DNA from: a virus
Lineage: Duplodnaviria > Caudoviricetes
Direction: 5' to 3' (one strand)
IMG/VR virus record: IMGVR_UViG_3300028862_000314
Location: 1 to 59,862 of that record
Length of the DNA stretch: 59,862 bases
The position numbers and the translations under genes are program-made. The notes beneath the pieces are model-generated. The model was not told the origin of the DNA. It made no database searches and saw only the letters and a list, made by a program, of their open reading frames with translations. Below are positions 1 through 59,862 of the stretch, piece by piece; within the stretch, counting starts at the first letter, position 1, and the number at the start of each line of letters is the position of its first letter.

Positions 1-509
1 GCTCTAATCCCAAATGACAGGGCCGCGAAGCTACAAGCGTAATTTACTGCCGGAAGTACGCCAGTTACGGATGCCATAAGACCGCCTCCATCGATAGAGC
101 ACAAATACTTGCCTACGCCATTTTTGTTAAACTTTGAAAATCCAATTAAAGGATATTGTGAAATTTTAATTCTTCTTTTATTGCCAACGCTTTCAAATGA
201 ATAATAATAAGAAGGCAATATACCTATGACCTGTCCATCAACTCCGGTTAAATTAGCGGCACTCCCATCTTCTTTTTTTGTATGATCTGTCTTTAATAGA
301 TAATAGTTAATTGATCTATCATTTTTTATACAAGCATAGCGTATTGAATTATAAATAGGTTGCGTTGTGATTAAACTCGCTAGTCCTATTCTTGTAATTG
401 ATGTCGATGGTACGGTTACGTCCCACTCCACGCCATACCATAGATTTTGGTTCACAAGTGAACAATTAGAAACCAAAGGAGAAAACCGAAATTCTTTAAA
501 TAAACTCAT
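1..509 (-). CDS. N-terminal part of tail/receptor-binding protein; runs off window start, probably continues in 59027-59862
   Basis: Not in ORF track. ATG at 509, open to base 1 (MSLFKEF...WYGVEWD...DGSAANLTGVDGQV...FGIRA). The other window end is an open frame on the same strand (GTGWNPVSEFQD...). Confidence 0.75.
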   Translation of the reverse strand, partial: MSLFKEFRFSPLVSNCSLVNQNLWYGVEWDVTVPSTSITRIGLASLITTQPIYNSIRYACIKNDRSINYYLLKTDHTKKEDGSAANLTGVDGQVIGILPSYYYSFESVGNKRRIKISQYPLIGFSKFNKNGVGKYLCSIDGGGLMASVTGVLPAVNYACSFAALSFGIR

Positions 510-521
510 AATCGTAATTTA

Positions 522-872
522 TTAAACTCCGAAACCGTCTGCTCTGTGGTATAGTCCGGCTCCTGCCGATAGCTTGATTGAAACTGCTACAAATCCAAAA
601 CCTACTGACATCCCTTTTGGGATAGGAATAGTATTTAGTTTTAATAGCGTAGTTACCCTTTCTGTCCCGTCTGCCGTTTTCACCGATTCGATTACCGATA
701 AATCATCCCATGATGTAAACCCGGTACAGTTTACTGTTACTTCTCCGTCTGCTGCCTTTATGTATGGGGTTCCGTTAATACCGGAAATATCTTCCAGTGC
801 CGGTCCTGATACTTCGCCTATGTAATCATGTGTTTTTCTCATGGTGTATGTATTAAAGATTTGAATCGTCAT
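522..872 (-). CDS. hypothetical virion-associated protein
   Basis: ORF co-oriented and abutting within the tail operon. Confidence 0.55.
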   Translation of the reverse strand: MTIQIFNTYTMRKTHDYIGEVSGPALEDISGINGTPYIKAADGEVTVNCTGFTSWDDLSVIESVKTADGTERVTTLLKLNTIPIPKGMSVGFGFVAVSIKLSAGAGLYHRADGFGV

Positions 873-1554
873 TATTGTATGAACACCTTGCTCCGGTGGT
901 AAGTGCTGCCCAGGCTGTATTATCTTCTATTAGTGGAATCAATGAACCATCTGAATAGTGTGTTGTCTTTAGATTTGAAGCCATCCATACCTGTGTGCCT
1001 ATTTTAACGGTTTTGTAATGGTTTAAGTCATAGTCTATGTAATCATTGCAGTATTCGCCATCGGCAAGTAGAAGTTCGGATTCGGTGGCTAAACGGAATA
1101 AGCGAATACCACACCCCATTGTATTATATATAACACCCGCTATACCGATTGAAGGGGTATCGTTCCCAACACTCACATAATATCCATTTCCTAACTCGTC
1201 ATCATCGCTACACCAATTACTGGATGCTGATTTTAGTGCATAAAATACGCCCTTTAATTCTTCTTCTGGGGAACCATTCCTCAGTCCATTACCAAGTAGT
1301 TTAAAATTAACTGAGTTTAATGCGCCCTCATTTGGTTCATCCCAATGTATTAACCCCTGCTCTTTCAATAATCCGCCCGAAGTTTCATCATCTCCTAAAT
1401 AGTCAGATAATGTTTGCCAATCGGTACTTTCTGGCACACTAAAATCACCTTCCGCAATCAACGGATTACTTGCAGCATACCAATTATATAACGCACCGTA
1501 ATTTTTAGGTGTTACCACATTCCGTTTTTTCGGTGTGAATAGTATCATCCCCAT
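853..1554 (-). CDS. FISUMP (Fibrobacter succinogenes major paralogous) domain protein, circularly permuted
   Basis: Motifs YGALYNWYA, GGLLKE.G..HW..PN and YKTVKIGTQVWMA.NL. Confidence 0.75.
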   Translation of the reverse strand: MGMILFTPKKRNVVTPKNYGALYNWYAASNPLIAEGDFSVPESTDWQTLSDYLGDDETSGGLLKEQGLIHWDEPNEGALNSVNFKLLGNGLRNGSPEEELKGVFYALKSASSNWCSDDDELGNGYYVSVGNDTPSIGIAGVIYNTMGCGIRLFRLATESELLLADGEYCNDYIDYDLNHYKTVKIGTQVWMASNLKTTHYSDGSLIPLIEDNTAWAALTTGARCSYNNDDSNL

Positions 1555-1958
1555 TACGTGCGCTTTATTTGTATGTTTCCCGATAATACGCAGTCGGCAT
1601 CTGTAGGCGGTGTAACAACCTCTAAGGTTAGTACGTCACCTGTTGTTACGTGAATATTGGAAACACCGGTTAAATCTATATTCATTAGGCCCCCACTGTT
1701 GAAATTTTCAACTTCCGAGATTGGTATTCCATTAATTGACATGGTTAGGGTAACTGTGTCAATATCATTTCTAAGAAATACCTTTTCAAGCGTATAGTTG
1801 TACCTTGCGAACACGTCAAGGTAATATAACTGACCAGCAATTGACGTGCCTATATCGGAGAATATAAACGATATAGTATCTGTATTCAAACTCGAATTGA
1901 GAATCTTATTCCCATCGAAGTCCTGATCTCTACCGTATTTCTTTGGTCTTACTGTCAT
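1554..1958 (-). CDS. putative tail-associated beta-rich protein
   Basis: Translationally coupled within structural operon; beta-strand-like composition. Confidence 0.5.
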   Translation of the reverse strand: MTVRPKKYGRDQDFDGNKILNSSLNTDTISFIFSDIGTSIAGQLYYLDVFARYNYTLEKVFLRNDIDTVTLTMSINGIPISEVENFNSGGLMNIDLTGVSNIHVTTGDVLTLEVVTPPTDADCVLSGNIQIKRT

Positions 1959-2971
1959 GAGAAATAGAGTATTCCTGATTTATTACCTATCCATTGGCAA
2001 ATTGTTATGTTCACATCAATTGGTTCGGTGTCAATGTCAAATTCATCCCCGGCACTATCTATCATTTGTACGGTAGGCATATATTTACCTAACCCGTGTT
2101 CTACGATAACATACGATACGTCATAGAAATTCTGTTCGTATGTGCCTGCCGGGGAAGTGTAAAGCTCATAGGCTGTTCCTGACCAACTGTACATTAACTT
2201 TGCTGTACGGTCAACATAGATTATGTCTGCTACTCCCGTTAGTGGGAATGCGGCAAAGTTTAAGAAGTATAAAACCTCTTGTGTAGGGGTTTGGGTAGGC
2301 GGTACATATCCGCTTTCTCCTGTAGTCGTATCGGTAATTGTTCCAGTTTCTGGATCCACGGTGATAATTTCCTGTTGAAATTCCGGAAGGATATTAAAAT
2401 ACTGAACCATCGGTTTGTACAATTCCGTCAAACTATTGTTATACTGCGTCAACAATCCCGGTATTCTTGCCTGTTCAACGTTAACCAAATCTATTTGCCT
2501 GGTTATGATAAACCATTTTAATATTACCGTTGAAACAAACAGTTCTTCAATGGCAGTATCAATCATTGGTAACAGGTTGGCATTATACCCTAACTTATTG
2601 GCAAGCCTGAACCCGTAAGCAATAATTGTAGTTACTGCCGGTGGTATGCTGTCATTTTCACCTCCTACGGTTCCCCCTGTTGCAGTTTCATCAGCAAGTG
2701 ATAAGGTTATGCTCCTGTTCTTTATAAGTGAATCAGGAATGTTCTTTGAAAGTTTATAGGCTATCTGGAAAATATGTGATATAGCCCTGTCACATTCTGA
2801 ATAGATAAGTTTAAGATCATCGGAGGTCAATAACAGTTCTTCCCTGTTTACCGGGGCCTTGTCTGTTTCAACTATTGAACGTACCGGATAACCGGAATAC
2901 ATTTTCAACCGGTCTATAATATCCTCCGTCTTATAAATGAAAAGAATCTGTGAACCGATTGTTTTGTACAT
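1955..2971 (-). CDS. putative virion structural protein (adaptor-like N-terminus, fibre-like C-terminus)
   Basis: Position in structural operon; FAAFPLTG...IYVD motif typical of tail proteins. Confidence 0.5.
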   Translation of the reverse strand: MYKTIGSQILFIYKTEDIIDRLKMYSGYPVRSIVETDKAPVNREELLLTSDDLKLIYSECDRAISHIFQIAYKLSKNIPDSLIKNRSITLSLADETATGGTVGGENDSIPPAVTTIIAYGFRLANKLGYNANLLPMIDTAIEELFVSTVILKWFIITRQIDLVNVEQARIPGLLTQYNNSLTELYKPMVQYFNILPEFQQEIITVDPETGTITDTTTGESGYVPPTQTPTQEVLYFLNFAAFPLTGVADIIYVDRTAKLMYSWSGTAYELYTSPAGTYEQNFYDVSYVIVEHGLGKYMPTVQMIDSAGDEFDIDTEPIDVNITICQWIGNKSGILYFS

Positions 2972-2972
2972 T

Positions 2973-3479
2973 TTATAGGTAGGTGTAAGGCCTTCTTATT
3001 GGTGTTTTCCGGCTGTTAATAATCTTCCTTAGTTCTAACTCTGCGTTAGAGTATTTCAATTCTTCTACCAGGTAAGCCTGTTGCTGTCCGGTTGTCATAT
3101 ACCAGTCTTTCAAACAGTATGCTATTAGTATCTTCTCCCCGGCAAGGTTTAACGCTGAACTTAAAGCTAGATCCCAGTTTTCATTCATCCACAATTCATA
3201 CGTTATTGTCCTTTTCTGTGTCGTGGTGTTCAGGAAATCATATTGAAATGGTGTTGCTGATTTACGTGTAAGTGATTGAAGTTTCTGGTATAAGTCACTG
3301 GCTGCATCCCTCAAATTAAAAGCTGCCAGATCGAGTTCAGCATCAGTAATAGCAAGGTTACTTTCCTGTGTTGCTCCGGCCTGATTTGCATTATGACTAC
3401 CGGTATATAAACTACGTAACTGCAACTGTTTATTTAACAGTGCAATGTCGTAAGTAAGTATTACCTTGTTATAGATCAT
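2973..3479 (-). CDS. putative head-tail adaptor-like protein
   Basis: Position and helical composition; inference only. Confidence 0.4.
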   Translation of the reverse strand: MIYNKVILTYDIALLNKQLQLRSLYTGSHNANQAGATQESNLAITDAELDLAAFNLRDAASDLYQKLQSLTRKSATPFQYDFLNTTTQKRTITYELWMNENWDLALSSALNLAGEKILIAYCLKDWYMTTGQQQAYLVEELKYSNAELELRKIINSRKTPIRRPYTYL

Positions 3480-4621
3480 AGTGATGTGCTTTCAAATGCT
3501 TCAACAAATGCGGTCCAATAAACTGTTGTATTTGCAAGGCCGGTACAATTAATTGTTAATCCCTTAAAAGCCCCGGGAGGTGGTGGACCTGCTGCATCAT
3601 ACTGACTAATGAATACACTGACGTTTATTGCCGGTGAACCGTAGTCAATAAATGTGTTATCTGTTGCAGGATTGGCTATTATGTTTCCCGATGCCCAAAC
3701 ATACCCGTCAGAATCTACTCCTGTTAGGTATTGGTATTCCCAGCTTTTGGCTTTTTTACCTCCTTTTACAACTGCCAGGACAATAATTTTAAGCAGGTAG
3801 CTCTTATTATCTTCAAACCCGTATTGAAAAGGTAATACCATTAATTGAGTAGTGGAGTTTAGCGTGGTAAGCCTCATTGAGGACCTTGAACGCTGCGAAT
3901 CACCTACATTTGTGAATACTCCCGATGATTCAGCTACATCACCTTTGCGTAATGCTTTTGTTTTAACTCCCAATGCTGTTGATCCCTCGCCTTGTGCTAC
4001 TGTTGCGCTACCCGGGGCAAATGAATTAACTCCATTAGCTGCTGATGCACCACCAATACTTTCAATTCCTGATGTCGCATTCGTTGAAACGTGTTTACGG
4101 AATACAGGAGGTAGAATTGTTGATATTTTACTGAACGGCATTATTAACCAGGCTGCATGATCGGCATAATTAAACCCGGGATTATCTGCTAAAGCAATAA
4201 CCCAATCCCCGTTCTGGAATATTTCATTTACATCGTTTACTTCTGCAACTATAATAAAGTCCATCTTCTTAATACGGTCCGTATTTGGGGCAATATATAA
4301 GTTCTGGAAAGCCTGTGATAATGGATGCGTAATACTTAAAAAGTTCAATGAGTTTTCACCGTGTAATACCCTTGATTTTGGTGTTACAGCTAACTGTCCG
4401 TTTAAAATAAGAGGAACAGAACCACCCATTGCGTTAATAGCTGCTACAATCTCCGGTCCTGTCATGGTAACTACTCCGGTCCCGTCAGGTAATCCCTGAA
4501 TAGCTGTTGCATGTAATCTGTTAGTTCCTGTCAATAACTCCAATGCAGTCACTATCTGCGCCCCTGTCATGGACGATAGTGTTGTAGCAAGTAATTCAAC
4601 TGTTATGTTATACTCAGCCAT
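3476..4621 (-). CDS. tail fibre-like protein with YadA-head-like repeats
   Basis: Repeats SAANGVNSFAPG/TVAQGEGSTALG; duplicated MTGxxIV motif. Confidence 0.6.
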   Translation of the reverse strand: MAEYNITVELLATTLSSMTGAQIVTALELLTGTNRLHATAIQGLPDGTGVVTMTGPEIVAAINAMGGSVPLILNGQLAVTPKSRVLHGENSLNFLSITHPLSQAFQNLYIAPNTDRIKKMDFIIVAEVNDVNEIFQNGDWVIALADNPGFNYADHAAWLIMPFSKISTILPPVFRKHVSTNATSGIESIGGASAANGVNSFAPGSATVAQGEGSTALGVKTKALRKGDVAESSGVFTNVGDSQRSRSSMRLTTLNSTTQLMVLPFQYGFEDNKSYLLKIIVLAVVKGGKKAKSWEYQYLTGVDSDGYVWASGNIIANPATDNTFIDYGSPAINVSVFISQYDAAGPPPPGAFKGLTINCTGLANTTVYWTAFVEAFESTSL

Positions 4622-4970
4622 TGTCTGCAGGGTTAAGATTTAATAATGCTGCTTTCTCAATTTGCACGTCCCCTCCGGGCATGTTTGCATTTGCTACGAT
4701 AATTTTAACCTCAATGTCATAATTACCGGCATGTTTCTTTTTTAATATGGATTCATTACAGTACAATACGCACTTATCATCCACAATACTCAATGTTTCA
4801 AATCCGGTTTGAGCTACCCGGCTCCATTTAATAGCTACTTCACCACTGATCCTGTTTACTAATCTCATTTCGATATTAGTAATAGTAGAAAGCGAAGGGG
4901 AAACTGCTACCCCCTCGCTATCTTTCAGAGTTACTCTGATCGTGTGGCTTTCGCCTTGGTAACTTCTCAC
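4614..4970 (-). CDS. putative virion Ig/BppU-like protein
   Basis: YQGES.TI.V.LKD start and AG.YDIEV motif. Confidence 0.45.
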   Translation of the reverse strand: MRSYQGESHTIRVTLKDSEGVAVSPSLSTITNIEMRLVNRISGEVAIKWSRVAQTGFETLSIVDDKCVLYCNESILKKKHAGNYDIEVKIIVANANMPGGDVQIEKAALLNLNPADNG

Positions 4971-4972
4971 TA

Positions 4973-5491
4973 TTACAGTCCGCTTACGTCCTCGTAAGTA
5001 ACATAAACGCTGGCTTTACCTGCCAACAGTGCTGCCCAGTTTCCACCGGTAGGTGCTGCTCCGATATAAACATGCGAAGCTCCGATAACAATAGCAACAG
5101 GTGTATATCCTGCGCCTACTGCGGTCTGACCTATGGCATTTGCAGCTATAAGGTCGGTATCGGCAAAGAACTGTGCGCCTGAACTCGAATTTCCAGCCTC
5201 AACAGTAAAAGCGGTAATGCTTGTTCCTGCCCATGCAACATCTGTTACAAAGACAACATCACGAACACGGCTTTTAGCCGGAACGATTGCACCTAGGTCA
5301 ATAACCTGCTGTGTGGTGTTGGCTGCTGTTACGAAATTAAAGTCACAACCGGCTACGCCTACGGCCCCGATTGTTTTCTTAATGGATTTTATTGATAGGG
5401 CTGCGAAGTTTGCATCTGCCCGTTTGCAGGCTGCATCAAATGATGCTTTGCTTAATCCTGCTGAGTTATTTTCATCGTGTACTTTTTCCAT
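4973..5491 (-). CDS. putative capsid decoration/cement protein
   Basis: Downstream of capsid; Ala/Gly/Val-rich beta protein ending GKASVYVTY. Confidence 0.45.
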   Translation of the reverse strand: MEKVHDENNSAGLSKASFDAACKRADANFAALSIKSIKKTIGAVGVAGCDFNFVTAANTTQQVIDLGAIVPAKSRVRDVVFVTDVAWAGTSITAFTVEAGNSSSGAQFFADTDLIAANAIGQTAVGAGYTPVAIVIGASHVYIGAAPTGGNWAALLAGKASVYVTYEDVSGL

Positions 5492-5494
5492 TGC

Positions 5495-6082
5495 TTATTT
5501 GGTTGTTAGAAATTCAGTTACTTTGTTTAATGCTGCCTTACCGGCCTCTACTTCACCCATAATTTGGAGTGTAGTACTTGCTATATACCAGGCTACAGGA
5601 TCTAGTATTTCTACCGTCACATCTTCTGGCGTAGGAATGGCTATATAAAAGCCTTCGGTTACAGTTCCCGGGGCCGATGTATTGAACATCAGTTTAAGTC
5701 CGGTATTCTTAGTTACGCAAGCTCTTATTCTCGAATTTCCACCGCTTACATAACTGTAATACATAAAAATATGATCCCTTCCACCTTCGGTAACAAGGTC
5801 CGATTCAGTAACAGGCCGGGTAAGATTAGTAGTATTGAAGCGTACTAGCCTTAAAAAATCGGTAGGGAGTGTTATTTCACTTAACCCGGCCTGAGTTTCT
5901 GTTATGGTTCCGGTAATAGGTTTGAAGGGAAGAAAACGAACTGGCAAAAACTTAAAAGCATTACTCAACTGCTCGTCAAGTATCTGGTCAATGGTTTGAT
6001 TGCTGACAACTTCGATAGCATTATCGGTGACAACATCGTCAATCCTGACCTGAACTGCTTTTATGAGTTGCGTTCTGTTCAT
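5495..6082 (-). CDS. putative head-tail connector / tail tubular protein A-like
   Basis: ITLPTDFLRLV motif; position after capsid genes. Confidence 0.55.
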   Translation of the reverse strand: MNRTQLIKAVQVRIDDVVTDNAIEVVSNQTIDQILDEQLSNAFKFLPVRFLPFKPITGTITETQAGLSEITLPTDFLRLVRFNTTNLTRPVTESDLVTEGGRDHIFMYYSYVSGGNSRIRACVTKNTGLKLMFNTSAPGTVTEGFYIAIPTPEDVTVEILDPVAWYIASTTLQIMGEVEAGKAALNKVTEFLTTK

Positions 6083-6540
6083 TACGGTTTCCAGTTAGGG
6101 AATATGAGGTTAGCTACTTTAGCCTCGTTCATTATCATCTGAGTGTTTTTCAATCTGCTGAACGGCACATCGAAATTATGATTCAGGTAAAGTTTAGCAT
6201 CCTGCCCGGTATTAACATCTTCAACCAATACATCACCGGTATTTGTGAGTACGGTTTTAGGCTTTTCTTCGGTAGGTACTACTACTTTAGGTTCTGCAGG
6301 TTTTTCAGCTTCGGGAAGTTTACCTTCTTCTTCTGCTGTTTTAACCAACTTAAAGGAACTGCCATAATGCTCGTGTGATTCCAATTCAGCCTGAATGAGC
6401 TTATTGGAAGTCCTGTAAGTCCCATTCTCTCTAACAGGATAATGACGGCCTCCTTTAAAGGCGCACTCTACACCCACCCCGTTAACTTCAACGGTGAGTA
6501 TGAGTTTCATGTATTGTATTGACTGATACGTTTTCATCAT
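6082..6540 (-). CDS. hypothetical protein after major capsid
   Basis: ORF in structural operon. Confidence 0.6.
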   Translation of the reverse strand: MMKTYQSIQYMKLILTVEVNGVGVECAFKGGRHYPVRENGTYRTSNKLIQAELESHEHYGSSFKLVKTAEEEGKLPEAEKPAEPKVVVPTEEKPKTVLTNTGDVLVEDVNTGQDAKLYLNHNFDVPFSRLKNTQMIMNEAKVANLIFPNWKP

Positions 6541-6547
6541 GGCTTTA

Positions 6548-6585
6548 AAAAATTAAAGCCCCCTCCCCGAAGGAAAGGGGCTTAA
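6548..6585 (-). terminator. intrinsic terminator/attenuator after major capsid gene
   Basis: AAGCCCC...GGGGCTT hairpin followed by T-rich tract on minus strand. Confidence 0.65.
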
Positions 6586-6590
6586 TTTAT

Positions 6591-7934
6591 TTAGGAATTG
6601 GCGGTTATCCATCCGTGTGTTCCCGGGTTACGGAACTCGCAACCGAAACAATCTTCAAGCCTCCATGCGTTTACTTTGCTGATACCTGTTTTGTCAAGTT
6701 CTAATTTAGTCCATGACATAGGCATACGTTCACGTCTGCGAATTTTGGTAGGGTCAATAATATATCCATCATATTCGTGGCCTACCTGGTTCAGTGATTT
6801 ATCGTGAACAATGTAGAACTGGCCGAATACAGTATCAATAACATTGAATTTTACACCAAACTTAATTTCGGTTACTTTGGCATCTACCTGTTTCTGAATG
6901 GTAGGTACTTTCATTAAACCTGCAATAAGTTTACTACCGGCTCCCATCATACGCATTGACGAACCGTTGTTATCGGAGAACATTTGTTCAGCCCAATCAA
7001 TGAATTTGTTACCTGATAACAGGTTTGTTGCTGTACTTGCCTTTGAATAGTCAAGGCCTACTCCTGCAAACTCCTGTAAACCTCCTGAGAAGTATTTGAA
7101 CTTATTGGTTTTAGGGTCAAGCCTATAAGCCCTTGCACCTAACAGCGAAGCAAGGTTAGCTTTCAAACGCATGTCATAGATAGTGTCTGCCTTGAACTCA
7201 ATCATTCCGTAGTCAACTTCCTGTAAGTTCAATGCCTGGTAAATACCTTCTTCTACCTGTGCCATGTGTGCCTGGGTGAAGTTATAGGTTTTATTCGGCA
7301 TCATCTGGTGTGCTTCCGTCTGTGCTGCGGTTTCTTCTTTCGCATTACCTATACAATAAATAGGTGTTTCGTCAGCAATAGAAGGTATGATAGTAAGGTT
7401 CCCGGACTCTACACCGTTAACGGCATATACCTGAATGGTTCCGTTTGAAATGTTCTTATCCGTTACCTGAAGGCGTAGTTTTGATCCACTTACTCCATTT
7501 GCGAAAATGCTAGGCAGGTAAGCTACATCATCAATACTCCAATTAGAAGCGTTACCGACATAAATGTCTTTAAGTCCGGCTGATCCAGTAGTAAACGGCT
7601 GTTTAACTAAGTCCTCAATAGAACGAGTTGTGTTTTCGTAGAACTCAAACTTCCATGCTTCCGCTACATCACCTGCTCCAATTTCACGAAGCATTGTATC
7701 CATAGGTACATCATCAGGTCGGATAAGAGATATTTTCTTACTAATATCCGTTAGGTTCATTCCTGGTGCTGCTGTATTTGCGGCTGCTGTATCTACCGTT
7801 CCGGTAATACCTACACCTGCAGCAATCATAACTCCGGCTCCCAAAAGAGAAACCCCGGCGGTGGCTATCATTGTTCCTAACACGAGCGCAAGCACCAAAA
7901 CGCCAAGTGCGGTTTTTAACATTCGATTTTTCAT
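6591..7934 (-). CDS. major capsid protein (SU10/DUF5309-like) with hydrophobic N-terminal extension
   Basis: 447 aa, follows scaffold and is followed by terminator; motifs I.P.D.P, YNFTQ, SGGL..F, FG.F.IV.D. Confidence 0.75.
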   Translation of the reverse strand: MKNRMLKTALGVLVLALVLGTMIATAGVSLLGAGVMIAAGVGITGTVDTAAANTAAPGMNLTDISKKISLIRPDDVPMDTMLREIGAGDVAEAWKFEFYENTTRSIEDLVKQPFTTGSAGLKDIYVGNASNWSIDDVAYLPSIFANGVSGSKLRLQVTDKNISNGTIQVYAVNGVESGNLTIIPSIADETPIYCIGNAKEETAAQTEAHQMMPNKTYNFTQAHMAQVEEGIYQALNLQEVDYGMIEFKADTIYDMRLKANLASLLGARAYRLDPKTNKFKYFSGGLQEFAGVGLDYSKASTATNLLSGNKFIDWAEQMFSDNNGSSMRMMGAGSKLIAGLMKVPTIQKQVDAKVTEIKFGVKFNVIDTVFGQFYIVHDKSLNQVGHEYDGYIIDPTKIRRRERMPMSWTKLELDKTGISKVNAWRLEDCFGCEFRNPGTHGWITANS

Positions 7935-7977
7935 TTTATTTATTTGTTTGGTTTATAGTTGGCGCAGTGCGCTTTGA

Positions 7978-8790
7978 TTACATTCTTTGCCTTTTGGTAG
8001 CATAATCCACAATATCATCGAGATCGTGTTTAGGCTTTTCGGGTTCCGGTGCTTTTTGGGTGGTTCCCTGTGAAAGTATCTGAGGTAAACCATCACCGTT
8101 TTGTGTTGACTCCTTTGCTGTAAGCTCCTCAATGTTGGCGTTACGTCCTTTTATTTCGCCTTCTTCGGCTGCTACTGCCAGGTCCTCAGGTTTTGTTTTA
8201 GCTTCATACAGCGCATCAAGTAACCTTTCTGTGATCTTTCCTTTATACACATCGGAAAAAAGGCTGCTTAATTCATTGATGTATTCAGTCATTGCTTCAC
8301 CGTCAAGTCCGCGTTTTTCGCTCCATGCCTGAATTGTATTCTGGCTTTCGGCTGTATTGGCGTTTACTTCTCCGATAAATGCCTCATGTGCTGCCCGGTT
8401 TGCTTCTCTCATGGCTTTCTTTTCAGGCCACTTTGAAGGATCTGATTCAGCTAATGCCTTTTCCAGATCATCAGGGGAAACATGCAGGGCTAATGCTTCT
8501 GCCAGGTCAGCACCTTCTCCAATATCATCCAGTACTTGTGCCATTACAGGTTCAGCATAAAGAGCATCAATAACTTTCTTATTTGCTGTTTCGTTCTGTG
8601 TCCGGTAACCTTCATGCTCCGTCATTTTTTCATCGGCAGCACTCAGAATATCATCATCGGAAGCAAACTCCCTTTCGGGGTGCATCCCTTTGACACGATC
8701 AAGGAAGGGGTGACGTTGTGGTGGTGCTGCTTCGGTATTCTCTACCGGTGTTGCCTGTTCTTCAACGGGCATAATTTCTTGTTCCATCAC
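7978..8790 (-). CDS. capsid scaffolding protein
   Basis: Acidic, helical 270-aa ORF directly upstream of capsid; GEIKGRNANI motif. Confidence 0.65.
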   Translation of the reverse strand: MMEQEIMPVEEQATPVENTEAAPPQRHPFLDRVKGMHPEREFASDDDILSAADEKMTEHEGYRTQNETANKKVIDALYAEPVMAQVLDDIGEGADLAEALALHVSPDDLEKALAESDPSKWPEKKAMREANRAAHEAFIGEVNANTAESQNTIQAWSEKRGLDGEAMTEYINELSSLFSDVYKGKITERLLDALYEAKTKPEDLAVAAEEGEIKGRNANIEELTAKESTQNGDGLPQILSQGTTQKAPEPEKPKHDLDDIVDYATKRQRM

Positions 8791-8833
8791 TTTGTGTTTA
8801 AATTTCAGATTGTTATCCGGTCAATAGGAATCA

Positions 8834-8877
8834 CAAAGTAACTTCGTTAATAAAAAATAAATATGTTTTTTTGTCAT
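8834..8877 (-). promoter_or_regulatory. putative late promoter (ATGACAAA box + TTACTTTG -7 element)
   Basis: Same 44-bp layout as 31936-31979 and 31986-32029. Confidence 0.6.
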
Positions 8878-8932
8878 GTATATGTGATAAACTGTCATTT
8901 TTGCCCTATATTTGCAGTAACGCTATTTTATT

Positions 8933-9268
8933 ATGGGTGAACCTGACGATAAGGAAGTATTTAAAAAGTGTTCCAAGTGCGGTCATACTAAGTCGTTAAC
9001 CTTGTTTGCGAAGGACAAACACGTTAAATCGGGGTATAGGGGTTATTGTAAAGACTGCGGTAATGAAGCCAGAAATCAACTATATATAAAGAATAAGAAA
9101 GTAGATATTGAAAAGGCTAAAGCATACTATCACGAGAATAAAGAAAGGGTTTCAGCTAAGTATAAAGTTCATTACGAAGAAAACAGCGAAATCATACAGG
9201 TAAAGAATAAAGTACACTGGCTTGAAGAAGTATTGCTAGAACCCGAATTTGGTTACCTAAACACATAA
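8933..9268 (+). CDS. zinc-finger protein (HNH/EndoVII-type N-terminus, no visible nuclease domain)
   Basis: CSKC...CKDC followed by basic helical repeats. Confidence 0.55.
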   Translation: MGEPDDKEVFKKCSKCGHTKSLTLFAKDKHVKSGYRGYCKDCGNEARNQLYIKNKKVDIEKAKAYYHENKERVSAKYKVHYEENSEIIQVKNKVHWLEEVLLEPEFGYLNT

Positions 9269-9271
9269 TCT

Positions 9272-9568
9272 ATGTTATTGAGAGAAGAAGTTTTCCCCCG
9301 AACCCGATACTCACACAAGCCATCACGGAACGAAAAGTTATTCCGGTATTACATTCAAATCCTGAAATCATACGGTGAAAAGGCTACGGCCTTCTCAAAA
9401 GAATACCTGTACGCTGAATGTGCTGACGTATTCGATATTTCAGCAGTAACAGCCGGAAGGATAATAAGGTCCATGATAACAGATAATAAATACACAAGGT
9501 TCCTTAATAACGATGAGTGTAAGGAGTATCTGGAAACATTGTTAAACTATCAGAAAAGGGGAGTATGA
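9272..9568 (+). CDS. putative HTH DNA-binding protein
   Basis: ECADVFDISAVTAGRII resembles a helix-turn-helix. Confidence 0.45.
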   Translation: MLLREEVFPRTRYSHKPSRNEKLFRYYIQILKSYGEKATAFSKEYLYAECADVFDISAVTAGRIIRSMITDNKYTRFLNNDECKEYLETLLNYQKRGV

Positions 9569-9867
9569 AAGACGATATTGTAAAGGTTGCACAATGGGGG
9601 TTGATCTGCGATAATCCAGAATGTGATTGGCGTGACGATACAATAAAATTTAAAGATTACAAGGGATGGGTTAATGCCCAATGTCCTAAATGTGGTCAGA
9701 ATGTTTTAACTGAACATGATCTTAAAAATGCAAAAATGCTCTATGCTGCTATCAGGATTGTAAACCTTAAAAATAGGTTATTTGGCAGGAAGCGTGTAAA
9801 GGGGGATATTGATGTTAATGTTATTGTTAATACTCACAATGATATTTCATTTAGGCTTGAAGAATAA
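9565..9867 (+). CDS. small zinc-ribbon protein
   Basis: CDNPEC...CPKC. Confidence 0.55.
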   Translation: MKDDIVKVAQWGLICDNPECDWRDDTIKFKDYKGWVNAQCPKCGQNVLTEHDLKNAKMLYAAIRIVNLKNRLFGRKRVKGDIDVNVIVNTHNDISFRLEE

Positions 9868-12800
9868 ATGAACACCAAAGAACTCATACACGAGAACGAT
9901 CTACGCAATGAGGCCTTATACGCCCCATACAATCCCTATACAGGGGTTGGTAGTCTTATTCCCAGGTTTGAGTTCCATATTGACGATGAAACAATAATAC
10001 TCCTTCCTAATTCCATGAAGGAGGTAATAGCAGAATTTCAAAGCCCGGGCAAGTCAATGCGCGATATGACAAAGGCGCAATTTGCCACCATGTACGGAGT
10101 GTTAACCAATTTAAGGATAAACTATGATTTTGAGTTCTGGGCAGCTACTTGCGTATTCATTCAGGATAAGATCACCAAGCAGGACGTAAACTTTATATTA
10201 CGTATTCCTCAAAGGATATTGCTGAAAGTTTTAATTGAATTATTCTGGGCTAAGGTTCCTATCCGTATTATCTTACTTAAAGCCCGTCAGTGGGGAGGAA
10301 GTACGCTAGTGCAGATGTTCATAGCGTGGTTACAGATATTCCACTTTGAGAACTGGCACTCTGCTATTGTCGGTGATGTAGAAGAACAGGCAAGGACCAT
10401 CAGGGGAATGTACCGAAGGATGGCAATATTACACCCTCCCCAGGTTCAGCCTATAACCTTTTCCAGTTTCGAGAGAAGCACAAAGAACCTGATCTTAAAC
10501 GAAAGAGGCTGTATAATTTCAATCGGAAGTATGCAAAGGCCGGAAGGTTTACGTGCTAGTGACGTGATGTGTACCCATAAGAGCGAATGTGCAAGCTGGA
10601 AAGAAACAATGGGAAAGAAGCCGGAGGACCTTATACAATCACTTTCCGGTATGCCCTTAGTACATGGAACTGTTGATGTTGAGGAGTCAACGGCAAAGGG
10701 CATAGGAAACTACTTTCACAAAAGCTGGCTACAAGCAGTAAATAAAGAATCAGACCGTATTCCTGTATTCATTCCCTGGTTTAAAATTGATATGTACCAA
10801 CGTCCTTTCTTTTCCGAAACCGAAAAGATTGAATTTGTTGAACACATGGATAATTATTCCAACTTCTTATGGGAAGAAGGCGCAACACTCGAAGGTATTA
10901 ACTGGTACTATTGGAAACGCAGGCACGAAGGTTGGGATGCAGTTCAGGACCACTGGCGCATGATGGCCGAATATCCTACTACCTGTATTGCTAGAGGAAT
11001 GAAAGTTGGAACCGATATTGGGCTTATCCCTATTGAAGATGCGTATGAATCAAATTACTCGGAATTTGGCAAGGTGTTAGACCATATTTCAAACGGGAAA
11101 CGTCAAGTTTATAAATTAAAAACAGCTATGGGGTACACTTTAAGGTGTACGGAAGATCATAGAATAATGACACTATCGGGTAAATGGAAAGAATTACGCG
11201 ATTTACAAGAGGGTGATAGCATAGCATTATCAGAACCTATGTTAGCGAAGGGTCAATATACGTTCAAATATAAGGATAATGGGTTTGTTGATATTTCGAT
11301 TGCAATTACACCCGACTTTGCAAGGTTTGTAGGGATTTTTATGGGTGATGGGTCCTATCATGCTCAAACGCTTTCAATAGCCTGTGATGCTAAGGATGAT
11401 GATTTTGTAATTGAAGTACAAAGGCTCGTTAAGTCTATATTTGATCTAGATATGATTCCTAGAAAAACCGGACCAAATAAAGGGTGTACGGAATTAAGGG
11501 TATCAAATCAGAGATTATCAAAATATTTTTTACAATTAGGTATTGTTGAACAATACGAAGAACACGGAGTAAAGGGATCAAGGGGTTCGTTTCATAGAAA
11601 GGTTTGTGTTCCTGGATTTATTTTAAGATCACCTAAAAGCGTAATAAAAGAATTTCTTTCTGGAATATTTGAAACAGACGGATTTAATGCTTTCCAAGTA
11701 CCTAAAGTTGAAATATTTTCAAAACACATTGAGTTTTTAAAAGACCTACAGTTATTGCTTCTTGCTTTTGGAATAACATCTAAGATAAGGTCTAGCAATA
11801 AAATTAACGGGGAAGGTAGAACGTATTTGGGTAATAAACTCACATTACAAGGTGAACAGGCTAGTCTTTTCAGAGAAAGAATAGGATTTCTAAGTTCCAG
11901 AAAACAGGGAATGTTTGCAAGTTGGCAGGTAAGAAACTATGTTAAGAGAACTAAAAATATTTTATTCGATTCGGTAATTAGTATTGAAGAAGATGGAATA
12001 GATGATGTTTACGATTTAACAATAAGGGATTCACATAAATTTTCTGCTAATGGAATAGTTGTACACAACTGTAATGAGGCCTTTCAAAGTACAGGCCGGA
12101 GAGCTTTTAGCCCCTTATACGTTAAAAATGCAGGTAGGTATGTATGCAAGCCTGAATTTGTAGGAGAAGTATTTGCAGGATCTACATCAGGAGAAAAAGC
12201 ACTTACACACATAAGGTTTGAACCTACACCTAACGGTAACCTTTATATCTGGGAAATGCCAGATACAGAGAAGATATACAAAAACAGGTATGTTGTAGGC
12301 ATTGACATAGGGGGACGTTCTGTTGGTGCTGACTATTCGGTTATTCGTGTACTTGACAGGCTTCCACTACTCGAAGGAGGTAAACCTATTTTTATACTTA
12401 CCTGGAAAGGTCACCTCGATCAGGACCTAGTAGTCTGGAAAGGGACACAAATAGCAAAAGCATACGGTAACGGTTTACTTGTACCTGAAACAAACTCCCT
12501 CGATAAGATTGAAAGCGAAGGAGATCACTTCTTAACGGTCCTTAATGAGATTGTGGACGTGTACCCTCATATTTACTGCCGTACTTCACCGGAACAAATC
12601 AGCCAGGGTGCGCCTAAACAATATGGTTTTCATGTAGGCCATAACAAAACGGCAATGATTGACTATTACAATGCTCAACTGCGTGACTGTGCATTTATTG
12701 AACTCGATCAACGGGCTGTTAACGAAAATGATTCCTACGAGATTAAAGCAAATGGAAGTTACGGGGCTGTTGACTCGATGCACGATGATATATTAATGCC

Positions 12801-12906
12801 AACGGCTGAAATATTGTACATAAGTAAAGATTTACCATTGCCCACTGAGATTATTCGCGCTAAAAACAAGGTCACTAAAAAGGTTATTAACGAAGCATCA
12901 TTTTAA
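9868..12906 (+). CDS. terL: terminase large subunit, intein-containing
   Basis: Walker A variant LKARQWGGST, ESTAKG, nuclease GIDIGG...DYS and HDD motifs. Confidence 0.9.
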   Translation: MNTKELIHENDLRNEALYAPYNPYTGVGSLIPRFEFHIDDETIILLPNSMKEVIAEFQSPGKSMRDMTKAQFATMYGVLTNLRINYDFEFWAATCVFIQDKITKQDVNFILRIPQRILLKVLIELFWAKVPIRIILLKARQWGGSTLVQMFIAWLQIFHFENWHSAIVGDVEEQARTIRGMYRRMAILHPPQVQPITFSSFERSTKNLILNERGCIISIGSMQRPEGLRASDVMCTHKSECASWKETMGKKPEDLIQSLSGMPLVHGTVDVEESTAKGIGNYFHKSWLQAVNKESDRIPVFIPWFKIDMYQRPFFSETEKIEFVEHMDNYSNFLWEEGATLEGINWYYWKRRHEGWDAVQDHWRMMAEYPTTCIARGMKVGTDIGLIPIEDAYESNYSEFGKVLDHISNGKRQVYKLKTAMGYTLRCTEDHRIMTLSGKWKELRDLQEGDSIALSEPMLAKGQYTFKYKDNGFVDISIAITPDFARFVGIFMGDGSYHAQTLSIACDAKDDDFVIEVQRLVKSIFDLDMIPRKTGPNKGCTELRVSNQRLSKYFLQLGIVEQYEEHGVKGSRGSFHRKVCVPGFILRSPKSVIKEFLSGIFETDGFNAFQVPKVEIFSKHIEFLKDLQLLLLAFGITSKIRSSNKINGEGRTYLGNKLTLQGEQASLFRERIGFLSSRKQGMFASWQVRNYVKRTKNILFDSVISIEEDGIDDVYDLTIRDSHKFSANGIVVHNCNEAFQSTGRRAFSPLYVKNAGRYVCKPEFVGEVFAGSTSGEKALTHIRFEPTPNGNLYIWEMPDTEKIYKNRYVVGIDIGGRSVGADYSVIRVLDRLPLLEGGKPIFILTWKGHLDQDLVVWKGTQIAKAYGNGLLVPETNSLDKIESEGDHFLTVLNEIVDVYPHIYCRTSPEQISQGAPKQYGFHVGHNKTAMIDYYNAQLRDCAFIELDQRAVNENDSYEIKANGSYGAVDSMHDDILMPTAEILYISKDLPLPTEIIRAKNKVTKKVINEASF
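10984..12069 (+). mobile_element. intein (362 aa) with LAGLIDADG homing endonuclease in terL
   Basis: Starts CIARG after EYPTT; block B CTEDHRI; LAGLIDADG motifs VGIFMGDG and LSGIFETDG; ends VVHN followed by Cys. Confidence 0.92.
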
Positions 12907-12907
12907 T

Positions 12908-13264
12908 ATGAACGCAAAGGAGCTAAGAATCGGGAATGTAGTAATCAACAGGCTGTTAAGTACCGTCAGTGGTGAATATCTTGTTACAAGTGATGTATTT
13001 GCTTTCATTGAGAATAATCCAGATCAGGATATTTATCACCCAATATTATTACATGAAGAATATTTGGGAAGATTCGGATTTAAGAAGATTGAAGGATTTG
13101 ATGATGCTATTATTCTAATTAAAGATGATGTTGAGTTGGAGTTTGTTACCAGGTATTCAACTTGCGCATATCTGAATTACCTAAACAATGAATGTAAATA
13201 CGTTCACCAACTTCAAAACCTATATTTCGCATTAACAAACAAAGAACTAATACTAAACAACTAA
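12908..13264 (+). CDS. conserved phage protein (ELRIGN...VHQLQNLYFALT family)
   Basis: Paralogous to 36756-37157. Confidence 0.7.
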   Translation: MNAKELRIGNVVINRLLSTVSGEYLVTSDVFAFIENNPDQDIYHPILLHEEYLGRFGFKKIEGFDDAIILIKDDVELEFVTRYSTCAYLNYLNNECKYVHQLQNLYFALTNKELILNN

Positions 13265-13268
13265 ACCC

Positions 13269-13637
13269 ATGAACCCAAAACTCCTATCAATCGTAATCCC
13301 ATTCTTAGTAGTTATCTTTTTCTGGATAACGTACAGACTAAAGAAAGTCCCTATTCTTAAATACATTTCTAAATGGCCTTGGGGTGTTAGGATTGTAAAG
13401 AATGAGTATTTGCGCACTCTGTTTAATCGGGAAAAGAACCGTGTTAAAAGCGTTAAACGTGCCGTTAAAATGGCGAAACTTCGTAATCAGGCTGAGAATC
13501 TTAAGATGTATGTTATTGAGGTTGTTAAAGGTCGGTATTGGATTGGAACCATGCGCGAATGGAACATAGAGCGTAAAAACTACCCGAAGATGAAGCATAT
13601 CTGGCCCCCACGCGACTCGGTATTCCAAACACGATAA
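13269..13637 (+). CDS. hypothetical membrane-anchored basic protein
   Basis: N-terminal hydrophobic stretch; operon context. Confidence 0.55.
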   Translation: MNPKLLSIVIPFLVVIFFWITYRLKKVPILKYISKWPWGVRIVKNEYLRTLFNREKNRVKSVKRAVKMAKLRNQAENLKMYVIEVVKGRYWIGTMREWNIERKNYPKMKHIWPPRDSVFQTR

Positions 13638-13763
13638 CCCCATGCCCTACACTCCCCACCCCAAATCGGTAATCTTTAAAAGGCGCACACAGTTAATGCG
13701 CCTATACTTGAAACTTGAACAAACTGAAAGTAACATTGATGAACTTTTAAAAATGCTTCTTTA

Positions 13764-14024
13764 ATGGAAAAAGCCTTTACAATAGATTCTCTTTCTTTAC
13801 GGTCATTAAACGATTGGTTGAAAGTTATCTTTGAAGGTAACAAAGGACCTACACCCCGGCAGTTCTGGATATCAAAACCCTACCTTGTCAGCCTGTCAGA
13901 TGAGAACTTTCTAGGTTTAATCAACAGCGAAGTACAGTTAATAGGTGGTAGTGAAGCCTGTGATTATATAGATCAGCGAATGAAGATAATCGAAATGAAG
14001 GAAAAGATTAAGAAATGCAAATAA
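13764..14024 (+). CDS. hypothetical protein
   Basis: ORF in co-oriented cluster. Confidence 0.5.
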   Translation: MEKAFTIDSLSLRSLNDWLKVIFEGNKGPTPRQFWISKPYLVSLSDENFLGLINSEVQLIGGSEACDYIDQRMKIIEMKEKIKKCK

Positions 14025-14215
14025 GTAACAAATACGAGTTAGGTCAATTAGTATTCCTTCTTACCGATAACGAACAACTTGCTCGTATTGTTACCTGTAT
14101 TCAGATTAACGGAAATAATCAGCTATCATACCAGCTAAGTTGTGGAGTAGTTGCAAGCTGGCATTACGACTATGAAATTGTAAGTAATAAAGATTTAGTA
14201 AAAGCACTTCAATAA
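14015..14215 (+). CDS. small SH3-like phage protein
   Basis: KYELGQLVFL.TD.EQ..R.V motif. Confidence 0.55.
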   Translation: MQISNKYELGQLVFLLTDNEQLARIVTCIQINGNNQLSYQLSCGVVASWHYDYEIVSNKDLVKALQ

Positions 14216-14356
14216 TGAATACACTCTGGGCCATATCCTTACTTGCTTTCCTGGTCGAAATATTTCTACACCCTCGATTAGACTGTAAAGATGTTGACGG
14301 TTGGTATTTGTGGTATGGTAAGGATTATAATAGGCGGTATTTAAAAATAAAATAAG

Positions 14357-15259
14357 ATGAAAAAGATAAATTTATTTTTTGACATGGAGTTTACTTCCTT
14401 GTCACCCGATGCTCAGATTGTTTCGATTGGGATTGTGAGTGAAGATTTTTTGCCAATCAATTTAAAATTAACGCATTATACGGACGAAAACGGTGTTGTT
14501 GGAGAAATTTCAAAAATAGAAGACTCTCCCATGTATGATGGTAAATACCACAAAATATTTAAAGATGAATTTTCAAAATCAAATAGCTTTTACGCTGAGT
14601 TCACCGACTTTGACATTAACCGTTGTGATGGTTGGGTTAAGGAGAATGTGGTGGGTAAATTGAAATACAAGGACTACGATAAATTCTTGCCTGAATACGG
14701 TGTTAATGTTATGTCGGGTAAAGGCAATACAAGTCTTATCAAATTATGGCTGTACAGGTATTTGGAACAATTCTACAACTACCAAATTCAATTCGTTTGT
14801 GATTGTGGTACATTTGATTGGTATCATTTATTACAGTTGTTGGCTGAATGGGATGAAGTGCCCATGCAATTAATGATTGATACTTCAATTATTCCTATTG
14901 ATGTTACCATTGAGGAGTTTATTGATGAGTGGAAGCGTAGTGGACCTATTGTGGTAAGTAAAATGCCTGATCCTAAGGTTTTTAATATTGGGGGGAGAAT
15001 AGGACTCCCAAAACTTCCCTCAAACATTTCACCCGTTCCGCAGGATTTGAATGACCTTATCGCTATTAAACGTGGAATTTCGGTATGGGAAGCGTTTGAT
15101 TTGAATCGGGAAACCCTTTCTGTTGGTAATGATTCAGTGTTAATGGTTAACAACAAAAATGCTGAAACGCTTGATAGTTTAAACCCAAATGCAGAATTAA
15201 AGCATAATTCACTTTGGGATGCTAAAGTAATCAAAGCTATTTACGAAAAACTACAATAA
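14357..15259 (+). CDS. DEDDh 3'-5' exonuclease (Rv2179c/DUF5051-like)
   Basis: FFDMEFT, SIGIV, FYAE, FDW and HNSLWDA motifs. Confidence 0.75.
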   Translation: MKKINLFFDMEFTSLSPDAQIVSIGIVSEDFLPINLKLTHYTDENGVVGEISKIEDSPMYDGKYHKIFKDEFSKSNSFYAEFTDFDINRCDGWVKENVVGKLKYKDYDKFLPEYGVNVMSGKGNTSLIKLWLYRYLEQFYNYQIQFVCDCGTFDWYHLLQLLAEWDEVPMQLMIDTSIIPIDVTIEEFIDEWKRSGPIVVSKMPDPKVFNIGGRIGLPKLPSNISPVPQDLNDLIAIKRGISVWEAFDLNRETLSVGNDSVLMVNNKNAETLDSLNPNAELKHNSLWDAKVIKAIYEKLQ

Positions 15260-15261
15260 AC

Positions 15262-15292
15262 AAAAAGACCGGTTAACTCCCGGCCTTTCTTT
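15262..15292. terminator. probable bidirectional terminator between convergent genes
   Basis: A-tract, GACCGG..CCGGCC hairpin, T-tract. Confidence 0.55.
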
Positions 15293-17244
15293 TACGCTGT
15301 AATTCCTTCCGGCTGCACCGGCTGTTGTCCTGCCATCTGTTGCTGCTGCGCCATCATCTGTTCGGCCTCTTTCCTCTTACTTTGAATATCCGCTAAAAGG
15401 TTATCCGCAAACGGAATACTACAATGAGCAAGTGCAATTTCAATATCAATTTTATTGGTATCAACCCATTTGAACAACTGATCGTCAATCATACTCCTGA
15501 ATACCGGTGAATCAGCACCCTGAACGATATTAATATCAATATCCTTCATTGCCTTAGCTTCTGATGCTTTGTACATCTGTGCATCTTTAGAATACGCTTT
15601 ACCGGCAATAGTTATAATCCTGTCCTCGTAATACTGACGGATAATACTTAATGCCTTTTTATCCCTGCGTTTCTTATAAGCCCCGAATGATTCAATAATA
15701 TCAATGTTGTTCATTGCTGAATTTTGGGCTTCCTGTGCGTATAGGCTTGAAGGTGTACCCGATTTGGCGGTAATACCTTGTATGGCGTTACCTACTCCTC
15801 CTGTGCGCATCATAAAGTCCATTTGCATCTGTATAGCCCCGTTGCTGTCAGGATCAATGGCACGTGCTGAAATCTGTTGAGGAATAGTAGCCCCTGGCTT
15901 GATCTTAATTTTGATAACTCCGTTGTACTTGGTCCATTCTTCCGCGAAGTCCTCAATGGTCATATCGTCAGGAATAGAATCTTCGGGAACCAAAAGAACC
16001 CCTTTAGCTGCTGCGCTCCTTTGGAACTCCTGTGCGATAATCAACCTGTTAATAAACCTCTGTTGGTCTATCAAATCCTCGGATAATCCCCAGACCTCTC
16101 CGTTAACCAAAGGATAAAGGCTAATAGCGTAAGGGTGTTCCTCGTGCTGATACGGGGTTTCTGCTTCATACAAACAGGCTCCTTGTGGAGTTAAGTACTT
16201 CACATACCAGTATTGTTCAAACTTCTCGGTAGCTACCATCAAAGGTACTTCTTCCTCCGGCACTCCGTTTTGAGCATAGTAGGCTATACGTTTACTGTTT
16301 ATCTCGTCAATCTGTGCTTTTGTAGCTTTAAGTACCTGGCGTGTTCCGTCATAGTAATCATGCACATAAAGCCTCCATTCTGCCCTAAACTCCCATATCT
16401 CGAATAACCGGCATAACGACATATCGTTAGGAATAAGGAAGTCACTAACTTGTGTGTCCTGATGTGTTAACGTCTGACCCGTTCCCGGGTAATCGGTTTT
16501 GTGATTTTTGAATAACTCACGTATTATCTTTTCATCTTCTTTATTGCTTCCGGCAAATGCAGCAACCATATATTCAATAGGTGCATCAATAATATCACCT
16601 ACAAAGTTTAACTCGTTAAGCCTTGTATCTTTTATCCCTGAGTTGAAGAATATCCTGTCATAAGGTATATTGTCAATAAATAATGACTCTCTGTTAAGGG
16701 TAGGCATGTATTTATATCCTACTTTCCCGATAACTCCACCATACAAAAGGAAGTTTTCAAGGTTACGTGCATCCAGGTCGTGAGCTTCGTTAACGTCAAG
16801 TTCAGCCTGCAGCATAGTTGTAAGCATTTCGCTTTTCGATGAGTTCTCCTTTGATCTGGCAATAGCCATACTCTTACTAGGATTACTTCTGTACTGCGAA
16901 ACAATACTGCGTATAACAGGCCTTATAAGGTTTTGTTTGAATGGTATCTTGCCCTGTGTCTTTATGTATTCTTCCTCCGTCATGGTGATACCCTTTCCGT
17001 CACGGTCCGAAACAATAACTTTTTCATGCCACTGTTTACCCCTGTAGTACATAAATGAACGGAAGCTTCTTTCTCTCCAATCTGTCAGGTCCTCCCAATA
17101 TTTACGTGCTATGTTAAGCACTCGCATATTATCCTCCCTGTTTTCATAGAAACGTTCAGTACTCGCACTTGCTTTGCCAGTGGTTTTCTTCTTACCAGGA
17201 AGTACTCTCCTGCGTATTTTTAGTTGTTCGGTGTCGAGTATCAT
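15292..17244 (-). CDS. portal protein (P22-like)
   Basis: 650 aa; YYRGKQW, N.IRP, L.DQQRFINRL motifs; Gln-rich tail. Confidence 0.8.
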   Translation of the reverse strand: MILDTEQLKIRRRVLPGKKKTTGKASASTERFYENREDNMRVLNIARKYWEDLTDWRERSFRSFMYYRGKQWHEKVIVSDRDGKGITMTEEEYIKTQGKIPFKQNLIRPVIRSIVSQYRSNPSKSMAIARSKENSSKSEMLTTMLQAELDVNEAHDLDARNLENFLLYGGVIGKVGYKYMPTLNRESLFIDNIPYDRIFFNSGIKDTRLNELNFVGDIIDAPIEYMVAAFAGSNKEDEKIIRELFKNHKTDYPGTGQTLTHQDTQVSDFLIPNDMSLCRLFEIWEFRAEWRLYVHDYYDGTRQVLKATKAQIDEINSKRIAYYAQNGVPEEEVPLMVATEKFEQYWYVKYLTPQGACLYEAETPYQHEEHPYAISLYPLVNGEVWGLSEDLIDQQRFINRLIIAQEFQRSAAAKGVLLVPEDSIPDDMTIEDFAEEWTKYNGVIKIKIKPGATIPQQISARAIDPDSNGAIQMQMDFMMRTGGVGNAIQGITAKSGTPSSLYAQEAQNSAMNNIDIIESFGAYKKRRDKKALSIIRQYYEDRIITIAGKAYSKDAQMYKASEAKAMKDIDINIVQGADSPVFRSMIDDQLFKWVDTNKIDIEIALAHCSIPFADNLLADIQSKRKEAEQMMAQQQQMAGQQPVQPEGITA

Positions 17245-17245
17245 G

Positions 17246-20200
17246 TTATTTCAGATTTATTTTGTACTTCTTTTCAAGGGTTCCAACCTGAGTTTTAAAT
17301 ATTTTTGCTGCATTCTCCGCATCTGTCTTGTATTTTAACATTGCTTCTGAACTTGTGGCGTTTTCTGCGTTATTTTCGATGTTTTTAATATTCTTATCAG
17401 CTAATTTGGTGATGTATGTAAGCTCGTTCATGAACTGGTATTTGTTCATCATCTGTAAAGCCTCTTTAGGATCATCCTTTTTCAAATTATTAATCTGATA
17501 TTTATATTCATCAACTGCTTTTAGTGCGTTGTAGTAGGTTGACATCGGGTTGCTGTCCTGTGAACGTCCTAAATAACGGTAGAATAACGGAACGTCCCAT
17601 TCATTCATTTTACCATCAGGGGTAACAGCGTTATAGGCTGTATTGAATACCTGTCTGAAGAACTTAACCCTTCCACCTCCAACAGTTTCAGATACATGCT
17701 GAATATCGGCAGGGTTCCAGTCAAATAACATAGTTTTTAACGTGTTATCCTCTTTTAATCCTGTTTCTGGATCTAGTCCCTGCCCGGCTTTAGTATACTC
17801 ATTACCACCACCAAACTCATTAAGCCATTGTGTAGCCTGTACTAAAGGCTCAAAGGTTGAATTTAATCCTTCCTGTGATCCCGGAATACGATCTTCTAAC
17901 TTTGTAGTAAATTGCTCTTTGTGTACCTTCTTCCCGGCAAAGTTTTGATTTACGGCTATATCATAGGCAGGAGTTAAAGCGGTAGGAACCAGGGTGCGTC
18001 CCAGATCATCACCACTTACATTAAATGGAGTTAATGCACCGGTTAAATTTTTCAAGTTACTAGCTGCAAACTCTCCGGCAGAAAGTTTACCCATTGCAGC
18101 CATTGTAGAAGTAACTCCTAATGCGTAAATAGCCCTAAAGAATTGTGGTAAAGGAATCTTAACATATTTGCCATCACCCCTATTTATGATAAGGTTATTA
18201 AGTTTATCGTAATCGGGAATGTTATCATACGTATTCTCTCCTCCCTCATCATCCGGCATAGTCATGTATGCTAATATAGCTTGAAGAACTCCCAATGCAA
18301 AGAATGAACCTAAAGCATATCCGAATTTAGCCTTGTTTTCTTTCCCCATTTTATAAATTCCGTATGTAGCCGATACGGTAGGCTTGAAGAACGCAAACAA
18401 CTGATTAAATACAGTGCTGGCCTGGCCTGTCCTGTCAAAGTCAACAGTAGCCTCTTTACTTGCTAAAGCTGCTTGTTCTGAACTCTGCCCTGCCATTTTA
18501 CGGCTTACGAATACGGCAAAACGGGAACTTTGTTCTGACATATCCATAACATAGGTCATTAACTCTGCCCCCTTGCGAAGTGGATAGTTATAAAATACCT
18601 TGTCTTTACCCGACAACTTACCGGTTCCTTTCCCGAAATCTGCTTCTTTTGCCCTTATCCTGTTAATTTCCTTCTCAATCTTCTCTGCTGACTTCTCAAA
18701 ACTTTCAAGCTGCATCCATCCGGTTGGTCCTCCCGAATCTTTCCACATCTTATAAAGGGTATCAAGTACTCTTTGCTCTCCGTACTGTTGTATTGCCGAT
18801 ACAATAGATTGTTTATTGTGTAGCCCTGCAGTTATTGTTTCTGCCTGTGATAACGGGTTTAGTTGTTTCCTAATATCCCGGTGAATAGTACCGAATGATT
18901 TACCCGTTACAATCTGCCTGATGAACTGTCCGGCCTCTCCTTCTTTCCTGATACCCTCCGTAATTGCTGCATACGGTAAGTCAATAAACATAAAGTTATT
19001 CAGGAAGAAGTTAGGGTTTTTACCGGTGAAATTAGCCTTCATAAACTGAGTAAGTTTACCCATCCATGAATTACCTAGCCACTTTGAAGTTTCTTTAAGT
19101 AACACATTCTCTCCCTTTATGCTTTGCGCTACATGAGGATCGCCTAAAACGAGTGTAAACCTATCCCCGTTATCGTAGCCCATAATCTCATGTTTCTCTG
19201 CTGTTGCCCTTGTCCTCTTTGCTTCGTGTGCGTTACCCTTGAAAGGTGCTTTAATATACATATACTGCCCCATTGCAGGATTATCTTTATTCATCCTGAA
19301 TAACTGAAGGGCTGTACGTGCTATCTTATTTTTAACACTTGTCATGATAGCTGAATGTGCCATCTGTCGAATGTAGGGTAATGGATCACCAGGCTCAGAA
19401 GTACGGCCTTTAGCTTTTATTGTGGCCTTAACATAAGTTTGTGAAGTAATACCCTGTCCTTCGTTGTTTACATAATCGTAAAAGTCCTCCGGGTTAGGGT
19501 TCATTTCGTCATATTCCCATCCGCGCAAAGGAATGTAATATTTCCGATCATTAAACTTGTCGTGATCTTCTTTTGTGATAACACTATGTAAATACAGATT
19601 ATCAATAGTAAAATCAGTTGAAGCCTTTACCTTGCTCCAAAGTGAATCAATAAGATTAGGGCTTATTTTCTGTTCAAATTCCTTAACAATCTGTTCAACC
19701 GTTTGCCTGTTCCATGAATCTTCCGGATCTTCACTTATTGCCCTTATACCCTCGTTGTCGTTTCTCTCAATAGCTGATTTAGCTTTAAGATAACGCTGAA
19801 TTTCTTTTGATGAAACGTGCTGTTGGTCGATAAGGTGAGCTATCTCCGTTTGCAGGTCCGTGAATACTCCTTCGTCAAATGTATCAACCAGGCCTTTTAT
19901 TAAGCCCTTCCTTCGCCTGAGCAAACTGTAAACGTCAAATAGTTTCAATCCCTTTATTCCGTCCTTTGCCATTTCCTGCTGCCAAAGGTCAACACTGTGT
20001 ACGTTTTCAGCAATCCAGTCTGCAAACCTATCTCCATAATCTTTCTTCCCGATGATGCGTTTCATTTGCATTCCTGCAAATTGTGGTCTTTCTGCATCTA
20101 CCGTAGGATTAACCGAAGGAGGGATATTGTTGTTGGAGGAATGTTTGAGTAAATTAACGCTTCCTTCCCCTAAGAGTTCTCCTGCGAATCTTGGTCTGTT

Positions 20201-23200
20201 TTGCGAACTGCTAAGTACAGTTCCCATGCTGTCATTTCCGGATTCTCCTTGTGAAGTCTGGCTTTCTCCGCTATCTGTTCCTGTGTTAGATAGGTTGCTA
20301 TGTGAATCCCCGATGGGCTTGTTATATAAAACCTTTCTGTTTGTTCCATAATATAGGGTGCTTATAAATCGTCTTTCAAAGTTATCAATTATTTCTTTAC
20401 CCTCGACAACATCCATAATCTGTTTGTATGTCAATGGTTCTTCGGTAGGGATAACACCGTTTACTATCATTCCCTGTATGGTATATGCTAATGCTTCGTC
20501 TGCCCTGTCGTATTCGGTGTAATCGTCATAACTTTTATTAAGCATACCGTCAATGCTCTCATATCCTTTAAGGTCATGGAAGTATTGTAGTATCTGGCTT
20601 CTTCGTGCTGATAGAAACGCTCTGTTATGTGCATGTACTGTTTCGTGTATGATGGTAGGACGTATAGATTCCATTGAAGGAACACGGCTGGCGATAACTA
20701 CAATATGTCTGTATGTGCCATCAAAGAAAGCATCTGCCGATTTATCAAGGAGTGCATCTTCAATCTCTTTCATGTGTCCTGAACTGGCTTTATTGTCAAA
20801 GTACCAGTTTCTTACGTCCTTTTCGCTTTGAACTACGAGTAAAGGTGTTTTGTTTTGGAGTTCTGAAAGTATTGATTTGGCCTCGGTATTGATTAAGGAA
20901 TGACGTTCTGGTAATGGGAGGTTGGTGAAATCGGTTTGCTCAATAGAAAAAGATGAATTTATCTGTCCCTGTAAATAAACCTTCTGCCTTTCGCTTACGT
21001 CTTGCGTTTCTGAAATCCTTTTCAGATGATCCCCCGCAAACTCACTGTTAGAGTGTTTCATTATCGAATTTTCATCCGGGAACGCAAAAGCCTTATCAAC
21101 AAACTTCTGCCTGCTTTCCAGGTCGGGAAACCTAAACCCTTTACTCCATTTATCCCAGAATCCCCCAAATGATTTAGCGTGATCTTTGATAATAGCGTAT
21201 TCATCCGAAGCTATACGGTCACCCAATTTCACCATATACAGGTCTGCGCCCGTCTGTGTGTGCTTAACTGTTTCAAGTGTATAAGGAGCATCTATTTTAA
21301 TTACGTTGTCATTGGAGGGAGTTATGCTAGGCTGCTGTGGCTGTGATTCCCCTACATTAAGCCTTTCGTTTACCGTTACATCTTCCAGCGCATCAAATAA
21401 ATCCTCAATCTTTTCGATATGGGAGTAATCAAGGTTTTCCGGATAGCTGTATTTGCTGTTTTGTTCGTTGAATCTCCTGCTAGCCTCGGCCTGTATTTCA
21501 TCCGTTGAAAGAATGGGTTTACCGGCTAAATAATTACGTCCGTTCTCTGCCCCTAATTCGTTTGCAAACTGCCTTTCCGACTTATGCTCATATTTATCAA
21601 TAACAACAATACGTGTCGAAACACTTGTTCCTGCTTGTTTGAATGTTACTGATGGTAGTTTAATGCTTGCTACTAAATGAGCATCCGGATTAATCTGTTT
21701 CCCGTTCTCGTCAGTACCATAAAGGAAAGTATCAAGCCTGTCCGACATTTTACCTTCGGGGATTAAAGCAACAATACGTCCACCGTTTTTAAGGTGCGTA
21801 AATGCTTTTGCCACATGGTCCATTGCGGTTTTACCACCACTACCAAAAGGGGGATTCATTGCAATACCGTGAAACTTATTAACGATATTCAGGTTTTCAA
21901 ATGTATCGTTAATGATTTTACGTGTTCCCCCACCGGAACGTGCATTCAGTTTTGAGAATAAAGCATGTGAAGGCTCAACGGCTGTTACTGTTGCGTATTC
22001 AGGAAACCACATAGCTATTGCCCCGTGTCCTGCGCTTGGTTCCAGTGCTGATTCTTCAAACTGCAATCCTAACCATTCCACCATCTTCTGACCTACTGGC
22101 TCCGGAGTAGCGTAATAGTCTGTCCCCTCCCTTTGATCTCTGAGCCCTGTGGTCTTTTGCAGGGTGTTATATACCAATACTGCCCTGCGGAACTCTGAAA
22201 GCTGCTGTTGTGCTTTTTTATCGTATTCCTTGCCTCCTTTTCCTTGTTCAAGGTTTGGATCATCGGTTTTAGAGTTCCACAATACACCTTCTGCGAATGA
22301 ACGGAGTAAATCACGTGCCTGATCGCCTACTGCTAAGTTTTCGGTAGTACTTAATTTCTTGTTTACGTTACGTCCGAAGTTTTCAATCTCCATATCAAGC
22401 CCTAACAAAGGGTTTTCAAATATGGCGTTTGATTCCTGACCTATACGGAATATCCTACCTTCAATCTGCAATGCTGTTGTAGATGAAATAGGCATTGACA
22501 AGCTCATAAGGACTCTCTGGTTCTTGCCGGATGTGTCGTGTAATGAAATACCTTCTTTCCCGGCTTCTTCCTGTACAACGATTATATCGACTCCGGAACC
22601 GTCTTTATTGAACTTGGCAATATTTGCAGGTTTGTTGGCTTTTGATACGTCACCGTTAATTAATGCTACCCTGTCAGTACCGAATGCTGCTTGTATTTGT
22701 TCAATGGCAGGATTATAATTAAGGGTTTGCTCGTATGCTAAAAGATCAGCGTACTTATCCTCAAAGTTATTAGCCTGTGATAGTGCTAAACGTGCTTTTT
22801 CTTTATTTTCTGCTGATGAATTGGTATCATTCAATACCTCATTAGCCATACTTACCGTCCTGTCAATAATAGTTTTGAATGGGGGTGATACATTGGCTTG
22901 TTTCCTTCTGTGGAATACAACGACTTTACGACCTAATGCAAGGTGTTTTTCAATACGTGGTATTACCATAGAAGCCTTTAAGGATTCAAAAAGCTGTGTT
23001 GTATAGTTATAATCATAAAATACGTCACGTGCTGCGCTCTGCAGTCCTTCAAACTCTTTGGTTTCGTAATTGAAAATATCATTCAGTCCGTTATTGAATA
23101 ACTCTGCGTTATCGAGTGCTACTAACGGGAACTCACGGGAGTAATCCATATCACTTTCAATAGCACGTCCCGACATTACACCCTGGCTCATTAGCTTCTG

Positions 23201-26200
23201 AGCAAATTCAACCTCCTGCATTGCTATTGCTTCGGGGTTTGAATGCTCTTTAGTTTCCAGTTGGTGATGTTTCCACTGATACGCACTACCGAAGTTTTCA
23301 AGGAAGAAACGACTTTCAGCATCTACCCTGCTTCCTCTTGCATTGGTTATTTCTTCGCCTGTATAGTCAAATAATACCCTGTTAGCATAGCGTAAATTGA
23401 AATGCCCTTTAAATGGTGTTGCTGAAAGGAATACTACTTTGGTATTTTCGTATGCTCTCTTTGCACGTTCAAGTAATGCAGGTTCGAGTTCTTTCTTTTT
23501 GGCTTCCAGATCATCAATAACCTTTGATAATACCTTTACTGCTGCTTCTGATGCTGCCGGATTAGCTGCATTGTCATTATTCAGGGATGCGTTAAGTTCC
23601 CTGTATTGGGTCATAGCTTCCCTGTGCTTAATCCAAACAGGGTGAACGTCAGTTATTCTCTGAAATGCTGTTGATACCGATACGTTGCTTAATCCGAAGT
23701 GTGCATAGGTAGTTGCTGATGCTGTACCTTTCTTTTCTTCCATTAACCGGTGTGATTCATCGTAAACGATTAAATCAAGGTCACGGTTTTTTAAAGCATC
23801 ATTTGAACGGAAATTTGCATAAGTACAAATGTTTATTCCTTTCCCGGCTGTCTTGGTATCTTCAAGGTTAGTAATATCAAGTCCTAAGTTAATGCCGTCT
23901 TTTATCCAGTCTTTAATCTTAGGTTCTGAGGGAACAACAATAAGTATCTGCCCCTTACCTTGCTTGGCAAAACGTTTAATAATTCCTAATCCCGTGAATG
24001 TTTTACCTGTGCCGGTCCCGTTGGTAAACAGAATACCCTTACCGTTGGCAAGGTCTTTTGTTTTGTGCGCTTCTGAGAAGAATCGGGTTTCTGCTTTCAG
24101 AACATCATCCTGTTGTTCGTCTAACAGATATGGGAGGGTTTGGCGAATGTTCGCCTCATCCATTAACTTAACTGGTATGGATTCGTTTTGCTGCTGTTGT
24201 ATCAGCCTTTTGGCTGTGCGCTGCTGAAACGTTTCTGGTAATCCTTCATTATTTGTGCCGTCTGGCTTACCTGTAACGATGTCATTGACATTATGTCCTT
24301 CTGGGCTATCAATGCTGCTTCCTCTGCCGTCAAAATCTCCGGCATCATTGTTCGTAACGATTGGTTTCGGGTCCGCTTGATATACTTCGTTATCGCCTTG
24401 TTCTCCAGGTAAATTGGCAAAAAGGCCACCACCGCCCTCGCTACGGTTTCGTCTGACTGCTTTTCCACTTCCTGCCGGAGTTTCATTTCGTACCGGTTCG
24501 CTGCTTCCTCGTCCACTGAGAACAGGAGTTCCATTTTCGGGTACTTCATTGGCACTGTTTCCGCTATCTGGTTGGCTACTTCCTGGTCTATCTGGTACAT
24601 CGTTGTTATTTTTGTCAAAGTTACGACCTAAATCGCTGTTTTTGTCCTCTTTAGGTGAATTTATTTTGTATGTGTACGCTCGTACTGCTGTGAAATCATC
24701 AAGTCTTGCATCTTCATTTTCAAGTAAGAAAGAAGCATATCCCTTTTTACAGGCTGAAAGCAATTCGGGAGAAATAGGAACGCCCTTAGATTCAATACCT
24801 GAAATAATATCAGCGAATTTATAAACGCCTTGTTTGGTGAAAGCATCTACAAGTTTAAATCCTGCTGCGTTTATCTTTGAAAGCTGCTCAGGGGTTTTAT
24901 CTGATGGCCCGTTGGAGTGTTTTAATATCGTGTTATCTTCTTCACCCAATAAACCTAGAAGATCGTTAAGAGCATTGTCAATATCATCATTCTGTTTGAT
25001 AACTTGTTTAATGGCATCTCCGGCAAACTTTGGCTTTTCAGCTTTTACTTTTGGTTCAGCAACTTTCTTTTGTTTGCTTCCTGCACTGCCCGTGTTAACC
25101 TTTGGAGCCTCGTTAACTGTTCCTCCGTCTGACAACTGAGCATTAAAAGTTCTGGCTTTGTTAAGGGTTGATTTTCGTTGACCGACTGCGTTGTTTTCGA
25201 TTTCATCTAATATTTCCTCCTTAGTTTGAACTTTATCGTTAAATAATCCTAACTGTCCGTTTTTATTTGCTGTTGCAATCTCGTTATACGAGTTGAAGAA
25301 TGATTTTGTATCTGTCTGATTGCCGGTTAATACGTCTGCAAGTAGTACCTCTGTTAAATTGTAAGGTGTAGTATCGAACATATCAGGCAAAGAAACCATA
25401 TCATAAACGCTTCCAAATTCACCTGAACGCATTTTGCCTAAAAGAACTACAGCCCCATTCATTTCGGGAAGTATTGAATATTCCCCTAGTGCCTGGTTCT
25501 CTAACAAAGGTAAGATACTTTTCGTTATTCTCAACCTGTATTGTTTCATTCCCTCTATATTCATCATACGAATAGAGGATTCGTCCATTACGCTACCGAT
25601 AAGGACTGTTTCAATCATATCCTTTCCTATGGCTGAAAAGGTTTTACCGTCAAGTATTTCGGCAATATCCATTGTGGTTATAATACCACTATCAACCATT
25701 AAGTCAATAAGTTCATTAGTTGCTGACGTACTGGCGTAGGCATCTGACATAGTATCAAACCTATCCAATACCCTTGCAATCTTCCGTACCTGTTCCGGCT
25801 TAATTGTTTTACTGATCTTGATAGCACGTTCTACCTTGTTTTGTGTCTTTTGGTCAGAAGCGTTGAACTTAGCAAATGTTTCAGTAGTATATTCCGGTGT
25901 TTCGTTCATTTGGAATATTACCCTGGGATTTTTAAAAGAAGATACTTGTTCGGGAGTGAACCCGTACATATCCGCATCCTGCATAAGCTGTTCTACATAA
26001 CTTGCATCTGTTCCATTTCCGGCTGCAAGTTCTCCACTCATGGTACGGTTATTACCTGATACTACAATTCCATCAGGAGAAACAATAACAGGATTATCAA
26101 GTGCTTTACCGTTGTATTGGTTAGCAATATCAATTACCTGTGCTTGCGCTGCCTTATCAGATCCATAATCACGATCATTAACTGTCTTTCCGTCTGGTGT

Positions 26201-29200
26201 TGTCGGGAATCCTTCGTTTTGTGAAAAGTTTAATGGGTTATGTGAAGGCGTAACCGTACCCGACTCTACAAGCATATATTTACCTGCAATTCGTTCATTG
26301 TTAGGTAGGGTAATTATCTTTTCCCGTCCCTCAATTTTAGGCGAATTGTTATATTTGCTTACAGCTACTTCTCCGGCTTTCCCCGGGAGTAGTTTATTAA
26401 TAACCGGCTTAATTACTCTAGGCGCAAGTGTAGGCACTTCCCCCTGTACCTTATCGGGTACAGATTGTACCCCTGTTGGCTCGTTTGTACCCGTTGGGGT
26501 ATTGCCTAATGATTCTTGTAGGTGCTGATCTCTTTCTTGGTCGCGTCTTTTCTTTTCTTCCCTATTTACCTTATCAATATCGTTTAATTCTTGTTCGGTA
26601 TAGTTTTTTGATGGATCATTGCTACCAACAATTACTTTTGCCGGATAAGTGACTATTCCCGTGTCGGTATCAATAGTTCCTCCATCTATTAGGCTAATAA
26701 TATAATCTCCGTCAGATGGATTCCTTGAAATGTTTAGCGATACGGCTACCTTATTAAAATCATATTTACTTCCTACCTCTAATTCGTAATACTCAACACC
26801 AATTTGTTTTAGCGATTCAACATATTCTTGCTTTTTATTGTTTATTCTATTTTCTATTTCGGGGGTTATAGTGCCTTTTTTGTTTAGATTCTCACGTATT
26901 GTTTCTAGGGACGATATAGCACTAAGCACTGATTCTGAATACTTTTTCTTAGCATCAAATACTGCATATTCATCACTATTAGGATCGTTTTTTATCTGAT
27001 CTAAATTGGGCTGATCTATAATATGCTTTGTAGTCCGTTCTATCCTTTCATCAACTTTCTTTTCAAACTCACTTGTTGCATTTTCTGCAACAGCTGGTTC
27101 AACCGTAGCCGTATTGTCTATGGTTGGCGCATTACCAGAAATGGCGATGCCTCCTTCGTTGCCCTTACTATCTTTACTTTCGTTATCATTCGGGGTCGAG
27201 TGGGAGGCATCGGACCGCACATCGCTAATATTACTATTAGCAGTAGAAGTCACTGGTACAAAGTTAGTAATTAATCCTTCGAGTTTTGCCTTTTGCTCGG
27301 TTAGTTTCTTTATTTCGTGTTCAATTTTTATAGCCTCGTCTAAATCGGAAATATTTTCCTGTTTCTTTTCTGCTTTAGCTATTTTATCGGTAACGGTTTT
27401 AATTATATTATTCAGATAGGTTGTAGCTTTTTCTTCACCAAAAGTATCTTTAAGATAGTTTAGCTTTTGGGTATCATCCATTTGCTTAGTATCTACATTA
27501 CCATCTTTATCGAGTGGGTAATTATTCAACTGTACGTTATTATCGGACGGTTGAACTGTCAACTGTTCTGGATTACTTGACGGTTGCTGTGCTTCAACTA
27601 TACTTTGCTGTTGTGCTAAAATTATATTTTGCTGCTCAATCTGCTGTGCTTGTTCGGCAAGTAGTTGTTCTGCTGGCTGTGCTTCCCAGGTAGTAGGATC
27701 GAAGTCTGTAAAGGGTACGGTAGATACCTTCCCGTTTTCATCTAAGATAATCGGAGGTTGTGAAGGATCTATATTGTCAAGGTCCGGTTTACCTTCTGCG
27801 TTAAGAGTTACACCTGATTTAATGAAATAAGGCTTACCATCAGCATGAAGGTTTGTTATTAAATGCGTTCCGTTATCGTTGAGGACTGGTGTAATCTTAT
27901 CGGAAAGGGCTTGTATGGGGTCCTGCTGTGGCGTAACGGGTGCTTGTGGTTCTGCTCCTGTTAACTGTCCTTGTATTGGCTGTTGTGGTGCTTGTGCTGC
28001 CTGTTCTGCCTGTGCAGTGATTGATTCGCCAGCCTCATAAGCTGATTTTAATATGCTTGCTTCTTTAGGATCGAGTGAAACAACCTTTTCAAAGTCACTT
28101 GCAGGTTCATTCCCAAAATCACCGTCAGATTTAACTACTGTATAATTATCCCCGTTACGTCCAATTACTTCAAAAACAGTTCCGTCCTTCTTGATACCAT
28201 AATTCAAAGTCTGGTTTGACTCTCTGGCCTTATCAATTCGATATGATGTTAATGCACGTCCGTAACCGGTAAGCAATCCCCCCATAACAAAACCACCTAG
28301 TGCAGCCTGCCATGTTTGAGTGCCTAATTCCTTCCAGCTTGCATCTTTATCATACAATCCGGCCTGTAATCCGTATTCAGATACCTGAGCGACAACTTCC
28401 TCAAATGCTTCTTCACCTGGTTGTAACAGGTATTTGTTATAAACAGTCTTTGCAATAGTGGGGTGTTGTGATAGAAACTTCTGGAATATCTCTTTGGCTC
28501 CCTTTTCCCCTGTTGTTTCAAGTATTTCTTTAGCAGCAAGTGTCTGCGCTGCCTTAGTCATATACTTACCCTTAACGAAACGTGAAACGGAACCTAATTG
28601 CTCTGTCCCTGTTTCAATAGCTGCAAACAATACGGCTAGCCCTAACTCTACTTCGGGATCGTAACCGGTTGAAGGTTTACCCTGCTTTATACTTTCATCA
28701 AGGTATTGATGGTATTGCTGTATTCCACTACCTGAACCCATTAAACCGAACACGGGCATAATTGCGCCTTGTGCGCCAGGAACTACCATTGCTGCTGCAA
28801 TAGGTAACATCTGTGGTAACATAGCAAAAGACTGCGCCACATTGGGGTTGGGTGCTTGCTGTATATCTTCTGCGCCTGATTTATTTAATGAGTTAGCCCA
28901 ATCACCTAGAATAGTTGTAGGTTTTGTAGCTAGTTCATTCCACATCTTTCGTTCTTCTTCCGGCTTGGTCTGATCTTCCGATAAAGAAGCAAATACTTCT
29001 CTCGTTGCTCGTTCTGCTGCCCCATAACCAGGTATTGCCGGATTTGATTCAGTCGCCATCCTTGCGACATAATCAGCACCCTGTAAAATAGCTGAACCCG
29101 TTTGTTTGAATCCTGCTTTTAATCCTTGTGTAACGTCACCGGGGGTTTGTCCTGCGTAGTTATCTTCCATGTTGTAACCAATACCTCCCGGCATAGTTAC

Positions 29201-29548
29201 TTCAAGGGGTTTAGGTTCTGCCTGTTTCTTTGCCTGTTCCTCGGTACTTATCTGCGCTCCTTGTTTTGCAAGGTCCATCAAACCACCATAAGTAGAACGG
29301 GCATTATTCCCTATGATATTTGCGTAATAAGGTGTATCAACATCATAAAACGGCTTAACGGTAGGGTTTTCACCTATGAATTTAGGTAACTGGCTGAAAG
29401 GAATAACGGCTGGATCTGCACCACCGATATTAAATAACCCTACTTCCTGTGCATCTGGATAGTCTTTAAGGAACTTATCAGCACTGCTTATTGGTATAGT
29501 AATATCCTGACCGTTGTAATTGAAATATCTGTTACCTTCTACTGGCAT
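17246..29548 (-). CDS. giant polyvalent ejection protein (DarB-like): ParB/DdrB-like, SF2 helicase, N6-adenine MTase, HExxH peptidase, LPD38-like C-terminus
   Basis: 4100 aa; SGNNR (ParB-like), TGTGKT and DESH (helicase), LEPSAGHG and NPPF (MTase), HETVH; C-terminal TVDFDR.G and KIPLP motifs. Confidence 0.8.
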   Translation of the reverse strand: MPVEGNRYFNYNGQDITIPISSADKFLKDYPDAQEVGLFNIGGADPAVIPFSQLPKFIGENPTVKPFYDVDTPYYANIIGNNARSTYGGLMDLAKQGAQISTEEQAKKQAEPKPLEVTMPGGIGYNMEDNYAGQTPGDVTQGLKAGFKQTGSAILQGADYVARMATESNPAIPGYGAAERATREVFASLSEDQTKPEEERKMWNELATKPTTILGDWANSLNKSGAEDIQQAPNPNVAQSFAMLPQMLPIAAAMVVPGAQGAIMPVFGLMGSGSGIQQYHQYLDESIKQGKPSTGYDPEVELGLAVLFAAIETGTEQLGSVSRFVKGKYMTKAAQTLAAKEILETTGEKGAKEIFQKFLSQHPTIAKTVYNKYLLQPGEEAFEEVVAQVSEYGLQAGLYDKDASWKELGTQTWQAALGGFVMGGLLTGYGRALTSYRIDKARESNQTLNYGIKKDGTVFEVIGRNGDNYTVVKSDGDFGNEPASDFEKVVSLDPKEASILKSAYEAGESITAQAEQAAQAPQQPIQGQLTGAEPQAPVTPQQDPIQALSDKITPVLNDNGTHLITNLHADGKPYFIKSGVTLNAEGKPDLDNIDPSQPPIILDENGKVSTVPFTDFDPTTWEAQPAEQLLAEQAQQIEQQNIILAQQQSIVEAQQPSSNPEQLTVQPSDNNVQLNNYPLDKDGNVDTKQMDDTQKLNYLKDTFGEEKATTYLNNIIKTVTDKIAKAEKKQENISDLDEAIKIEHEIKKLTEQKAKLEGLITNFVPVTSTANSNISDVRSDASHSTPNDNESKDSKGNEGGIAISGNAPTIDNTATVEPAVAENATSEFEKKVDERIERTTKHIIDQPNLDQIKNDPNSDEYAVFDAKKKYSESVLSAISSLETIRENLNKKGTITPEIENRINNKKQEYVESLKQIGVEYYELEVGSKYDFNKVAVSLNISRNPSDGDYIISLIDGGTIDTDTGIVTYPAKVIVGSNDPSKNYTEQELNDIDKVNREEKKRRDQERDQHLQESLGNTPTGTNEPTGVQSVPDKVQGEVPTLAPRVIKPVINKLLPGKAGEVAVSKYNNSPKIEGREKIITLPNNERIAGKYMLVESGTVTPSHNPLNFSQNEGFPTTPDGKTVNDRDYGSDKAAQAQVIDIANQYNGKALDNPVIVSPDGIVVSGNNRTMSGELAAGNGTDASYVEQLMQDADMYGFTPEQVSSFKNPRVIFQMNETPEYTTETFAKFNASDQKTQNKVERAIKISKTIKPEQVRKIARVLDRFDTMSDAYASTSATNELIDLMVDSGIITTMDIAEILDGKTFSAIGKDMIETVLIGSVMDESSIRMMNIEGMKQYRLRITKSILPLLENQALGEYSILPEMNGAVVLLGKMRSGEFGSVYDMVSLPDMFDTTPYNLTEVLLADVLTGNQTDTKSFFNSYNEIATANKNGQLGLFNDKVQTKEEILDEIENNAVGQRKSTLNKARTFNAQLSDGGTVNEAPKVNTGSAGSKQKKVAEPKVKAEKPKFAGDAIKQVIKQNDDIDNALNDLLGLLGEEDNTILKHSNGPSDKTPEQLSKINAAGFKLVDAFTKQGVYKFADIISGIESKGVPISPELLSACKKGYASFLLENEDARLDDFTAVRAYTYKINSPKEDKNSDLGRNFDKNNNDVPDRPGSSQPDSGNSANEVPENGTPVLSGRGSSEPVRNETPAGSGKAVRRNRSEGGGGLFANLPGEQGDNEVYQADPKPIVTNNDAGDFDGRGSSIDSPEGHNVNDIVTGKPDGTNNEGLPETFQQRTAKRLIQQQQNESIPVKLMDEANIRQTLPYLLDEQQDDVLKAETRFFSEAHKTKDLANGKGILFTNGTGTGKTFTGLGIIKRFAKQGKGQILIVVPSEPKIKDWIKDGINLGLDITNLEDTKTAGKGINICTYANFRSNDALKNRDLDLIVYDESHRLMEEKKGTASATTYAHFGLSNVSVSTAFQRITDVHPVWIKHREAMTQYRELNASLNNDNAANPAASEAAVKVLSKVIDDLEAKKKELEPALLERAKRAYENTKVVFLSATPFKGHFNLRYANRVLFDYTGEEITNARGSRVDAESRFFLENFGSAYQWKHHQLETKEHSNPEAIAMQEVEFAQKLMSQGVMSGRAIESDMDYSREFPLVALDNAELFNNGLNDIFNYETKEFEGLQSAARDVFYDYNYTTQLFESLKASMVIPRIEKHLALGRKVVVFHRRKQANVSPPFKTIIDRTVSMANEVLNDTNSSAENKEKARLALSQANNFEDKYADLLAYEQTLNYNPAIEQIQAAFGTDRVALINGDVSKANKPANIAKFNKDGSGVDIIVVQEEAGKEGISLHDTSGKNQRVLMSLSMPISSTTALQIEGRIFRIGQESNAIFENPLLGLDMEIENFGRNVNKKLSTTENLAVGDQARDLLRSFAEGVLWNSKTDDPNLEQGKGGKEYDKKAQQQLSEFRRAVLVYNTLQKTTGLRDQREGTDYYATPEPVGQKMVEWLGLQFEESALEPSAGHGAIAMWFPEYATVTAVEPSHALFSKLNARSGGGTRKIINDTFENLNIVNKFHGIAMNPPFGSGGKTAMDHVAKAFTHLKNGGRIVALIPEGKMSDRLDTFLYGTDENGKQINPDAHLVASIKLPSVTFKQAGTSVSTRIVVIDKYEHKSERQFANELGAENGRNYLAGKPILSTDEIQAEASRRFNEQNSKYSYPENLDYSHIEKIEDLFDALEDVTVNERLNVGESQPQQPSITPSNDNVIKIDAPYTLETVKHTQTGADLYMVKLGDRIASDEYAIIKDHAKSFGGFWDKWSKGFRFPDLESRQKFVDKAFAFPDENSIMKHSNSEFAGDHLKRISETQDVSERQKVYLQGQINSSFSIEQTDFTNLPLPERHSLINTEAKSILSELQNKTPLLVVQSEKDVRNWYFDNKASSGHMKEIEDALLDKSADAFFDGTYRHIVVIASRVPSMESIRPTIIHETVHAHNRAFLSARRSQILQYFHDLKGYESIDGMLNKSYDDYTEYDRADEALAYTIQGMIVNGVIPTEEPLTYKQIMDVVEGKEIIDNFERRFISTLYYGTNRKVLYNKPIGDSHSNLSNTGTDSGESQTSQGESGNDSMGTVLSSSQNRPRFAGELLGEGSVNLLKHSSNNNIPPSVNPTVDAERPQFAGMQMKRIIGKKDYGDRFADWIAENVHSVDLWQQEMAKDGIKGLKLFDVYSLLRRRKGLIKGLVDTFDEGVFTDLQTEIAHLIDQQHVSSKEIQRYLKAKSAIERNDNEGIRAISEDPEDSWNRQTVEQIVKEFEQKISPNLIDSLWSKVKASTDFTIDNLYLHSVITKEDHDKFNDRKYYIPLRGWEYDEMNPNPEDFYDYVNNEGQGITSQTYVKATIKAKGRTSEPGDPLPYIRQMAHSAIMTSVKNKIARTALQLFRMNKDNPAMGQYMYIKAPFKGNAHEAKRTRATAEKHEIMGYDNGDRFTLVLGDPHVAQSIKGENVLLKETSKWLGNSWMGKLTQFMKANFTGKNPNFFLNNFMFIDLPYAAITEGIRKEGEAGQFIRQIVTGKSFGTIHRDIRKQLNPLSQAETITAGLHNKQSIVSAIQQYGEQRVLDTLYKMWKDSGGPTGWMQLESFEKSAEKIEKEINRIRAKEADFGKGTGKLSGKDKVFYNYPLRKGAELMTYVMDMSEQSSRFAVFVSRKMAGQSSEQAALASKEATVDFDRTGQASTVFNQLFAFFKPTVSATYGIYKMGKENKAKFGYALGSFFALGVLQAILAYMTMPDDEGGENTYDNIPDYDKLNNLIINRGDGKYVKIPLPQFFRAIYALGVTSTMAAMGKLSAGEFAASNLKNLTGALTPFNVSGDDLGRTLVPTALTPAYDIAVNQNFAGKKVHKEQFTTKLEDRIPGSQEGLNSTFEPLVQATQWLNEFGGGNEYTKAGQGLDPETGLKEDNTLKTMLFDWNPADIQHVSETVGGGRVKFFRQVFNTAYNAVTPDGKMNEWDVPLFYRYLGRSQDSNPMSTYYNALKAVDEYKYQINNLKKDDPKEALQMMNKYQFMNELTYITKLADKNIKNIENNAENATSSEAMLKYKTDAENAAKIFKTQVGTLEKKYKINLK

Positions 29549-29553
29549 GTCGT

Positions 29554-30786
29554 TTATTTTTTAGGTGCAGTTGCTCCAAATCCCTTTTTTGCCCCCGGGT
29601 ATCTGCTTAAATCAATATCACCCGTTGATTGTTTCCCGGGCTGAGCTACTACCGGCTGTGCCATCGGTGCAGGTGTGTTGAAATCTCCAATTCCTAACGG
29701 ATCAACGGACTTTGCAGGCTGAACTCCTAGTAAATCCATTCCGTAGGTGCTTATAAGTGCGCTGGCTTCTCCTGTGGTGAAATCATTATTACCCATCCTG
29801 GTAATGAGTGGGTTTTTAACGTCTGTTGCGTTTCCGTATTTGTCCTTTGACGTTCTGTCTGCTACCTTACCCAATATTTCCCATGCTTTTACTCCGTCAA
29901 TGTAAATAATTGAACCGTCTGGCATTTGAACTGGTACTGTTGAACTCGGTGAGAACTTATCAGCAAGGTTAGAACCCTTGTCCCCTCCCTTTAATCCATC
30001 CCTGTACAGCTTATCATTAAGGTTTGCAGCATAATACTGATACCCTAATGTAGCTTTGCGCCCACTTATCTGTTCGGCTAGTTGCGCTTGGCTCATTGCA
30101 AGGGCTTCTTTGTGCTGATCTTTGTTAAGTTGTAGCGTAGCATCAAAATGATCGTTATCCTGTTTCATCTTCTTGTCCTCACGTGCTGCCATGTATTCAT
30201 TCTGTGCTTTCTGTGCCAATGCCCTCTCCTTCTGCAGTTCTTCCATTTCCAACTGACGTGATGTTTGCTGGAATACGTCTTTACCTATTGCAGCTTTCGA
30301 CATTGCGTTACGATACTTGGCTTCGTTGTCAGCATTTATTCTGTCGTTATACTCTTTGAGTGCTAAGGGTGTAAAGGTGTTCTCCTGTGCCAATATAGGA
30401 CCTCCCTTACTTCCGATATAACCACCGTATGCCGTACTTAATCCTTGTCCTAGCGCATTCAGTCCGGCTGCAAACTTCAATCTTTGTTGGCGTTTCTCAT
30501 CAACTGGTGGTGTTCCGCTATCAATCAATGCAGAAAGAGGGTTAAAGCCTAACCTCATGTTTTCTTCCATCCTGGCTTTAAACTTTTCTTCCCGGGTAGG
30601 TTCTGGTTGAACAACTGCCATCGGTGCTATGGGAGCATTAGCATTTAACTGTGGTGCTTCTCCAAAAGCGTTACTTACCTGCGCATCAATATTCGGTGTG
30701 TCCGTATATTCAGAAAATGGAGCAGGGGGAACTACTAACGGCTTCCTCCATTGTGCGTTCTCCTCAAACATATTCATTACATTCAT
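29554..30786 (-). CDS. putative internal virion/ejection protein
   Basis: Gly-rich segment plus Gln/Glu coiled coil; upstream of giant protein. Confidence 0.55.
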   Translation of the reverse strand: MNVMNMFEENAQWRKPLVVPPAPFSEYTDTPNIDAQVSNAFGEAPQLNANAPIAPMAVVQPEPTREEKFKARMEENMRLGFNPLSALIDSGTPPVDEKRQQRLKFAAGLNALGQGLSTAYGGYIGSKGGPILAQENTFTPLALKEYNDRINADNEAKYRNAMSKAAIGKDVFQQTSRQLEMEELQKERALAQKAQNEYMAAREDKKMKQDNDHFDATLQLNKDQHKEALAMSQAQLAEQISGRKATLGYQYYAANLNDKLYRDGLKGGDKGSNLADKFSPSSTVPVQMPDGSIIYIDGVKAWEILGKVADRTSKDKYGNATDVKNPLITRMGNNDFTTGEASALISTYGMDLLGVQPAKSVDPLGIGDFNTPAPMAQPVVAQPGKQSTGDIDLSRYPGAKKGFGATAPKK

Positions 30787-30797
30787 GCCGGTATGTA

Positions 30798-31313
30798 TTA
30801 ACGTGGTTTCTGGCTCGAAGCCTGCATTTCCTTTTGAATGTCTGCTTCTGTTTTGCCTGTGGTGTTCTCAGCTACCTGGAAAGTGTCAGCATAAGGATTA
30901 TATGTTGCATCTGCTTTCCCGTCTGCTTCTGCCCTGGTATAGCTTGGTATGTAGTAATTCCTTGTGTAACTGCCAATCCTTCCGTCAACAGGGCTTAATT
31001 CAGGTTTAGGGTAGTTCTTCTTTAATCCTGATGAATACATTGGATTCGGGGAGTTGTAAGTTGCGTTGAAATAGTCCTGCATCTTCTTAGTCTGCGAATC
31101 GTAATCGTAATTCTTCCCCTGTATCATGTGGTATTGCTCAAACTGATCTTTAGCATACTTCCCGTCACCTGCATCTAACTGTTCATCGGTAACTCCCTCG
31201 CTTCGTACTTTCTGATTAAAGTATTTCAGGTATGCGTTCCAATCGTCAACCTCTTGTTTTGTAGGGGCTGTGCGTTGTTCTGTCGGAGGAGTTGATACAG
31301 GTACTTCTTTCAT
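30798..31313 (-). CDS. hypothetical protein in ejection-protein cluster
   Basis: ORF coupled to neighbours. Confidence 0.55.
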   Translation of the reverse strand: MKEVPVSTPPTEQRTAPTKQEVDDWNAYLKYFNQKVRSEGVTDEQLDAGDGKYAKDQFEQYHMIQGKNYDYDSQTKKMQDYFNATYNSPNPMYSSGLKKNYPKPELSPVDGRIGSYTRNYYIPSYTRAEADGKADATYNPYADTFQVAENTTGKTEADIQKEMQASSQKPR

Positions 31314-31918
31314 TATACAGGCTTTTTGTCAAAGGCTCCGTTAGCCCATGAGTTGAGTATATTGCTTGTTGCTCCGTTTACATTTGCTCCAAACTGGTTC
31401 CATTGGTTTGCTTTTCCTGCAAGTATGTTAGCCTGGTTTGCTTCTAAAGGCTGCATCAGTCCTTTGTACTGGTACATTGTCTGGTCCTTGCGTATATCGC
31501 CAGCACCTACAAGGCCGGTAACTGCATCAGCGTAACTCTTTTGGTTCTGTCCTGATTGCGCTATTACTGCTTCTGGTGTGCTTCCACCGGCAACAGCCAT
31601 ATTAGCCTGTGACTTGTTTGCATCTTTGAATTGTGTCTGTAAACGTGAAAGTCCGGCACGTGCAGCATCAGAATCAAGGTAATTCCTGTAATACTCTTTA
31701 TTGAACCATGAACCTAGTTGATCCATGCGCTGCTTATTATAAGCCTCTGACTTCCTGGCTGCCTTTTCGGCTTGTGATTGTCCCCAAATATTAGCTGCTG
31801 CTCCTACTCCTGCGCCTATAACTGCGCCCCAAGGTCCGAATGTAGCCCCGGAAGCTGCGCCTGAACCAATTGAGCTTAACATCTCATTACCGTTTGCATC
31901 GAATCCTGGTGATGACAT
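31313..31918 (-). CDS. internal virion (ejection/pilot) protein
   Basis: GAASGATFGPWGAVIGAGVG Gly/Ala segment followed by coiled coil. Confidence 0.65.
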   Translation of the reverse strand: MSSPGFDANGNEMLSSIGSGAASGATFGPWGAVIGAGVGAAANIWGQSQAEKAARKSEAYNKQRMDQLGSWFNKEYYRNYLDSDAARAGLSRLQTQFKDANKSQANMAVAGGSTPEAVIAQSGQNQKSYADAVTGLVGAGDIRKDQTMYQYKGLMQPLEANQANILAGKANQWNQFGANVNGATSNILNSWANGAFDKKPV

Positions 31919-31935
31919 AATCCTAGTATTTTCTG

Positions 31936-32029
31936 CAAACTTATAACACCTTACTATTCCAAATGTGTTTATTTGTCATAAATTAATGACAAAAACACCA
32001 TGTTAGTACTGATAATCAGAATAGTTTTG
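31936..32029. promoter_or_regulatory. divergent putative late promoters
   Basis: Back-to-back ATGACAAA boxes, each 44 bp to the end of a TAnnTTTG element (TAAGTTTG minus, TAGTTTTG plus). Confidence 0.6.
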
Positions 32030-32048
32030 CAGGTTTAATAATTATGTT

Positions 32049-34886
32049 ATGGGTCAGATCGCAAACATATCACCGAAAGGAATCATAAGGAACACCCCGG
32101 ATTCGTCATGTGTAGATGGTTCTTTGTTGGAAGCTATCAATATCCGCTTTCGTGATGGGGCCTGGCGTGGTATCGGTGAGAAGAAAGCAACAGGATATTA
32201 TGCTGAATCTGTTTTTATTCTTGATGGCATAGCGTATCACCCGGCACTTCCTGTTAATACCTATGTGGTCCATAACTCGGCAGACAATAAGATTTATACC
32301 GTTCTTTTCACAAATGGTAGTGCTGTTCAGGTTTCAACTGCTGTTCTTACGCTGGAATCGGGAGAGGTATTCAGTAGGTTTTCGCATCTTGGGAATGTAT
32401 TATTTGTTTTCACGGACAGGAGAAAGTATTTATTGTATTGGGATGTTAAGACACTCGCTTATATCAATCTGACTAAACTACCACAACCTAACATGCAGGT
32501 TGTTTCAATTCCCACAACTGACGATTTAGATTATTTTATTGCGGAGTTTAACATACCGGAACCTGTTGGATTAGTCGAAACAGGCGTTGGATCAGTTGTT
32601 GAGGAATACATTAAGAACCAGGTAATGAGTTCATATTACTTGAAGATGGATTCATACAAAACTCTGAATTATATCACCGGAGTTTTCCTTTTGCGTATAG
32701 CTTACAAGCTATTCGATGGTACTTATATCAATCACAGTATTCCAATATCTGTTTCAATAAGCCCAACAACAGGAACATATTTTATACCCGTAATAGCATA
32801 TTGGACCGTAACTGGTGGCTATCATGCTACAATGAGGGGGATAGCCGTATCAAAAAATATATTCAAGTATGATTTCTTTAATGCTGTCGATTTTAATTTT
32901 AAAGATTATTACGATGCCGGTATTATTGAATCAATGGATATTTTTTGCACTGAACCATTCGTTACACGTGACTACAATCCTAATTCAATGGTTTGGGGTC
33001 ACACGACATTGCCGTCTGGAGCAATTGCCCTTACCCCTAATTTAAGGCCTGAGTTTAATACAATTATCGAAGATGCCGTATTCTATAAAATGCACTCTAT
33101 ACCGGTTTCTGATCTCGTTAAAACTACAAATAACGTAGGTAAATACGGAAGGATAGAGCTTGACTTCAGTAAGATTGTTTCAACTAACGAGTTAATGCCT
33201 GCTGATGATTTTTCACATCACGGAATTAATGCGCTGGCAGATTATCAATACAATAGCAGGATGCACCTGGGTAATGTTTCGATTCTTCCTACATTACCAT
33301 TAGACAACAGTGTTAACCCTCCGGTGATAGGAATAAAAGCTGACCTTTCCGGGTTAGAGTTACCCGTAGAAGGTACTGATAGCTCGCTGATTGTTTCTTA
33401 TGATCCATACACCGGGTTAGATATTCGCTGCCGTGTGTACATTAAAACAGCAAACGGAGTTGTTATTGTTGATGGACCTGTACCTAAGAACAGGCCGGAA
33501 ACAGAAGCAGATGGTGTTACCATAACAGGTATATTCACCCCGGCAAATTACTCTTATGCTTTCTTCACCGATTCAACCAATAACTATATAGCATTAAGGA
33601 ACCTTATTTCATATCCAGATTACCGGGCTTATAAAATGAGATTCTATTATACTTACCTCGGAATAAAGTATGTGTTGGCGGATTTTGATTTAAAACCTGC
33701 AACAAATATGAACATTGCTTACTTCGGTACTATCCCGGAATCAACTACTTCAAATGTCATTAACCTGACAATGCCACTTACTTTAACTGCTGGCACTGTT
33801 TATACTGATACGGATTGGAACATTACAAACATCATCCGCGACACAAACCGTATGCAGGTATCAGAAATATTCAATCCTTTTATCTGGCCTGCTAAGAACT
33901 CATATAGATTCGGATTGATACACAATGAACTCATAGACATTTCAACGGTACAATCGCAAATGAGTGATTCCGCTTTTGGTATGTACCCTATTTATGTTTT
34001 CACCAGGTCAGGAGTTTACGCTATCCAACACGGGACCGGGGAAGTACTATATCAAAGTATTCAGCCCTTGAATAATGAAATACTTATTTCTCGTGGCTCG
34101 TTGTGTGCTATCAGCGGAAGTATTGTGTTTGCCTGCAAAGAAGGAATAAGGGTTATAACAGGATCTAACAGGCCGGAGGAGATAAGTATTCCTGTTGAGG
34201 GTTCAATTAATAACCCATTAGCCCTACTGCCGTATTATTATGATGCTCTCACGGGGTTCAGGCTCCCACAAATCAATAATTACCGTACAGGAGTAACCTT
34301 TTTAACCTACATTCAGGCTGCTAAGATTTTTTACGATGTTGAGAACAAAGAAATAATTGTATCAAATCCGGCATATCTGTACTCATACGCATACTCTCTG
34401 TTCACTGAAAGCTGGGCCACAAGGACTGATGTATTCACCGATGTACTTGTTATCGCTGGCAGGCAGATAGCTGTTAAGCGTAGCTCTGCAATGGATGGCG
34501 ACACGTTGGTATATACTTCTTCCCTTCATTACCTAGACACGGAAGATACTACAACAGGCCTATGTGATTACATGCTGATGCAGACAAGGCCCCTCAATTT
34601 CTCAAACTCGGCAAATAAGCATATCAATAAGCTAATAAGCAGGTGTAGAGTTATCACAAAGAATCAGGAGAACGCTATACAAATAGTTGTTGGTAGTAAT
34701 GACTTGATTACTTGGCAGATAATATCATACGTTCAGTATAGCGGAGATCAAGCAAATATGATAAATACTAATCCGTCAGGCAATTTTAAATACTTTGTAA
34801 TAGCTATTGCCGGAGAAAGAAAAGGATTCTACCTTAACCAGATTGATATTGACTGGAAGGAAAGATTTAATGATAAACTACGATAA
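32049..34886 (+). CDS. tail nozzle/stabilization protein (tail tubular B / P22 gp10-like)
   Basis: 945 aa beta-rich; DG.L.E.IN, YNSRMHLGN, SE..NPF, FG.YPIYVF motifs. Confidence 0.7.
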   Translation: MGQIANISPKGIIRNTPDSSCVDGSLLEAINIRFRDGAWRGIGEKKATGYYAESVFILDGIAYHPALPVNTYVVHNSADNKIYTVLFTNGSAVQVSTAVLTLESGEVFSRFSHLGNVLFVFTDRRKYLLYWDVKTLAYINLTKLPQPNMQVVSIPTTDDLDYFIAEFNIPEPVGLVETGVGSVVEEYIKNQVMSSYYLKMDSYKTLNYITGVFLLRIAYKLFDGTYINHSIPISVSISPTTGTYFIPVIAYWTVTGGYHATMRGIAVSKNIFKYDFFNAVDFNFKDYYDAGIIESMDIFCTEPFVTRDYNPNSMVWGHTTLPSGAIALTPNLRPEFNTIIEDAVFYKMHSIPVSDLVKTTNNVGKYGRIELDFSKIVSTNELMPADDFSHHGINALADYQYNSRMHLGNVSILPTLPLDNSVNPPVIGIKADLSGLELPVEGTDSSLIVSYDPYTGLDIRCRVYIKTANGVVIVDGPVPKNRPETEADGVTITGIFTPANYSYAFFTDSTNNYIALRNLISYPDYRAYKMRFYYTYLGIKYVLADFDLKPATNMNIAYFGTIPESTTSNVINLTMPLTLTAGTVYTDTDWNITNIIRDTNRMQVSEIFNPFIWPAKNSYRFGLIHNELIDISTVQSQMSDSAFGMYPIYVFTRSGVYAIQHGTGEVLYQSIQPLNNEILISRGSLCAISGSIVFACKEGIRVITGSNRPEEISIPVEGSINNPLALLPYYYDALTGFRLPQINNYRTGVTFLTYIQAAKIFYDVENKEIIVSNPAYLYSYAYSLFTESWATRTDVFTDVLVIAGRQIAVKRSSAMDGDTLVYTSSLHYLDTEDTTTGLCDYMLMQTRPLNFSNSANKHINKLISRCRVITKNQENAIQIVVGSNDLITWQIISYVQYSGDQANMINTNPSGNFKYFVIAIAGERKGFYLNQIDIDWKERFNDKLR

Positions 34887-34901
34887 TAAACTAAAATAGT
34901 A

Positions 34902-35195
34902 ATGGCAGCACCACTTGGACATAAGAAAGCAGGAGGCAGACAGAAAGGCACGACAAATAAGTCTATTAGTGATTTGCGCTCTATATTCAGCACTCTGCTT
35001 ATCAATAATGAGGGTAATATGCAGACATGGATAGACAAACTAGCTCAACGTAATCCAGGCAAGGCACTAGAGATTATAACAAAAATGGCTGATTATCTTA
35101 TTCCTAAACCAATTCAGGAAGGTGAGAAGTCACCGGAACTTGATTGGTATGCTGAACAAGCCCGGAAGATGATGGAAAAGAGTAAGACTGGCTAA
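34902..35195 (+). CDS. terS: putative terminase small subunit
   Basis: GHKKAGGRQKGTTNK and Y.IPK motifs typical of small terminases. Confidence 0.65.
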   Translation: MAAPLGHKKAGGRQKGTTNKSISDLRSIFSTLLINNEGNMQTWIDKLAQRNPGKALEIITKMADYLIPKPIQEGEKSPELDWYAEQARKMMEKSKTG

Positions 35196-35481
35196 GGATA
35201 TTCAAATTCCCTGTTATGTATTCTTCAATAGCTAAATACTGATTATAAAAGTCACTATCAATATTACAATCCCTAAATTTGTTCATCGAATGATATACTC
35301 TCTGTATGTCGCATCCTAATATTTCAACTACTTGGTGATCGCTTAACTTTGTGGTCCGCTTCAACGCTATTATAATAATCTGATGGCAGCGCATAACTCG
35401 CCTGGCGCGACTACTCCTGAACTCTTTTGGAGTAACAGAATAAGTTTTACATACGAGTTCTATTATTTGCGCAGGTGTCAT
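35104..35481 (-). CDS. DnaA C-terminal-like HTH protein
   Basis: IIELVCKTYSVT...S.R.R and LS...V..ILG.D...VYHS. Confidence 0.55.
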   Translation of the reverse strand: MTPAQIIELVCKTYSVTPKEFRSSRARRVMRCHQIIIIALKRTTKLSDHQVVEILGCDIQRVYHSMNKFRDCNIDSDFYNQYLAIEEYITGNLNILSQSYSFPSSSGLVQHTNQVPVTSHLPELV

Positions 35482-36149
35482 ATATGAATCTGATTAATCG
35501 GTGATTGAATCCTGCTAATTAGTTTATCAGAAATATGAGTGTAGATAAGAGTAGTCTTTACGTTATTATGACCGGCAAGCTTCTGGATCAGATTAATGTC
35601 AGTACCGGCCTCTACCATGTGAGTGAATGCACAATGTCTGATTAAGTGTGTGTAAACTCTTTTACTTATTCCGGCCTTTTCTGCCAGTTGTTTCATAACT
35701 TCATTCACCGATCTATCTGAATACTGAATACCAAACTGTCCATTAAGGACATATTCCTTTGAATGATATTCTTTGTAGTACTTTTCGAGCAGTGGAATAA
35801 TGACATCAGGAAGCATCACTTGACGGTCTTTATTTCCTTTGCCCGCAACAATGTTTATAATCATTCTGGACCTGTCAATATGGGACCATTTAAGATTGAT
35901 TAATTCACTTACTCTTAATCCTGTTGAATAGAGAAGTGTTAGTATTACTTTATGCTTCGTATTTTCGCATACACTGAACATTCTTTGAATTTCATCCTGG
36001 GATAAAACTATTGGCAGTTTATTATTTTTCTTAGCGTAAGGAATCCACTTGAATTTATCTTTTTGATTCAGGCATATATCATAGAATTTCTTAATTGCAC
36101 TGTGATAACATTTTTGAGTGTTGGCAGCAATACAATAGCTACCTGACAA
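35478..36149 (-). CDS. tyrosine recombinase (integron-integrase-like), apparently 5'-truncated at the first cassette junction
   Basis: KLP.VLS, GLRVSE, GKGNKDR, HLIRH, GH, TLIYTH give an intact R-K-H-R-H-Y set; only a TTG start, located inside cassette 1. Confidence 0.85.
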   Translation of the reverse strand: MSGSYCIAANTQKCYHSAIKKFYDICLNQKDKFKWIPYAKKNNKLPIVLSQDEIQRMFSVCENTKHKVILTLLYSTGLRVSELINLKWSHIDRSRMIINIVAGKGNKDRQVMLPDVIIPLLEKYYKEYHSKEYVLNGQFGIQYSDRSVNEVMKQLAEKAGISKRVYTHLIRHCAFTHMVEAGTDINLIQKLAGHNNVKTTLIYTHISDKLISRIQSPINQIHI

Positions 36150-36564
36150 TTTTGTTTATAAGTTGAATTGGGGTACAGTTAAATTTTTCAGAAAGATTAA
36201 AAATTGTCATTGCTTGGTTTCTTGTTGCTGTCAAATCTAACTTCCATCTTATTTCTGCAAATATTCCGTTTTTACGCATTCCGGATAAAGTAAATTTTGA
36301 TACGTCCATTTGTCCGGGTACGCATTCTCTACACCAAAAATCATCTTGTTCATCTTCGGGTAGTTGATTATAGTATTGTTCTACTTTGTCAAAATCTAAA
36401 ATAGCAACATAGTTATCATCATCATCGTTCTCGAACCCACTTTTAAAAGGTTTCGAGTGTTTGCATCCTGAAAAGGCTTGTATTACCTTTTCACCACAAA
36501 TGAAAAATGTACTGCTGCCAACAACAGGTATATTCAATTGCGGGGTTTGTGGTAATTCGTTCAT
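36139..36564 (-). CDS. cassette 1 hypothetical protein (start inside attC loop)
   Basis: N-terminal LNIPVVGSST is encoded by the attC arm. Confidence 0.7.
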   Translation of the reverse strand: MNELPQTPQLNIPVVGSSTFFICGEKVIQAFSGCKHSKPFKSGFENDDDDNYVAILDFDKVEQYYNQLPEDEQDDFWCRECVPGQMDVSKFTLSGMRKNGIFAEIRWKLDLTATRNQAMTIFNLSEKFNCTPIQLINKIVR

Positions 36565-36646
36565 TTATTATCGTATTTAAGTTATTACTGTTTGATAATT
36601 TTGCGCTTCGTAGTCCGCAACTGAAATATACCCGCGGACGTTAGCC
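36516..36646 (+). repeat. attC-like site 1
   Basis: TGCCAAC..GGTATATTCAATTGCGG / CCGCAACTGAAATATACC..CGTTAGCC. Confidence 0.8.
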
Positions 36647-36733
36647 AATAAGTTGCGCTGTAATCGTGTCTTAAAAATCTAATCCAATTCAAGACGGTTT
36701 CGCAGCAATTCAATGAGCATTAGCGCAACCTAT

Positions 36734-37230
36734 TGCTAACAGAGTATATAAAAAATTAAATGGTTTGAGCAATCTGTGCGGGTTCGGCTGTCAAATCTTC
36801 GCCAGTTAAAGCATACCACAAGTTTTGCAATTGGTGTACAAAGTTTATTTCAGCAATCCACACTTCTGATTCTCCAAAATAAACCTGTCCTTCAACAGTA
36901 ATTACCAATTCACCTTTGTTATAGTATCCAGGGTGTCCGATCTCAAATCCAAGTTTCATTAACCAATATTCTGATATTGTCTTACCTTCTAATTCAGAAA
37001 ATGAAATAAGGTCAGTTTTTAATTTATCCTCAAATAAATATTCAACTCTTGCGAAATCGTATTTAATTTCAACAACGGTCAACAATGCCGGCTTGCCTAC
37101 TATCGGGTCCCATTTATACGATAAATAATTCCCAATTTTTAATTCACTTTTTTTCATGTTTTTACAATATTTAGGTAGAGTTAGTATTTTAGGTAACCAT
37201 TTAACTTTTCATATACTCCATACGTTATAA
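36734..37230 (+). repeat. attC-like site 2 (gene in loop)
   Basis: CTAAC.GAGTATATAAAAAATTAAATGGTT / AACCATTTAACTTTTCATATACTC..CGTTATA. Confidence 0.8.
36756..37157 (-). CDS. cassette 2 phage protein (ELKIGN...VHQLQNL family)
   Basis: Paralog of 12908-13264. Confidence 0.7.
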   Translation of the reverse strand: MKKSELKIGNYLSYKWDPIVGKPALLTVVEIKYDFARVEYLFEDKLKTDLISFSELEGKTISEYWLMKLGFEIGHPGYYNKGELVITVEGQVYFGESEVWIAEINFVHQLQNLWYALTGEDLTAEPAQIAQTI

Positions 37231-37512
37231 GCCATTTTTGCCACCGCACCCATACTTCATGCTTTTCGGTAAGCAATCCATCATTTCTTTATCCAACCAC
37301 AGCACTTTATCACAATTCTTACATTTCCAACCATAAGCAGTCCATTTACTGATTTGTGTTTTACCACTTAATGAATGCTTGTGCTGTGATTCTATCTCGT
37401 CAATGTATGGGTTTTCCATATCAAATTCGTGTTTTACCCCAAATAAAAAACGGCTTATAACAACAAGTATAGGTAATTTGCCGTTCTTCAATTTAACTTT
37501 TTCTATATTCAT
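37225..37512 (-). CDS. cassette 3 small Zn-binding protein (start in attC loop, TAA stop in crossover core)
   Basis: CKNC motif; LPILVVISR is encoded by the attC arm. Confidence 0.65.
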   Translation of the reverse strand: MNIEKVKLKNGKLPILVVISRFLFGVKHEFDMENPYIDEIESQHKHSLSGKTQISKWTAYGWKCKNCDKVLWLDKEMMDCLPKSMKYGCGGKNGL

Positions 37513-37583
37513 AATATTTATCTTTTAATTTAAGTTTCTACTAATTTTGATGGGCAAACTACCCATACTTGCAGCCGTTAGCA
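37455..37583 (+). repeat. attC-like site 3
   Basis: ATAAC..AAGTATAGGTAATTTGCC / GGCAAACTACCCATACTT..CGTTAGC. Confidence 0.8.
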
Positions 37584-37613
37584 GCTATTAAAACAGTACG
37601 CTCGTTCCTCGCC

Positions 37614-38150
37614 TGCTAACATGGCATAAGAACAAGTGCTGGCGGTGCTTCGATTTAGCATTTCAACTAATTTTACCATAATTATTTTTTTGCCAACGCT
37701 AAAACTTCTTTATTGTATTTTTTCTGATAACCTTGAAATATATGTGGAAAATTTTTTCCAGTACATACCATATAAATTGCAGTCTGTGAAACATTATATC
37801 TTAAAGCAAGTTCCTTTTTGGATGTTCCATTTTTTAAAACTTCAATAATTATTCTTATTGCTTTAAAATCATTTAATTTTCTGTGTGGATTTCTGAATGA
37901 CCGAACATTCATTCCTTTTGGAGTTTTTGATTTGCATATTCTTTGTATGTGATTAAAATTAACTGGATATAATTCTGCAATTTCTTTTGAAGATTTATTT
38001 TCCACAAACCATAAATTTTGTATTTCCAGTTTTTGTTTTTCTGTAAGTTTTATATTACTCATATTTCCCCTCCTTAAAAAAATAATTATTACTGTAGTGT
38101 TTCAATCATACTGTACGTTTGCACCTGTTCCTATGCCGATACCGTTAGCA
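37614..38150 (+). repeat. attC-like site 4 (gene in loop)
   Basis: CTAAC..GGCATAAGAACAAGTGC / GCACCTGTTCCTATGCC..CGTTAGC. Confidence 0.8.
37682..38062 (-). CDS. cassette 4 tandem-HTH DNA-binding protein
   Basis: SSKEIAELYPV and SKKELALRYNVSQTAI motifs. Confidence 0.7.
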   Translation of the reverse strand: MSNIKLTEKQKLEIQNLWFVENKSSKEIAELYPVNFNHIQRICKSKTPKGMNVRSFRNPHRKLNDFKAIRIIIEVLKNGTSKKELALRYNVSQTAIYMVCTGKNFPHIFQGYQKKYNKEVLALAKK

Positions 38151-38234
38151 ACTATATGCGCATAACAGCAACTATAAAAACGATTCCAACACTTAACACT
38201 TTCGCAGCAAGTCCGGGCAGATAGCGCATACAGT

Positions 38235-39038
38235 TGCTAACACAGTATATAACAAACGCGAACGGCACAGCAACTATTAAAGGGTAATCGTTTATCATCA
38301 CAAATAATAACATGGTTGTACAAGTGGTTTTTACCATAATTCAGGCTGTAATTTATAATTTTGAAATCTTTTCTCTTGTGCGTCGTAATAATCTTTGTCA
38401 TTCTCAAATCCTACAAAATCAATGTTGCCAGTTCTGTATGCTGCAATTCTGTTTGATCCTGATCCTAAATGCGTATCAATTACTTTTCCGCCTTCAGGTA
38501 AATAGTTTCTGTAAATCCAACTGTAAAGCTGAACCGGCTTTTGTGTTGGATGTATTTTGTTTTTCTCGAGCAGTACGGAATATCTAAATATCTTATTTGA
38601 TCCATCAAATGAAGTCCAAGCGTAATCAAACATTCCAAAGCTAAGTTTTTCGGGTTGTCGCTTATCCCAGATAATACAATGTTTTGTTGCTGGAAGTGGA
38701 TAATAGTTGCCACCCCAAATAATCTGATTTTTGGAAATTCTGAAAAGTTCATCAAAGTATTCCATTGATATTGGCTTATTATCCCATTTCTTTGCGGTCA
38801 ACCCTTTGTCTGTTACTAATCGAGGGCTATTACCTATACCAATTCCAAATTCAGGATCAACCACAGCCAAATCAAAACAGTTGTCGGGATAGTTACGCAT
38901 GTTCACAAGGCAATCATCGAAAAAAACTATATTATTCATGTTGGTTCAATATTTAGGTAAAGTGAGCGTTATTATTTGTTTACTTTTCGTTTGCAATCAG
39001 GCAGTGGGTTGCGCTTGTCATATACTAATACGTTATGG
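38235..39038 (+). repeat. attC-like site 5 (gene in loop)
   Basis: CTAAC..AGTATATAACAAACGC / GCGCTTGTCATATACT..CGTTATG. Confidence 0.8.
38331..38939 (-). CDS. cassette 5 DNA amino-methyltransferase (N4/N6, beta class)
   Basis: DPEF motif IV variant, HPTQKP, IDTHLGSGS. Confidence 0.85.
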   Translation of the reverse strand: MNNIVFFDDCLVNMRNYPDNCFDLAVVDPEFGIGIGNSPRLVTDKGLTAKKWDNKPISMEYFDELFRISKNQIIWGGNYYPLPATKHCIIWDKRQPEKLSFGMFDYAWTSFDGSNKIFRYSVLLEKNKIHPTQKPVQLYSWIYRNYLPEGGKVIDTHLGSGSNRIAAYRTGNIDFVGFENDKDYYDAQEKRFQNYKLQPELW

Positions 39039-39087
39039 GCAACCGTAAGACCGCTCCGAAAGGCAGCCTTACGACGCCACAATTTCA

Positions 39088-39225
39088 CTACTTTAGTTTT
39101 GCAACCAATTCAAGTAGTTTTTCTACTACGGTCGTAACCGCTTCTTTTTTCTCTGCCCTCATTAATGGGTCAATGCTTGCCGATAAAGTGGCAATTGCGT
39201 TTAATAAATCCTGTTGATTTTCCAT
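39088..39225 (-). CDS. cassette 6 small helical protein
   Basis: MENQQDLL...; ORF can be extended to 39285. Confidence 0.5.
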   Translation of the reverse strand: MENQQDLLNAIATLSASIDPLMRAEKKEAVTTVVEKLLELVAKLK

Positions 39226-39281
39226 ATAAATTGTGGGTTTTACAATGCCCTCCCAAGGCGTATTATTTAAAAAACGGCAGC

Positions 39282-39377
39282 CCATAACACGTTGTATACG
39301 TCAGTTTTGCCGTGTAATTTCGTATAAATTGATAGCTGTGTGCAGGCAAAACCGCACGCATACAACCACCGTTAGCC
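39282..39377 (+). repeat. attC-like site 6
   Basis: CATAAC..GTTGTATACGTCAGTTTTGCC / GGCAAAACCGCACGCATACAAC..CGTTAGC. Confidence 0.8.
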
Positions 39378-39464
39378 AATAAGCTACGCATACAGCGTGT
39401 AATAAAACGTTAATCTTAATTTTCAATCTTCGCATCGGTTCAGAAAGTTTGGTGCGTAGCCTAT

Positions 39465-39891
39465 TGCTAACAGCGTATATAACAAAATAAATTATTTGGG
39501 CTGTACGTGTGGCTCGGTAGGCGCATTCATCGCTTCATAATCAATGTACACATCATACAGTTGTTCTGTTGTACGCCAAACATTTATGTCGTAAAAAGAC
39601 CAATAAGATTTAACCCAAACCTTTTGATTTGCATCTGTTGGATGTTGTCTGCATATCCAATTATACTTAGTAGTCCATTCAACAAAATCAATTGCCATTA
39701 TTTTTGAATAGTTAGACATGGCATCAAGTACTTCTGGAACATCAAATGTTATTTTAACACCTGGTCTCCTTCTTTCTCTTGCCTGTTTAAGTATTTCTAA
39801 TCTTGTTATGCTTTCCATAATTGTACAATATTTAGGTAAAGTGTGTAATTGAGGTAATAATTTCTCTTGTCATATACGCCATCCGTTAGTT
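39465..39891 (+). repeat. attC-like site 7 (gene in loop)
   Basis: CTAAC.GCGTATATAACAAAATAAATTATT / AATAATTTCTCTTGTCATATACGC..CGTTAGT. Confidence 0.8.
39492..39818 (-). CDS. cassette 7 hypothetical phage protein
   Basis: AIDFVEW...TTEQLY motif; same leader as the cassette 2 and 5 genes. Confidence 0.65.
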   Translation of the reverse strand: MESITRLEILKQARERRRPGVKITFDVPEVLDAMSNYSKIMAIDFVEWTTKYNWICRQHPTDANQKVWVKSYWSFYDINVWRTTEQLYDVYIDYEAMNAPTEPHVQPK

Positions 39892-40080
39892 GCAATTACA
39901 GAAAAACTCAACAACTGCTGAAATAATAACTACATATACAGAAACATACAATAAAGTATATAAGATATAAAGTGATTGGTCTCCGTTGTAGGTTTTATAA
40001 TGAAAATCAGCCGTTTTAATAGATAACCAAATTGTTAACCCGAAAGTCACAAAAAATCCTAATAATATTAAAGTATTCAT
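39886..40080 (-). CDS. cassette 8 two-TM membrane protein (TAA stop in crossover core)
   Basis: Two hydrophobic segments; ATG at 40080. Confidence 0.6.
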   Translation of the reverse strand: MNTLILLGFFVTFGLTIWLSIKTADFHYKTYNGDQSLYILYTLLYVSVYVVIISAVVEFFCNCN

Positions 40081-40098
40081 AATTAATTTAATAACTGC

Positions 40099-40227
40099 AA
40101 CTAACACTAAATATAAAATATACGGGTGTCAGTGCATATTTGAACGGTATTACCTTTAATTTGCTTTCGTGTATCGGGATAGGATACCGCTTTTAATCCC
40201 GTACATTTCATATTTTTAACGTTGGCA
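40099..40227 (+). repeat. attC-like site 8
   Basis: CTAAC..AAATATAAAATATACGGG / CCCGTACATTTCATATTT..CGTTGGC. Confidence 0.8.
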
Positions 40228-40233
40228 GCAATA

Positions 40234-41028
40234 CTACCAAAGTGCCAGTTTCAAGTTTCGTTTATAATTGAACCATCTTTTTTCTTCGTCCTGAAAATAT
40301 TCCGAATCAATTTCAGTGCCGACAAATTCGCATTCAAATTTATCTGCAGTAATTCGGCTACTTCCTGAGCCTAAATGTGTATCAATTACTTTCATTTTGT
40401 ATATGCCAAATTCTTTAAAAATAGCATCGTAGAGCATCACTGGCTTATGGCAAGGGTGTATTCTTTTTTCATTTAGTTTTTTGTTTCCTTGCTGTACCAT
40501 TGGTTCACTAAGGCTTTTCGCTTGCATCATTCCAGCCCATAAAAGCGGTATTTCAATTTCGTAATTAATAGAGCTGCAGTAAGCATATTCAAATTGGTTA
40601 AAACTTACACCTTCCGCAAATCCTTTATTCCATTTAATTCGTCCTTTGCCTAATCCTGTCCATTCGGTATAGTCAGCTCCGAAAATTATTTGGTTTTTGC
40701 TTATTCGTTTTAGTTCATCAAAATATGCTTGAGGTGGTGTGGCATTATCCCAATCCTTAAAAGTATGTTTATGTTTATTTCTGTTTGGGTTTATTCGAGT
40801 TCCATTTTTTTGTTTTACAGTCGTTTTGGTTTCTTTCAAATAAGCCATTTTAGCAACTCCAATCCCATAAGGTATGTCACAAACCGCCCAATCGAAATAT
40901 TTATTAGGAAACAAACCCATAACAGACGAATAATGAGCATTAAACACCGTACTGCTGCCAACAACAGGTATAGCAAATAAAGGCTGCTGTGGTTTGCGGT
41001 CGGTAGTGCTTTCTATATTATTCATCAT
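40234..41028 (-). CDS. cassette 9 DNA amino-methyltransferase (N4/N6, beta class; start inside attC loop)
   Basis: DIPY motif IV variant, HPCHKP, IDTHLGSGS; FAIPVVGSST from attC arm. Confidence 0.85.
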   Translation of the reverse strand: MMNNIESTTDRKPQQPLFAIPVVGSSTVFNAHYSSVMGLFPNKYFDWAVCDIPYGIGVAKMAYLKETKTTVKQKNGTRINPNRNKHKHTFKDWDNATPPQAYFDELKRISKNQIIFGADYTEWTGLGKGRIKWNKGFAEGVSFNQFEYAYCSSINYEIEIPLLWAGMMQAKSLSEPMVQQGNKKLNEKRIHPCHKPVMLYDAIFKEFGIYKMKVIDTHLGSGSSRITADKFECEFVGTEIDSEYFQDEEKRWFNYKRNLKLALW

Positions 41029-41085
41029 CGGTTGATAGTTTACTGGTTTCTAATCCTTTACTTGCCATACCTGCGACCGTTAAGT
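40956..41085 (+). repeat. attC-like site 9
   Basis: GCCAAC..CAGGTATAGCAAATAAAGG / CCTTTACTTGCCATACCTG..CGTTAAG. Confidence 0.8.
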
Positions 41086-41106
41086 GCAATACCTACGCAC
41101 GAAACA

Positions 41107-41592
41107 CTATTTAATTTTAATTCCTAATCCTATTCCACTATAAACAGCAAGCCCTATACCTCCTACAATCAACCCTCCGTCTATTGTAGCGTTAAATATT
41201 CCTACGCTAATCATAGTGTAACCTATTCCGGCCTCTGCCTGAAACTTCTTTGCTATATCCCAACTATCATCACTGCAGTGGTGTTCAAGTTTGGCCTGTC
41301 CTATTCCTGCATTGATCGTTACACGGTTAAATGATCGTGATGCACCTACAACAAATGATTGGTTTGTGTCGAAGCAATCCTCCGTATTTTTACCTTCCTG
41401 CCAGCTTACGGCAGCATAAGAGGCTATATATCCTCCCCATGTCGGAGAAGTATAAAATAACTTACCGCTTGCCTGCCCGTCTGAGTTATAGTGAATAGCT
41501 GCGCCTATCACTTGTGAGTTAGCCTTTATTGGGATCTGCGCCAATAAGAATATCATAATTGCAATAGCTGATAATTTTAATGCTGTTTTCAT
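41107..41592 (-). CDS. secreted, putative small outer-membrane beta-barrel protein
   Basis: Signal-peptide-like N-terminus; alternating Gly/aromatic strands; C-terminal GIGLGIKIK. Confidence 0.55.
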   Translation of the reverse strand: MKTALKLSAIAIMIFLLAQIPIKANSQVIGAAIHYNSDGQASGKLFYTSPTWGGYIASYAAVSWQEGKNTEDCFDTNQSFVVGASRSFNRVTINAGIGQAKLEHHCSDDSWDIAKKFQAEAGIGYTMISVGIFNATIDGGLIVGGIGLAVYSGIGLGIKIK

Positions 41593-41990
41593 AGCTTTGA
41601 GTATTTGATTATTACTTGAATAAGATTGAATCTGTCATGTTTATATGCTTTTTTGTAACTTGCCTGGGCAAAAAAATCTAACTGATCTACTCTTTCGTTT
41701 CCAATTTTTTTAACCAGATTCTTCCGATACTCTAACAGGTTCCCGTGTTTATGGTAGTTACATTGTAGGCACTGTCTATGTACATTGTCCTCGTTGAACT
41801 CCATTGAAGCATAATGTCCTGCCGAATAAAAGTGTCCGGCTTGTGGGTCATTACGTGTTCCGCAACTTATACAGCCCTGTTCTTCATCCCTTTTTCTTAT
41901 CCATGCCCTAAATAGTTTACCGGCCTTGGTTCGTAGTTGTGGAACTGAGTATTTTTTGTAATGCTGTATTTGAGTTGCTGTGAGTTCCAT
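41589..41990 (-). CDS. ninG: NinG/Rap-like recombination endonuclease
   Basis: IRKRD..CISCG..AGHF..FNEDNVH.QC..CN..KHGNLLEYR. Confidence 0.85.
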   Translation of the reverse strand: MELTATQIQHYKKYSVPQLRTKAGKLFRAWIRKRDEEQGCISCGTRNDPQAGHFYSAGHYASMEFNEDNVHRQCLQCNYHKHGNLLEYRKNLVKKIGNERVDQLDFFAQASYKKAYKHDRFNLIQVIIKYSKL

Positions 41991-42039
41991 TACAGTTGTA
42001 AGTGTTAAATATTAAATTCAAATTGCTTTTCTTTTGCTG

Positions 42040-42306
42040 TTAAAAATCATAATCCCTAGAGAGTAGTATTGATTCTGCCGTAATTGGATCACAATTATTT
42101 TCTTTGGTGATGGAATCTATCATGTAATCGTGCCACAACTCATAAGGGGTTAGTTTTATTTCACTATGATTAACCACCCATATACTGAACTTTTTAGATT
42201 CTTTGTTTGAATAAATCTGCATAGCATCCAGTATATTTGATAAACTTTCATCGGGGATGCTCTTAATCTCTATTGCTTCACTGAGTATTTCTAATGCTTC
42301 TGTCAT
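42040..42306 (-). CDS. hypothetical protein
   Basis: ORF in early/middle operon. Confidence 0.55.
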   Translation of the reverse strand: MTEALEILSEAIEIKSIPDESLSNILDAMQIYSNKESKKFSIWVVNHSEIKLTPYELWHDYMIDSITKENNCDPITAESILLSRDYDF

Positions 42307-42309
42307 GTG

Positions 42310-42531
42310 TTAAATTATTGATTCAATTTTCTTTATCGCGCTATAAACTCCGCTTGTTGTTGTGTTAAATAATTCAGCTATTCTGCTTGAAACTAAATAT
42401 GATTGTTTGTTGAGAGCGAAATAACAAGCGTGTCTACACATAAAGTTTTTTTTAAAGTCCTTTGGTTTAATCCCGTAGTAGCTACAAATCTTTTCTATAA
42501 CTACATGAGGTGGTGTATCGTGGGTGTTCAT
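42310..42531 (-). CDS. DnaA C-terminal-like HTH protein
   Basis: IEKICSYYGI...RH..Y...S.RIAELFN....VYSAIKKI. Confidence 0.55.
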   Translation of the reverse strand: MNTHDTPPHVVIEKICSYYGIKPKDFKKNFMCRHACYFALNKQSYLVSSRIAELFNTTTSGVYSAIKKIESII

Positions 42532-43166
42532 TCATCTGTTTTGATATTCATTAATTCTTCATCAACAAGCCATTCTTTATTAACTAGCCAATCAGATCCC
42601 ACTTTTTTCATTATCTCCTTCCCTGATGTTTCTCCACAAGTTCTCTGATCTCCGTATAATTTTGCCAGTTCGTGTTTTTGATTCTCATGCTCTCTATCGG
42701 AAACAAATTCAGCAGCATTTAACCGTTCATCAAATACCTGCCTGAACCATGATAATATTTTTGCTCCATCTAATCCCTCGTATATGGCCCCAAACTTTCC
42801 CATTTTAGCCTGTTTGAATATGTAAATCATATCGGCTATCTTAATCATTGGAAATTCATCCAGTATCATTTCTGCGGTAATATCAATTTGTGCGCCCGTC
42901 ATGCTTCGGGTTAAATTCAGGTAGTCAGACAATTCAAGTAAATGCGCTTTTATTAAACTGACTGCCAATAGTTCATTTACTTTGTTTTTCAAATAACCCA
43001 GTGACGGAGTATTGTATTCTGGCTTTATTAAATCCGAAACCGATTTTAATTTAACCTGCAGTTCCCTGCTCGATTGCGGATTGTATATCTCTAGCAAGTT
43101 TTTGACGGTAATCGTCGCTAACTCTGTTATTTGATTTGACCCTGTTTTTATTAGTGCCGTTGACAT
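42528..43166 (-). CDS. replication accessory protein (helicase-loader-like position)
   Basis: Follows initiator; F..AK.GKFG..Y..LD motif. Confidence 0.5.
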   Translation of the reverse strand: MSTALIKTGSNQITELATITVKNLLEIYNPQSSRELQVKLKSVSDLIKPEYNTPSLGYLKNKVNELLAVSLIKAHLLELSDYLNLTRSMTGAQIDITAEMILDEFPMIKIADMIYIFKQAKMGKFGAIYEGLDGAKILSWFRQVFDERLNAAEFVSDREHENQKHELAKLYGDQRTCGETSGKEIMKKVGSDWLVNKEWLVDEELMNIKTDE

Positions 43167-43986
43167 GATCTTTAAGTTTTAATTTGAACCAGTTACCAAA
43201 ATATTTTTTTGCCTCCTTATCTGTTAAGGGAAAACTTGATAAGTCTTTTAAGTGTCTTGTAAATGCCGGGATATGTTTTGTTACGTCCTCGGTTGATATT
43301 GTTAATTTGTAGGTATCAAAAGCTGTTGTTACAAGTGATTCGTGCTGAGAATAATTATTTTCTAATTCGTGTTCGAGTTCAGATATTTTTTCTTCCGTAT
43401 AAACAATCCCATGTTTACCGAATAATGATTCAAATTTTTCCGGCCCCGGGAAATCTTCTTCTTTTTTTTCTTTGTTTTTTAAATCACTAATAAATTTTTC
43501 AAATTCAGATTCATATTTGTTTAATAGTGTATAGTTATTAGTTAATAGTATTATATTATTACCAGTTAGAGTACCAGTTAGAGTACCAGGTAGTGTATCA
43601 GGTAGTGTATCAGGTACAGTACCATGTATAGTATCAGATAGAGGCACAGCTACAGTACCAGTTAGAGTATCATTTTTTGATACACTAAGAATTGTTAATT
43701 TTATCCTTGGTGACTTATTTAGGTTGATTCCCTTCTCCCATTGCAGTAAACCAAATTTGCATAATTCATCAAGTATTGCGTAATAAGTTGTTTTACTTTG
43801 AATAGCTGCGCCCTGCATTGCAAGGTCCCAGGGACACTTAAACCATACAGCCCAGTTATTCCTATTGTTTTGATTTAAAAGGAACATATACAGGCTTATG
43901 TGTGTTGGCCTAATGTCATGTACTCCATTGAAAACAATAGAATAGAATGCTTTTAACTGAGTATGTAGTTCAATCCTGTTAGCCAT
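43051..43986 (-). CDS. replication initiator protein
   Basis: N-terminal wHTH-like HISLY.FL..NN..W; internal tandem repeats; C-terminal YF.NW. Confidence 0.7.
   Translation of the reverse strand: MANRIELHTQLKAFYSIVFNGVHDIRPTHISLYMFLLNQNNRNNWAVWFKCPWDLAMQGAAIQSKTTYYAILDELCKFGLLQWEKGINLNKSPRIKLTILSVSKNDTLTGTVAVPLSDTIHGTVPDTLPDTLPGTLTGTLTGNNIILLTNNYTLLNKYESEFEKFISDLKNKEKKEEDFPGPEKFESLFGKHGIVYTEEKISELEHELENNYSQHESLVTTAFDTYKLTISTEDVTKHIPAFTRHLKDLSSFPLTDKEAKKYFGNWFKLKLKDHVNGTNKNRVKSNNRVSDDYRQKLARDIQSAIEQGTAG
43561..43672. repeat. 12-bp tandem repeats (iteron-like origin) in initiator gene
   Basis: ACCAGTTAGAGT x2, CAGGTAGTGTAT x2 and degenerate copies, beside an AT-rich tract (43500-43560). Confidence 0.7.
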
Positions 43987-43988
43987 TT

Positions 43989-44111
43989 CTATGTTTCAAT
44001 TATAATAAACCCCAATAGCAAAACCCGACCCGAACGGTGTCCAGTCGCAGAGGGTACGGGTAATGCTAATAAGGGTAAGTGAAAGTTATTTTTCATTTTT
44101 TGGACACCGTT
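43989..44111 (-). promoter_or_regulatory. structured 5' leader (pseudoknot + 35-aa uORF) of the initiator gene
   Basis: 11-bp perfect complement 44033-44043/44101-44111; hairpin 44010-44075; uORF 44096-43989. Confidence 0.55.
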
Positions 44112-44293
44112 AGGAATGACAAATATACAACTTAACGTGACAAAATCGCACATTTATCAAAAATAAATATTTTATTTCTTTGTCTGCATATACCGGTCCT
44201 TATAAACAAAGGGTTTATCGTCCGGCTTAAAGTAGTTCCTGATGGCTACAACTGCTATGGTAAGGAGTATTAAGCCCCAAAATATCAGGTATA

Positions 44294-44743
44294 TCATACC
44301 ATTTCCTCCATCATTATATCCTGTTCTTCTTCAACAGCATGTTTTCTGTTCTTACGTGATACCCTGGCCCTGTCGCTGTAATTTGTTGACCCTGTATGTG
44401 CTACTCCTGCGTTATCAATAAAGTGAATCAATGCAGCTTCCATATCTCTACCAGGTCTTATTTGCAATGCACACCTTTTGATGTGTCTGAAATTTGGCCT
44501 ACTCTCCATGTGCTTGTATTTCAATGGAAGGTTACCCGTATCAATCCATTGTTCAGGTGATTCTTCCCGGGACCTGGCTATTAAGGCCTTTTGTTTTAAC
44601 TCAATCTGAGGATTAAGCATGTTAACCCGGTCCTGTTGTACTTTCGATGCCTGAACTTCTGAAAGTTCTTCGGCAGGTTTGTTGTGTCTGGGCATAGTTT
44701 TAGGTGTTAAATTGTCTGGTTGAAAATATTTCTTGTTTAGCAT
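44294..44743 (-). CDS. hypothetical protein (likely start 44695)
   Basis: ORF in co-oriented operon. Confidence 0.5.
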   Translation of the reverse strand: MLNKKYFQPDNLTPKTMPRHNKPAEELSEVQASKVQQDRVNMLNPQIELKQKALIARSREESPEQWIDTGNLPLKYKHMESRPNFRHIKRCALQIRPGRDMEAALIHFIDNAGVAHTGSTNYSDRARVSRKNRKHAVEEEQDIMMEEMV

Positions 44744-45098
44744 AGCTTATTTGCGTTCTGAACCACTCTAATCGGTGTGTAGCTGATTTATTTATTCTTT
44801 CGGACCAATCATATACAAATCGTTCATCACGGCATAGGCTGTCTATAATTGCGTTTACTGTCCTGGCAGAAACATAAGTAGTTTCAGTTGCTAGCTTTCG
44901 TATAGAATCAAATATTTCACTCTGCATTTTGGCGTTGAGTTTCTTTTTTGATTGGGCCATTATATACCCGGATCGGCTTATTATTACGGAAAGCTCATTA
45001 CCCTTTTTAAAAAGCACGTTCACATCCTCAGAAATATCTTCTTCAATTATCTGTTGATACTGTTCTAATTCGTCTTTAAGTTTGTCGAGTTCCGTCAT
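44700..45098 (-). CDS. conserved helical phage protein
   Basis: W.ERIN.SATH.LE..RT.ISY.K.E motif. Confidence 0.6.
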   Translation of the reverse strand: MTELDKLKDELEQYQQIIEEDISEDVNVLFKKGNELSVIISRSGYIMAQSKKKLNAKMQSEIFDSIRKLATETTYVSARTVNAIIDSLCRDERFVYDWSERINKSATHRLEWFRTQISYAKQEIFSTRQFNT

Positions 45099-45234
45099 TT
45101 TACCTGTATTAAGTGTGGTTTAATTGGTTGTTGTCCTGCTGCCCTTATTCCTCCGGCCCATTTCGACATGAATATTATAAAGGCTATCAGGATGAAGAAA
45201 AGAAGTACATAATTCCAGTTCCAGCGAGTTTTCA

Positions 45235-45975
45235 TCAGAAGGGGGTTTTATCAAGTGGTATCGTCATTTTCTTGTCAGCTATCCAAACCTGCTTCCCGGG
45301 AACTACAAAATCTATTGCTGATTTAAAGTTCTTTGCGTGTGAATTGCCATCAGAAAGGTGAAGGAGTACAATGTTATTGAGTACGGTAGTATCATTCTCC
45401 TGGAGAAACTCTTTTACTGATTGTAAGCTCATGTGACTGAACATTACCCTATCCCTTACTGATTTGTTTGCTCCATTTGCAACACGTTCATCAATAATAT
45501 CATTATCGTAATTAGCCTCAATAAGCAGATTGTTAAGTCCTTTGATCTTGTATTCTATGTACATTGAATCGGTACAGAATAAAGTATCTCCACATTCAGG
45601 GTGACGAATCAGAAACATCAAAGGTTCTGCAGCATCATGCACTGCCTTTATCGGGAGTATGGTAAACTGTCCTAGTTTAAATTTAAACCCATGCTCAACA
45701 CAAATAATTAACCTCGTATGGTTGGGTTGAATCTTTGTCTTGGTTCCGTATGAGGTATAAACATCAATACCGGCCTGTAACAATTCCTTTACGTGTCCAG
45801 CATGGTCCCCGTGTTCGTGGGTAACCAGGCAGCCAATTATACTACTCAAATCAAAATCAAGCGACTGCTTTACTTCCGATATTTTAACTCCTGCTTCCAG
45901 TATAAGGGTTTGTGTTCTCCCTTTTAAAAGATAACAGTTGCCTTTTGATGAAGATCCCAAACATATTAGTTCCAT
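45235..45975 (-). CDS. MBL-fold metallo-hydrolase (nuclease)
   Basis: LGSSSKGNCY, THEHGDH, HDA, EANY, HLS motifs. Confidence 0.85.
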   Translation of the reverse strand: MELICLGSSSKGNCYLLKGRTQTLILEAGVKISEVKQSLDFDLSSIIGCLVTHEHGDHAGHVKELLQAGIDVYTSYGTKTKIQPNHTRLIICVEHGFKFKLGQFTILPIKAVHDAAEPLMFLIRHPECGDTLFCTDSMYIEYKIKGLNNLLIEANYDNDIIDERVANGANKSVRDRVMFSHMSLQSVKEFLQENDTTVLNNIVLLHLSDGNSHAKNFKSAIDFVVPGKQVWIADKKMTIPLDKTPF

Positions 45976-46051
45976 TGTAATTAATTTTTGCAGCCTGCCG
46001 GGGGAACGGTCCCCGACAAGTACCATACAGGCTGATTTACTTTTAAGTGAA

Positions 46052-47098
46052 TTAAAACCCCGGCCCCTTTATTTTCCCGGCACTGGTATCTACTGGGTCG
46101 GGTTCCGGCTGTGGTTCCGGCTGTGGTGTAGTTGTTATGGATATAACTTCTGCTTCCTCCATGTTCAACTCTTTCTTGTTGGCGTTGGCCGATATGGTCT
46201 GCTTTGATTCCGTTGCAGTCTTATCAGTATCTATCAGGTTATTAGCCTGTGATTCGTTTTCTGAAAGCCTGATGTAATCATCATCAATCTTTTGGCTGTC
46301 AATGGTGATAGCTCCATAAGCTGCCCGGCACAAAGTTTTGTATGCCATTTCATTGTACCACCCTTCAATAACTTCGGTTCCGTCTTTCTTCCTTCTGCCC
46401 TGTTCGTCTGTAATCCATTTATCTTTAGTTCCTCCCCAAAATTCGGCACTTGCATAAGCAGGTTTGCGCTTGTCAATTTCCGACTTAGGCCAGAAAACAA
46501 GTTTGTTCTTTGTGTTATCATCGAATACGTGATAATAAAAGCCTCCGATAACATCACCACGTTCAAACGGGTTTGCAGCAACTTCAAAAACATAGGATTC
46601 AACGCTGTTGTGAATATCCTTTTTGATGGGCTTGAACGTATCATTCCCGAATACCAGTTCGATAACTACGTCCTTTGGAATATCAAGGCCGTACTTGGTA
46701 GCCATCAGTTCCTTACCGCGATACCCGGGAACAAAACCAACATCATACTTTTGAGTAGTGTTGTTTTTGTATGGAACCATATTGATATGGTTGGGGAGTG
46801 CCGGATCATAACCGATACGTGCGCAACTAACAACATGAACAGCGAGTGATTCCATGTTGATATTACTCCAAATGATAGGAACTGTATCACGGTATTGTTC
46901 TGCTTTCTTCATCCGCTTTTCTTCTGCCATCTTCAACGACTGGTCAATGCTGATAAAGTAATTTTGTACAAGTCTTTTCTGAAAGTTAGTCAGGGCTATA
47001 CTTCCATTGGTTCCGGCAAATTCTGCCATTACCTTTGATGTGAATCGTTCTGATTGGGTCAACTCCTGCTTAATGACCTGAGTGTTTTGTGTTTCCAT
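46052..47098 (-). CDS. recT: RecT-like single-strand annealing protein
   Basis: GY.G, V.ELV...D.F, EMAYKT..R motifs; between ATPase and MBL genes. Confidence 0.75.
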   Translation of the reverse strand: METQNTQVIKQELTQSERFTSKVMAEFAGTNGSIALTNFQKRLVQNYFISIDQSLKMAEEKRMKKAEQYRDTVPIIWSNINMESLAVHVVSCARIGYDPALPNHINMVPYKNNTTQKYDVGFVPGYRGKELMATKYGLDIPKDVVIELVFGNDTFKPIKKDIHNSVESYVFEVAANPFERGDVIGGFYYHVFDDNTKNKLVFWPKSEIDKRKPAYASAEFWGGTKDKWITDEQGRRKKDGTEVIEGWYNEMAYKTLCRAAYGAITIDSQKIDDDYIRLSENESQANNLIDTDKTATESKQTISANANKKELNMEEAEVISITTTPQPEPQPEPDPVDTSAGKIKGPGF

Positions 47099-47245
47099 TG
47101 TTTTTGTTTTTACAAATTAGTTTTAAAGTAATTCGGTCTAGTTCCCGAAAGTCAAACTTCCAATGATTACCGGTGACAAAAACATTACCGGGGCCGGTGA
47201 GCATCAAAGGAGCAGGTATAGTTCAGTACCTTGCTATGCCCCCTG

Positions 47246-49180
47246 CTATTTCCTTACGGTTAGTTGTTTTTCTGTTGATACTATAAGCCTGATAAGCTGG
47301 CTTTGTGTCGGTATGATCTGGTTCACACTTTCAGCGTTATCGACAAAAATCGGTGCAGTGATGTTGTGTACCTGGCTGAATACATTGATAATCTCAACAC
47401 CCGTGTTTATTCTGGCTGCGTTATTTGCATCCGGAAAAGGAACACCGTTAACCAGGCAAATACAATCAGGTTCTTCTCCACCGTTGATAAGTGTCTTGAA
47501 CATTTTGAATCGTACCGATGGGAACATTTCGTTAACCCTGCGCTCAACCTCGTTTATCTTACGTTTGGTAAACTGGTCAATCTGAAATTCTAACTTCTCC
47601 ATGCTTGCAATCTGCTGCGCCAGGTCTTTTTCTTCTTTGTTCAGATCGGCCTTACGTTGCGCCATTGCATCAATGGTATCTTTAGTTGACAACTGAGCTT
47701 TCAGAAGATCAAGTTCAGAAATAAGTTCTGACTTGTAGGCTTTCAGTTCCGTTGTATCTTCCTGTACTACTTCCGGAATAACAATCTGTGATACTTCCAA
47801 CTGAACACCAACATATTCAGCATTATCACTTAGCATAGCTTCTACTGATTTCACATTTACCGGAGTAGAACGGAGTACTTTAATGTCATTCTCCAATGCC
47901 GTTAACCTTTCAGCTAATCCTAAAGAGTGACCTACAATAGTTTTGTTCCTTTCCTGTAATTGGGTTATGCGTTCTTTGTTCTCGAATCCCGTCTTTGTGA
48001 TGGCTGCTATTTCGGCAGTCTTGGCATTGTTGAAGTTGAGTGTAGCTTCGTCAACCTTTGCGCCTAGCATATCTTCCGGTAGGGGCTGGCTGCAATACGG
48101 GCAGTTTGTGTCTGTGAACTTTAATTCTTCTGCTTGTTTTGCCGTCCACTTGCTGCGAAGGTCCTCATTAACCTTGGTAAGGGTTTCGATTGTGGCATTG
48201 TTATGCTCAATCTCTTTATTATACCCTGCTGCCTGAAAGCCTATTTGCTCAATCTCCTGCTCTTTGGTCCTGATCTGATGATCTTTGGTTGTACCCAGGT
48301 TAGCAAACTCCTGACGGGTTTTAAATTCAATATTCTGCAACTTGGTTTTAAGGTTGTTTTCCTTAATCAGAAGTTCTGAACGCTTGCGCACTTGTTCCTC
48401 AACACCTTTGCTTGCATCTGCAATCTTCTTTTCAACTTCTTTAAGGCTTTCGCCTGTTAGCTTAATATTTTCAGCTATTGCCTTGAAGTCTTTTGCTTCC
48501 GGTGTGTTGTGGGTAACTTCGTCAATCCTTGAAGGGATATGCTCAATAGCTTTTTTCAGGTTAAGCCTTTTAGCCGTGTATTCTTTTTTCAGATCCTCAA
48601 CGGTTTTCTTTTCGTTGCGCATTGTTTCCAGAAGTGAAACAAGGTCTTTACCTGCAATTTCCTCGTCTGTGGGAACACCTGCTATTGAAGTGAGCATTTC
48701 CCTTGCTTCGTTCCATTTAAGGCTGTTGAAGTACGTGGGGCTTGTTAGCAGCTTAAATGTAGCCTCCGGGATGATGGAGTTAATATAAGCCTGATATTCC
48801 TGCAACTGTTTTGGTACATCGTTTACAAAGAATATTGTTTTATTCCCTGCAAACTCTGTAATTTCTTCGCCCCGTCTTTTAACCCAATCTTCACGAAGGG
48901 TACGGGTTAACTTTACTTCTACACCGTCAACACTGAGTATGCCGGTTACTTCGTGGTCAATCTTCTGGATGATAACACCGTGTTCATCGTAGGTTTTTAC
49001 CCCGAAGTCTTTACGGTCCTGTGCATCTTTACCGAATAACAGCCAGGTAAAGCTGTCGAAGATGGTAGATTTACCTGTTGCGTTGGCTCCTGAAATATCT
49101 GTTATATCTGAAAAGTCAATGTCCAGGCTTTTTATCCCTTTGAAATTGGTTAGGATTAATTTTTTGATTTCGATTTTCAT
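47246..49180 (-). CDS. Rad50/SbcC-like ATPase
   Basis: NFKGI, GANATGKST, CPYC zinc hook, coiled coil, PIFVDNAES. Confidence 0.85.
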   Translation of the reverse strand: MKIEIKKLILTNFKGIKSLDIDFSDITDISGANATGKSTIFDSFTWLLFGKDAQDRKDFGVKTYDEHGVIIQKIDHEVTGILSVDGVEVKLTRTLREDWVKRRGEEITEFAGNKTIFFVNDVPKQLQEYQAYINSIIPEATFKLLTSPTYFNSLKWNEAREMLTSIAGVPTDEEIAGKDLVSLLETMRNEKKTVEDLKKEYTAKRLNLKKAIEHIPSRIDEVTHNTPEAKDFKAIAENIKLTGESLKEVEKKIADASKGVEEQVRKRSELLIKENNLKTKLQNIEFKTRQEFANLGTTKDHQIRTKEQEIEQIGFQAAGYNKEIEHNNATIETLTKVNEDLRSKWTAKQAEELKFTDTNCPYCSQPLPEDMLGAKVDEATLNFNNAKTAEIAAITKTGFENKERITQLQERNKTIVGHSLGLAERLTALENDIKVLRSTPVNVKSVEAMLSDNAEYVGVQLEVSQIVIPEVVQEDTTELKAYKSELISELDLLKAQLSTKDTIDAMAQRKADLNKEEKDLAQQIASMEKLEFQIDQFTKRKINEVERRVNEMFPSVRFKMFKTLINGGEEPDCICLVNGVPFPDANNAARINTGVEIINVFSQVHNITAPIFVDNAESVNQIIPTQSQLIRLIVSTEKQLTVRK

Positions 49181-49276
49181 AGCTTTAATTATTATTTTCG
49201 TAACTGTTCTCTGATTTTCTGATGTAGCAGTAAGCTACTACCGACACAACTATTGCCAGTATTATCATAAATGTTA

Positions 49277-49528
49277 TCATTTTTTTAAAAGGTATTTATC
49301 AAGTGCATAATTCCGTTGATTTTCTTCTTCCAGGGCTATCCGGCTGTATCGCTTGCGTGATGTTTCGGTATCGCGTACTGCTTTTATCCTTCCATCCCGT
49401 TTCCATCTTGTAACCTTGGTCCTCCCGTAAAGCCTGAATGCTTCTGCCTGCCCGATGTATGGATCTAATTTTATTCCGAGTTCATTTAGAATAGCAATAG
49501 CGAATATTTTAGCCTCATCCTGTGTCAT
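49277..49528 (-). CDS. excisionase-like HTH protein
   Basis: YIGQAEAFRLYGR..V.RW...G.I. Confidence 0.55.
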   Translation of the reverse strand: MTQDEAKIFAIAILNELGIKLDPYIGQAEAFRLYGRTKVTRWKRDGRIKAVRDTETSRKRYSRIALEEENQRNYALDKYLLKK

Positions 49529-50304
49529 GCTGTTTTCTGTTTTAGGCTTTCAACAAACTTGTGTATGGCGTTCCGGCCTGATTCGGTCCACTTGGTAAGG
49601 ATATGTGTACTTACTACTCCGAAACTGTTGGTGTAGGTCTGCGTTACGGTTCCGGTATATCCTTTATCCTGATACTTTGAATACAATACCCATGTTCCAC
49701 CGGAGAGGTAAACAATACCATGCTTGTGAAGCAGTTTGTTTAATCCTATGGCACTCATGCCTAGTTCCTTTGCAATTACGTTGGTATTGATAAGTTTGTC
49801 GCTCTGCAGCACTTCGTCAAAGTACATTACCTTGGGTGCTGATAACTTTAGTTGCTCCTGCTGTGCTTCTGATCGGGCCAGATACAATTCTTTCTCTGCA
49901 CGTTCAGTCTTTAATTCTGTTGCCAGCCTGATGATAAAGTCAGGGTTAAGCAAATCGTTAGGGTTAATTGCTGTGGCTCCGTACTTCAATAACTCTTTCA
50001 TACGATCATTGCACCATATTGCGAAGGATGGGGACAACCATCTTGCAAACTCCATTGCTACATCTTCGTGCATCCAGGTTCCGGGATTATTACCACCATT
50101 CATAACCAACACTAAATCAGTCAGTGTGCATTTATGAGAAGTGACAAGTGCCTGTATAAATAATTGATACTGTGATGTACGCATCCAGTTAGCTGGCTTC
50201 GTATTGAATGGTTTAGCCATATCAACCGCATTTACCATTACATTTCCGTTATCACGTTGAAAAGTGATGTCGTTTCCCATGTATTCAAATTTCTTCGTTT
50301 CCAT
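49525..50304 (-). CDS. KilA-N / KilAC phage antirepressor
   Basis: MVNA..MAKPF, GTWMHEDVA.EFARWLSP, PKV.YFD.VL, IAKELG.SA, KWTE.GR. Confidence 0.85.
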   Translation of the reverse strand: METKKFEYMGNDITFQRDNGNVMVNAVDMAKPFNTKPANWMRTSQYQLFIQALVTSHKCTLTDLVLVMNGGNNPGTWMHEDVAMEFARWLSPSFAIWCNDRMKELLKYGATAINPNDLLNPDFIIRLATELKTERAEKELYLARSEAQQEQLKLSAPKVMYFDEVLQSDKLINTNVIAKELGMSAIGLNKLLHKHGIVYLSGGTWVLYSKYQDKGYTGTVTQTYTNSFGVVSTHILTKWTESGRNAIHKFVESLKQKTA

Positions 50305-50315
50305 GTTGTTCTTGT

Positions 50316-50510
50316 TTACTTGTTTCTGTTTCTTAAATAGTTTGCTACCGTGTACTCTGATATTTCGTACTGCAATGCAATTTGCTTTTTCCACTCAGTA
50401 GCGGAGTTCTTGGGGTTCTTTTTCATCTGGTAGTACGATGAAATGATTTCTTCCCGTTGTTTTGCCTTCCTGATTCTGAAAGGACTTTCATAGGGTGCAA
50501 CTTTCGCCAT
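50316..50510 (-). CDS. Cro-like regulator
   Basis: Small HTH (IALQYEISEYTV.NY) divergent from CI-like gene. Confidence 0.55.
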   Translation of the reverse strand: MAKVAPYESPFRIRKAKQREEIISSYYQMKKNPKNSATEWKKQIALQYEISEYTVANYLRNRNK

Positions 50511-50608
50511 GTGATTTTTTTTAGTTGTAAGTATTGTTTTTGTAATTTTGTGTTGTAACTTTGTCATGTTTTTAAATAAAACAACACAATACCGTTTATT
50601 TGATTGAG

Positions 50609-50654
50609 CAAATGTAGTACATATATTGCGAATTGGTACAAAAAATGCGAATTG
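50609..50654. promoter_or_regulatory. lysis-lysogeny switch region
   Basis: TACATTTG -7 element (minus, 50609-50616) and direct repeat TGCGAATTG at 50627 and 50646. Confidence 0.5.
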
Positions 50655-50673
50655 TTTTTAATATATTTTTTAT

Positions 50674-51108
50674 ATGACTGATATAGAGCGAATTGAAGCT
50701 GTAATTAATTGGTCTGGTTTGTCGGAAAATGCCTTTGCAAAGAAAATAGGGTATTCTTCTGGTGGATCTATTTATAATAAAATAAATGGTAATAGAGATA
50801 TTAATATAAAATTTATCACAAAAATTGCGAATACTTTTCCAGAAATAAATAAAACTTGGATATTAACCGGAATTGGGAATATGCTTACAAATTCAAATAC
50901 GGTTATCCAAAGAGATAAGCAACCACAAAATCAACCTAATAATAACTCTAAAGACGAACTTATGACACCAGAACGTTTTGACAGACTACTCGACTTAATG
51001 GAAGATCAACAAAAAGCTATCAACAGCTTAATCGAAAATCAAAGTGTATTAGCTAGTAAAATACCAGATCACCAGAAATTGGAAAAACTAAGCGGGCGGG
51101 GTGCTTAA
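50674..51108 (+). CDS. CI-like repressor (HTH, no visible peptidase domain)
   Basis: LSENAFAKKIG...FPEIN..WILTG.G.M. Confidence 0.8.
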   Translation: MTDIERIEAVINWSGLSENAFAKKIGYSSGGSIYNKINGNRDINIKFITKIANTFPEINKTWILTGIGNMLTNSNTVIQRDKQPQNQPNNNSKDELMTPERFDRLLDLMEDQQKAINSLIENQSVLASKIPDHQKLEKLSGRGA

Positions 51109-51275
51109 CATTAATTTATAGCAACCCATTGAAGCCCGCAGCCCAGGAAAGCTGCGAGAATAAAATAGTGGAAGATATTGAAAACTACAGCACACAAAAT
51201 AAACACTTACTCAGACTACTTAAAACAGTTTATTCATTCTTAATATTAATACCTAATATACTCGCATCGTAAATA

Positions 51276-51533
51276 ATGACATTAAGTATAATCCTTATTA
51301 CGGGAGGAGTGTTGGGATACATTCTAAATGTGTTTCTGATTCGTTATTTTATCAGAAAAAATGATCCGGTTACTTGGAGATATAAGCACATTAAAACAGG
51401 AAATAAATACGCATGGGAAAATACAGCAAACAAAGGCGTGGTTCCTAAATGGGTTTCTCGCATAGGGATAATAAGCATGAATTGTTTTTTAATAGGGATA
51501 TTTATAGAAATAATTTCTCTATTTAAAAATTAA
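51276..51533 (+). CDS. two-TM membrane protein (moron-like)
   Basis: Hydrophobic segments, AT-rich, lysogenic strand. Confidence 0.55.
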   Translation: MTLSIILITGGVLGYILNVFLIRYFIRKNDPVTWRYKHIKTGNKYAWENTANKGVVPKWVSRIGIISMNCFLIGIFIEIISLFKN

Positions 51534-51541
51534 TAAATAGT

Positions 51542-51844
51542 ATGTTAATGGCAGCACAAATTAAAAATAGAACATTTCATTATATTATATTAGTAATATA
51601 TATTGGTAATTGGTTTTTGCCACTTTATATACCCGGTGTGAAAACATTATTTTTAAACGAGATTATACTTTTTATTGTTACTACAGCATTTCCGATAGGG
51701 CTTTCTTATTTTGTGTTCAATGTATTAAATAAAGATGACATATTCGAGAATAATGAAGACATGCTTATTTCGAGCTTTTTCTCCGTTTACCAAATTACGC
51801 TAGCCATTGTTTCAGCACTTTATTTAATTGTAACTAACCCCTAA
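51542..51844 (+). CDS. multi-TM membrane protein (moron-like)
   Basis: Three hydrophobic segments, AT-rich. Confidence 0.55.
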   Translation: MLMAAQIKNRTFHYIILVIYIGNWFLPLYIPGVKTLFLNEIILFIVTTAFPIGLSYFVFNVLNKDDIFENNEDMLISSFFSVYQITLAIVSALYLIVTNP

Positions 51845-51848
51845 CCCC

Positions 51849-52169
51849 ATGAGCACCGAAGAAGATAAGATCAATGCACGAATAGAAGAAGTAAGGCTAA
51901 CAACAGGCCTTAATGCTACCGATTTTGCAAAGAAGATCGGGGTAAAGCCTAACACATACCTGGTAACTGTTAATTATTCGCGCAGGAAGCCCGGAGTAGA
52001 GTTAATACAGGCCATACTTAGCACGTTTCAGGTTTCTGCCCGATGGCTGATGCTTGGCGAAGGCTTTATGTGGGATATTGATAAAATAAAAGATTCCGGG
52101 GACGAACAAACATTGATAGATACTGCCCGTGCTATCCTTACCCGAATATCGCAGAAGGGGACCGGGTGA
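51849..52169 (+). CDS. second XRE-family HTH regulator
   Basis: GLNATDFAKKIGV...VSARWLMLGEG.M. Confidence 0.75.
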   Translation: MSTEEDKINARIEEVRLTTGLNATDFAKKIGVKPNTYLVTVNYSRRKPGVELIQAILSTFQVSARWLMLGEGFMWDIDKIKDSGDEQTLIDTARAILTRISQKGTG

Positions 52170-52242
52170 CTGTATCGGTTAAATTAATTTTTTAGTAACG
52201 TGTTGAATTGTCATTTTTGGTTGTATATTTGCATTTCAATAC

Positions 52243-52316
52243 TGCGAGTTGGAGAAGCCCGGTATCTCGTCTGGCTCATAACCAGAAGTTCATCAGTTCA
52301 AATCTGATACTCGCCA
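52243..52316 (+). tRNA. tRNA-Met(CAT), initiator-like
   Basis: Cloverleaf: GCGAGT/ACTCGC acceptor, GAGA/TCTC D-stem, TCTGG-CTCATAA-CCAGA, ATCAG-TTCAAAT-CTGAT; TATATTTG promoter element upstream; no encoded CCA. Confidence 0.88.
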
Positions 52317-52456
52317 CTAACCCACCCGAAAGGGGCCATAAAAACGTTCTTTAACCCGAATGGTATTGCGGACACGAATAGGTCAACTTTATTCGTATTG
52401 TCAATTTAACGCAAGGTTGATATAGGTTCCTGTAATGTGCGCCCCGTATGAACGAA

Positions 52457-52492
52457 GAAAGCCCGGACAAAGTTAGCCGGGCTTTCGCTTTT
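52457..52492. terminator. intrinsic terminator
   Basis: GAAAGCCCGG...CCGGGCTTTC then T-tract. Confidence 0.7.
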
Positions 52493-52562
52493 TATGGTAA
52501 GTATGGTTTTTATGGTTTTTATGGTTTTTATGAAAAACAGGTATTCCCTGTGAAAAGTAGGT

Positions 52563-53786
52563 TTAATTAGCCATCTTCACAACTTTCATTCCGCCTTTAG
52601 TTTCATACACATAGTCTAAAACAGCCCTTACGGCCCTGTCAACTTTAGTATAATCCACCTTAGTATATTTGTCAGTCATATCATAGTTATCCTTGTGTAC
52701 AAGTGCCAGGTCCACTTCATCAACAGGTATGTTACATTCGTTACGTGCAAAGGACCCGAAGGAGTGACGGGCATGATACGTTGTAATAGCGGGTATTTTT
52801 AACCGTTCACATATCAATTCAAGCCCTCTGTTAACACGTTTGTTAAACTGGCCCGTAGAAGTAAAAAGTTTATAGAAGTTAAATTGTCGTTTATCGTCAG
52901 CATATTTGGCAATAAGGCCGGTTATTTCCGGCTGCACCATCAGGCTTGTAAATGCTTTGTCGTTTCTCCGTTTAGTTTTCTGCCTGTTATACTCAATTCT
53001 TTTGTTCACGGAACGTGAACACGTGTACATATCTGCAGTATTCATTCCGGCCAGCGCAAAACTGATCTTAAAAACATCAAGGCCGAAAACTTCCCGGGGA
53101 TCTTCCGGGGTATCGTTCAATACTTTTCGTAGTGTTTCAACATCAAGTGAACGCTTGTCAGGAATATTGGCTTTTGGTTTAATGTAACCCTTCCGGTATG
53201 GGTTCCTTAAAAGTATATCTTCCCGTTCTGCTATTCCTGCCAGGGTACAAAGATAAGTTTGGTATAATCGTATAGTTGTTGATGATGTTACCTTCTTCAT
53301 CTTCCCTGGGATTGTGCGAAGGTTAATCTCAAAGTCATTTAGAAGCCTTACAGTAAACTTTGAGGCAGGAAGTATATCTGTTCCGATATATTCCTGCAAT
53401 CGGTCCAGTGCCGTGTAATATCCCTGTACGGTCTGTTTTGCCTTAGTATGTTTGAAGGAGTTAACCTTTGATCTGAAATAAGGGATAAGGTTAACGTCCT
53501 TGTCGGGTTCTGGATTGGATAAATAGTGAGCTAGATCCTGAACCGTCATAGTATCAATTAATGAACTTAATGATAATATTCTTTTTTCGTAATCTCTTAT
53601 CCGGTCCTTTATCTCATCCCTCAAAGTAATATCCAATAGTTCCCGTTTTACATTCAAGTCGGAAGATTCAACATAATAAGGTGTTTTCATATAGGCCGTT
53701 TTTGAATTGTGTATCATCCTGATGCGGACCTGATACTTATTATCAGAACGCTTGTGATCTGAAACCGATATTTTAAACGTTGGCAT
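52563..53786 (-). CDS. int: phage integrase (tyrosine recombinase with arm-binding and SAM-like domains)
   Basis: 407 aa; GMN..D, R.KT, YHARHSF, H...T..Y motifs; adjacent to attP-like site. Confidence 0.85.
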   Translation of the reverse strand: MPTFKISVSDHKRSDNKYQVRIRMIHNSKTAYMKTPYYVESSDLNVKRELLDITLRDEIKDRIRDYEKRILSLSSLIDTMTVQDLAHYLSNPEPDKDVNLIPYFRSKVNSFKHTKAKQTVQGYYTALDRLQEYIGTDILPASKFTVRLLNDFEINLRTIPGKMKKVTSSTTIRLYQTYLCTLAGIAEREDILLRNPYRKGYIKPKANIPDKRSLDVETLRKVLNDTPEDPREVFGLDVFKISFALAGMNTADMYTCSRSVNKRIEYNRQKTKRRNDKAFTSLMVQPEITGLIAKYADDKRQFNFYKLFTSTGQFNKRVNRGLELICERLKIPAITTYHARHSFGSFARNECNIPVDEVDLALVHKDNYDMTDKYTKVDYTKVDRAVRAVLDYVYETKGGMKVVKMAN

Positions 53787-54393
53787 GGTTAAGGATTATT
53801 GTTTTTTGTTTAATATACGCAACATCCATTATTTTCTGCTTAACTATTTCAAACGGCTCATCGGCATTAATCTCAATAACCGCCTTTCTGATTGGGTCTA
53901 ACAAATTATCTATAACCTTAATTATATCCTTATCTATAATTTTGTTTTTTTTAACACTTTCGTATGGAACCCTATAATTAGTCGGGATATAAAATATATT
54001 GCGCCTACAAATAACCCTGAATCGTAAAGTATAAGTTCTATCTGATCTCAAATAAGTAACAACTGGAGTTAAGGAAATACTAATATTCAATCTACCATAC
54101 TTAATTGTAGTTTCTGCTGTATGGATTGTATTCATAGGGGGATTTAGTTCCTTTATAAAATTGCCTTCTTCCGATATTAATTCATCAATCGGAACGATTT
54201 TATACTTTACCCGGTTAAATAGACCAGGGTTATTACTTAGATGCTTTAGAACTCTAGAAACTATGTTGGTCGATCTTCCAATATAAAGCAAGTTATTGTC
54301 ATTATATAAAAAATAGATACCCATCAATGTTGTTAACTGACCTAAATTTATTTCCCCATCAAAACTAGGATTCAATAATTCACCTGTATTCAT
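53773..54393 (-). CDS. GIY-YIG nuclease fused to arm-DNA-binding-like domain
   Basis: GIYFL...LYIGRS.N..SR..H, E..FI..LNP.MN; C-terminus resembles integrase N-terminus. Confidence 0.6.
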   Translation of the reverse strand: MNTGELLNPSFDGEINLGQLTTLMGIYFLYNDNNLLYIGRSTNIVSRVLKHLSNNPGLFNRVKYKIVPIDELISEEGNFIKELNPPMNTIHTAETTIKYGRLNISISLTPVVTYLRSDRTYTLRFRVICRRNIFYIPTNYRVPYESVKKNKIIDKDIIKVIDNLLDPIRKAVIEINADEPFEIVKQKIMDVAYIKQKTIILNHANV

Positions 54394-54423
54394 ATATATA
54401 TTTTTATCAAAGATAGTGTATTA

Positions 54424-54461
54424 TATCCACCTGTTTACAAATTATCCATTTGTTTATAAAT
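54424..54461. repeat. tandem 19-bp repeat, candidate integrase arm sites
   Basis: TATCCACCTGTTTACAAAT / TATCCATTTGTTTATAAAT, about 150 bp from att core. Confidence 0.5.
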
Positions 54462-54529
54462 AATTATTAGAGTATTCTTAAAGTTTCGGTTATAAAGAAT
54501 CATATTAACGTGTTTTTATGAACGCAAAC

Positions 54530-54557
54530 AAAAAGGCTCCCGTGTCTGGAAGCCTTT
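54530..54557 (-). terminator. probable terminator
   Basis: AAAGGCT(T)CC hairpin with flanking A/T tracts. Confidence 0.5.
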
Positions 54558-54608
54558 ATTTATGTAGTGTTCAAATTAAGTTTCAGTAAGTTGCAAAAAA
54601 TAAGCAGT

Positions 54609-54650
54609 ATTGATTAAGAGTCAATTGCTCTACCAGCTGAGCTACGGAGA
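54609..54650 (-). other. attP core: 5' half of tRNA-Lys(CTT)
   Basis: Minus strand TCTCCGTAGCTCAGCTGGTAGAGCAATTGACTCTTAATCAAT = D arm plus anticodon arm, with no T arm or 3' acceptor. Confidence 0.8.
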
Positions 54651-54774
54651 GGATAAGGGTTTCAGGAATTTAAGCATCAAATTATTAAACAATTTGTAAA
54701 TCGGCTTATTTTTACCCCTGTTTCCCGGTGCAAATATATAATAAAATTTTAACGGGTAATGCCTGATGGTAATT

Positions 54775-55581
54775 TTATAGCTCCATGTATTCAAGTATTG
54801 GCAAACGCCCCCCCTCTAGAACTACTCCACAATTAATATGAGGCTTTGAAAAGTGCCTGCCGTATGCTGCAGCGTAACTGTCTTTGTCAAATCCCGCCCC
54901 TATCTGCATACAGAATAACAGATACCTGGAACCTGCAATGTAATCTATATAGCCTTCTGCGTGATAATGCCCCTGAACTATACTAATAAGATCCTGTTTC
55001 ATTCTTTGCCGGGCTTTCCTTGCGGTTCCATGAACATACTCAACGTTATCAATAGTATGCTTTTCTGCATAATCCCAATTAGGAGTTTCAAGGACCTCAC
55101 TAATTGACTTTAACCACATAGAAGAATTACCGGCATTAAAATTCTTCCTTTCCGGTATAAGGTCATGGTTCCCGATACATACCCTGGCATAAGGGAAAGC
55201 ATTATACCATAACTTTATTTGTTCTTTTGCCAGTTGAAGCTCCCGGCCTGCGCTGTGTCCGTCAGGGTTTGTTTCATGGAAGCTGCTGTAATGGTTATCT
55301 ATTACGTCACCAATGAATACAACCTTATCACACTTATATTTTTTGTAAATCCGTAAACAAAATTCCAGATACCCGGGAAGTGTAAAGGGTTCGTGTAGGT
55401 CCCCAATGGCTAAAACGTTTGATAAATATTTTTTCTGCTTATATCTAGGACCCCTACCTTTGGAGCTTTTTTCAAAATAAATATTTCTTTTTACAGAAAC
55501 TACCTTTATATTAAAATATACGGAAGCTGCTTCAATTCCATTTAATTGTGCATATTCGTAAATATCACTACTTCTAGACAT
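54775..55581 (-). CDS. calcineurin-like metallophosphoesterase
   Basis: GDLH, GDVID, GNHD, HG and GHYH motifs. Confidence 0.85.
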   Translation of the reverse strand: MSRSSDIYEYAQLNGIEAASVYFNIKVVSVKRNIYFEKSSKGRGPRYKQKKYLSNVLAIGDLHEPFTLPGYLEFCLRIYKKYKCDKVVFIGDVIDNHYSSFHETNPDGHSAGRELQLAKEQIKLWYNAFPYARVCIGNHDLIPERKNFNAGNSSMWLKSISEVLETPNWDYAEKHTIDNVEYVHGTARKARQRMKQDLISIVQGHYHAEGYIDYIAGSRYLLFCMQIGAGFDKDSYAAAYGRHFSKPHINCGVVLEGGRLPILEYMEL

Positions 55582-55610
55582 TTGGCAGTCTTAATTCAAC
55601 AATCCGTGAA

Positions 55611-56201
55611 TTATCTTCTGAGCTTAAACTTCCAGTATAAATTAATCCATGCCGTTTTATTGATAACGTCATAGGAAACAGTGTACAAGTTATCTTTCTT
55701 CGTGTTAAGGGCTAGTGTAGGCGCAAGTCCAATCTTATCGGTCCAGCCTCCTATACCAAAACCGGCATATACTTTGTTTCTGGCCTTGGGGCAATCTGTT
55801 GTATAGTAAATTGAATCTATTGTGTGAATAGTCTGTACAACCATTTTAACGGTAGCTACTGCGGTACGTTTCTGAATCCTGTTTCTGGAAATTACGTCAC
55901 GGATGGCTATCATGTAATTTTCACCCCTTAAAGTATCGTTTGAAATAATTACTTTGAAGTAGTCGGTTATCAGATCCAATGTATCAAATGGAACATCTGA
56001 GTAAATTGTATCGTGTACTTCCTGCCCGGGTATGTGTTCGGTGATGGTATCGGTGTGAGTTATGGTAACTGTAACAGTATCGGTATGCGTTGTGTTATTC
56101 GTTGGCTGTTCAGGCTTCGGGGTACATTGCCTCAAAAATATAATTACTATCAACAGGAACAGGCAAACGAATTGCCAGAAGTATTTTATAACTGTTTTCA
56201 T
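55611..56201 (-). CDS. membrane-anchored lysis-associated protein (spanin-like)
   Basis: N-terminal TM, DT-rich stalk, beta C-terminus; follows endolysin. Confidence 0.5.
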   Translation of the reverse strand: MKTVIKYFWQFVCLFLLIVIIFLRQCTPKPEQPTNNTTHTDTVTVTITHTDTITEHIPGQEVHDTIYSDVPFDTLDLITDYFKVIISNDTLRGENYMIAIRDVISRNRIQKRTAVATVKMVVQTIHTIDSIYYTTDCPKARNKVYAGFGIGGWTDKIGLAPTLALNTKKDNLYTVSYDVINKTAWINLYWKFKLRR

Positions 56202-56734
56202 GGATTGAATTTGAATGAATGAATCCTGTTAACCCAACCTTTAAAGAATCGCATCTGAGAAGGTTTATTTTTTACTATGCGCGAAACAAAAGCTATGCGT
56301 TCAAAAACTATCTTTTTAAATAGTTCCTCCTGGTCGCATCTGTTAAGAGCGTTAATAGTATGTTCTCCAACTATACCATCGGTGACAACATCAAGTATCT
56401 GTTGAGGAAAGATAATACCCCATTTGCCGGAAGCCCACACCCAATCTACGAGTATAAACCTTATTGATTCATTCTCAATTTCGTCAGCTTTCCATCTATT
56501 CCAGTAATATTTCTTTAGAATTATCTTAAACTGATCTATTGTAAGGTTTTTCATGTCCTCTGGGCTTGGGATCTTACCAAATGCCTGCTTATAGGTTGCA
56601 GGAGTTATACCCATATTGGTTCCAATCAATATTCCGTCAATATAATTACCGGAATCTTCTACCATGCACTGGTATTTCCCTTCCCATTGTAATATTATTT
56701 TGCAAAGTTTATCTATGCTGTCCATAAAGTTCAA
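56198..56734 (-). CDS. endolysin, glycoside hydrolase family 108
   Basis: EG......D.G, TNMGIT, DGIVG..T, F.KGW.NR motifs. Confidence 0.85.
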   Translation of the reverse strand: MNFMDSIDKLCKIILQWEGKYQCMVEDSGNYIDGILIGTNMGITPATYKQAFGKIPSPEDMKNLTIDQFKIILKKYYWNRWKADEIENESIRFILVDWVWASGKWGIIFPQQILDVVTDGIVGEHTINALNRCDQEELFKKIVFERIAFVSRIVKNKPSQMRFFKGWVNRIHSFKFNP

Positions 56735-57476
56735 ATTTTAATCCATTTATTACTCTATTTTCTAAGCAACTTCGAGATACGCTTTCATGTGAGATATTGT
56801 TGTCTTTAGATGCAGCGTTAAACGATGGGTATGTTTTTAGTATTATTCCAGTAATATCAATCAAGCTGCACCCGCTCCCCTTGGATCTGCTTATTGCTAA
56901 TCCCCTAGCTATTCTTTGTTCTTCCGGCATTTTTGAATATGCCTTTTTAATTTCCCTTCCTGCATTTATGTATTTATTCCTTTTTATATCCTCTGGAATT
57001 TGAGAATTAGTTAATTTTGCTTTTTCATATCTAGCATTAAATTCAACCTTGTTTTCTAGTTCATATTTCCTCCTAGAATCACTCATCTTTTTCCTACTCT
57101 GTAAAGAATATTTTTTACCTGTCTGTTTTATTGATAGTTTTAGTTTTGTTTCTTCGGAATGAACATATCCATTAAGACTATCGCCCCCAACCGTATAATT
57201 AACCAAGTCAAATCCCCAGCATTTTAGCTGTGAAATCCAATATATCTCCATAATTTCCCAACCGGCAGCATCTACTATGTCAATAATTTCAATTTTGGGT
57301 AACAACCCCTTGTTAATAATAGATTTAATCCAGCACGTTCTATGGTTTATTCTGGGGTCGCTTAAATGTTTACTATATCTTTTTAATAATGGCTGTATTG
57401 TTTTCCCAACATACCGTACCTGGTCCGTTTCGGGATCTGATAATGTATATATGGTTACATATTTAACATTAGCCAT
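56709..57476 (-). CDS. free-standing GIY-YIG homing endonuclease with NUMOD repeats
   Basis: IYTL...RYVGKT, R..H, E..WI, LVN.T.GG, HSEETK.K.S motifs. Confidence 0.8.
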   Translation of the reverse strand: MANVKYVTIYTLSDPETDQVRYVGKTIQPLLKRYSKHLSDPRINHRTCWIKSIINKGLLPKIEIIDIVDAAGWEIMEIYWISQLKCWGFDLVNYTVGGDSLNGYVHSEETKLKLSIKQTGKKYSLQSRKKMSDSRRKYELENKVEFNARYEKAKLTNSQIPEDIKRNKYINAGREIKKAYSKMPEEQRIARGLAISRSKGSGCSLIDITGIILKTYPSFNAASKDNNISHESVSRSCLENRVINGLKFELYGQHR

Positions 57477-57486
57477 GACGTATAAA

Positions 57487-57867
57487 TTAAAATGTTGGAT
57501 TGTATTTAAGAATGAACTCAAATACAGCGAATACGGTAGCTATCACGCTGAACATTGAAACGGCAATAGCTAGTGCTGCAACCTTCCAGCCTGTTATTCC
57601 TTTTCTTACAATTCTATCCTCCCACATCTTACTTATAAATTCCCTCTGAGGACAATCCGTTATAGTATGAGGAAGGTTCCTTTCGATAGTTGCTATTTGT
57701 TCAGTATGTTTCTTTTGTGTTCCGTTTGCATACTCCTGCAGTTTCTTAATGTCTGAAAGCTCTTTAAGTATAGCGTTATTCTCTAATGTTCTTATCTCTC
57801 CCAAATGCTCTTTGAGTTCATTTAGCATACGCTGAAATTCGTTTTTATCGGCTGCTGTCATTGTCAT
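57487..57867 (-). CDS. coiled-coil protein with C-terminal TM (holin/antiholin-like)
   Basis: Lysis cluster position and topology. Confidence 0.5.
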   Translation of the reverse strand: MTMTAADKNEFQRMLNELKEHLGEIRTLENNAILKELSDIKKLQEYANGTQKKHTEQIATIERNLPHTITDCPQREFISKMWEDRIVRKGITGWKVAALAIAVSMFSVIATVFAVFEFILKYNPTF

Positions 57868-57882
57868 ACGAGTATTGAGTGG

Positions 57883-58080
57883 TTATTTGGGTAATCCTGT
57901 TTTGTCTGCATCCTTTTGAAGTAATCCCCACAATGGTAAGACTATTGATAGCAGGGCAGCTAAGGCCACCGAGAAATCAGAAGCATTGTACTTACCCAAC
58001 AAAAAACCAACCAACACAGAAGCAAAAGCCAATCCTGCGACTATACCAAATACTGTTGTTTTCCAGCTTACGTTTTTCAT
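57883..58080 (-). CDS. putative holin
   Basis: 65 aa, two TMs, SWKTT..G start and charged tail. Confidence 0.65.
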   Translation of the reverse strand: MKNVSWKTTVFGIVAGLAFASVLVGFLLGKYNASDFSVALAALLSIVLPLWGLLQKDADKTGLPK

Positions 58081-58084
58081 TTTA

Positions 58085-58411
58085 CTAGGTATTACAAAGT
58101 GATCTTATCCGTTTTGATGATTTTGTCCTTAAATAACCATCCCTATTTATTGATGTTTGTGTTTTAGGTATGAACTCTATTCCCGTGTATCTCATCCCAG
58201 AATAAGCATTTGTCAATGCTAAGCTCTTATCCTGCTCCATTGGTAGATTTGGCGAAACGGACCCGTCTTTTAATACCCGGCCCCACCAATCACCCATACT
58301 CAAAACCGCTTCTTCTTCTACCCACCCTATCAATTTCCACCCGTTGCGTTGTTCCAATTCGATACGCTTCTGTTGTGTTTCTGGAATATGCAACGGTTCA
58401 TCTGCTTTCAT
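58085..58411 (-). CDS. hypothetical protein
   Basis: ORF coupled to neighbours. Confidence 0.45.
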   Translation of the reverse strand: MKADEPLHIPETQQKRIELEQRNGWKLIGWVEEEAVLSMGDWWGRVLKDGSVSPNLPMEQDKSLALTNAYSGMRYTGIEFIPKTQTSINRDGYLRTKSSKRIRSLCNT

Positions 58412-58731
58412 TTGTCAAATTTGATAAAAGGCAGTAGCTTACGAATCTGAATGTCAAACCAGGCAGTTTTACCTACATAGTACCAACGCTGACCGATAAC
58501 CAGGGCAATAATTACATTGTAAGGAATCCAGCAAACAAAACCGGCAACCAAAGCGAAATACCAATCAGAAGCAATAAATACAACTGCGACAAGTGGCAAC
58601 TTTACCAAAAACGCAACTATATGCCAGTATCTACTATATTTCTGATCGCCCGACAATTTCCATTTAATTACTAATCCGTTCCAAAGAGCGAAGAGAAGTA
58701 AGGAAATGAGTATTAAAATTGTCGTTGTCAT
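58408..58731 (-). CDS. membrane protein
   Basis: Several hydrophobic segments; YVGKTAWFD motif. Confidence 0.6.
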   Translation of the reverse strand: MTTTILILISLLLFALWNGLVIKWKLSGDQKYSRYWHIVAFLVKLPLVAVVFIASDWYFALVAGFVCWIPYNVIIALVIGQRWYYVGKTAWFDIQIRKLLPFIKFDK

Positions 58732-58768
58732 TGGTATGGTTTTTAGTTCTTAAAGTTGCAAATGTGAA

Positions 58769-58990
58769 CTATTTAACATCAAACAAATATTTATCTTCAT
58801 TCATTTCTATAATTTTGTTTAAAGCATTTTCCTTATCACAACGATCTACTTCTATGCAGTTAAATTTATTGATAGAGTTATTATCTTCTGTTATAGTTTC
58901 ACGATTATAACAGAAAAGATATTTACCGTTTCTTAAATCGTAAAATTCTGGCATTATAAAATCGCTTGATTGTTTCATTGCCTTATTCAT
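58769..58990 (-). CDS. hypothetical protein after tail gene
   Basis: ORF co-oriented with tail operon. Confidence 0.45.
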   Translation of the reverse strand: MNKAMKQSSDFIMPEFYDLRNGKYLFCYNRETITEDNNSINKFNCIEVDRCDKENALNKIIEMNEDKYLFDVK

Positions 58991-59026
58991 TTTTTTCGTG
59001 CGTGTTGCGTGTTGTTTCGTGTTGCG

Positions 59027-59862
59027 TTAATCGGCAAAGGTCAAGCCCAGCCTGGCGGAGACATAGCTACTCGCGAAGCCCGGAGCGCTATACCCGCTCA
59101 CGAGGCGCGGACCGGCATACGCCCCGTTAATCAAAAACCCACGGGACAGAACGATACGGACACCTGCGCTGCCTGAATGGTAGTAATAATCAGCCATATA
59201 AGTGACAGAGGAACCGCCAACAGTAAGCGGTAACATTGTGCCAGGAATAAGGCTTGTAACGTATCCGTCTACCATTGGCATTTCACCGACTTTTACAAAA
59301 TACGCGTCTTTGCACCTGTAAGCCTCAGCAATAGCAGAATAGTTAACAAGCAATCCCGGCAGCCATTGGTATAAGTGCCCGAAATAATCTTCAAACCCGG
59401 CAAATATCGCGCTCTGAGTTGCAAATGTTGACGCTAAAATTGTAAACGTTTGACCTATTGCAGTGAATATATCTGCGGAAATAGTGATCTGATCATTACT
59501 ATCTTTTGAAATTATTGTGGCGGTTGCGTTCGTAACCGTATTTTTTATTGTCATTCCGATAAACGCGGCATTCCATGCCGTTGCAAATCGCCCGGTATGG
59601 ATACATTTATTAGCTGACAGCGCCGAAACGGTTCCTTTGAACCAGTCTGTTACAATGAAAGGAATTGACCCGGTATAATCACCGTAGCTATTTGAAAGGC
59701 CATTGTTTTTTATGCCACCGTAACCCCGAAAGCTCCAGCCACCGTCATCATTTGTTGCTCCGGTTGAAATTGCCGTTTGAGCATTAAAATTAGCAGTATA
59801 CACCAGCTCCAATATTTGAAGCTGCAAGTCCTGAAATTCAGATACTGGGTTCCAGCCGGTAC
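59027..59862 (-). CDS. C-terminal part of tail/receptor-binding protein with C-type-lectin (Mtd/DGR-target-like) end
   Basis: Frame open to window end; G.E..FG..YQW..G and DYYY...R.VL..G....GA.AG...........P......SARL. Confidence 0.7.
   Translation of the reverse strand, partial: TGWNPVSEFQDLQLQILELVYTANFNAQTAISTGATNDDGGWSFRGYGGIKNNGLSNSYGDYTGSIPFIVTDWFKGTVSALSANKCIHTGRFATAWNAAFIGMTIKNTVTNATATIISKDSNDQITISADIFTAIGQTFTILASTFATQSAIFAGFEDYFGHLYQWLPGLLVNYSAIAEAYRCKDAYFVKVGEMPMVDGYVTSLIPGTMLPLTVGGSSVTYMADYYYHSGSAGVRIVLSRGFLINGAYAGPRLVSGYSAPGFASSYVSARLGLTFAD

Follow-up and report, generated by a model that had tools for sequence, protein, structure and literature searches.

A probable integron-like array of nine gene cassettes beside a Xer-type recombinase gene in a Bacteroidota phage

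Integrons are regarded as a bacterial invention, bound to one specialised integrase (IntI). The IntI-specific domain is thought necessary for hairpin recognition, and attC sites are known to carry extrahelical bases. In phages, stem-loop elements known as PeSLs were reportedly described by Arbiol et al. in 2010 as 'mobile regulatory cassettes' of T4-type genomes. These consist of promoter plus stem-loop repeats that flank small accessory genes in a hyperplastic region and are exchanged via homology between the repeats; to our knowledge, they have no dedicated recombinase, AAC crossover or own-end complementarity. The pdif modules of Acinetobacter plasmids and the CTX-type phages make use of host XerC/D and dif-like 28-bp sites, with CTX-type phages being integrated as folded single strands by XerCD, and we know of no attI-plus-array platform or cassette-specific stems in either. 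The only published phage counterparts we found are 'CALINs', including that of Polaribacter phage P12002L, which are presented without a linked phage recombinase in the available part of the source (PMC9892861). Qi et al. (2023) used this term for the P12002L sites, one of which was recombined into attI1 by IntI1 in E. coli; the term 'Xer' does not occur in the available text of that paper, nor does it mention a phage Xer-type recombinase or attI (PMC9892861).

Here we analyse a window of 59,862 nucleotides from a Caudoviricetes virus (IMGVR_UViG_3300028862_000314, positions 1 to 59,862; coordinates are those of the whole window). A first-pass annotation had read part of it as an integron-like, gene-shuffling platform, which it did not recognise as a described phage system. 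The latter statement requires amendment: such sites are in print as the P12002L CALIN, while the link to a phage recombinase is unmade in the accessible part of that report (PMC9892861). We consider it likely that nine mobile gene cassettes of a Bacteroidota phage form an integron-like array at 36121-41079, and that a small Xer-type recombinase is the corresponding enzyme.

The array and recombinase gene of the window

The first-pass annotation placed nine units between 36121 and 41079, each with an AAC...GTT fold-back. All ten G|TT boundaries were located accordingly (Table 1), and two cassette-specific stems surround the invariant AAC/GTT in 9/9 units. The head of each unit was also said to pair with the AAC end of the same unit rather than the previous one. 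The first part holds throughout: an exact reverse-complement partner of the head (GTT plus the next bases), ending in AAC, is found inside its own unit in all nine, and units 2 and 7, which have a 6-nt exact match, form long imperfect stems of 19 bp. The second part holds for seven of the nine units, for which the previous unit contains no partner of at least 6 nt; the remaining two have previous-unit partners of 7 and 6 nt. A further stem, 17-24 bp long, is formed between the bases right after the inner AAC and those right before the terminal CG. Strict thresholds (X stem <= -14 and L stem <= -22 kcal/mol, RNA duplexfold) were passed by all nine units with these boundaries, compared with 9 of 500 random AAC starts elsewhere in the window. 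Beyond the distal end no further cassette was found, with no downstream partner, a halt of the chain walker and no covariance model match. The recombinase gene had been assigned to the opposite strand, which is correct relative to the G|TT-reading strand of the sites; however, the nine cassette genes are co-directional with it, all being on the minus strand. The products comprise two DNA methyltransferases, a helix-turn-helix protein, small membrane proteins and unknown proteins, a cargo in keeping with accessory and anti-restriction functions.

Table 1 Positions and contents of the array features. Partner, exact own-unit partner of the cassette head; match, covariance model hit with E-value.
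Feature	Position	Strand	Length (bp)	Gene or content	Stems	Partner (nt)	Match
Xer-type tyrosine recombinase, truncated	35478-36149	-		223-codon open frame; PF00589 1.2e-39			
Junction 0	36118-36140	-		X'-AA end of cassette 1 fused to AAC inside recombinase gene			
Cassette 1	36121-36640	-	520	ORF 36139-36564, 141 aa, no family; segment B, gene start inside hairpin loop	L 36614-36636 with 36524-36544; X 36120-36134 with bases ending 36522	10	36511-36652, 9.5e-08
Cassette 2	36641-37224	-	584	ORF 36756-37157, 133 aa, phrog_10066 (function unknown); segment A (loop)	L arms 37194-37219 and 36742-36766 enclose ORF; X, 100-nt hairpin 36640-36740	6	
Cassette 3	37225-37577	-	353	ORF 37225-37512, 95 aa; segment B; stop codon TAA part of terminal TAAC	L 37548-37573 with 37463-37487	10	37450-37589, 9.3e-10
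Cassette 4	37578-38144	-	567	ORF 37682-38062, 126 aa, helix-turn-helix; segment A (loop)	L arms 38120-38138 and 37622-37640; short X hairpin 37577-37620	8	
Cassette 5	38145-39032	-	888	ORF 38331-38939, 202 aa, N6/N4 DNA methyltransferase (PF01555 4.9e-09; phrog_23224 2e-31); segment A (loop)	L arms 39000-39028 and 38243-38272; X hairpin 38144-38241	10	
Cassette 6	39033-39371	-	339	ORF 39088-39285, 65 aa; segment B; ATG within GTT-ATG box	83-nt hairpin; L arms 39342-39367 and 39290-39315	9	
Cassette 7	39372-39885	-	514	ORF 39492-39818, 108 aa, no family; segment A (loop)	L arms 39855-39880 and 39473-39497; X hairpin 39371-39471	6	
Cassette 8	39886-40221	-	336	ORF 39886-40107, 73 aa, hydrophobic by eye; segment B	L arms 40188-40216 and 40108-40136	10	40094-40233, 2.8e-05
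Cassette 9	40222-41079	-	858	ORF 40234-41028, 264 aa, N6/N4 DNA methyltransferase (PF01555 1.3e-07; phrog_23224 1.4e-37); segment B	L arms 41054-41075 and 40964-40984; X box identical to that of cassette 1	10	40951-41091, 1.3e-07
Array distal end	41069-41092	-		Backbone ending TTAA|C adjoins cassette 9			

An earlier hint that the recombinase is incomplete proved correct. Only 35478-36120 derives from a recombinase gene, the first 9 codons of the open frame (36121-36149, TTG start) being contributed by cassette 1, and approximately 62 N-terminal residues are gone when compared with full-length relatives of 275-285 aa; tblastn did not find the missing N-terminus elsewhere in the window. Homology ends at an AA|C in the codons for E-P-N|T-Q, exactly where cassette 1 abuts, and the breakpoint has no flanking homology. 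The bases following this AAC resemble the attI box of related loci (a pseudo-attI), and the true attI is lost from the window. Recombination in this phage has probably joined cassette 1 to an attI-like AAC within the recombinase gene, deleting ~62 codons, in which case the window would offer a rare snapshot of a platform that inactivated its recombinase gene by acting on a look-alike site. The phage carries the truncated gene in several peat runs. Because of this truncation, the array probably represents a frozen record, barring provision of the enzyme in trans. Among the contigs of four runs, no circles or rearrangement joints of the window phage were found, and a 1851-nt contig of run X4 tracks cassette 8 to 40223 before diverging into unlike sequence. 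The window also encodes a separate 407-aa integrase with SAM-like and arm-binding domains.

The annotated lack of the IntI-specific insertion was confirmed by alignment, with 24 residues present where IntI4 (2a3v) has 67. The IntI models scored 174 bits in two stretches (TIGR02249, cut-off 265) and 103 bits (NF011946, cut-off 435), which together with the missing insertion rules out IntI identity. The best NCBIfam match of the window recombinase is XerA (178.7 bits, cut-off 220), and the nearest solved structure is XerA 5hxy (8.7e-33). For the full-length recombinase of a related locus (L004), scores were 208.7 for XerA (cut-off 220), 174 for XerD (329.6) and 163.5 for XerC (335); membership of the XerA, XerC or XerD equivalogs was therefore rejected, all scores being below the curated cut-offs. 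With scores under every cut-off, the enzyme belongs to the Xer/IntI superfamily without falling into any curated family.

Pairing, covariation and strand bias of the sites

Read on the gene strand, a cassette can be modelled as C-G, 4-7 nt, L', segment A, L'', 2-5 nt, GTT-X, segment B and X'-AA, whereby L' would pair with L'', X with X' of the same cassette, and strand exchange would occur at AA|C. Given these pairings, a circularised cassette would carry a continuous two-box hairpin with an asymmetric internal loop, similar to attC. The sites themselves have an attC-like form, with two stems, the invariant AAC/GTT and an asymmetric spacer; an Rfam search of the sites gave no match.

A covariance model, proposed by the first-pass annotation as a check, was built and revealed 53 sites with strong covariation. 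A search of both strands of 459 kb gave 53 matches, all of them on the gene strand and upstream of the recombinase. Four fall within the window (cassettes 1, 3, 8 and 9), none outside the array, and the same search found nothing in the Freya or P12002L loci. Paired cells in the model alignment amount to 89.8% (59.1% in shuffles), the covariation score is 0.688 compared with 0.158 for shuffles (0/500 reach 0.688; slid controls at most 0.109) and 17 of 18 L-stem pairs show double changes; the structure emerged only from the 10-seed and model-fitted alignments, the latter leaning towards the model. RNAalifold predicted no pairs on a plain MAFFT alignment of 26 sites. One G.U (G.T) wobble is near-invariant, occurring in 52 of 53 sites.

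Own-end pairing was quantified for 43 strict cassettes. For the X stem the score is -19.9 with the own end and -6.7 with the abutting neighbour, the own end pairs better in 43/43, and the median perfect run is 10 nt versus 4 nt, statistics that are partly circular because these cassettes were chosen by sense-strand pairing. At lax thresholds the chain walker was unspecific, with 336 of 600 random starts yielding at least one "cassette".

All L stems and all X stems of the window (9/9 each) are stabler on the gene strand, and DNA parameters agree for the five short sites (5/5). The same asymmetry is seen in the cultured phage Freya (8/8 and 8/8), where G.T pairs number 33 versus 5. Whole-site folds calculated with DNA parameters clearly beat shuffles for three of the five short sites, the others having z of -0.22 and -0.30. 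The folded substrate may be the gene-sense strand in single-stranded form, marked by the conserved G.T wobbles. Since gene sense and folded strand coincide, selection at the RNA level could instead account for the G.T(U) bias.

Recombinase-linked arrays in related phages

Of 22 related viral loci, 18 have a full-length Xer-type recombinase gene next to a conserved attI-like site with a hypervariable cassette array ahead of it. The site has the consensus YTAA|C, 3-4 nt, TATATGT; its AA|C is located 50-54 nt (~52) before the recombinase ATG in 20/22 loci, and ATATGT is found at +5/+6 in 17/22 (background 44/6806). At least one strict cassette abuts attI in 18/22 loci (35 strict cassettes altogether), and among the relatives, including those at 90% identity, homology sets in only 4-13 nt ahead of the AA|C of attI. 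This arrangement suggests that new cassettes would be inserted at the conserved attI-like site as duplex, while excision, presumably via circular intermediates, could take place between any two sites. The candidate catalyst, linked to the sites by association only, is the small tyrosine recombinase of the Xer family whose gene lies directly downstream.

Ten cultured Polaribacter Freya isolates, part of a set of marine phages tied to the window by architecture and ~31% recombinase identity only, allow the comparison of cassette content that had been suggested for related phages. The isolates differ by whole cassettes only, cut at AA|C, and all ten genome lengths are sums of whole cassettes. Freya_1 corresponds to Freya_10 without six cassettes that total 4942 bp, the junctions lying at AA|C; cassette f (307 bp) is missing from Freya_9 and cassette c (902 bp) from Freya_8, and Freya_6 has an additional cassette g (472 bp) adjoining attI. 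Leef_1 and Ingeline_1 each contain one cassette beside a Xer-like integrase. Together, the recombinase-attI-array linkage in the relatives and these whole-cassette differences support the original integron-like, gene-shuffling reading. Further support comes from the run X4 contig that diverges after cassette 8 and from the P12002L site, alike in build, that IntI1 recombined into attI1 (PMC9892861).

The sites might alternatively be bacterial integron debris (CALIN), with a host IntI moving the cassettes and the adjoining phage recombinase unrelated, the interpretation given to such phage sites in print (available part of PMC9892861). It draws on the IntI1-mediated recombination of the P12002L site, on P12002L itself, whose methyltransferase genes are separated by two-stem AAC/GTT sites of this kind and whose array has no annotated recombinase, and on an AAC/GTT core and own-end rule that are common to attC. 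However, recombinase, fixed attI-like site and array are linked not only in the 18 loci but also in Freya, Leef and Ingeline, and every model match lies upstream of the recombinase. In addition, the folded strand carries the genes, whose leader and start codon fall within the site, in contrast to bacterial cassettes; an IntI match over the cut-off was found in 0/2 MAGs holding relatives (these may be incomplete); and the window recombinase gene itself is cut at an attI-like AAC. We thus regard this reading as improbable. Taken with the truncation in the window, the P12002L case suggests that arrays persist without the enzyme, which weighs against the preferred reading.

We give similarly little credence to the hairpins being regulatory modules, moron-like and comparable to PeSLs, with the differences arising from homologous or illegitimate recombination between repeats and no site-specific enzyme. 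Such a function would account for loops with conserved A/T-rich leader motifs and often a start codon, for a conserved upstream leader common to three loop genes, and for hairpins on the mRNA strand with G.U-type wobbles. Hairpins alone are also what otherwise unrelated cassettes have in common, as in cassette 6, where only the hairpin is 84% identical to a related locus (L007 6461-6548). By contrast, the Freya junctions fall within the 3-nt AAC although longer identical runs sit a few bases upstream, the recombinase was truncated without flanking homology, the attI position beside the recombinase gene is fixed, and complementarity between X and the far end of the own cassette has no regulatory rationale. 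Finally, an ordinary Xer-type dimer-resolution or lysogeny enzyme that lies by a hypervariable region through coincidence is scarcely credible: the best family and structure matches are indeed Xer proteins, and the genome authors of Freya, Leef and Ingeline took the integrase as a temperate-lifestyle marker (available part of PMC8776804), but the window holds a separate integrase, the phage persists in several peat runs despite the truncated gene, and both the attI-ATG spacing and the arrays are conserved across most of the loci.

Implications and comparison with known systems

Extending the preferred integron-like reading, we consider the chances evenly balanced that Bacteroidota phages run their own integron analogue, in which a short Xer-type enzyme devoid of the IntI domain acts on folded ssDNA sites with the strand picked via fixed G.T wobbles instead of flipped-out bases. 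Integron-type recombination would then have arisen twice in the Xer family or predate IntI, and phages would share an exchange network for accessory (anti-restriction) genes. In such an analogue, each cassette itself would supply the leader, start codon and stop codon, and the gene could even be located inside the hairpin loop. If true, folded-site cassette capture is not bound to the IntI domain, and the swapping of small accessory genes such as DNA methyltransferases among Bacteroidota phages would be explained. Both the published phage 'CALINs' and the 'integrases' read as signs of lysogeny in cultured flavobacterial phages would require reinterpretation. The question is directly testable, since the hosts of Freya, Leef and Ingeline are cultured and natural isolates differ by single cassettes.

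By analogy with P12002L, with which the window shares methyltransferase cargo, the CALIN label might be applied here. The available part of the paper treats such sites as integrase-less integron parts (PMC9892861), whereas the sites described here belong to a recombinase-linked system, which is the better description of the window.

PeSLs resemble the array in combining small accessory genes in a hyperplastic phage region with stem-loop repeats alongside. Xer-dependent modules have a Xer-family recombinase in common with it and, in the case of CTX, a folded single-strand substrate.

The likeness to integrons, especially sedentary chromosomal ones, extends to an array of single-gene cassettes by a gene for a tyrosine recombinase, 5' of which lies an attI-type site, to imperfect two-box hairpin sites with an asymmetric spacer and invariant AAC/GTT, and to an apparent crossover at AA|C (G|TT on the other strand). 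One strand folds better, the cassette head complements its own far end and, in Freya, insertion takes place beside attI and loss anywhere. The site polarity, 5'-AA|C...GTT-3', we take to be that of the attC bottom strand. The integron arrangement of promoterless cassettes, a common Pc and attC 3' of the gene was not found; relative to site polarity the phage genes are on the other strand, and the site precedes or encloses the gene start. Unlike integrons, the system is phage-borne with a recombinase that lacks the IntI-specific insertion, and its cassette genes lie on the folded strand, co-directional with the recombinase gene. Phage sites place the extra spacer bases on the cleaved arm and have conserved G.T wobbles instead of extrahelical bases, while leader and start codon are located inside the site and whole genes may occupy the hairpin loop.

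Anatomy, folding and covariation of the cassette sites

The ten G|TT boundaries named in the first-pass annotation are all present and delimit nine units of 336-888 bp (window 36121-41079). All genes between 35478 and 41592 lie on the minus strand, where the crossover reads AA|C. The claim that each head is complementary to the AAC end of its own unit held for 9/9 units (exact reverse complements of 6-10 nt), and in 7/9 the head has no partner of at least 6 nt in the preceding unit. A second stem of 17-24 bp was found, in which bases 3-5 nt past the inner AAC pair with bases that precede the terminal CG by 5-7 nt. As a consequence of these offsets the CG-side arm always carries 2-4 extra spacer bases (read by eye). 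Using the annotated boundaries, all 9/9 units form an X stem (head GTT-X with its own far end X'-AA) of -14.1 kcal/mol or lower and an L stem (L' with L'') of -23.8 kcal/mol or lower; of 500 AAC starts drawn at random from either strand of the rest of the window, 9 reached X ≤ -14 together with L ≤ -22. The nine-unit pattern is real and lies far past chance.

On the minus strand, each cassette reads C-G, spacer, L', segment A, L'', spacer, GTT-X, segment B, X'-AA. Cassettes 1, 3, 6, 8 and 9 carry the gene in segment B, with segment A a loop of ~50-85 nt containing an A/T-rich leader and often a start codon. Cassettes 2, 4, 5 and 7 hold the entire gene within segment A, segment B being a bare hairpin of 43-100 nt. 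The sites also contribute to coding: the GTT-ATG box supplies the start of the cassette 6 ORF (window 39283-39285), the ORFs of cassettes 3 and 8 end on the TAA of the terminal TAA|C (37225-37227 and 39886-39888), and GTTATG heads are frequent among related sites. The L''-GTT-X sequences of cassettes 1 and 9 (36510-36535 and 40948-40975) are almost identical, so that the two proteins start with an unrelated, site-encoded N-terminal peptide containing IPVVGSST. A leader, TTTACCTAAATATTG, is conserved upstream of the loop genes of cassettes 2, 5 and 7, 6-10 nt before the ATG, and may represent a cassette-borne promoter or translation leader. An inversion of the shufflon or inverton type between inverted half-sites was rejected on account of the constant long/short spacer order of all nine cassettes and the single gene orientation.

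Features of the cassette array and its surroundings (window coordinates)
Feature	Position	Strand	Remarks
Cargo, cassettes 5 and 9			Two N6/N4 DNA methyltransferases
Cargo, cassette 4			Helix-turn-helix protein
Cargo, cassette 2			phrog_10066 protein, function unknown
Cargo, remaining cassettes			Five small proteins without family
Shared leader of three loop genes	37158-37224, 38940-39032, 39819-39885	-	
125-aa protein	35104-35481	-	Overlaps recombinase stop codon by 4 nt; DnaA C-terminal-like helix-turn-helix (PF08299, 1.4e-06, below cut-off)
161-aa protein	41107-41592	-	Directly past distal array end; signal-peptide-like start; weak porin match (PF13609, 0.0018)
407-aa integrase and overlapping 206-aa GIY-YIG protein	52563-54393		Phage_int_SAM_5 plus weak Arm-DNA-bind_5 match

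Mismatches in the window's stems are without exception G.T when read on the minus strand and A.C when read on the plus; the gene strand accordingly gives the more stable pairing for all nine L stems and all nine X stems. With DNA parameters, 5/5 short sites had the lower energy on the minus strand, their whole-site z-scores against shuffles being only -0.22, -4.30, -2.38, -2.89 and -0.30. Over 43 strict cassettes, themselves selected via the sense strand, G.T pairs numbered 152 on the gene strand versus 34 on the other. The same bias (8/8 and 8/8; G.T 33 versus 5) was seen for cassettes of the cultured Polaribacter phage Freya, the borders of which are mostly fixed by genome comparison (one by one for c, f and g, in blocks for a-b and d-e). 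The 5'-AA|C ... GTT-3' polarity corresponds to the bottom strand of an integron attC site. Since the folded strand is also the mRNA strand, the G.T wobbles may instead have an RNA-level reason.

A covariance model of the sites, as proposed in the first-pass annotation, was seeded with 10 short-loop sites (24 pairs). Searching both strands of 459,330 bases, it retrieved 53 sites, all on the gene strand and all upstream of the recombinase. Four are in the window (the sites of cassettes 1, 3, 8 and 9), with none outside the array, and one each occurs in two Bacteroidota MAG contigs (Ginsengibacter and Pedobacter) holding relatives; the Freya loci and that of Polaribacter phage P12002L gave no hit. 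In the model-fitted alignment, which leans towards its own model, 89.8% of cells were paired versus 59.1% in shuffles, and the covariation score was 0.688 versus 0.158, a value reached by 0/500 shuffles (maximum of slid controls 0.109). In this alignment 17/18 L-stem pairs show changes on both sides, and one G.U pair occurs in 52/53 sites. The X-stem consensus has 10 Watson-Crick pairs and, at position 11, a second G.T. The unfitted 10-seed alignment pointed in the same direction, with double changes in 16/24 pairs and a score of 0.461 versus 0.172. A MAFFT alignment of 26 sites, in which the stems did not line up, gave no predicted pairs with RNAalifold for that reason, whereas the 10-seed alignment worked; Rfam returned only four sub-threshold chance hits. 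The first ungapped site scanners were noisy (for example 44 window candidates versus 38 on the reverse strand), and at lax thresholds a duplex walker yielded a 'cassette' from 336/600 random starts. Owing to this lack of specificity the lax-walker cassette count was set aside and strict counts alone were kept.

A truncated Xer-type recombinase and its attI-like site

The 223-codon frame at 35478-36149 matches PF00589 (1.2e-39), and the window recombinase was used to fetch 24 related viral loci (59-85% identity). In these relatives the open frame comprises 276-330 codons, the protein being ~275-285 aa from the ATG (23 loci with the frame traced), and their N-terminal core-binding part is missing from the window copy. 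Compared with relatives L002-L006, homology stops exactly at an AA|C in the codons for E-P-N|T-Q, and it is at this break that the X'-AA end of cassette 1 adjoins the recombinase. The bases past this internal AAC resemble the attI box, and tblastn did not find the missing 5' part elsewhere in the window. The recombinase of the window phage is therefore cut off at a look-alike pseudo-site, a truncation that would most simply have arisen by the system's own reaction.

By sequence, the recombinase can be placed as a family within the Xer/IntI superfamily. The full-length protein of relative L004 scores under all curated cut-offs, with 208.7 versus 220 for XerA, 174 versus 329.6 for XerD, and 174 in two stretches for IntI (TIGR02249, cut-off 265). 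The closest solved protein is XerA (5hxy, 8.7e-33). The annotated lack of the IntI-specific insertion is borne out by a two-piece alignment, with 24 residues where IntI4 (2a3v) has 67; the insertion in the integron subgroup has been described as essential for integron function (Smyshlyaev et al. 2021, PMC8138268). The IntI model gave no match above its cut-off in the two MAGs holding relatives, a weak negative as these MAGs may be incomplete.

Among the 22 loci with upstream DNA, 20 have an AA|C located 50-54 nt before the recombinase ATG, with the preceding bases pairing to an upstream GTT box. ATATGT follows at +5/+6 in 17/22 loci, against a background of 44/6806 AAC. At least one strict cassette abuts this attI-like site in 18/22 loci (35 cassettes in all); of the other four, two are ended by the contig end and two have a site that is probably mis-called. 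DNA homology among relatives starts just 4-13 nt upstream of the attI-like AA|C, even for recombinase regions that are 90% identical (relatives L011 versus L015), and no DNA is shared further upstream. All-against-all blastp of 270 array ORFs revealed almost no shared cargo besides methyltransferases, and the same cassette at different positions could therefore not be demonstrated in the window's own family. The longest array of the loci fetched is that of L017 (IMG/VR, 68 kb; 251-9758), in which 12 model hits are spread across 251-7752, or 7.5 kb of the 9.8 kb preceding the recombinase. The window array is a member of a family of Bacteroidota phage systems that centre on a small Xer-type recombinase, distinct from IntI, together with a fixed attI-like site.

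Cassette variation in metagenomes and cultured phages

The window, an IMG/VR virus record of 59,862 bases (CheckV completeness 69%), contains typical phage genes plus a separate 407-aa integrase, which with its GIY-YIG overlap is probably a lysogeny module distinct from the cassette recombinase. The 161-aa protein past the array may be either a moron or a cassette in decay. One ORF of 4100 codons (17246-29548, minus strand) is unusually long for a phage of ~60-87 kb. Megablast of window 32000-44000 against GenBank phages gave no match, and the 945-aa neighbouring protein has no relatives among the viral contigs searched, leaving no close backbone relative of the window phage for comparison.

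The window stretch is present in 15 runs, mainly peat metagenomes. Logan contigs of four runs (X4, X6, X7 and X8) yielded no joints. Among the 64 piece ends listed (32 of 138 pieces), 7 fell within 5 nt of a site, with ~1.4 expected; given this limited listing, and since assemblies tend to break at inverted repeats, the excess is at best a hint. The loose ends at 39285 and at 40101/40102 indicate only that similar hairpins occur in other cassettes. A 1851-nt contig of X4 tracks cassettes 7-8 to 40223 and continues with ~1.1 kb of unlike sequence starting after G|TT, which suggests that in a relative another cassette comes next.

Cassette order could be compared in cultured phages. A full-length recombinase used as tblastn query matched 45 phage records in GenBank, none of which reached 60% identity; they include Polaribacter phages Freya_1-10 (~31%) and Leef_1 (36%) and Cellulophaga phages Ingeline_1-8 (31%). 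The ten isolates of Freya have practically the same sequence, but their genomes range from 43,978 to 48,920 bp, and the difference is located just upstream of the 'integrase'. Freya_1 is without the six cassettes a-f of Freya_10 (382, 460, 902, 1727, 1164 and 307 bp, adding up to 4942). The junctions ...ACAA|CGGATATGG and ...GCTAA|CACCCC in Freya_10, and ...ACAA|CACCCC in Freya_1, place the exchange within AAC. Freya_9 lacks exactly f, Freya_8 lacks c, Freya_2 stops after b, c adjoins attI in Freya_5, and an additional 472-bp cassette g adjoins attI in Freya_6. All ten genome lengths equal that of Freya_1 plus sums of whole cassettes, the content of Freya_3, 4 and 7 being checked by length only. 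The isolates thus differ by whole cassettes at AA|C, and the pattern matches the insertion at attI and loss anywhere expected of an integron. Leef_1 and Ingeline_1 have one cassette each, and in them AA|C precedes the ATG by 55 and 47 nt. The authors describing these phages take the gene to indicate lysogeny; the word 'cassette' has 0 hits in the accessible part of their paper (PMC8776804).

Relation to described systems

The integron-like reading of the first-pass annotation is upheld by anatomy, covariation, strand bias, linkage to the recombinase and cassette-wise isolate variation at AA|C: the nine units form a genuine integron-like array of cassettes whose folded sites resemble attC. The Xer-type recombinase would catalyse cassette exchange, presumably on single-stranded DNA and with cassette circles as putative intermediates.

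The statement that this is not a described phage system stands in part. The literature searched, supplements aside, yielded no account of a cassette platform built on a Xer-type enzyme in phages, but sites of this kind are in print as a CALIN. Applying integron tools to 10,705 phage genomes, Qi et al. (2023, PMC9892861) reported 17 CALINs, one of them in P12002L with methyltransferase genes. IntI1 recombined one P12002L site into attI1; the accessible portion of that paper makes no mention of Xer or a phage enzyme. We found that the P12002L sites (29238-32700 of the phage locus, L032), lying between three methyltransferase genes, have the same two-stem AAC/GTT build as those of the window. The 48.7-kb P12002L record has no annotated recombinase; this array has outlived its enzyme. 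The defining test of an integron is an IntI integrase, which the window system does not have, and its gene orientation also differs; for these two reasons we set it beside integrons and not among them.

Follow-up and report, generated by a model that had tools for sequence, protein, structure and literature searches.

How did a gene for a tyrosine recombinase come to begin, with no ATG, inside the end of a neighbouring gene cassette? The question is raised by a viral genome of which one stretch of 59,862 nt (the window) was analysed here, with particular attention to the recombinase and to the array of small cassettes that adjoins it. An earlier sequence-only reading of the locus had proposed that a cassette is inserted into the 5′ end of the recombinase gene, and had offered two interpretations: either self-inactivation froze the array, or an attI-like site within the gene makes expression of the recombinase depend on the first cassette.

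The recombinase gene and its full-length form

The 223-aa product is matched by the Pfam family Phage_integrase (PF00589) over residues 48-208, with 136.3 bits against a cutoff of 27.1, and by PHROG integrase families at E = 1.6e-41. The best solved relative is XerA (E = 3e-33) and the second is the integron integrase IntI4 (E = 1e-31). The homologs are not naturally short, at about 220 aa, the one finding that would have spoken against a loss: among the best 120 listed, 116 are 275-277 aa long, the others measuring 223, 245, 262 and 300 aa. In particular, residues N62-I275 of a full-length form of 275 aa (P0001) are identical, in a sequence comparison, to residues N10-I223 of the window protein, in which 61 residues are gone and nine unrelated ones (MSGSYCIAA) stand in their place. 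The nine codons lie in the 3′ flank of ORF141, the cassette that adjoins the recombinase. That the N-terminus is lost and that these residues come from a cassette, as claimed by the sequence-only reading, was confirmed in this way, and the full-length homologs give the size of the missing part.

In the full-length protein, Pfam recognizes an N-terminal SAM-like DNA-binding domain (SAM_4, PF13495) at residues 9-80, followed by Phage_integrase at residues 100-260. Codons 1-61 hold 53 of the 72 residues of the former; the window copy retains only residues 62-80 of this core-binding domain, and Pfam finds none there. An alignment of 12 members has R79, H168, R171, H194 and Y203 as invariant columns, which we take to be the catalytic set R..HxxR..H/W..Y of tyrosine recombinases. 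The catalytic-domain residues of the window copy match the invariants of the family, and for this reason no decay is apparent since the truncation event. The missing N-terminal piece, moreover, does not lie elsewhere in the window, as had also been noted from the sequence: a search of the 59,862 nt with the full-length protein at E<=10 matches residues 61-275 only, and tblastn with the first 70 residues finds only residues 62-70 at the junction, the next match having E = 0.14. The gene of 223 codons is a real and very recent truncation, at its 5′ end, of a 275-aa tyrosine recombinase related to Xer and IntI. The reading frame opens just two codons before the TTG, after a TAA. Judging from this arrangement, the 223-aa product would be translatable only from the TTG by coupling to ORF141, and it is most likely inactive for recombination. 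The gene that follows, ORF125, reaches 28.7 bits against Pfam Bac_DnaA_C, below the cutoff of 31.5.

The junction is not an artefact of assembly, because a Logan contig of run X1 (2924 nt) spans positions 34304-37227 with 0 differences and because the 223-aa product is recorded from 11 contig entries (six Logan/ENA and five JGI contigs). Only X1 has a listed contig that crosses the junction; this run, from which the window itself probably came, is not an independent confirmation. The full-length form is on record from three contigs, and the truncated and full-length forms coexist in sister peat metagenomes. Specifically, record 10 of run X3 matches positions 34304-36122 with 0 differences and continues with 192 unlike letters, corresponding to 61 codons and 9 nt. 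Run X4 has a contig whose last position is 36122 and a second one that starts at 36119. Read depth in X3 is 2.7-4.3 over 36136-36936 against 5.4-7.9 in the flanks, values that are too coarse to use. A metagenome scan with the full-length protein gave 44 loci, the contig of that protein not being among them, and an exact 33-mer from the gene matched 0 stretches in viral contigs.

The junction and the cassette array

The sequence-only reading had placed a junction inside the recombinase frame at 36120, and the comparison with the full-length form maps the break to 36122|36123. The gene side of the break, at codons 62-68, begins with an AAC followed by a box that differs from ATATGT by one mismatch, at a spacing that is allowed but lies at the upper end of the range. 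By chance, about 2.4% of AAC triplets would have such a box (62 of the 2569 in the window); in the retained part of the gene one of nine AAC triplets has an ATATGT-like box, and this is the AAC of the junction. The resemblance of this putative look-alike to a right half-site is weak.

The cassette side ends in a 14-mer that recurs, on the same strand, directly after the stop codon of the methylase gene ORF264; the end of the first cassette is identical to that of the ninth at 40221, as had been observed before. Inverted copies with one mismatch each lie at 36509-36522 and 40949-40962. At up to two mismatches the window contains seven matches to the 14-mer, as compared with 1.78 expected, and 0 of 100 shuffles reach seven. 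The second direct copy is itself a break point in a variant genome: record 22 of run X4 matches positions 39484-40223 and then diverges, that is, at the same base of the motif. The exact 13-mer is absent from 17 loci of other genomes, and the junction motif appears to be conserved only as a pattern, not as an exact 13-mer. The idea that the 14-mer belongs to the ORF141 family, as a sequence conserved downstream of its genes, was rejected, the 14-mer occurring in 0 of six viral loci with homologs.

Four cassette junctions of the window, three of full size and one short, consist of an ORF followed by an imperfect palindrome in which the outer boxes are conserved and the centre varies, and which includes an unpaired spacer and a bulged base. 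The boxes GTTAGCA and GTTGGCA fit the attC consensus GTTRRRY only in part. Rfam gave a single, chance-level match on the window (E = 0.52), and the long-palindrome pattern matched two stretches in IMG/VR, neither on a contig with the recombinase. The integron-like nature of the array, which the sequence-only reading had recognized, holds up. In addition, promoter-like repeats (..TTTACCTAAATATTG..ATG) lie between genes and 3′ ends are held in common. On the far side of the array other phage genes continue; a junction between prophage and host (attL/attR) in the window was ruled out by the phage genes on both sides. ORF141 was also considered as a decayed methylase and rejected: it has only a 17-residue leader in common with ORF264, and its 56 homologs share a conserved body.

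Table 1. Features of the recombinase locus and of the adjoining array, in window positions.
Feature	Position	Strand	Description
ORF125	35104..35481	-	ATG overlaps the recombinase stop (ATGA); helix-turn-helix match below the Pfam cutoff
5′-truncated tyrosine recombinase ORF	35478..36149	-	223 aa; TTG start, no ATG
Recombinase-derived part of this ORF	35481-36122	-	214 codons, N62-I275 of the full-length form
Look-alike right half-site within the gene (putative)	36096..36122	-	AAC ACTCAA AAATGT TAT, codons 62-68
Junction site 'a'	36120..36133	-	Cassette-end half-site GTATTGCTGCC plus AAC, fused to recombinase codon 62; break 36122|36123
ORF141, cassette adjoining the recombinase	36139..36564	-	Conserved small-protein family; stop 6 nt after the recombinase TTG
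Site 'b'	36509..36533	-	Inverted full site ATATAC-CTGTT-GTTGGCAGCAGTAC within the leader of ORF141, where it encodes ..IPVVGSST
attC-like imperfect palindrome after ORF133	36626..36749	-	ATATAC-TCT-GTTAGCAATAGG..(~60 nt)..CTTATTGGCTAAC-GTCCGCGG-GTATAT; one bulged G
Second palindrome of this family, after methylase ORF202	38144..38250	-	z = -3.9
Third palindrome of this family, after ORF108	39371..39480	-
Site 'c'	40221..40234	-	14-mer GTATTGCTGCCAAC directly after the ORF264 stop; variant genome breaks at 40223|40224
N6/N4 DNA methylase ORF264	40234..41028	-	Leader with inverted site 'd' (40949-40962), same ..IPVVGSST peptide

The site before the recombinase in relatives

In relatives a cassette-joining site is found close to the recombinase, and the window lacks its proximal half, presumably by deletion. 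Of 54 distinct upstream regions, 52 have the motif AAC-N3-6-AT[ACT]T[AG]T at no more than 110 nt from the ATG, as compared with 68 of 2881 random 110-nt windows. From AAC to ATG there are 52-56 nt in 50 of these 52 regions and, on re-inspection, 54 and 55 nt in the other two. The general form is a variable, cassette-specific arm followed by AAC-N3-6-ATATGT. In six pairs of relatives the sequences that follow the AAC show identity of 90% or more and those that precede it 50% or less, and in every one of these pairs the match breaks off 1-2 nt ahead of the AAC. At 25 of 44 loci the arm beside the AAC has an inverted partner, with at most two mismatches, within 1.2 kb upstream, as compared with 17 of 880 shuffled controls. 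Two loci (L043 and L059) differ from each other by a cassette-level polymorphism between two AAC sites, and both carry internal deletions in the recombinase gene.

The stricter form of the pattern is present at 11 of 72 genome loci with an upstream region. Nine of these are close relatives (at least about 64% identity, plus L121 at 48%); in the other two, L156 and L164, the match lies at -69 and -95. Distant chromosomal relatives (at most 48% identity, mostly with longer N-termini) have no site at -52 to -56. Moreover, a junction at codon 62 was found in no relative, and the other decayed copies break elsewhere. Since the site of the relatives lies upstream of the ATG and none of them has a junction at this codon, the proposal of an attI-like site inside the gene was not borne out.

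The same kind of joint is found in cultured Polaribacter phages. The Freya_1, Freya_5 and Freya_10 genomes differ by blocks of small ORFs joined exactly at AAC triplets. Specifically, Freya_10 corresponds to Freya_1 with 4942 additional nt (12 small ORFs) between ..TTATTGTTTAC and AACACCCCTATAAC, 49 nt before the integrase ATG, and Freya_5 joins ..ATTGTTACC to the same AAC as Freya_10 and Freya_1. All Freya joints examined are at AAC, with flanks 99.8-100% identical over the compared stretches. Because ten Freya isolates with 100%-identical integrases show seven genome lengths, the putative platform is apparently active within a single bloom. As in the window, a homologous integrase without its 5′ part is carried by cultured relatives: in Danklef_1-5 the match covers only residues 96-271 of the Freya protein, and a 43-aa 'integrase' is annotated. 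Unlike in the window, this truncation is away from an AAC joint, DNA homology with Freya resuming at about codon 117 of the integrase and about 60 nt past an AAC site, and it represents a separate event. Danklef_1-5 show that such phages propagate without an intact integrase gene.

Origin of the truncation and comparison with known systems

The reading that we prefer, at a probability of roughly 0.7, is that of a 5′ truncation beside an integron-like array, in a phage of Bacteroidota, by which the end of a cassette was joined to a look-alike AAC at codon 62. The recombinase would sit at the end of an array whose cassettes join at the AAC of a site that precedes the recombinase ATG by about 54 nt. 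The last cassette, by its right end (GTATTGCTGCC|AAC), would then have recombined with the AAC of codon 62; the bases after this AAC, ACTCAA AAATGT, are reminiscent of the usual right half-site. Loss of the DNA from the true site to the look-alike would take away codons 1-61 together with the promoter/5′ region and the proximal half-site. The odds that the cut was the work of the recombinase itself are about even. Self-inactivation, which the sequence-only reading had offered, is the favoured reading. The further claim that the array is frozen goes beyond the data: sister samples have variant arrangements at cassette borders, which may come from genomes with an intact recombinase. The event was presumably a deletion, although it may instead have been a replacement that arose by recombination with a second genome.

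The most serious alternative, although an unlikely one, is that general or illegitimate recombination, or replication slippage, at an AAC(A) microhomology made the deletion or replacement. As ordinary phage mosaicism, such exchange would take place at conserved short regulatory repeats, as it does at the PeSLs of T4-like phages, with no involvement of the recombinase, and the conserved upstream box would be its promoter. The intergenic promoter-like repeats and shared 3′ ends of the window agree with such an exchange, as do the internal gene deletions of L043 and L059 and the truncation of the Danklef integrase off an AAC joint; in addition, PeSL-type shuffling is documented, as described in the available text of the sources (PMC2839356, PMC4122927). 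Other break points of the sister samples, at 36355, 37153, 39285, 39940, 40102 and 40306, lie at ORF starts or inside ORFs and not at AAC; since many break points are of this kind, general recombination also shuffles the region. Against this explanation, the event has its left end at exactly the base at which the second motif copy is cut, and this is also the boundary in 6/6 pairs of relatives and in every Freya joint examined. The end of a random deletion would rarely coincide so, and at the right end stands a rare look-alike box.

Integron integrases (IntI) recombine with secondary sites and can insert cassettes there, and the record is estimated to be 69% complete. It is nevertheless improbable that one or more cassettes were inserted at an internal site of the gene, with the 5′ piece surviving outside this contig. 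Deletion or replacement fits better, because after an insertion the 5′ piece should be found on the other side of the inserted DNA; no such piece is present in 59.9 kb, 23.7 kb of which are on the cassette side, and past the array other phage genes follow. Of the original proposal of a cassette inserted into the gene, the break point and the cassette origin are retained and the insertion is not.

A programmed arrangement, in which a site within the gene ties expression of the recombinase to the first cassette or in which inversion between sites 'a' and 'b' acts as a switch, is highly improbable. ORF141 and ORF264 do each lie between inverted copies of the site, and the TTG start overlaps the end of ORF141. 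However, 116 of the 120 listed homologs are full length, the site stands upstream of the ATG in 52 of 54 regions and the codon-62 break occurs in no relative; moreover, inversion between 'a' and 'b' opens no frame, as read from the sequence, the compared upstream regions gave 0 minus-strand matches, and no strand-changing joints are listed among the contigs of four runs. Finally, a chimera of two phages assembled at a short repeat can be set aside as a negligible probability, for, despite the shortness of the shared repeat and the presence of related genomes in these samples, the Logan contig of run X1, probably the source sample, crosses the joint with 0 differences and the 11 entries of the truncated product stem from different pipelines.

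Taken alone, the truncated gene is a fresh pseudogene, and its value is that of a pointer to the surrounding system: it was through the exact place of the break that the conserved proximal site was recognized, and with it joints at a single triplet, in dozens of uncultured phages and in the cultured Polaribacter phages. An integron-like cassette system appears to be common in phages of Bacteroidota. A wider proposition, which we consider to be evenly balanced between true and false, is that these phages carry an integron-like gene-capture platform of their own, and that the window preserves a 'suicide' cut of the enzyme within its own gene. The platform would comprise an Xer/IntI-related recombinase of 270-290 aa that lacks the IntI insertion, a dedicated site located about 50-57 nt ahead of the start codon and, upstream and in the same orientation, an array of small cassettes (methylases, HTH proteins and unknowns) joined at AAC and bounded by matched inverted arms or attC-like palindromes. 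It would range from the phages of peat metagenomes to cultured marine Polaribacter phages; full-text searching of the literature found no description of such a phage platform. If the recombinase drives the joints, phages of Bacteroidota would own a dedicated means to capture and shed small genes, anti-restriction methylases included. If true, this would be distinct both from classical integrons and from homologous 'mosaic' exchange, and would account for the integrase-less attC-like clusters that flavobacterial phages are reported to carry. With the Freya isolates and their Polaribacter host the idea can be put to a direct test at the bench, and, with intact and truncated genes side by side in one population of peat phages, nature provides a comparison of how arrays change when the enzyme is present and when it is absent.

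With integrons the system has in common a tyrosine recombinase gene with an adjacent cassette-joining site, units made of an ORF and an imperfect palindrome with boxes, spacer and bulge, joints beside a GTT/AAC triplet, and IntI4 as the second-best solved relative. IntI proteins have an additional domain within the catalytic domain and a length of about 320-340 aa. By contrast, residues 177-199 of P0001 (23 residues) stand opposite residues 181-246 of IntI4 (66 residues), so that, with no IntI-specific insertion and a family length of 275-277 aa, the recombinase falls outside IntI. Unlike in integrons, the cassettes lie upstream of the recombinase gene and co-oriented with it, the sequence of the site differs, some cassettes have their ORF inside an inverted pair, and the platform is phage-borne.

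Virulent phages, including a Polaribacter phage, carry attC-like sites and methyltransferase cassettes (PMC9892861, Qi et al. 2023), and in both respects these phage CALINs, clusters of attC sites that lack an integrase, are like the present system. Some of their attC sites are divergent; in the available portion of that paper no integrase is reported, and IntI1 was used in the tests. The present system differs from that account in having a recombinase of a non-IntI clade at the end of the array, with a conserved site of its own. The Polaribacter phage described there is not among the 19 Polaribacter records that match the recombinase.

On Acinetobacter plasmids, according to the accessible parts of three sources (PMC13141974, PMC6449649, PMC12907356), pdif/dif modules are moved by XerC-XerD. 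As described there, these modules share with the present system Xer-type boundary sites, often inverse, shuffling between replicons and an Xer-like recombinase. They rely on the XerC/XerD of the host and on 28-bp dif-like sites, whereas here a single recombinase is encoded by the phage and the site stands at a fixed distance before its own gene. A dimer-resolution module of the XerS/difSL kind has one recombinase and, beside its gene, one dif-like site of two inverted arms around a spacer of 6-8 bp. The adjacent site at a fixed distance and XerA as best solved relative recall such a module, but there are many sites per genome and not one.

In the PeSL of T4-like phages, homologous recombination suffices and no dedicated recombinase is needed, as far as the available sections of the sources state (PMC2839356, PMC4122927). 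Likenesses to the PeSL so described are the small unknown ORFs in a hyperplastic region and the repeats of promoter plus hairpin at the ends of indels. Some of the other break points in the sister samples do fit this kind. Indels of the PeSL type end in long repeats with no fixed cut, whereas identity at the integrase-proximal joints stops 1-2 nt from the AAC; here, unlike in PeSL, the joints fall on one triplet and the recombinase gene is part of the unit.

The truncated recombinase gene and its junction

The recombinase ORF of the window comprises 223 codons, with a TTG start and a frame that is open just two codons past a TAA, and phage-typical genes flank its region on either side; the record is linear, 59,862 nt long and estimated to be 69% complete (IMG/VR). 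Its product is a tyrosine recombinase (Pfam Phage_integrase, residues 48-208, 136 bits; E = 1.6e-41 against PHROG integrase families). A protein search retrieved 2916 relatives at E <= 0.001, and the length is 275-277 aa in 116 of the best 120, the other four having 223, 245, 262 and 300 aa; close homologs are not, in other words, naturally about 220 aa long. The top match, P0001 (275 aa), shows no difference from the window protein over N62-I275, and therefore residues 1-61 are missing from the window copy, where nine unrelated residues, MSGSYCIAA, replace them. This alignment to full-length homologs sizes the missing N-terminus, as the sequence-only reading had proposed, and bears out its claim of a junction inside the recombinase frame. 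Since the N-terminal SAM-like domain of P0001 spans residues 9-80 (the catalytic domain, 100-260), 53 of 72 DNA-binding-domain residues are gone, while the catalytic residues are intact. The sole access to the remaining frame is a TTG lying 6 nt before the stop of ORF141 (36139..36564, -), the adjoining cassette. With three quarters of the core-binding domain absent, established knowledge of tyrosine recombinases indicates that the 223-aa product is most likely inactive; the window gene is a fresh pseudogene.

The gene breaks off between 36122 and 36123; the junction reads ..GAGTGTT/GGCAGCAATAC on the + strand and GTATTGCTGCC/AAC ACT CAA on the gene strand. Among peat metagenome runs, a Logan contig of X1, which may be the source sample and so is not independent, covers 34304-37227 without difference. 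A contig of X3 (2011 nt) shows 0 differences over 34304-36122 and then departs from the window for 192 letters, as many as 61 codons and a further 9 nt would take up. X4 has one contig that stops at 36122 and a separate one that starts at 36119. Exact-sequence look-up places the 223-aa product on six Logan/ENA and five JGI contigs, and 275-aa forms on three, namely P0001 on two and P0179, a 96%-identical form, on one of 27.9 kb. From these contig and look-up records it follows that full-length and truncated forms coexist in one phage population. The truncation is young, because the retained 214 codons are completely identical.

The recombinase-proximal site and the cassette array

Recombinase loci were drawn from viral contigs, metagenomes and GTDB genomes, the named hosts being almost all Bacteroidota. 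In the clade of 275-aa recombinases (41-83% identity), 52 of the 54 distinct upstream regions have AAC-N3-6-AT[ACT]T[AG]T at most 110 nt from the ATG, as compared with 68 of 2881 random 110-nt windows from the same loci, and near-variants are present in both regions without a match. In 50 of the 52 motif-bearing regions, 52-56 nt separate AAC from ATG, and the two outliers give 54 and 55 nt when re-examined; this position argues against the suggestion of an attI-like site inside the gene. Identity ends 1-2 nt ahead of AAC in all six locus pairs with at least 90% identity over the 50 nt after it and at most 50% over the 60 nt before. The sequence ahead of AAC is variable, loosely (GT)ATTGC-NN-CT, a pattern also followed by a 14-mer of the window, GTATTGCTGCCAAC. 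For the 13 nt that end with AAC, an inverted counterpart lies no more than 1.2 kb upstream in 17 of 44 loci at one mismatch or fewer and in 25 of 44 at two or fewer, against 17 of 880 shuffled controls at the latter threshold. In one relative (L068), ORF93 stands directly ahead of an intact recombinase gene, with flanks TTATATACGTT-GTTAGCAGAAGTAC and GTATTTCTGCTAAC-ATACAATATGT. Two loci of one assembly, L043 and L059, agree in the recombinase module and in one block upstream; between two AAC sites, they hold 1732 nt and 632 nt, respectively, of unrelated genes. In some relatives (L011), recombinase and upstream methylase lie between portal-like and protease/capsid genes, and thus the genome place of the unit differs between phages.

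Cultured Polaribacter phages carry related integrases. That of Leef_1 (37% identity to the window recombinase) is preceded by TATAC-CCGTT-GTTAGCTTT, about 160 nt, and then AAAGCTAAC-GCCCC-TATATAC, 57 nt before the ATG. Integrase identity is 100% among the ten Freya isolates, yet they show seven genome lengths, from 43,978 to 48,920 nt, and seven record positions of the integrase start. Four Freya records were compared, and five joints in Freya_1, _5 and _10 were read base by base. Freya_10 differs from Freya_1 by an extra 4942 nt (12 small ORFs), an insert bordered exactly by ..TTATTGTTTAC and AACACCCCTATAAC.. and placed 49 nt ahead of the integrase ATG; in Freya_5, ..ATTGTTACC is joined to the AAC that bounds this insert near the integrase. 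At all Freya joints examined, the arm ATTGTTNNN is followed by AAC, the flanks being 99.8-100% identical over the compared stretches. Deposited records of Freya_1 (L003), Freya_10 (L186) and Freya_8 (L190) each open precisely on an AAC joint of the array or directly past one, Freya_1 on the AAC of its integrase-proximal site and Freya_8 directly past another AAC, at position 903 of Freya_10. The description of Freya and Danklef (PMC8776804) states the size range and one integrase, and in the passages of its main text covered here neither 'cassette' nor 'indel' nor 'variable region' is used.

In the window, the 14-mer lies at the recombinase break and again directly past the stop of ORF264 (40234..41028, -), an N6/N4 DNA methylase gene of the array. 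Both ORF141 and ORF264 have an inverted copy with one mismatch in the 5' leader, where it encodes ..IPVVGSST..; matches at two mismatches or fewer number 7 versus 1.78 expected. An X4 contig (1851 nt) matches 39484-40223 and then diverges, at the same motif base as the recombinase junction. All intergenic joints of the array (36.1-41.1 kb) read ..T/C-AAC-G.. on the gene strand, and imperfect palindromes of about 100 nt precede or follow four of them (three full-size, one short), in the form ATATAC-N3-GTTAGCAA..TTG(G)CTAAC-N7-9-GTATAT with a bulged G in two. ORF141 encodes a genuine conserved small protein (56 homologs, only some with the leader), whose conserved C-terminus resembles a helix-turn-helix.

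The inverted site, ATAC-C-N-GTT-GTT-(A/G)GC, sits within coding leaders of unrelated genes, read ..IPVV(G/S).., and thus the DNA site imposes a common peptide. In X1, X3 and X6, depth over the intergenic element between ORF264 and ORF73 is 6-10 times that of the remaining phage sequence (33.8-93.6 versus about 7-9 in X1), and the element also occurs in other arrangements (joints 40227->39285 and 39310->40102); therefore, more abundant co-sampled genomes also carry it. A near-identical copy of the palindrome after ORF133, on an unrelated, recombinase-free phage contig, takes in the final ~11 codons (..AEPA...TI*) of an ORF that is unrelated apart from them. In one of six viral loci with ORF141 homologs, the homolog (63% identity) is directly upstream of a distant tyrosine recombinase (23% to P0001).

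Coordinates of features in the window and in loci of relatives (L-numbers)
Feature	Location	Remark
Recombinase ORF	35478..36149 (-)	
Second 14-mer copy	40221-40234	
Inverted site in leader, ORF141	36509-36533	
Inverted site in leader, methylase ORF264	40949-40973	
Inverted site in leader, ORF of L059	L059 1882-2451	..LPIVGSSS..
Inverted site in leader, Leef1_37	L001 2090-2120	..IPVVS..
Intergenic element, ORF264 to ORF73	40102-40223	122 nt
Palindrome copy	L065 4624-5100	
ORF141 homolog, distant recombinase	L100 4001-5223	
Recombinase and upstream methylase	L011 7154-8834	
In-gene deletion, L043	L043 2564-2860	
In-gene deletion, L059	L059 2503-2630	
Danklef_1 locus	L191, Danklef_1 38476-43988	
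Single open reading frame	17246-29548 (-)	4100 codons

Proposed origin of the break

Normally, the recombinase gene comes first in a unit that begins at AAC, and the right-end arm of a cassette attaches there; at the break of the window, the ORF141 cassette is instead joined by its arm to the AAC of codon 62. The 17 nt after this AAC, with ACTCAA AAATGT TAT, hold a box that differs from ATATGT in one base and has a spacing within the allowed range. Such a look-alike follows 62 of the 2569 AAC triplets of the window, the codon-62 AAC being the only one among nine in the retained gene. The simplest history would be a deletion with one end in the genuine proximal site and the other in this look-alike, at the cost of the right half-site, 61 codons and about 54 nt of 5' sequence. 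AACA is part of the X4 contig with its end at 36119, and the closest relatives have A directly after the proximal AAC (AAC ATA..), so that X4 would fit a second form also continuing with A. That the recombinase itself made the cut is plausible, with a probability of about 0.5. The rival is a cut by microhomology-driven or general recombination, the latter being active in this region too, as many break points lie at ORF starts or inside ORFs. Insertion of a cassette into the gene, as the sequence-only reading had it, is not supported: residues 1-61 were not found anywhere in the window at E <= 10, the best tblastn match away from the junction having only E = 0.14. What stands of that reading is the junction, the truncation and a probable self-inactivation; the insertion and a site placed in the gene by design do not.

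Other copies of the gene are decayed as well. L043 and L059 have internal deletions, which differ between these two contigs (82%-identical recombinase) and join the N-terminal 78 or 39 residues to the last codons; L096 retains residues 120-270 only, and L098 225-273 only. Across the five Danklef phages, the match to the Freya-type integrase starts only at residue 96, and homology at the DNA level picks up again near codon 117, a point that is not an AAC joint. Danklef_1-5 carry only this 5'-truncated remnant; its annotation is a 43-aa 'integrase', the rest being covered by an antisense hypothetical ORF, and the published table credits these phages with one integrase all the same. None of L043, L059, L096, L098 and Danklef_1-5 is broken at codon 62, contrary to the idea of relatives with a junction at the same codon. 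Decay in several loci and in cultured Danklef thus implies that the gene is often lost and that phages without an intact copy still propagate.

Comparison with known systems

The best solved relatives of the recombinase are XerA (3e-33) and IntI4 (1e-31), and by sequence it is Xer/IntI-like. The IntI-specific insertion is absent (23 residues in P0001 opposite 66 in IntI4), and therefore it is not an integron integrase. The workings would be integron-like, with a recombinase-proximal site, imperfect-palindrome cassettes and GTT/AAC joints. As far as the covered parts of the respective papers go, dif modules of Acinetobacter plasmids (PMC13141974, PMC6449649, PMC12907356) share inversely oriented Xer-type sites, and PeSL cassettes of T4-like phages (PMC4122927) share repeated promoter/hairpin elements. 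In the part covered, Qi et al. 2023 (PMC9892861) describe methylase cassettes as well as integrase-less attC clusters in phages, one of them a Polaribacter phage. Such clusters in flavobacterial phages may have their missing enzyme in the present clade; the Polaribacter phage of Qi et al. is not among the 19 Polaribacter records matching the recombinase (17 Freya and Danklef, leaving two for Leef). Targeted full-text literature searches returned no description of such a phage integron-like system, and the setting of the truncated gene is probably a variant form of integron-like gene capture by phages that is as yet undescribed.

Follow-up and report, generated by a model that had tools for sequence, protein, structure and literature searches.

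Phages of the CTX-phi type (IMEX) integrate whole by means of host XerCD and a dif-like sequence, with Xer acting on a single-stranded DNA hairpin that mimics the core site around an unpaired centre and exchanging one strand. The pdif sites of Acinetobacter plasmids are conserved 28-bp duplex sequences. For the attC sites of integrons, an analysis of 263 classical sites gives 1.24 G:T mispairs per site on the recombined strand versus 0.39 (PMC5027507), so enrichment of wobbles on one strand is not in itself a new principle. Clusters of attC sites without an integrase (CALINs) have been reported in phage genomes, one of them that of Polaribacter phage P12002L, which infects Bacteroidota (Qi et al. 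2023, PMC9892861). As presented in that report, CALIN sites are found by classical attC models and recombined by IntI1, and its account of CALINs describes no dedicated phage recombinase (PMC9892861).

In an environmental phage, nine gene cassettes stand in an integron-like row at 36120-41081 of the window, the whole 59.9-kb stretch of DNA analysed (Table 1). Each cassette has GTT/AAC boxes at both ends and two stems, L (ordered AAC, arm, loop, arm, GTT) and R (GTT...AAC), and in every one (9/9) one of the two stems surrounds the translated ORF. As in integron attC sites, AAC/GTT triplets of inverted R boxes bound the cassettes, the hairpins are imperfect and conserved in structure rather than in sequence, the spacer at the centre is left unpaired and is asymmetric, and the sites are conserved in length (about 122 nt here). 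The array also adjoins the gene of a Xer/IntI-clade tyrosine recombinase, which in intact relatives has an attI-like site beside it, and on both counts, cassette bounds and enzyme, the originally predicted analogy with attC fits. Unlike classical bacterial integrons, the element is phage-borne, its ORFs occupy the strand that would be recombined and are read towards attI and the recombinase gene, which is co-oriented with the cassettes and downstream of them, and an ORF may lie in a hairpin loop; the R stem, unlike that of attC, reaches 15 bp. Phage CALINs likewise are phage-borne cassette-like arrays with recurrent DNA methyltransferase cargo, as described in PMC9892861. The R arms of cassette 9 are the same as those of cassette 1, and a complementary R partner for the right-end flank is absent throughout the 59.9-kb window.

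Table 1. Features of the cassette array and adjoining recombinase gene, in window coordinates; A/C gives the positions of an A on the left arm opposite a C on the right arm, and bits are covariance model scores.
Feature	Position	Strand	Details
Recombinase gene, truncated	35478..36125	-	tyrosine recombinase; Pfam Phage_integrase 1.2e-39
Array left end	36120..36122		GTT (minus: AAC); last R box of array and recombinase codon N62
Cassette 1	36120..36639	-	R stem 36120-36134 + 36508-36522, A/C 36130/36512
Cassette 1 L hairpin	36520-36642		~122 nt; A/C 36537/36621, one bulge; 100.6 bits
Cassette 1 ORF	36139-36564	-	start in L loop
Cassette 2	36640..37223	-	compact R hairpin 36640-36740, A/C 36651/36730, one bulged base
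Cassette 2 L stem	36742-36765 + 37195-37218		A/C 36750/37210, 36755/37205; surrounds ORF
Cassette 2 ORF	36756-37157	-	phrog_10066 match
Cassette 3	37224..37576	-	R stem 37224-37239 + 37446-37461, A/C 37234/37451
Cassette 3 L hairpin	37459-37579		A/C 37471/37564, 37476/37559; 103.1 bits
Cassette 3 ORF	37225-37512	-	start in L loop
Cassette 4	37577..38143	-	short R stem 37577-37584 + 37613-37620, without wobble
Cassette 4 L stem	37623-37639 + 38121-38137		A/C 37629/38131, 37635/38125; surrounds ORF
Cassette 4 ORF	37682-38062	-	HTH
Cassette 5	38144..39031	-	compact R hairpin 38144-38241, A/C 38154/38231
Cassette 5 L stem	38244-38271 + 39001-39026		A/C 38251/39019, 38256/39014; surrounds ORF
Cassette 5 ORF	38331-38939	-	DNA methyltransferase
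Cassette 6	39032..39370	-	R stem 39032-39046 + 39274-39288, A/C 39042/39278
Cassette 6 L hairpin, short	39286-39373		88 nt; A/C 39298/39359, 39303/39353, one bulge; 54.1 bits
Cassette 6 ORF	39088-39285	-	
Cassette 7	39371..39884	-	compact R hairpin 39371-39471, A/C 39382/39461, one bulged base
Cassette 7 L stem	39473-39496 + 39856-39879		A/C 39481/39871, 39486/39866; surrounds ORF
Cassette 7 ORF	39492-39818	-	
Cassette 8	39885..40220	-	R stem 39885-39898 + 40092-40105, A/C 39895/40095
Cassette 8 L hairpin	40103-40223		A/C 40115/40209, 40120/40204; 103.7 bits
Cassette 8 ORF	39886-40107	-	small, membrane-like
Cassette 9	40221..41078	-	R stem 40221-40234 + 40949-40962, A/C 40231/40952
Cassette 9 L hairpin	40960-41081		A/C 40972/41066, 40977/41061; 107.6 bits
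Cassette 9 ORF	40234-41028	-	DNA methyltransferase; start in L loop
Array right end	41079..41092		GTT, then flank GTTAAGTGCAATAC

The arm mismatches described in the original prediction, A on the left opposite C on the right, are present. On the minus strand each becomes a G.T pair, and the 18 stems of the window carry 32 of these, with G always on the 5' arm, and 0 T.G; there are only four other 1x1 mismatches (AA, TT, GA, TT), alongside 10 bulge or loop entries. The L-stem layout (7-8 bp, A/C, 4 bp, A/C, at least 6 bp) is exact in 7/9. The two L mismatches had been placed 5-6 nt apart; 5 nt is right, and the range is not, with cassette 4 the single exception at 6 nt. The first site does have only one A/C, together with a one-base bulge. 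A mismatch expected about 11 nt into the cassette-body (R) stems follows 10 bp, at position 11, in 8/9, the R stem of cassette 4 being only 8 bp long. An additional fixed A/C, unlisted in the original prediction, sits beside the R box (plus AACA...CGTT, minus AACG...TGTT; 9/9).

Across the 59.9-kb window, a covariance model built from 15 sites matched nothing but the array (5 matches, E 1e-20 to 5e-9). Each of its 65 best matches (E <= 0.16; window plus 17 loci) is upstream of the recombinase gene and on that gene's sense strand, an orientation count that is biased towards the coding strand because the site-collecting model rewards G.U. Twelve further matches in other family loci were all on the + strand, and the model gave 0 matches in 18 loci with distant Xer genes. 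Run against P12002L, which stands beside 14 other CALINs in PMC9892861, it found nothing, the best E of 0.12 falling inside a CDS.

In an alignment of 67 distinct sites from 25 sources, which carries the same coding-strand bias, 93.9% of cells pair, versus 60.5% when shuffled and 36-56% when the partners are slid, and compensatory change is seen in 18/19 L-stem pairs; pairing kept by covariation, as predicted from the window, thus holds in the larger set. The central spacer is asymmetric, as predicted, with sizes other than the proposed 9 versus 11-13 nt: on the minus strand, AACG is 3-5 nt from the stem in 64/67 sites and the stem 1 nt from TGTT in 59/67. Extra bases are absent from the 5' arm in 38/67 sites and from the 3' arm in 45/67; unlike in attC, extrahelical bases are not a conserved feature. 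G.U occupies the AACG/TGTT position in 62/66 sites and L-stem position 13 in 56/64, whereas the first predicted L-stem wobble, at position 8, is present in only 17/64 and is not conserved beyond the window's own sites. Scans free of the G.U bias, which include some chance hairpins, gave G.T at position 11 of 46/71 candidate R stems and, among 105 coding-strand mismatches, 49 5'G.3'T against 5 T.G, 7 A.C and 9 C.A, so random placement of the mismatches fails as an objection to the original prediction. The phage wobbles are fixed in position, where attC has a statistical excess; what is new relative to classical attC is these fixed positions, the lack of extrahelical bases and the Xer-like recombinase.

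Folding energies favour the minus strand by a modest gap. Folded arm against arm with DNA parameters, the L stems of the window reach -11.3 to -17.1 kcal/mol on the plus strand and -14.5 to -20.8 kcal/mol on the minus strand, which is better in 9/9; the plus strand folds too, about 2-4 kcal/mol worse. Across 65 sites, again a set biased towards the coding strand, the mean coding-versus-antisense difference is -2.3 kcal/mol, with the antisense strand as stable or more so in 11/65 and better in 10/65. The claim that only the minus strand folds well was therefore overstated. In whole-site folds compared with shuffled sequences, the minus strand stands out clearly in only three of five short sites (z -3.24, -2.29 and -2.77) and not in the other two (-0.71 and -0.74). 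In one subfamily, the coding strand carries C.A around stem position 4-5 (9/105 mismatches), which favours the other strand. Within the array, single-strand folding would be poor for stems whose arms are separated by 400-950 nt. One favoured strand, richer in G:T mispairs, is also a property of attC as described in PMC5027507.

The recombinase homologues are 275-277 aa long and belong to the Xer/IntI clade; aligned with XerA (5hxy) and IntI4 (2a3v), the enzyme is missing some 40 residues of the IntI-specific insert, and it scores 181 against the NCBIfam IntI profile, below the cut-off of 265. No relative above 35% identity was found among 50,697 GenBank phage records. When the 275-aa homologue P0001 was searched by tblastn, residues 61-275 matched 35481-36125 at 99.5% identity, and residues 1-60 matched nowhere in the window. 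The window copy lacks its first ~60-61 codons and the attI-like site; it breaks off at codon 62, precisely where the last AAC of the array lies, and a run X1 contig covering 34900-37227 reads across this left end with 0 differences. Because the recombinase is truncated, the window sites may be relics, and the array has probably become frozen, barring an intact copy that works in trans. In 18 of the 22 relatives with sufficient upstream sequence, the YAAC of the last cassette abuts a conserved ATATGT motif, 50-60 nt upstream of the recombinase ATG (~115 nt in L022).

DNA breakpoints fall at the AAC/GTT boxes. Over 39484-40223 a contig from run X4 follows the window with 4 differences, and the two part directly after the GTT at 40221-40223. 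The hairpin of cassette 6 has 84% identity to positions 6461-6548 of locus L007, and in run X1 it also turns up in other sequence surroundings.

On balance we favour, with moderate confidence, the reading that the stems are folded single-stranded DNA recombination sites of a phage-borne integron-like system, used on the minus (coding, wobble) strand; junction positions, recombinase linkage, strand bias, covariation, conservation and anatomy are observed, whereas the single-stranded substrate, the cleaved strand and the function of the wobbles are what we infer here, and the interpretation in the original prediction is partly supported. On the coding strand a cassette begins with C-G and 3-5 unpaired nt, followed by the L hairpin (19-bp stem, G.T at 8 and 13, loop usually 71-74 nt), 1 nt, T-GTT, the R 5' arm, the body and an R 3' arm ending in AA. 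In the excised circle, the L stem would join the 15-bp R arms, with their G.T at position 11, in a single long imperfect helix, centred on the conserved AACG/TGTT box and the asymmetric unpaired spacer. The 275-aa enzyme, encoded just downstream in intact relatives behind a putative attI-like site (YAAC, 3-5 nt, ATATGTA), would cleave the folded coding strand within 5'-AA↓C-3' of its 5' R box and exchange one strand only, as integron integrases do. On the coding strand, cassettes end at 5'-AA↓C, to the 5' side of each L hairpin. From this C to the stem (C, G, 3-5 nt) there are 5-7 nt, the usual size of a tyrosine-recombinase central region. CTX-phi similarly combines a Xer-family enzyme with folded single-stranded DNA and single-strand exchange, the latter two being proposed for the array; unlike the system here, it is not known to have cassettes, AAC/GTT boxes or arrays. 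IntI is described as cleaving the recombinogenic attC strand at the corresponding 5'-AA↓C (PMC5027507).

The wobbles may set strand choice, as originally suggested from the sequence. G.T would keep the coding-strand hairpin paired where the complementary strand has A.C mismatches, giving two otherwise near-identical hairpins different stability and geometry. Wobbles at the distal arm edges (R11, L13) and next to the cleavage triplet might also be direct recognition cues for the enzyme, in which the domain that IntI uses on extrahelical bases is missing. In the window copy, codons 1-61 and the attI-like site were, on this reading, lost through a crossover at the AAC inside the recombinase gene.

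The coding strand is also the mRNA, so the G.U pairs could serve RNA, and the hairpins might act in a polycistronic accessory-gene transcript, serving in RNase III-type processing, stabilisation or control of translation, their link to recombination being secondary. In the window, with its nine ORFs, as in all relatives, the wobble strand is the sense strand of ORFs and recombinase alike, fixed G.U amid free covariation is typical of structured RNA, the stems are ~19-24 bp with internal loops, and the start codons of cassettes 1, 3 and 9 lie inside L loops. We nevertheless consider a primary RNA role unlikely. Every cassette has one stem that surrounds a whole translated ORF of 200-800 nt, an arrangement that fits poorly with a stable RNA helix; DNA breakpoints fall on the boxes, only circle excision brings the R arms and the L stem together into one stretch, the hairpin is followed by TGTTR and no T run, and no Rfam family matched, the best being a chance-level plant miRNA (E 0.49).

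Less probable still are double-stranded Xer-type sites, alternating and inverted, that flank modules as in plasmid pdif modules, with the A-versus-G differences marking left and right arms for a duplex-binding recombinase. The enzyme is Xer-like, the junctions alternate (L arm-spacer-R arm, then R arm-spacer-L arm) with ORFs in either kind of segment, much as pdif gene modules lie between Xer-type sites in alternating orientation, and stem positions 5-7 of the L arm are conserved in sequence (TAT), recurring in the attI-like site. Unlike in pdif, however, most arm positions vary freely and covary with a partner up to 950 nt away, which duplex recognition does not need, and since all wobbles share one polarity the segments do not invert. 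Very improbable, to our mind, are dispersed MITE- or REP-like hairpin repeats without a dedicated recombinase, their asymmetry being a product of biased mutation, for instance deamination of cytosines in an exposed strand. The hairpins at 39285-39374 and 40102-40223 do occur in other sequence contexts, one of them at a summed contig depth of 58-108 versus ~9 for the phage; yet the wobbles are fixed at R11, L13 and the box rather than scattered, sites occur only beside the recombinase family within the sequence searched, and no HUH or other transposase appeared among the ORFs scanned.

Orphan DNA methyltransferases are numerous in the arrays of the window and its relatives, which suggests that these arrays probably stock anti-restriction and other accessory genes.

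The record is linear (59,862 bp, G+C 39%, estimated completeness 69%), and its phage genes include NinG and, on the minus strand, a single 4,100-aa ORF that is unusually long given the phage size. Within a minus-strand gene block lies an array of nine units built to the same plan. On the plus strand, each unit reads as GTT and R′ arm, body, R″ arm and AAC, 0–4 nt, L″ arm, loop, L′ arm, 4–7 nt and the next GTT; the R arms pair with each other within the unit, as do the L arms. Each cassette carries one minus-strand ORF. Two of these encode DNA methyltransferases and one an HTH protein, and the others have no family.

Coordinates of the cassette array, its hairpins and related features (in the window unless an IMG/VR locus is named)
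Feature	Position	Strand	Description
Cassette array	36120-41081	read on plus	Nine same-plan units
Cassettes 1, 3, 6, 8, 9			ORF in body; L hairpin compact, 121-123 nt (88 nt in cassette 6)
Cassettes 2, 4, 5, 7			ORF within L loop; R hairpin compact, 44-101 nt
Recombinase ORF	35478-36149		Tyrosine recombinase (Pfam 1.2e-39)
Long ORF	17246-29548	minus	4,100 aa
R hairpin, cassette 2	36640-36740		Compact; near copy of cassette 7 R hairpin
R hairpin, cassette 7	39371-39471		Compact; near copy of cassette 2 R hairpin
Hairpin	39285-39374		Also found in other contexts
L hairpin, cassette 8	40102-40223		Also found in other contexts
Common leader, cassettes 2, 5, 7	37153-37201, 38940-38970, 39820-39850	minus	Precedes ATG
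ORFs started in L loop	36523-36564, 40963-41028		Run through L 3′ arm and R box
ORF started in L loop, L007	7153-7288		Runs through L 3′ arm and R box
ORF started in L loop, L013	2469-2606		Runs through L 3′ arm and R box
C.A subfamily site, L013	118-243		L stem
C.A subfamily site, L015	1480-1549		L stem
C.A subfamily site, L017	7626-7743		L stem
C.A subfamily site, L023	1385-2017		L stem
Perfect inverted repeat, L003	15084-15379		Longer than 35 nt; at contig end

The original prediction, that mismatches in the arms place A on the left opposite C on the right and so form G.T wobbles on the minus strand, was confirmed and extended to a family of sites. In the window it holds for the interior mismatches of both stem kinds: when the 18 stems were folded as two strands, the minus strand had 32 G.T pairs, G being on the 5′ arm in every one, and T.G never occurred; the remaining irregularities were four 1x1 mismatches of other types and ten entries for bulges or loops. 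In L stems, two wobbles separated by 4 bp (5 in cassette 4) are preceded by 7–8 bp and followed by at least 6 bp; the L stem of site 1 has the predicted single wobble, plus a bulge. R stems have 10 bp followed by a wobble at position 11 in eight of nine cases, again as foreseen, and all nine have an extra wobble by the R box (AACG...TGTT on the minus strand) that had not been listed. The further claim that only the minus strand folds well stood as a preference, with the minus strand more stable in 9/9 L stems, 9/9 R stems and 5/5 short whole sites (by 2–4 kcal/mol), but the plus strand also folds. Compared with shuffled sequences, the whole short sites were clearly better in only three of five. 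The near-identical R hairpins of cassettes 2 and 7 each have, on the minus strand, a single bulged base in the 3′ arm, and these bulges are the only feature resembling an extrahelical base noted among the window's R stems.

The recombinase family is encoded by 23 IMG/VR loci (L002–L024) at 54–83% identity. A covariance model trained on 15 sites gave 68 matches at E ≤ 1 across the window and 24 loci. Of these, the best 65 come from the window, locus L025 and 16 of the 23 loci, and every one is upstream of the recombinase gene on its sense strand; the three weakest (E 0.25–0.66) break this rule. Other family loci added 12 model matches, all on the recombinase-sense strand, and 18 loci with only distant Xer genes gave none. 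AAC and GTT are invariant in 15/15 seed sites, and the box pairs A-U, A-U and C-G are retained in 63–66 of 66 sites. Across 67 distinct sites, 18 of 19 L-stem pairs have a compensatory change, bearing out the proposed covariation of the arms, and 93.9% of paired cells are complementary versus 60.5% in column shuffles and 36–56% with slid partners.

Fixation of the wobbles in this larger alignment varied with position: the G.U of the box (62/66) and that at L-stem position 13 (56/64) are near-constant, but the one at position 8 occurs in only 17/64. Each site is an imperfect hairpin with an unpaired central spacer (3–5 nt on the 5′ side in 64/67, 1 nt on the 3′ side in 59/67) and a variable terminal loop, whose lengths form a main cluster of 71–74 nt and a second class of 28–42 nt. 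There is no conserved bulge among the 67 sites, with no extra base in the 3′ arm of 45 or in the 5′ arm of 38; G.T pairs at fixed positions stand in place of extrahelical bases. Because the covariance model rewards G.U, all family loci were scanned a second time on the sense strand, with only Watson–Crick matches counted and symmetric spacer ranges. This unbiased scan returned 43 distinct hairpins (at least 16/19 matches), some of them chance or unrelated repeats, with 105 mismatches: 49 were 5′G.3′T, compared with 5 T.G, 7 A.C and 9 C.A. A scan of the same type for R stems gave 71 distinct candidates, 46 with G.T at position 11. One L-stem subfamily, with arms starting (C)GGGCTT or GCAACTT, has on the coding strand a C.A at stem position 4–5 besides the G.T at 13–14, and this C.A mismatch favours the opposite strand. 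Far downstream of the recombinase, locus L003 ends in a perfect inverted repeat that is unlike the cassette sites and lacks mismatches.

Evidence that the boxes are points of DNA exchange came from the array end and from variant contigs. Among relatives with enough upstream sequence, the variable R arm of the last cassette ends in YAAC directly adjoining a conserved ATATGT in 18 of 22, located 50–60 nt before the recombinase start (~115 nt in locus L022); four loci have a variant motif. YAAC/ATATGT occupies the position expected of an attI-like site, and this arrangement also places the crossover at the AAC next to the motif rather than at the GTT across the hairpin. In metagenome run X4, a 1,851-nt contig follows the window through 39484-40223, apart from four differences, and diverges right past the GTT at 40221-40223, where a new arm starts GTTATG. 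The two hairpins found in other contexts have their ends at TAAC and GTT(A). Run X4 has zero cover over 37624-38304 and little until 39212, with no contig bridging the gap, which is therefore given no weight.

In run X1, the summed contig depth over the L hairpin of cassette 8 is 58–108, versus ~9 for the neighbouring phage, with many variants, and this hairpin type seems common to many cassettes or phages of the X1 community. Two apparent X1 joints (39310 to 40102 and 40227 back to 39285) were rejected: they have high depth, their shorter sides measure only 27 and 39 nt, and they probably derive from other genomes with the same hairpins. None of the fetched loci was a near relative usable for comparing cassette presence and absence; at the nucleotide level the recombinase gene is at best ~73% identical to any of them, L011 and L012 form the only near-identical locus pair, and in scans of metagenomes and genomes protein identity did not exceed 77%.

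The window's recombinase is cut. Homologues are 275–277 aa long, and P0001, a 275-aa homologue, is almost identical over the shared part; the window encodes residues 61–275 only, and residues 1–60 have no counterpart anywhere in it. The break lies at codon N62, where one AAC serves as both this codon and the final AAC of the array (36120), and what is lost is codons 1–61 together with the attI-like site that relatives keep 50–60 nt before the ATG. In this copy, the recombinase appears to have inactivated the gene that encodes it. The sequence following the fused AAC loosely resembles the attI-like motif. The recombinase/array junction is also crossed, without difference, by an X1 contig and is therefore not confined to a single assembly, although X1 may be the source sample.

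By sequence comparison, the models nearest to full-length P0001 are those of XerA-type recombinases and integron integrases, and the protein falls below every curated cut-off: it scored 210.8 against 220 for the XerA-type NF040815, 173.9 against 335 for XerC, 172.7 against 330 for XerD, 181 bits against 265 for TIGR02249 and 107.5 against 435 for PRK15417. Aligned with IntI4 (2a3v), residues 12–176 match chain 11–180 and residues 200–272 match chain 247–319, leaving 23 residues opposite 66; the IntI-specific additional domain was not found, ~40 residues of the insert being missing from this alignment. The family comprises at least 120 clusters at 73–100% identity in public metagenomes. No relative above 35% identity was found in 50,697 deposited phage records, and two MAGs account for all occurrences of the family among species-representative genomes: one contig from Chitinophagales (60%) and one Bacteroidetes MAG (35%).

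Most likely, these are integron-like single-stranded-DNA recombination sites whose fixed G.T wobbles would mark the recombined strand, and which an Xer-like enzyme without the IntI domain would serve. Cassette ends read 5′-AA|C on the minus (coding) strand, 5′ of every L hairpin, and the stretch from this C to the stem is 5–7 nt, the usual size of a tyrosine-recombinase central region. IntI cleaves the folded recombinogenic strand of attC within the 5′-AAC-3′ triplet (PMC5027507); because the polarity here is the same, we infer that the wobble strand is the one cleaved. Transposon hairpins of the HUH type were ruled out, as no HUH enzyme occurs among the ORFs scanned, and so were invertible, shufflon-like segments, since wobble polarity is uniform and every inverted-repeat pair has its own sequence. 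The same hairpins may also serve in mRNA; they lie on the coding strand, and Rfam 15 held no family match, with just one chance-level hit (24.3 bits versus a gathering score of 107, E 0.49).

The sites share with integrons the AAC/GTT triplets of R boxes at cassette boundaries, where both the array ends and the variant contig break, as well as the imperfect hairpin with an unpaired central spacer and variable terminal loop. To our knowledge, integrons are the only well-studied tyrosine-recombinase system that reads folded single-stranded hairpins by shape. Strand discrimination by the integron enzyme is tied to the IntI-specific domain and extrahelical bases, whereas the recombinase here lacks that domain, and the sites have fixed G.T in place of a conserved bulge opposite the AAC triplet. 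Integron ORFs lie on the top strand, pointing away from attI and Pc; in contrast, all nine here are on the 5′-AA|C strand and point towards the recombinase. Xer/dif is a further comparison, in that the protein is closest to XerA, under the curated score. However, Xer acts on a conserved 28-bp dif-like duplex, whereas the arms here vary by site, with conservation limited to AACG/TGTT and a short TAT motif. Nivina et al. credit attC strand choice to extrahelical bases, the unpaired spacer and the terminal loop (PMC5027507; PMC8946536), and wobble bias as such is not new, having been described by the same authors (PMC5027507).

Qi et al. (2023) reported attC clusters in phages, with methyltransferase cargo (PMC9892861). 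The present site model gave no match in Polaribacter phage P12002L, a Bacteroidota phage with published attC sites. In openly accessible articles, main text only, we found no description of the present recombinase family with hairpin cassettes, or of fixed wobbles in attC-like sites. A Pfam scan covered 84 of 101 array ORFs from 15 loci, 17 short or overlapping ORFs having been omitted by eye. It identified three N6_N4_Mtase and two C5 methylases, and one each of MT-A70, Dam, D12, EcoRI methylase and Mom, some of which may be the same member; the remainder were a few HTH proteins and a majority without a family. Matches of GenBank phages to the array were limited to methyltransferase fragments. 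The runs with the window's stretch are peat metagenomes, joined by two wastewater runs with small shares only.

These data point to mobile accessory genes of phages as a large pool not yet described, in which DNA methyltransferases are numerous. Integron cassette logic appears here with neither the IntI domain nor extrahelical bases, and instead with a small Xer-like enzyme and with near-invariant G.T spaced at defined distances from the cleavage triplet, providing a natural experiment on strand choice that is tractable with oligonucleotides and one 275-aa protein. More tentatively, and in our estimate with slightly less than an even chance, uncultured Bacteroidota phages may commonly encode their own, separate counterpart of the integron, in which a minimal Xer-like recombinase without the IntI domain captures and shuffles anti-restriction and other accessory cassettes via folded coding-strand hairpins. 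Strand identity would then be set by three to four fixed G.T and not by extrahelical bases, and the system would either have arisen convergently or preserve an early form of the integron mechanism.

Several cassettes also share sequence around their ORF starts. The ORFs within the L loops of cassettes 2, 5 and 7 have a common leader, ACCTAAATATTG, followed by a few bases and then ATG, which may be a cassette-borne promoter or translation start; in run X7, the copy in cassette 2 is present in other contexts too. ORFs started in L loops traverse both the L 3′ arm and the adjoining R box. A common N-terminal stretch is therefore seen in unrelated proteins: cassettes 1 and 9 share IPVVGSST, and IESTT recurs among several loops. 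The R 5′ arms of relatives often begin GTTATG, and a start codon therefore lies within the box itself.

What the first reader, a model, noticed from the sequence alone, without database searches (positions are those of the whole stretch)
36641..39891. Whole genes nested inside the attC loop: inside-out cassettes
Seen: in cassettes 2, 4, 5 and 7 the GTT...AAC body is a gene-less 43-100 bp hairpin. The gene (36756-37157, 37682-38062, 38331-38939, 39492-39818) lies between the two arms of the att site, giving sites of about 430-800 bp. In cassettes 6 and 8 the gene is in the body, and in 1, 3 and 9 it straddles the arm. Every cassette has exactly one gene. Established: classical attC sites are under about 150 bp with non-coding loops. 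Inference: the excised ssDNA circle folds as a dumbbell and cargo can occupy either loop, an architecture standard attC searches would miss.
Basis: partly seen in the sequence, partly recalled or inferred. Interest (0 to 1): 0.9.

Follow-up and report, generated by a model that had tools for sequence, protein, structure and literature searches.

The report
Gene cassettes with split recombination sites
In this phage's integron-like row of swappable gene cassettes, four of the nine cassettes carry their gene between the two pairing arms of the recombination site instead of outside them, a layout not found in the literature searched that also recurs in related phages.

Summary
The window is a temperate phage record. 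It holds a nine-cassette, integron-like array (36120-41079) beside a Xer-type tyrosine recombinase gene that has lost about 58 codons.

Every cassette runs from one GTT to the next and has two arm pairs. The R pair is GTTA.../...TAAC. The L pair is variable.
- In five cassettes the gene lies between the R arms and the L arms close an 88-123 bp site, as in a classical integron.
- In four cassettes the R arms close a gene-less 44-101 bp hairpin, and 16-23-nt L arms flank a whole gene 419-796 bp apart. Of 20122 control pairs, 0 reach their scores.

The same layout recurs at 11 further sites in 10 related phage contigs and in the cultured Polaribacter phage Freya_10. Two backbone pairs (window/L049, L050/L055) are conserved exactly from GTT to GTT, with different cargo and different flanks.

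An equal description is a normal-sized hairpin cut near its tip. Mobility through folded single strands is inferred, not shown.

This is not a true integron, because the recombinase lacks the IntI-specific domain. The scan has noted the phage system, and similar tip-cut or gene-in-loop sites, on other DNA before.

The parts
35478..36149 (-). Xer/IntI-like tyrosine recombinase gene lacking about the first 58 codons. The break lies exactly at a GTT (the Asn codon of N-T-Q-K).
   Evidence: Pfam PF00589, 1.2e-39. NCBIfam XerA 178.7 bits and integron integrase 156.6 bits, both below their cut-offs, matching from profile position 59. Relatives have open reading frames of 275-329 aa over the gene (full-length L004 copy 275 aa), starting MNISEH....
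36120..36639 (+). Cassette 1, classical layout. The R arms (36120-36134 and 36508-36522) enclose the 141-aa ORF, followed by a short 123-bp L site.
   Evidence: Body stem score 14.5. Chain parse.
36640..36740 (+). Cassette 2: gene-less 101-bp hairpin closed by the R arms (GTTAGCC.../...GCTAAC, one bulged C).
   Evidence: Gapped stem score 16. Homologous to the bodies at 38144 and 39371, with compensatory stem changes.
36743..36765 (+). Cassette 2: L'' arm (23 nt). It overlaps the last codons and the stop of the gene.
   Evidence: The same arm occurs in L049.
36756..37157 (-). Cassette 2 cargo: 133-aa ORF lying between the L arms.
   Evidence: PHROG 10066, 2.8e-12.
37195..37217 (+). Cassette 2: L' arm (23 nt), followed by a 6-nt spacer and the GTT at 37224.
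   Evidence: score 22.
37224..37576 (+). Cassette 3, classical layout: 238-bp body with ORF 37225-37512, then a 121-bp short site.
   Evidence: Body 15.5 and inner 18.
37577..37620 (+). Cassette 4: 44-bp mini-hairpin body with an 8-bp R stem.
   Evidence: This is the weakest stem. Its loop shares ATTAAAAC with the 29-bp mini bodies of 7 other loci.
37623..38137 (+). Cassette 4: 17-nt L arms (37623-37639 and 38121-38137) flanking the 126-aa HTH gene at 37682-38062 (minus strand).
   Evidence: Score 16. Pfam PF04218, 1.5e-6.
38144..38241 (+). Cassette 5: gene-less 98-bp hairpin body with an 18-bp R stem.
   Evidence: Score 17.5. Folds locally in the array.
38244..39026 (+). Cassette 5: 16-nt L arms (38244-38259 and 39011-39026) flanking the 202-aa DNA methyltransferase gene at 38331-38939 (minus strand).
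   Evidence: Score 15. PF01555 and PHROG 23224, 2e-31.
39032..39370 (+). Cassette 6, classical layout: 257-bp body with the 65-aa ORF, then an 88-bp short site.
   Evidence: The short site is 84% identical to one in L007, from AAC to GTT.
39371..39471 (+). Cassette 7: gene-less 101-bp hairpin body.
   Evidence: Gapped score 16. In the array it folds as a hairpin in tandem with the preceding short site, z = -3.84.
39474..39878 (+). Cassette 7: 23-nt L arms (39474-39496 and 39856-39878) flanking the 108-aa ORF at 39492-39818 (minus strand).
   Evidence: Score 19.5. The ORF has no family match.
39885..40220 (+). Cassette 8, classical layout: 221-bp body with the 73-aa ORF, then a 121-bp short site.
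   Evidence: body 14 and inner 17.
40221..41081 (+). Cassette 9, classical layout: methyltransferase gene in a 742-bp body, then a 122-bp short site ending at the last GTT (41079).
   Evidence: A metagenome contig diverges right after the GTT at 40221-40223.

Best explanation
The stretch belongs to a phage-borne, integron-like gene-cassette array.

**Platform.** In relatives, a roughly 275-aa Xer-type tyrosine recombinase gene sits about 50 nt from an insertion point (G|TT), and cassettes are added there. The window's copy of that gene is truncated, so this array is probably frozen.

**Cassette anatomy.** Each cassette is a GTT-to-GTT unit with two inverted-repeat pairs:
- R arms: GTTA... at the cassette start and ...TAAC further in.
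- L arms: variable sequence, placed just after the AAC and just before the next GTT.

On one strand these form one continuous imperfect duplex, R - asymmetric bulge (1-2 nt against 4-6 nt) - L, with the crossover next to the bulge. That duplex is the recombination site. It divides the cassette into two arcs.

**Two layouts.**
- In five cassettes the gene lies in the R-side arc (the classical layout).
- In four cassettes it lies in the L-side arc, and the R-side arc is only a 44-101-nt hairpin loop.

The 'inside-out' cassettes can therefore be described in either of two ways. One is a gene inside the loop of a giant site. The other is a normal-sized hairpin (L-R-loop-R-L) cut near its tip, so that integration splits the L arms to either side of the gene.

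**Shown:** the anatomy, its statistics, pairing kept despite sequence change, recurrence in other phages, and GTT-to-GTT unit boundaries.

**Inferred:** that the site acts as folded single-stranded DNA, and that inside-out units are excised and inserted by the recombinase.
For: **Arms.**
- The four long pairs score 15-22, against a control maximum of 14 in 20122 pairs.
- An anchored parse from 36120 recovers the chain to 41079. It gave 8 units, merging cassettes 4 and 5 because the 8-bp stem fell below its threshold.
- Short and long sites share the same junction consensus, TAAC-A and C-GTTA (63 short and 13 long sites).
- At 15 long sites (4 in the window, 11 in 10 other loci), arms of 17-26 nt stay complementary across 187-796 bp, with 3-7 pair types (non-standard A/C pairs included) at 13 of the first 14 stem positions and 2 at one. 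The mismatches are mostly A/C, which is G.T on the minus strand.

**Frame (which GTTs bound a unit).**
- In 19 of 20 relatives the first GTT lies 49-53 nt from the recombinase ATG.
- The window's truncation junction lies at a GTT.
- L049 matches the window only at 36638-36788 and 37165-37227. That runs exactly from GTT to GTT, with unrelated cargo and unrelated flanks.
- L050 and L055 share a 29-bp mini-hairpin backbone bounded by the two GTTs, with 641- and 886-bp interiors.

**Cultured phages.**
- Freya_10 equals Freya_9 plus a 307-bp GTT-to-GTT unit inserted at the site beside the integrase. The gene of that unit runs through the R''/L'' arm.
- Freya_10 also has a 61-bp hairpin body followed by 17-nt arms that flank 1109 bp with two annotated genes. 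Only 1 of 2603 control pairs reaches that score.

**Folds.**
- All 9 circularised cassettes contain both stems.
- The minus strand is more stable in 9 of 9, by 6.3-13.4 kcal/mol.
Against: - No excision or insertion of an inside-out unit from this window was seen. Laying contigs of 4 metagenome runs gave no joints.
- The recombinase here is truncated, and no attI-like left half remains.
- In relatives the inside-out class is a minority: 9 of 67 high-confidence units have interiors over 145 bp. In 4 of those 9 my ORF rule found no ORF of 30 aa or more inside, and in a fifth only a 31-aa one.
- At inside-out-to-classical junctions (37224 and 39885) no local hairpin exists. Recombination there would need a fold spanning 238-489 nt. 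For true integrons, loop length lowers recombination frequency when the site must extrude from duplex DNA (passage in PMC5027507).
- The extra unpaired bases sit on the arm opposite to the one that carries them in classical attC bottom strands.
- The recombinase lacks the IntI domain. By my recollection, that domain reads the extrahelical bases in the Vibrio IntI structure (for the gap).
- The Freya recombinase is only 30% identical to the window's.
Confidence: 0.6

Rival explanations
1. The long pairs are dead relics. They would be ordinary short sites whose loop was hit by an unrelated insertion of a gene, which left the site non-functional and the unit immobile.
For: - The recombinase gene is broken here.
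- No joints were seen in metagenome contigs.
- Inside-out units are a minority in relatives: 9 of 67.
Against: - Relics should lose pairing. Instead, 15 sites in 11 records (the window and ten other loci) keep 17-26-nt arms with many pair types.
- The same backbone carries different cargo in different records and ends exactly at the two GTTs.
- The R-side arcs are short, stable hairpins rather than decayed genes.
Confidence: 0.15
2. The arms act in RNA, not DNA. Long-range 5'-3' pairing of each gene's transcript and the downstream hairpins would serve processing, stability or termination.
For: - The mismatches are A/C on the plus strand, which gives G.U on the transcribed minus strand.
- The minus strand folds better in 9 of 9 cassettes.
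- The hairpin bodies lie just downstream of the genes.
Against: - The arms abut the AAC/GTT cores, where records differ by whole units.
- The arms have the same polarity and junction consensus as the short sites.
- The same strand bias is expected for a recombining bottom DNA strand.
- No Rfam family matches; the only hit was a chance one at E = 0.43.
Confidence: 0.1
3. Recombination is ordinary double-stranded Xer-type exchange between the junction half-sites (L'-spacer-GTT-R'). On this view the inverted copies inside each cassette have another role, and no folding occurs.
For: The enzyme is closest to XerA-type recombinases, which are known to act on duplex sites. This last point is established knowledge that I recall rather than tested.
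Against: - The spacers next to the nine GTTs all differ. Exchange across unlike central regions is disfavoured for tyrosine recombinases (established knowledge, recalled).
- This model does not explain why every cassette carries cassette-specific complements of both junction halves.
Confidence: 0.15

Closest known systems
Integrons: IntI, attI and attC-bounded cassettes (for example class 1 and the Vibrio chromosomal array)
   Same: - A recombinase gene lies next to an insertion point.
- The array consists of one-gene units.
- Sites are imperfect palindromes with AAC/GTT triplets, R and L boxes and an unpaired spacer.
- The crossover is at G|TT.
- The outer R-box halves are complementary across the cassette rather than across the site.
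   Different: - The recombinase lacks the IntI-specific domain.
- The genes point towards the recombinase gene.
- The R stems are 14-19 bp.
- The extra unpaired bases are on the other arm.
- In 4 of 9 cassettes the gene lies on the L side, giving 419-796-bp sites. The literature range is 57-141 bp for the site (PMC5027507 passage) and 20-100 nt for the loop (PMC4889954 passage).
Integron components and attC clusters reported in phage genomes (Qi et al. 2023, PMC9892861; abstract and section 3.4 read)
   Same: - Phage-borne cassette arrays, including some in a Polaribacter phage.
- Methyltransferase cassettes.
   Different: - Those were found with classical attC models and tested with IntI1.
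- No Xer-type recombinase platform is mentioned.
- No gene-in-site layout is mentioned in the parts I read.
- Their supplementary tables could not be opened.
Archaeal XerA and other Xer recombinases (PDB 5HXY and 4A8E are the best structural relatives)
   Same: Best sequence match of the recombinase.
   Different: Xer enzymes resolve chromosome dimers at a duplex dif site. Here the enzyme sits beside a cassette array of hairpin sites.
Synthetic attC sites embedded in arbitrary or coding sequence (Nivina et al. 2020, PMC7439510; search listing and start of abstract only)
   Same: Recognition by structure allows the arms to overlap coding sequence, as seen in the L'' arm of cassette 2 and in the Freya_10 unit.
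   Different: That system is engineered and uses IntI1. It keeps the classical box order and a short loop.

Membership tests
Integron (sensu stricto) | Integrase with the IntI-specific additional domain | tested here: not met
   - In the alignment of the full-length relative L004 to Vibrio IntI4 (2A3V), 25 query residues stand opposite 68 IntI residues.
- The TIGR02249 score is 156.6, below its cut-off of 265.
- That the domain is necessary is known to me only from the title of Messier and Roy 2001, seen in a reference list.
Integron (sensu stricto) | An attI insertion site beside the integrase gene | tested here: inconclusive
   - Relatives: the first GTT lies 49-53 nt from the ATG in 19 of 20.
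- Freya_9 and Freya_10 differ by one unit at that point.
- In the window itself the site and the 5' end of the gene are missing.
Integron (sensu stricto) | Cassettes bounded by structured sites with AAC/GTT triplets, R and L boxes and an unpaired spacer | tested here: met
Integron (sensu stricto) | attC of about 57-141 bp with a non-coding terminal loop | tested here: not met
   - 5 of 9 sites measure 88-123 bp.
- 4 of 9 measure 419-796 bp and contain a whole gene.
- The size range comes from a passage in PMC5027507.
Integron (sensu stricto) | Cassette genes point away from intI and are read from a platform promoter | tested here: not met
   All nine ORFs are on the recombinase strand. The same holds in relatives. 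Promoters were not mapped.
Integron (sensu stricto) | Recombination of one folded DNA strand | not testable with these tools
   Only predicted folds and a strand bias of the mismatches are available.
Xer/dif dimer-resolution system | Xer-type catalytic domain | tested here: met
   PF00589, 1.2e-39. XerA is the best NCBIfam and PDB match.
Xer/dif dimer-resolution system | A single duplex dif-like site and a role in dimer resolution | not tested
   No dif-like site was sought. The gene's fixed position beside arrays in all 19 relatives whose upstream DNA gave a chain, of 20 parsed, argues for a different role.

The most novel reading that the evidence does not exclude
The site of this phage system is a two-ended duplex with no fixed 'base' or 'tip'. 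A small Xer-type enzyme without the IntI domain recombines it as folded single-stranded DNA, and cargo can sit on either side of it or even run through it. The inside-out backbones would then act as portable split sites that also supply a leader and a stop codon to whatever gene lies between them. That would make them a natural, modular gene-capture vector, and current cassette finders cannot detect it.
Probability: 0.4. Interest if true: 0.85.

Novelty: new variant of a known kind. Interest (0 to 1): 0.7.

Why it matters
Three consequences follow if inside-out cassettes are mobile.
- The working definition of a cassette site (a short non-coding hairpin after the gene) is too narrow. Size-limited searches would then undercount cassettes.
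- It would show that what the enzyme needs is the R-bulge-L duplex alone, wherever the rest of the DNA is attached.
- It would give a concrete test bed, with cultured Polaribacter Freya phages as a tractable relative, for two questions. One is how long-range single-strand folding works in vivo. The other is how an enzyme without the IntI domain handles hairpin sites, which bears on how integron integrases arose from Xer-like ancestors.

The cargo seen here includes two DNA methyltransferases. That points to rapid swapping of anti-restriction functions in phages.

Tried and rejected
**Alternative frame.** I considered crossovers at the AAC sites, which would pair each body with the site on its other side. 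This would give cassettes with 0, 1 or 2 genes. I rejected it for three reasons:
- L049 and the L050/L055 pair conserve GTT-to-GTT units.
- Freya indels end at the equivalent points.
- The truncation junction lies at a GTT.

**Unanchored chain search.** A search for GTT/AAC chains across the whole window was too noisy. It gave 444 units, with chains of 4-7 also appearing on the reverse-complement strand and in reversed and shuffled controls. One search printed far too much. I replaced both with anchored parsing. The low-scoring tails of those chains (stems of 8-10, arcs over 1 kb) are probably false and were excluded from the counts.

**Searches that gave little.**
- Window cassette proteins against the first 24 loci: only methyltransferase and NinG matches, and no shared cassette.
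- Nucleotide search of cultured phages with 35000-42000: only methyltransferase fragments.
- Rfam: nothing.

**Metagenome contigs.** No joints were found. Contigs were short (mostly under 1 kb, depth 2-9). Run X4 lacked cover over 37510-38262 and 38765-39015. Neither lack of cover nor lack of joints is evidence of anything.
- Several contigs diverge at 39285 and at 40101/40102 (just before TAAC), and one at 40223 (just after GTT). These fit site-family homology and cassette turnover, but they do not decide the frame.

**Not in print, as far as searched.** Searches found no description of a Xer-type phage cassette platform or of genes between attC arms. These are word searches of open-access text only, and supplements were closed.

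**Not done.** I did not run IntegronFinder or HattCI, so the claim that standard searches would miss these sites is untested.


Full report
**Context**

The window is a whole IMG/VR virus record of 59862 bases, rated 69% complete. It looks like a temperate phage:
- portal protein and a 4100-aa protein with PHROG matches
- NinG and RecT homologues
- a second, 407-aa ORF at 52563-53786. I did not analyse it; an earlier first-reader note calls it the integrase beside an attP.

At 35478-36149 (minus strand) lies a tyrosine recombinase gene (PF00589, 1.2e-39). Its best NCBIfam matches are archaeal-type XerA (178.7 bits) and the integron-integrase subfamily (156.6 bits). Both are below their cut-offs, and both match only from profile position 59 onward.

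Twenty-three related viral contigs encode the same protein at 59-80% identity, with reading frames of 275-329 aa open over the gene (the full-length L004 copy is 275 aa). The window's copy begins inside the conserved N-T-Q-K motif. The Asn codon there, read on the plus strand, is a GTT that directly abuts a cassette end.

**The array**

On the plus strand, GTT..AAC 'bodies' and AAC..GTT 'inners' alternate from 36120 to 41079.
- The sequences after each GTT and before the next AAC are complementary. These are the R arms: 14-18 nt in seven units, 19 nt with a bulged C in two, and only 8 nt in the 44-bp body.
- The sequences just after each AAC and just before the next GTT are also complementary. 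These are the L arms, 11-23 nt. They are separated from the triplets by 1-2 nt on one side and 4-6 nt on the other.

Controls used AAC/GTT pairs outside the array. Of 20122 inner-type pairs, none reached 15 and the maximum was 14. Of 20619 body-type pairs, 0.005% reached 14.

**The finding itself**

In units 2, 4, 5 and 7 the body is a gene-less hairpin of 101, 44, 98 and 101 bp. The inner is 489, 529, 796 and 419 bp and holds one whole minus-strand gene. The L arms are 23, 17, 16 and 23 nt and score 22, 16, 15 and 19.5.

Three of the four genes have family support: PHROG 10066, an HTH protein and an N6/N4 DNA methyltransferase.

In the other five units the gene lies in the body and the inner is 88-123 bp, which is the classical integron layout. 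The one weak element is the 8-bp stem of the 44-bp body.

**Which GTTs bound a unit**

Every site reads AAC...GTT on both strands, so sequence symmetry cannot settle the frame. Four observations do.
1. In 19 of 20 relatives with upstream DNA, the best chain starts at a GTT 49-53 nt from the recombinase start codon. That GTT is preceded by a conserved ACATATA-like box.
2. The window's truncation junction joins the recombinase's internal GTT to the R arm of cassette 1. A recombinase-made deletion between a secondary site and a cassette start would produce exactly this. That step is inference.
3. Contig L049 matches the window only at 36638-36788 and 37165-37227. That is the hairpin body with the L'' arm, plus the leader with the L' arm. 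The match ends at the two GTTs. The cargo between differs (two small unrelated ORFs) and so do both flanks.
4. L050 and L055 share a second inside-out backbone: a 29-bp mini-hairpin body, 16-nt L arms and conserved end segments of about 95-137 nt. It is again bounded by the two GTTs, with interiors of 641 and 886 bp and different flanks.

A unit is thus a body plus the inner that follows it on the plus strand. Each of the nine window units then has exactly one gene.

**Cultured phages show the same unit moving**

The Polaribacter phages Freya_1 to Freya_10 carry a recombinase 30% identical to the window's. They differ in the DNA just upstream of that gene.
- Freya_10 equals Freya_9 plus 307 bp inserted beside the integrase. 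In the orientation used here, the insert runs from one GTT to the next.
- The insert has a 125-bp body and a 188-bp inner. Its annotated gene runs through the R''/L'' arm.
- Freya_5, Freya_6 and Freya_10 also diverge at the equivalent triplets.
- Freya_8, 9 and 10 carry a unit with a 61-bp hairpin body and 17-nt L arms. The arms flank 1109 bp holding two annotated genes. Only 1 of 2603 control pairs in that stretch scores as high.

No pair of isolates differs by that last unit alone.

**Recurrence and covariation**

Of 116 chained units in the loci parsed, 67 from 26 loci had both stems scoring at least 12.
- 58 of the 67 have inners of 59-138 bp (median 122), and 57 of those have an ORF in the body.
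- 9 of the 67 have inners over 145 bp, and 8 of those have bodies of 100-172 bp.

Short and long sites share the junction consensus TAAC-A / C-GTTA (63 and 13 sites).

I then pooled the 4 window sites with 11 from ten other loci. Two L027 sites were added by hand, because a 29-bp body cannot reach the score threshold. The arms are 17-26 nt, and 13 of the first 14 stem positions show 3-7 pair types (one shows 2), counting non-standard A/C pairs. Most non-Watson-Crick pairs are A/C on the plus strand, which is G.T on the minus strand.

The three 98-101-bp hairpin bodies of the window are paralogues with compensatory stem changes.

**Folds**

With DNA parameters, the minimum-energy structure of each of the 9 circularised cassettes contains both the R and the L stems. 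The minus strand is more stable in 9 of 9, by 6.3-13.4 kcal/mol. Whole-cassette base composition may contribute to that difference.

In the integrated array:
- A classical-to-inside-out junction folds as two tandem hairpins (z = -3.84).
- An inside-out-to-inside-out junction folds as one hairpin, extended by partial pairing of the non-cognate L arms (z = -3.0).
- At inside-out-to-classical junctions (37224 and 39885) no local hairpin is possible.

**Interpretation**

The common denominator is one duplex, R - bulge - L, with the crossover beside the bulge. It resembles a Xer-type core site with a mismatched centre, and DNA of any length can be attached at either end.
- Classical cassettes hang the gene on the R end.
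- Inside-out cassettes hang it on the L end.
- The Freya unit runs the gene through one arm.

An equal picture is a compact L-R-loop-R-L hairpin cut near its tip. The inside-out backbones also supply a shared leader upstream of the gene and, in cassette 2 and L049, the last codons and the stop.

Duplex Xer-type exchange is less likely because the spacers beside the nine GTTs all differ.

**Comparison with the known**

Integron parts in phages are published, including a Polaribacter phage and methyltransferase cassettes (PMC9892861; abstract and section 3.4 read).
- Classical attC sites are given as 57-141 bp (PMC5027507 passages).
- Their loops are given as 20-100 nt (PMC4889954 passages).
- Longer loops lower recombination when the site must extrude from duplex DNA (PMC5027507 passage).

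The recombinase here lacks the IntI-specific insertion, so this is integron-like and not an integron.

Five word searches found neither this platform nor genes between site arms. Supplements were closed.

Earlier notes of this scan describe the same phage platform on other DNA. They also describe a tip-cut site in an archaeon and small genes in site loops of a CPR bacterium. These are unpublished machine notes and I did not test them.

**Verdict**

It is not demonstrated as mechanism. I class it as a new variant of a known kind.

Noticed in passing
window 36120-36149, and loci L002-L024: The recombinase gene is cut at an internal GTT inside the conserved N-T-Q-K codons, where a cassette R arm is joined on. 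The missing N-terminal 58 codons were not found at the far end of the array (41079 onward).
   Followed up: partly
window 36756-36788, and L049 (reverse complement, about 2035-2070): Unrelated cargo ORFs in the window and in L049 end with the same backbone-encoded tail (..AEPA...TI, then stop). The site therefore supplies the last codons and the stop codon.
   Followed up: partly
L062 and L065-L068 (Polaribacter phages Freya_5, 6, 8, 9 and 10): Near-identical cultured isolates differ by whole units at the site beside the integrase. These include a 307-bp single-unit insertion and a 442-bp alternative unit in Freya_6. This is a tractable laboratory system for the platform.
   Followed up: partly
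window 40221-40223, 39285 and 40101-40102 (metagenome contigs): Peat-metagenome contigs match the window up to the GTT at 40221-40223, or only from the TAAC at 39285 or 40102, and then continue with other sequence. This suggests other cassettes attached to the same site families in the population.
   Followed up: no
loci L027, L045, L050, L055, L056, L060 and L061: A 29-bp mini-hairpin body (R arms around a 10-nt loop containing ATTAAAAC) recurs in seven viral contigs. The window's 44-bp body at 37577-37620 has the same loop motif.
   Followed up: partly
window 41079-41095, and the first cassettes of L003, L004, L005, L018 and L021: The sequence after the last GTT of the array (GTTAAGTGCAATACC) resembles the R arms of many first cassettes in relatives (GTTAg..gCAAT). 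It may be the displaced right half of the ancestral insertion site.
   Followed up: no
window 38331-38939 and 40234-41028: Two of the nine cassettes encode N6/N4 DNA methyltransferases, one in each layout. This fits with anti-restriction cargo.
   Followed up: no
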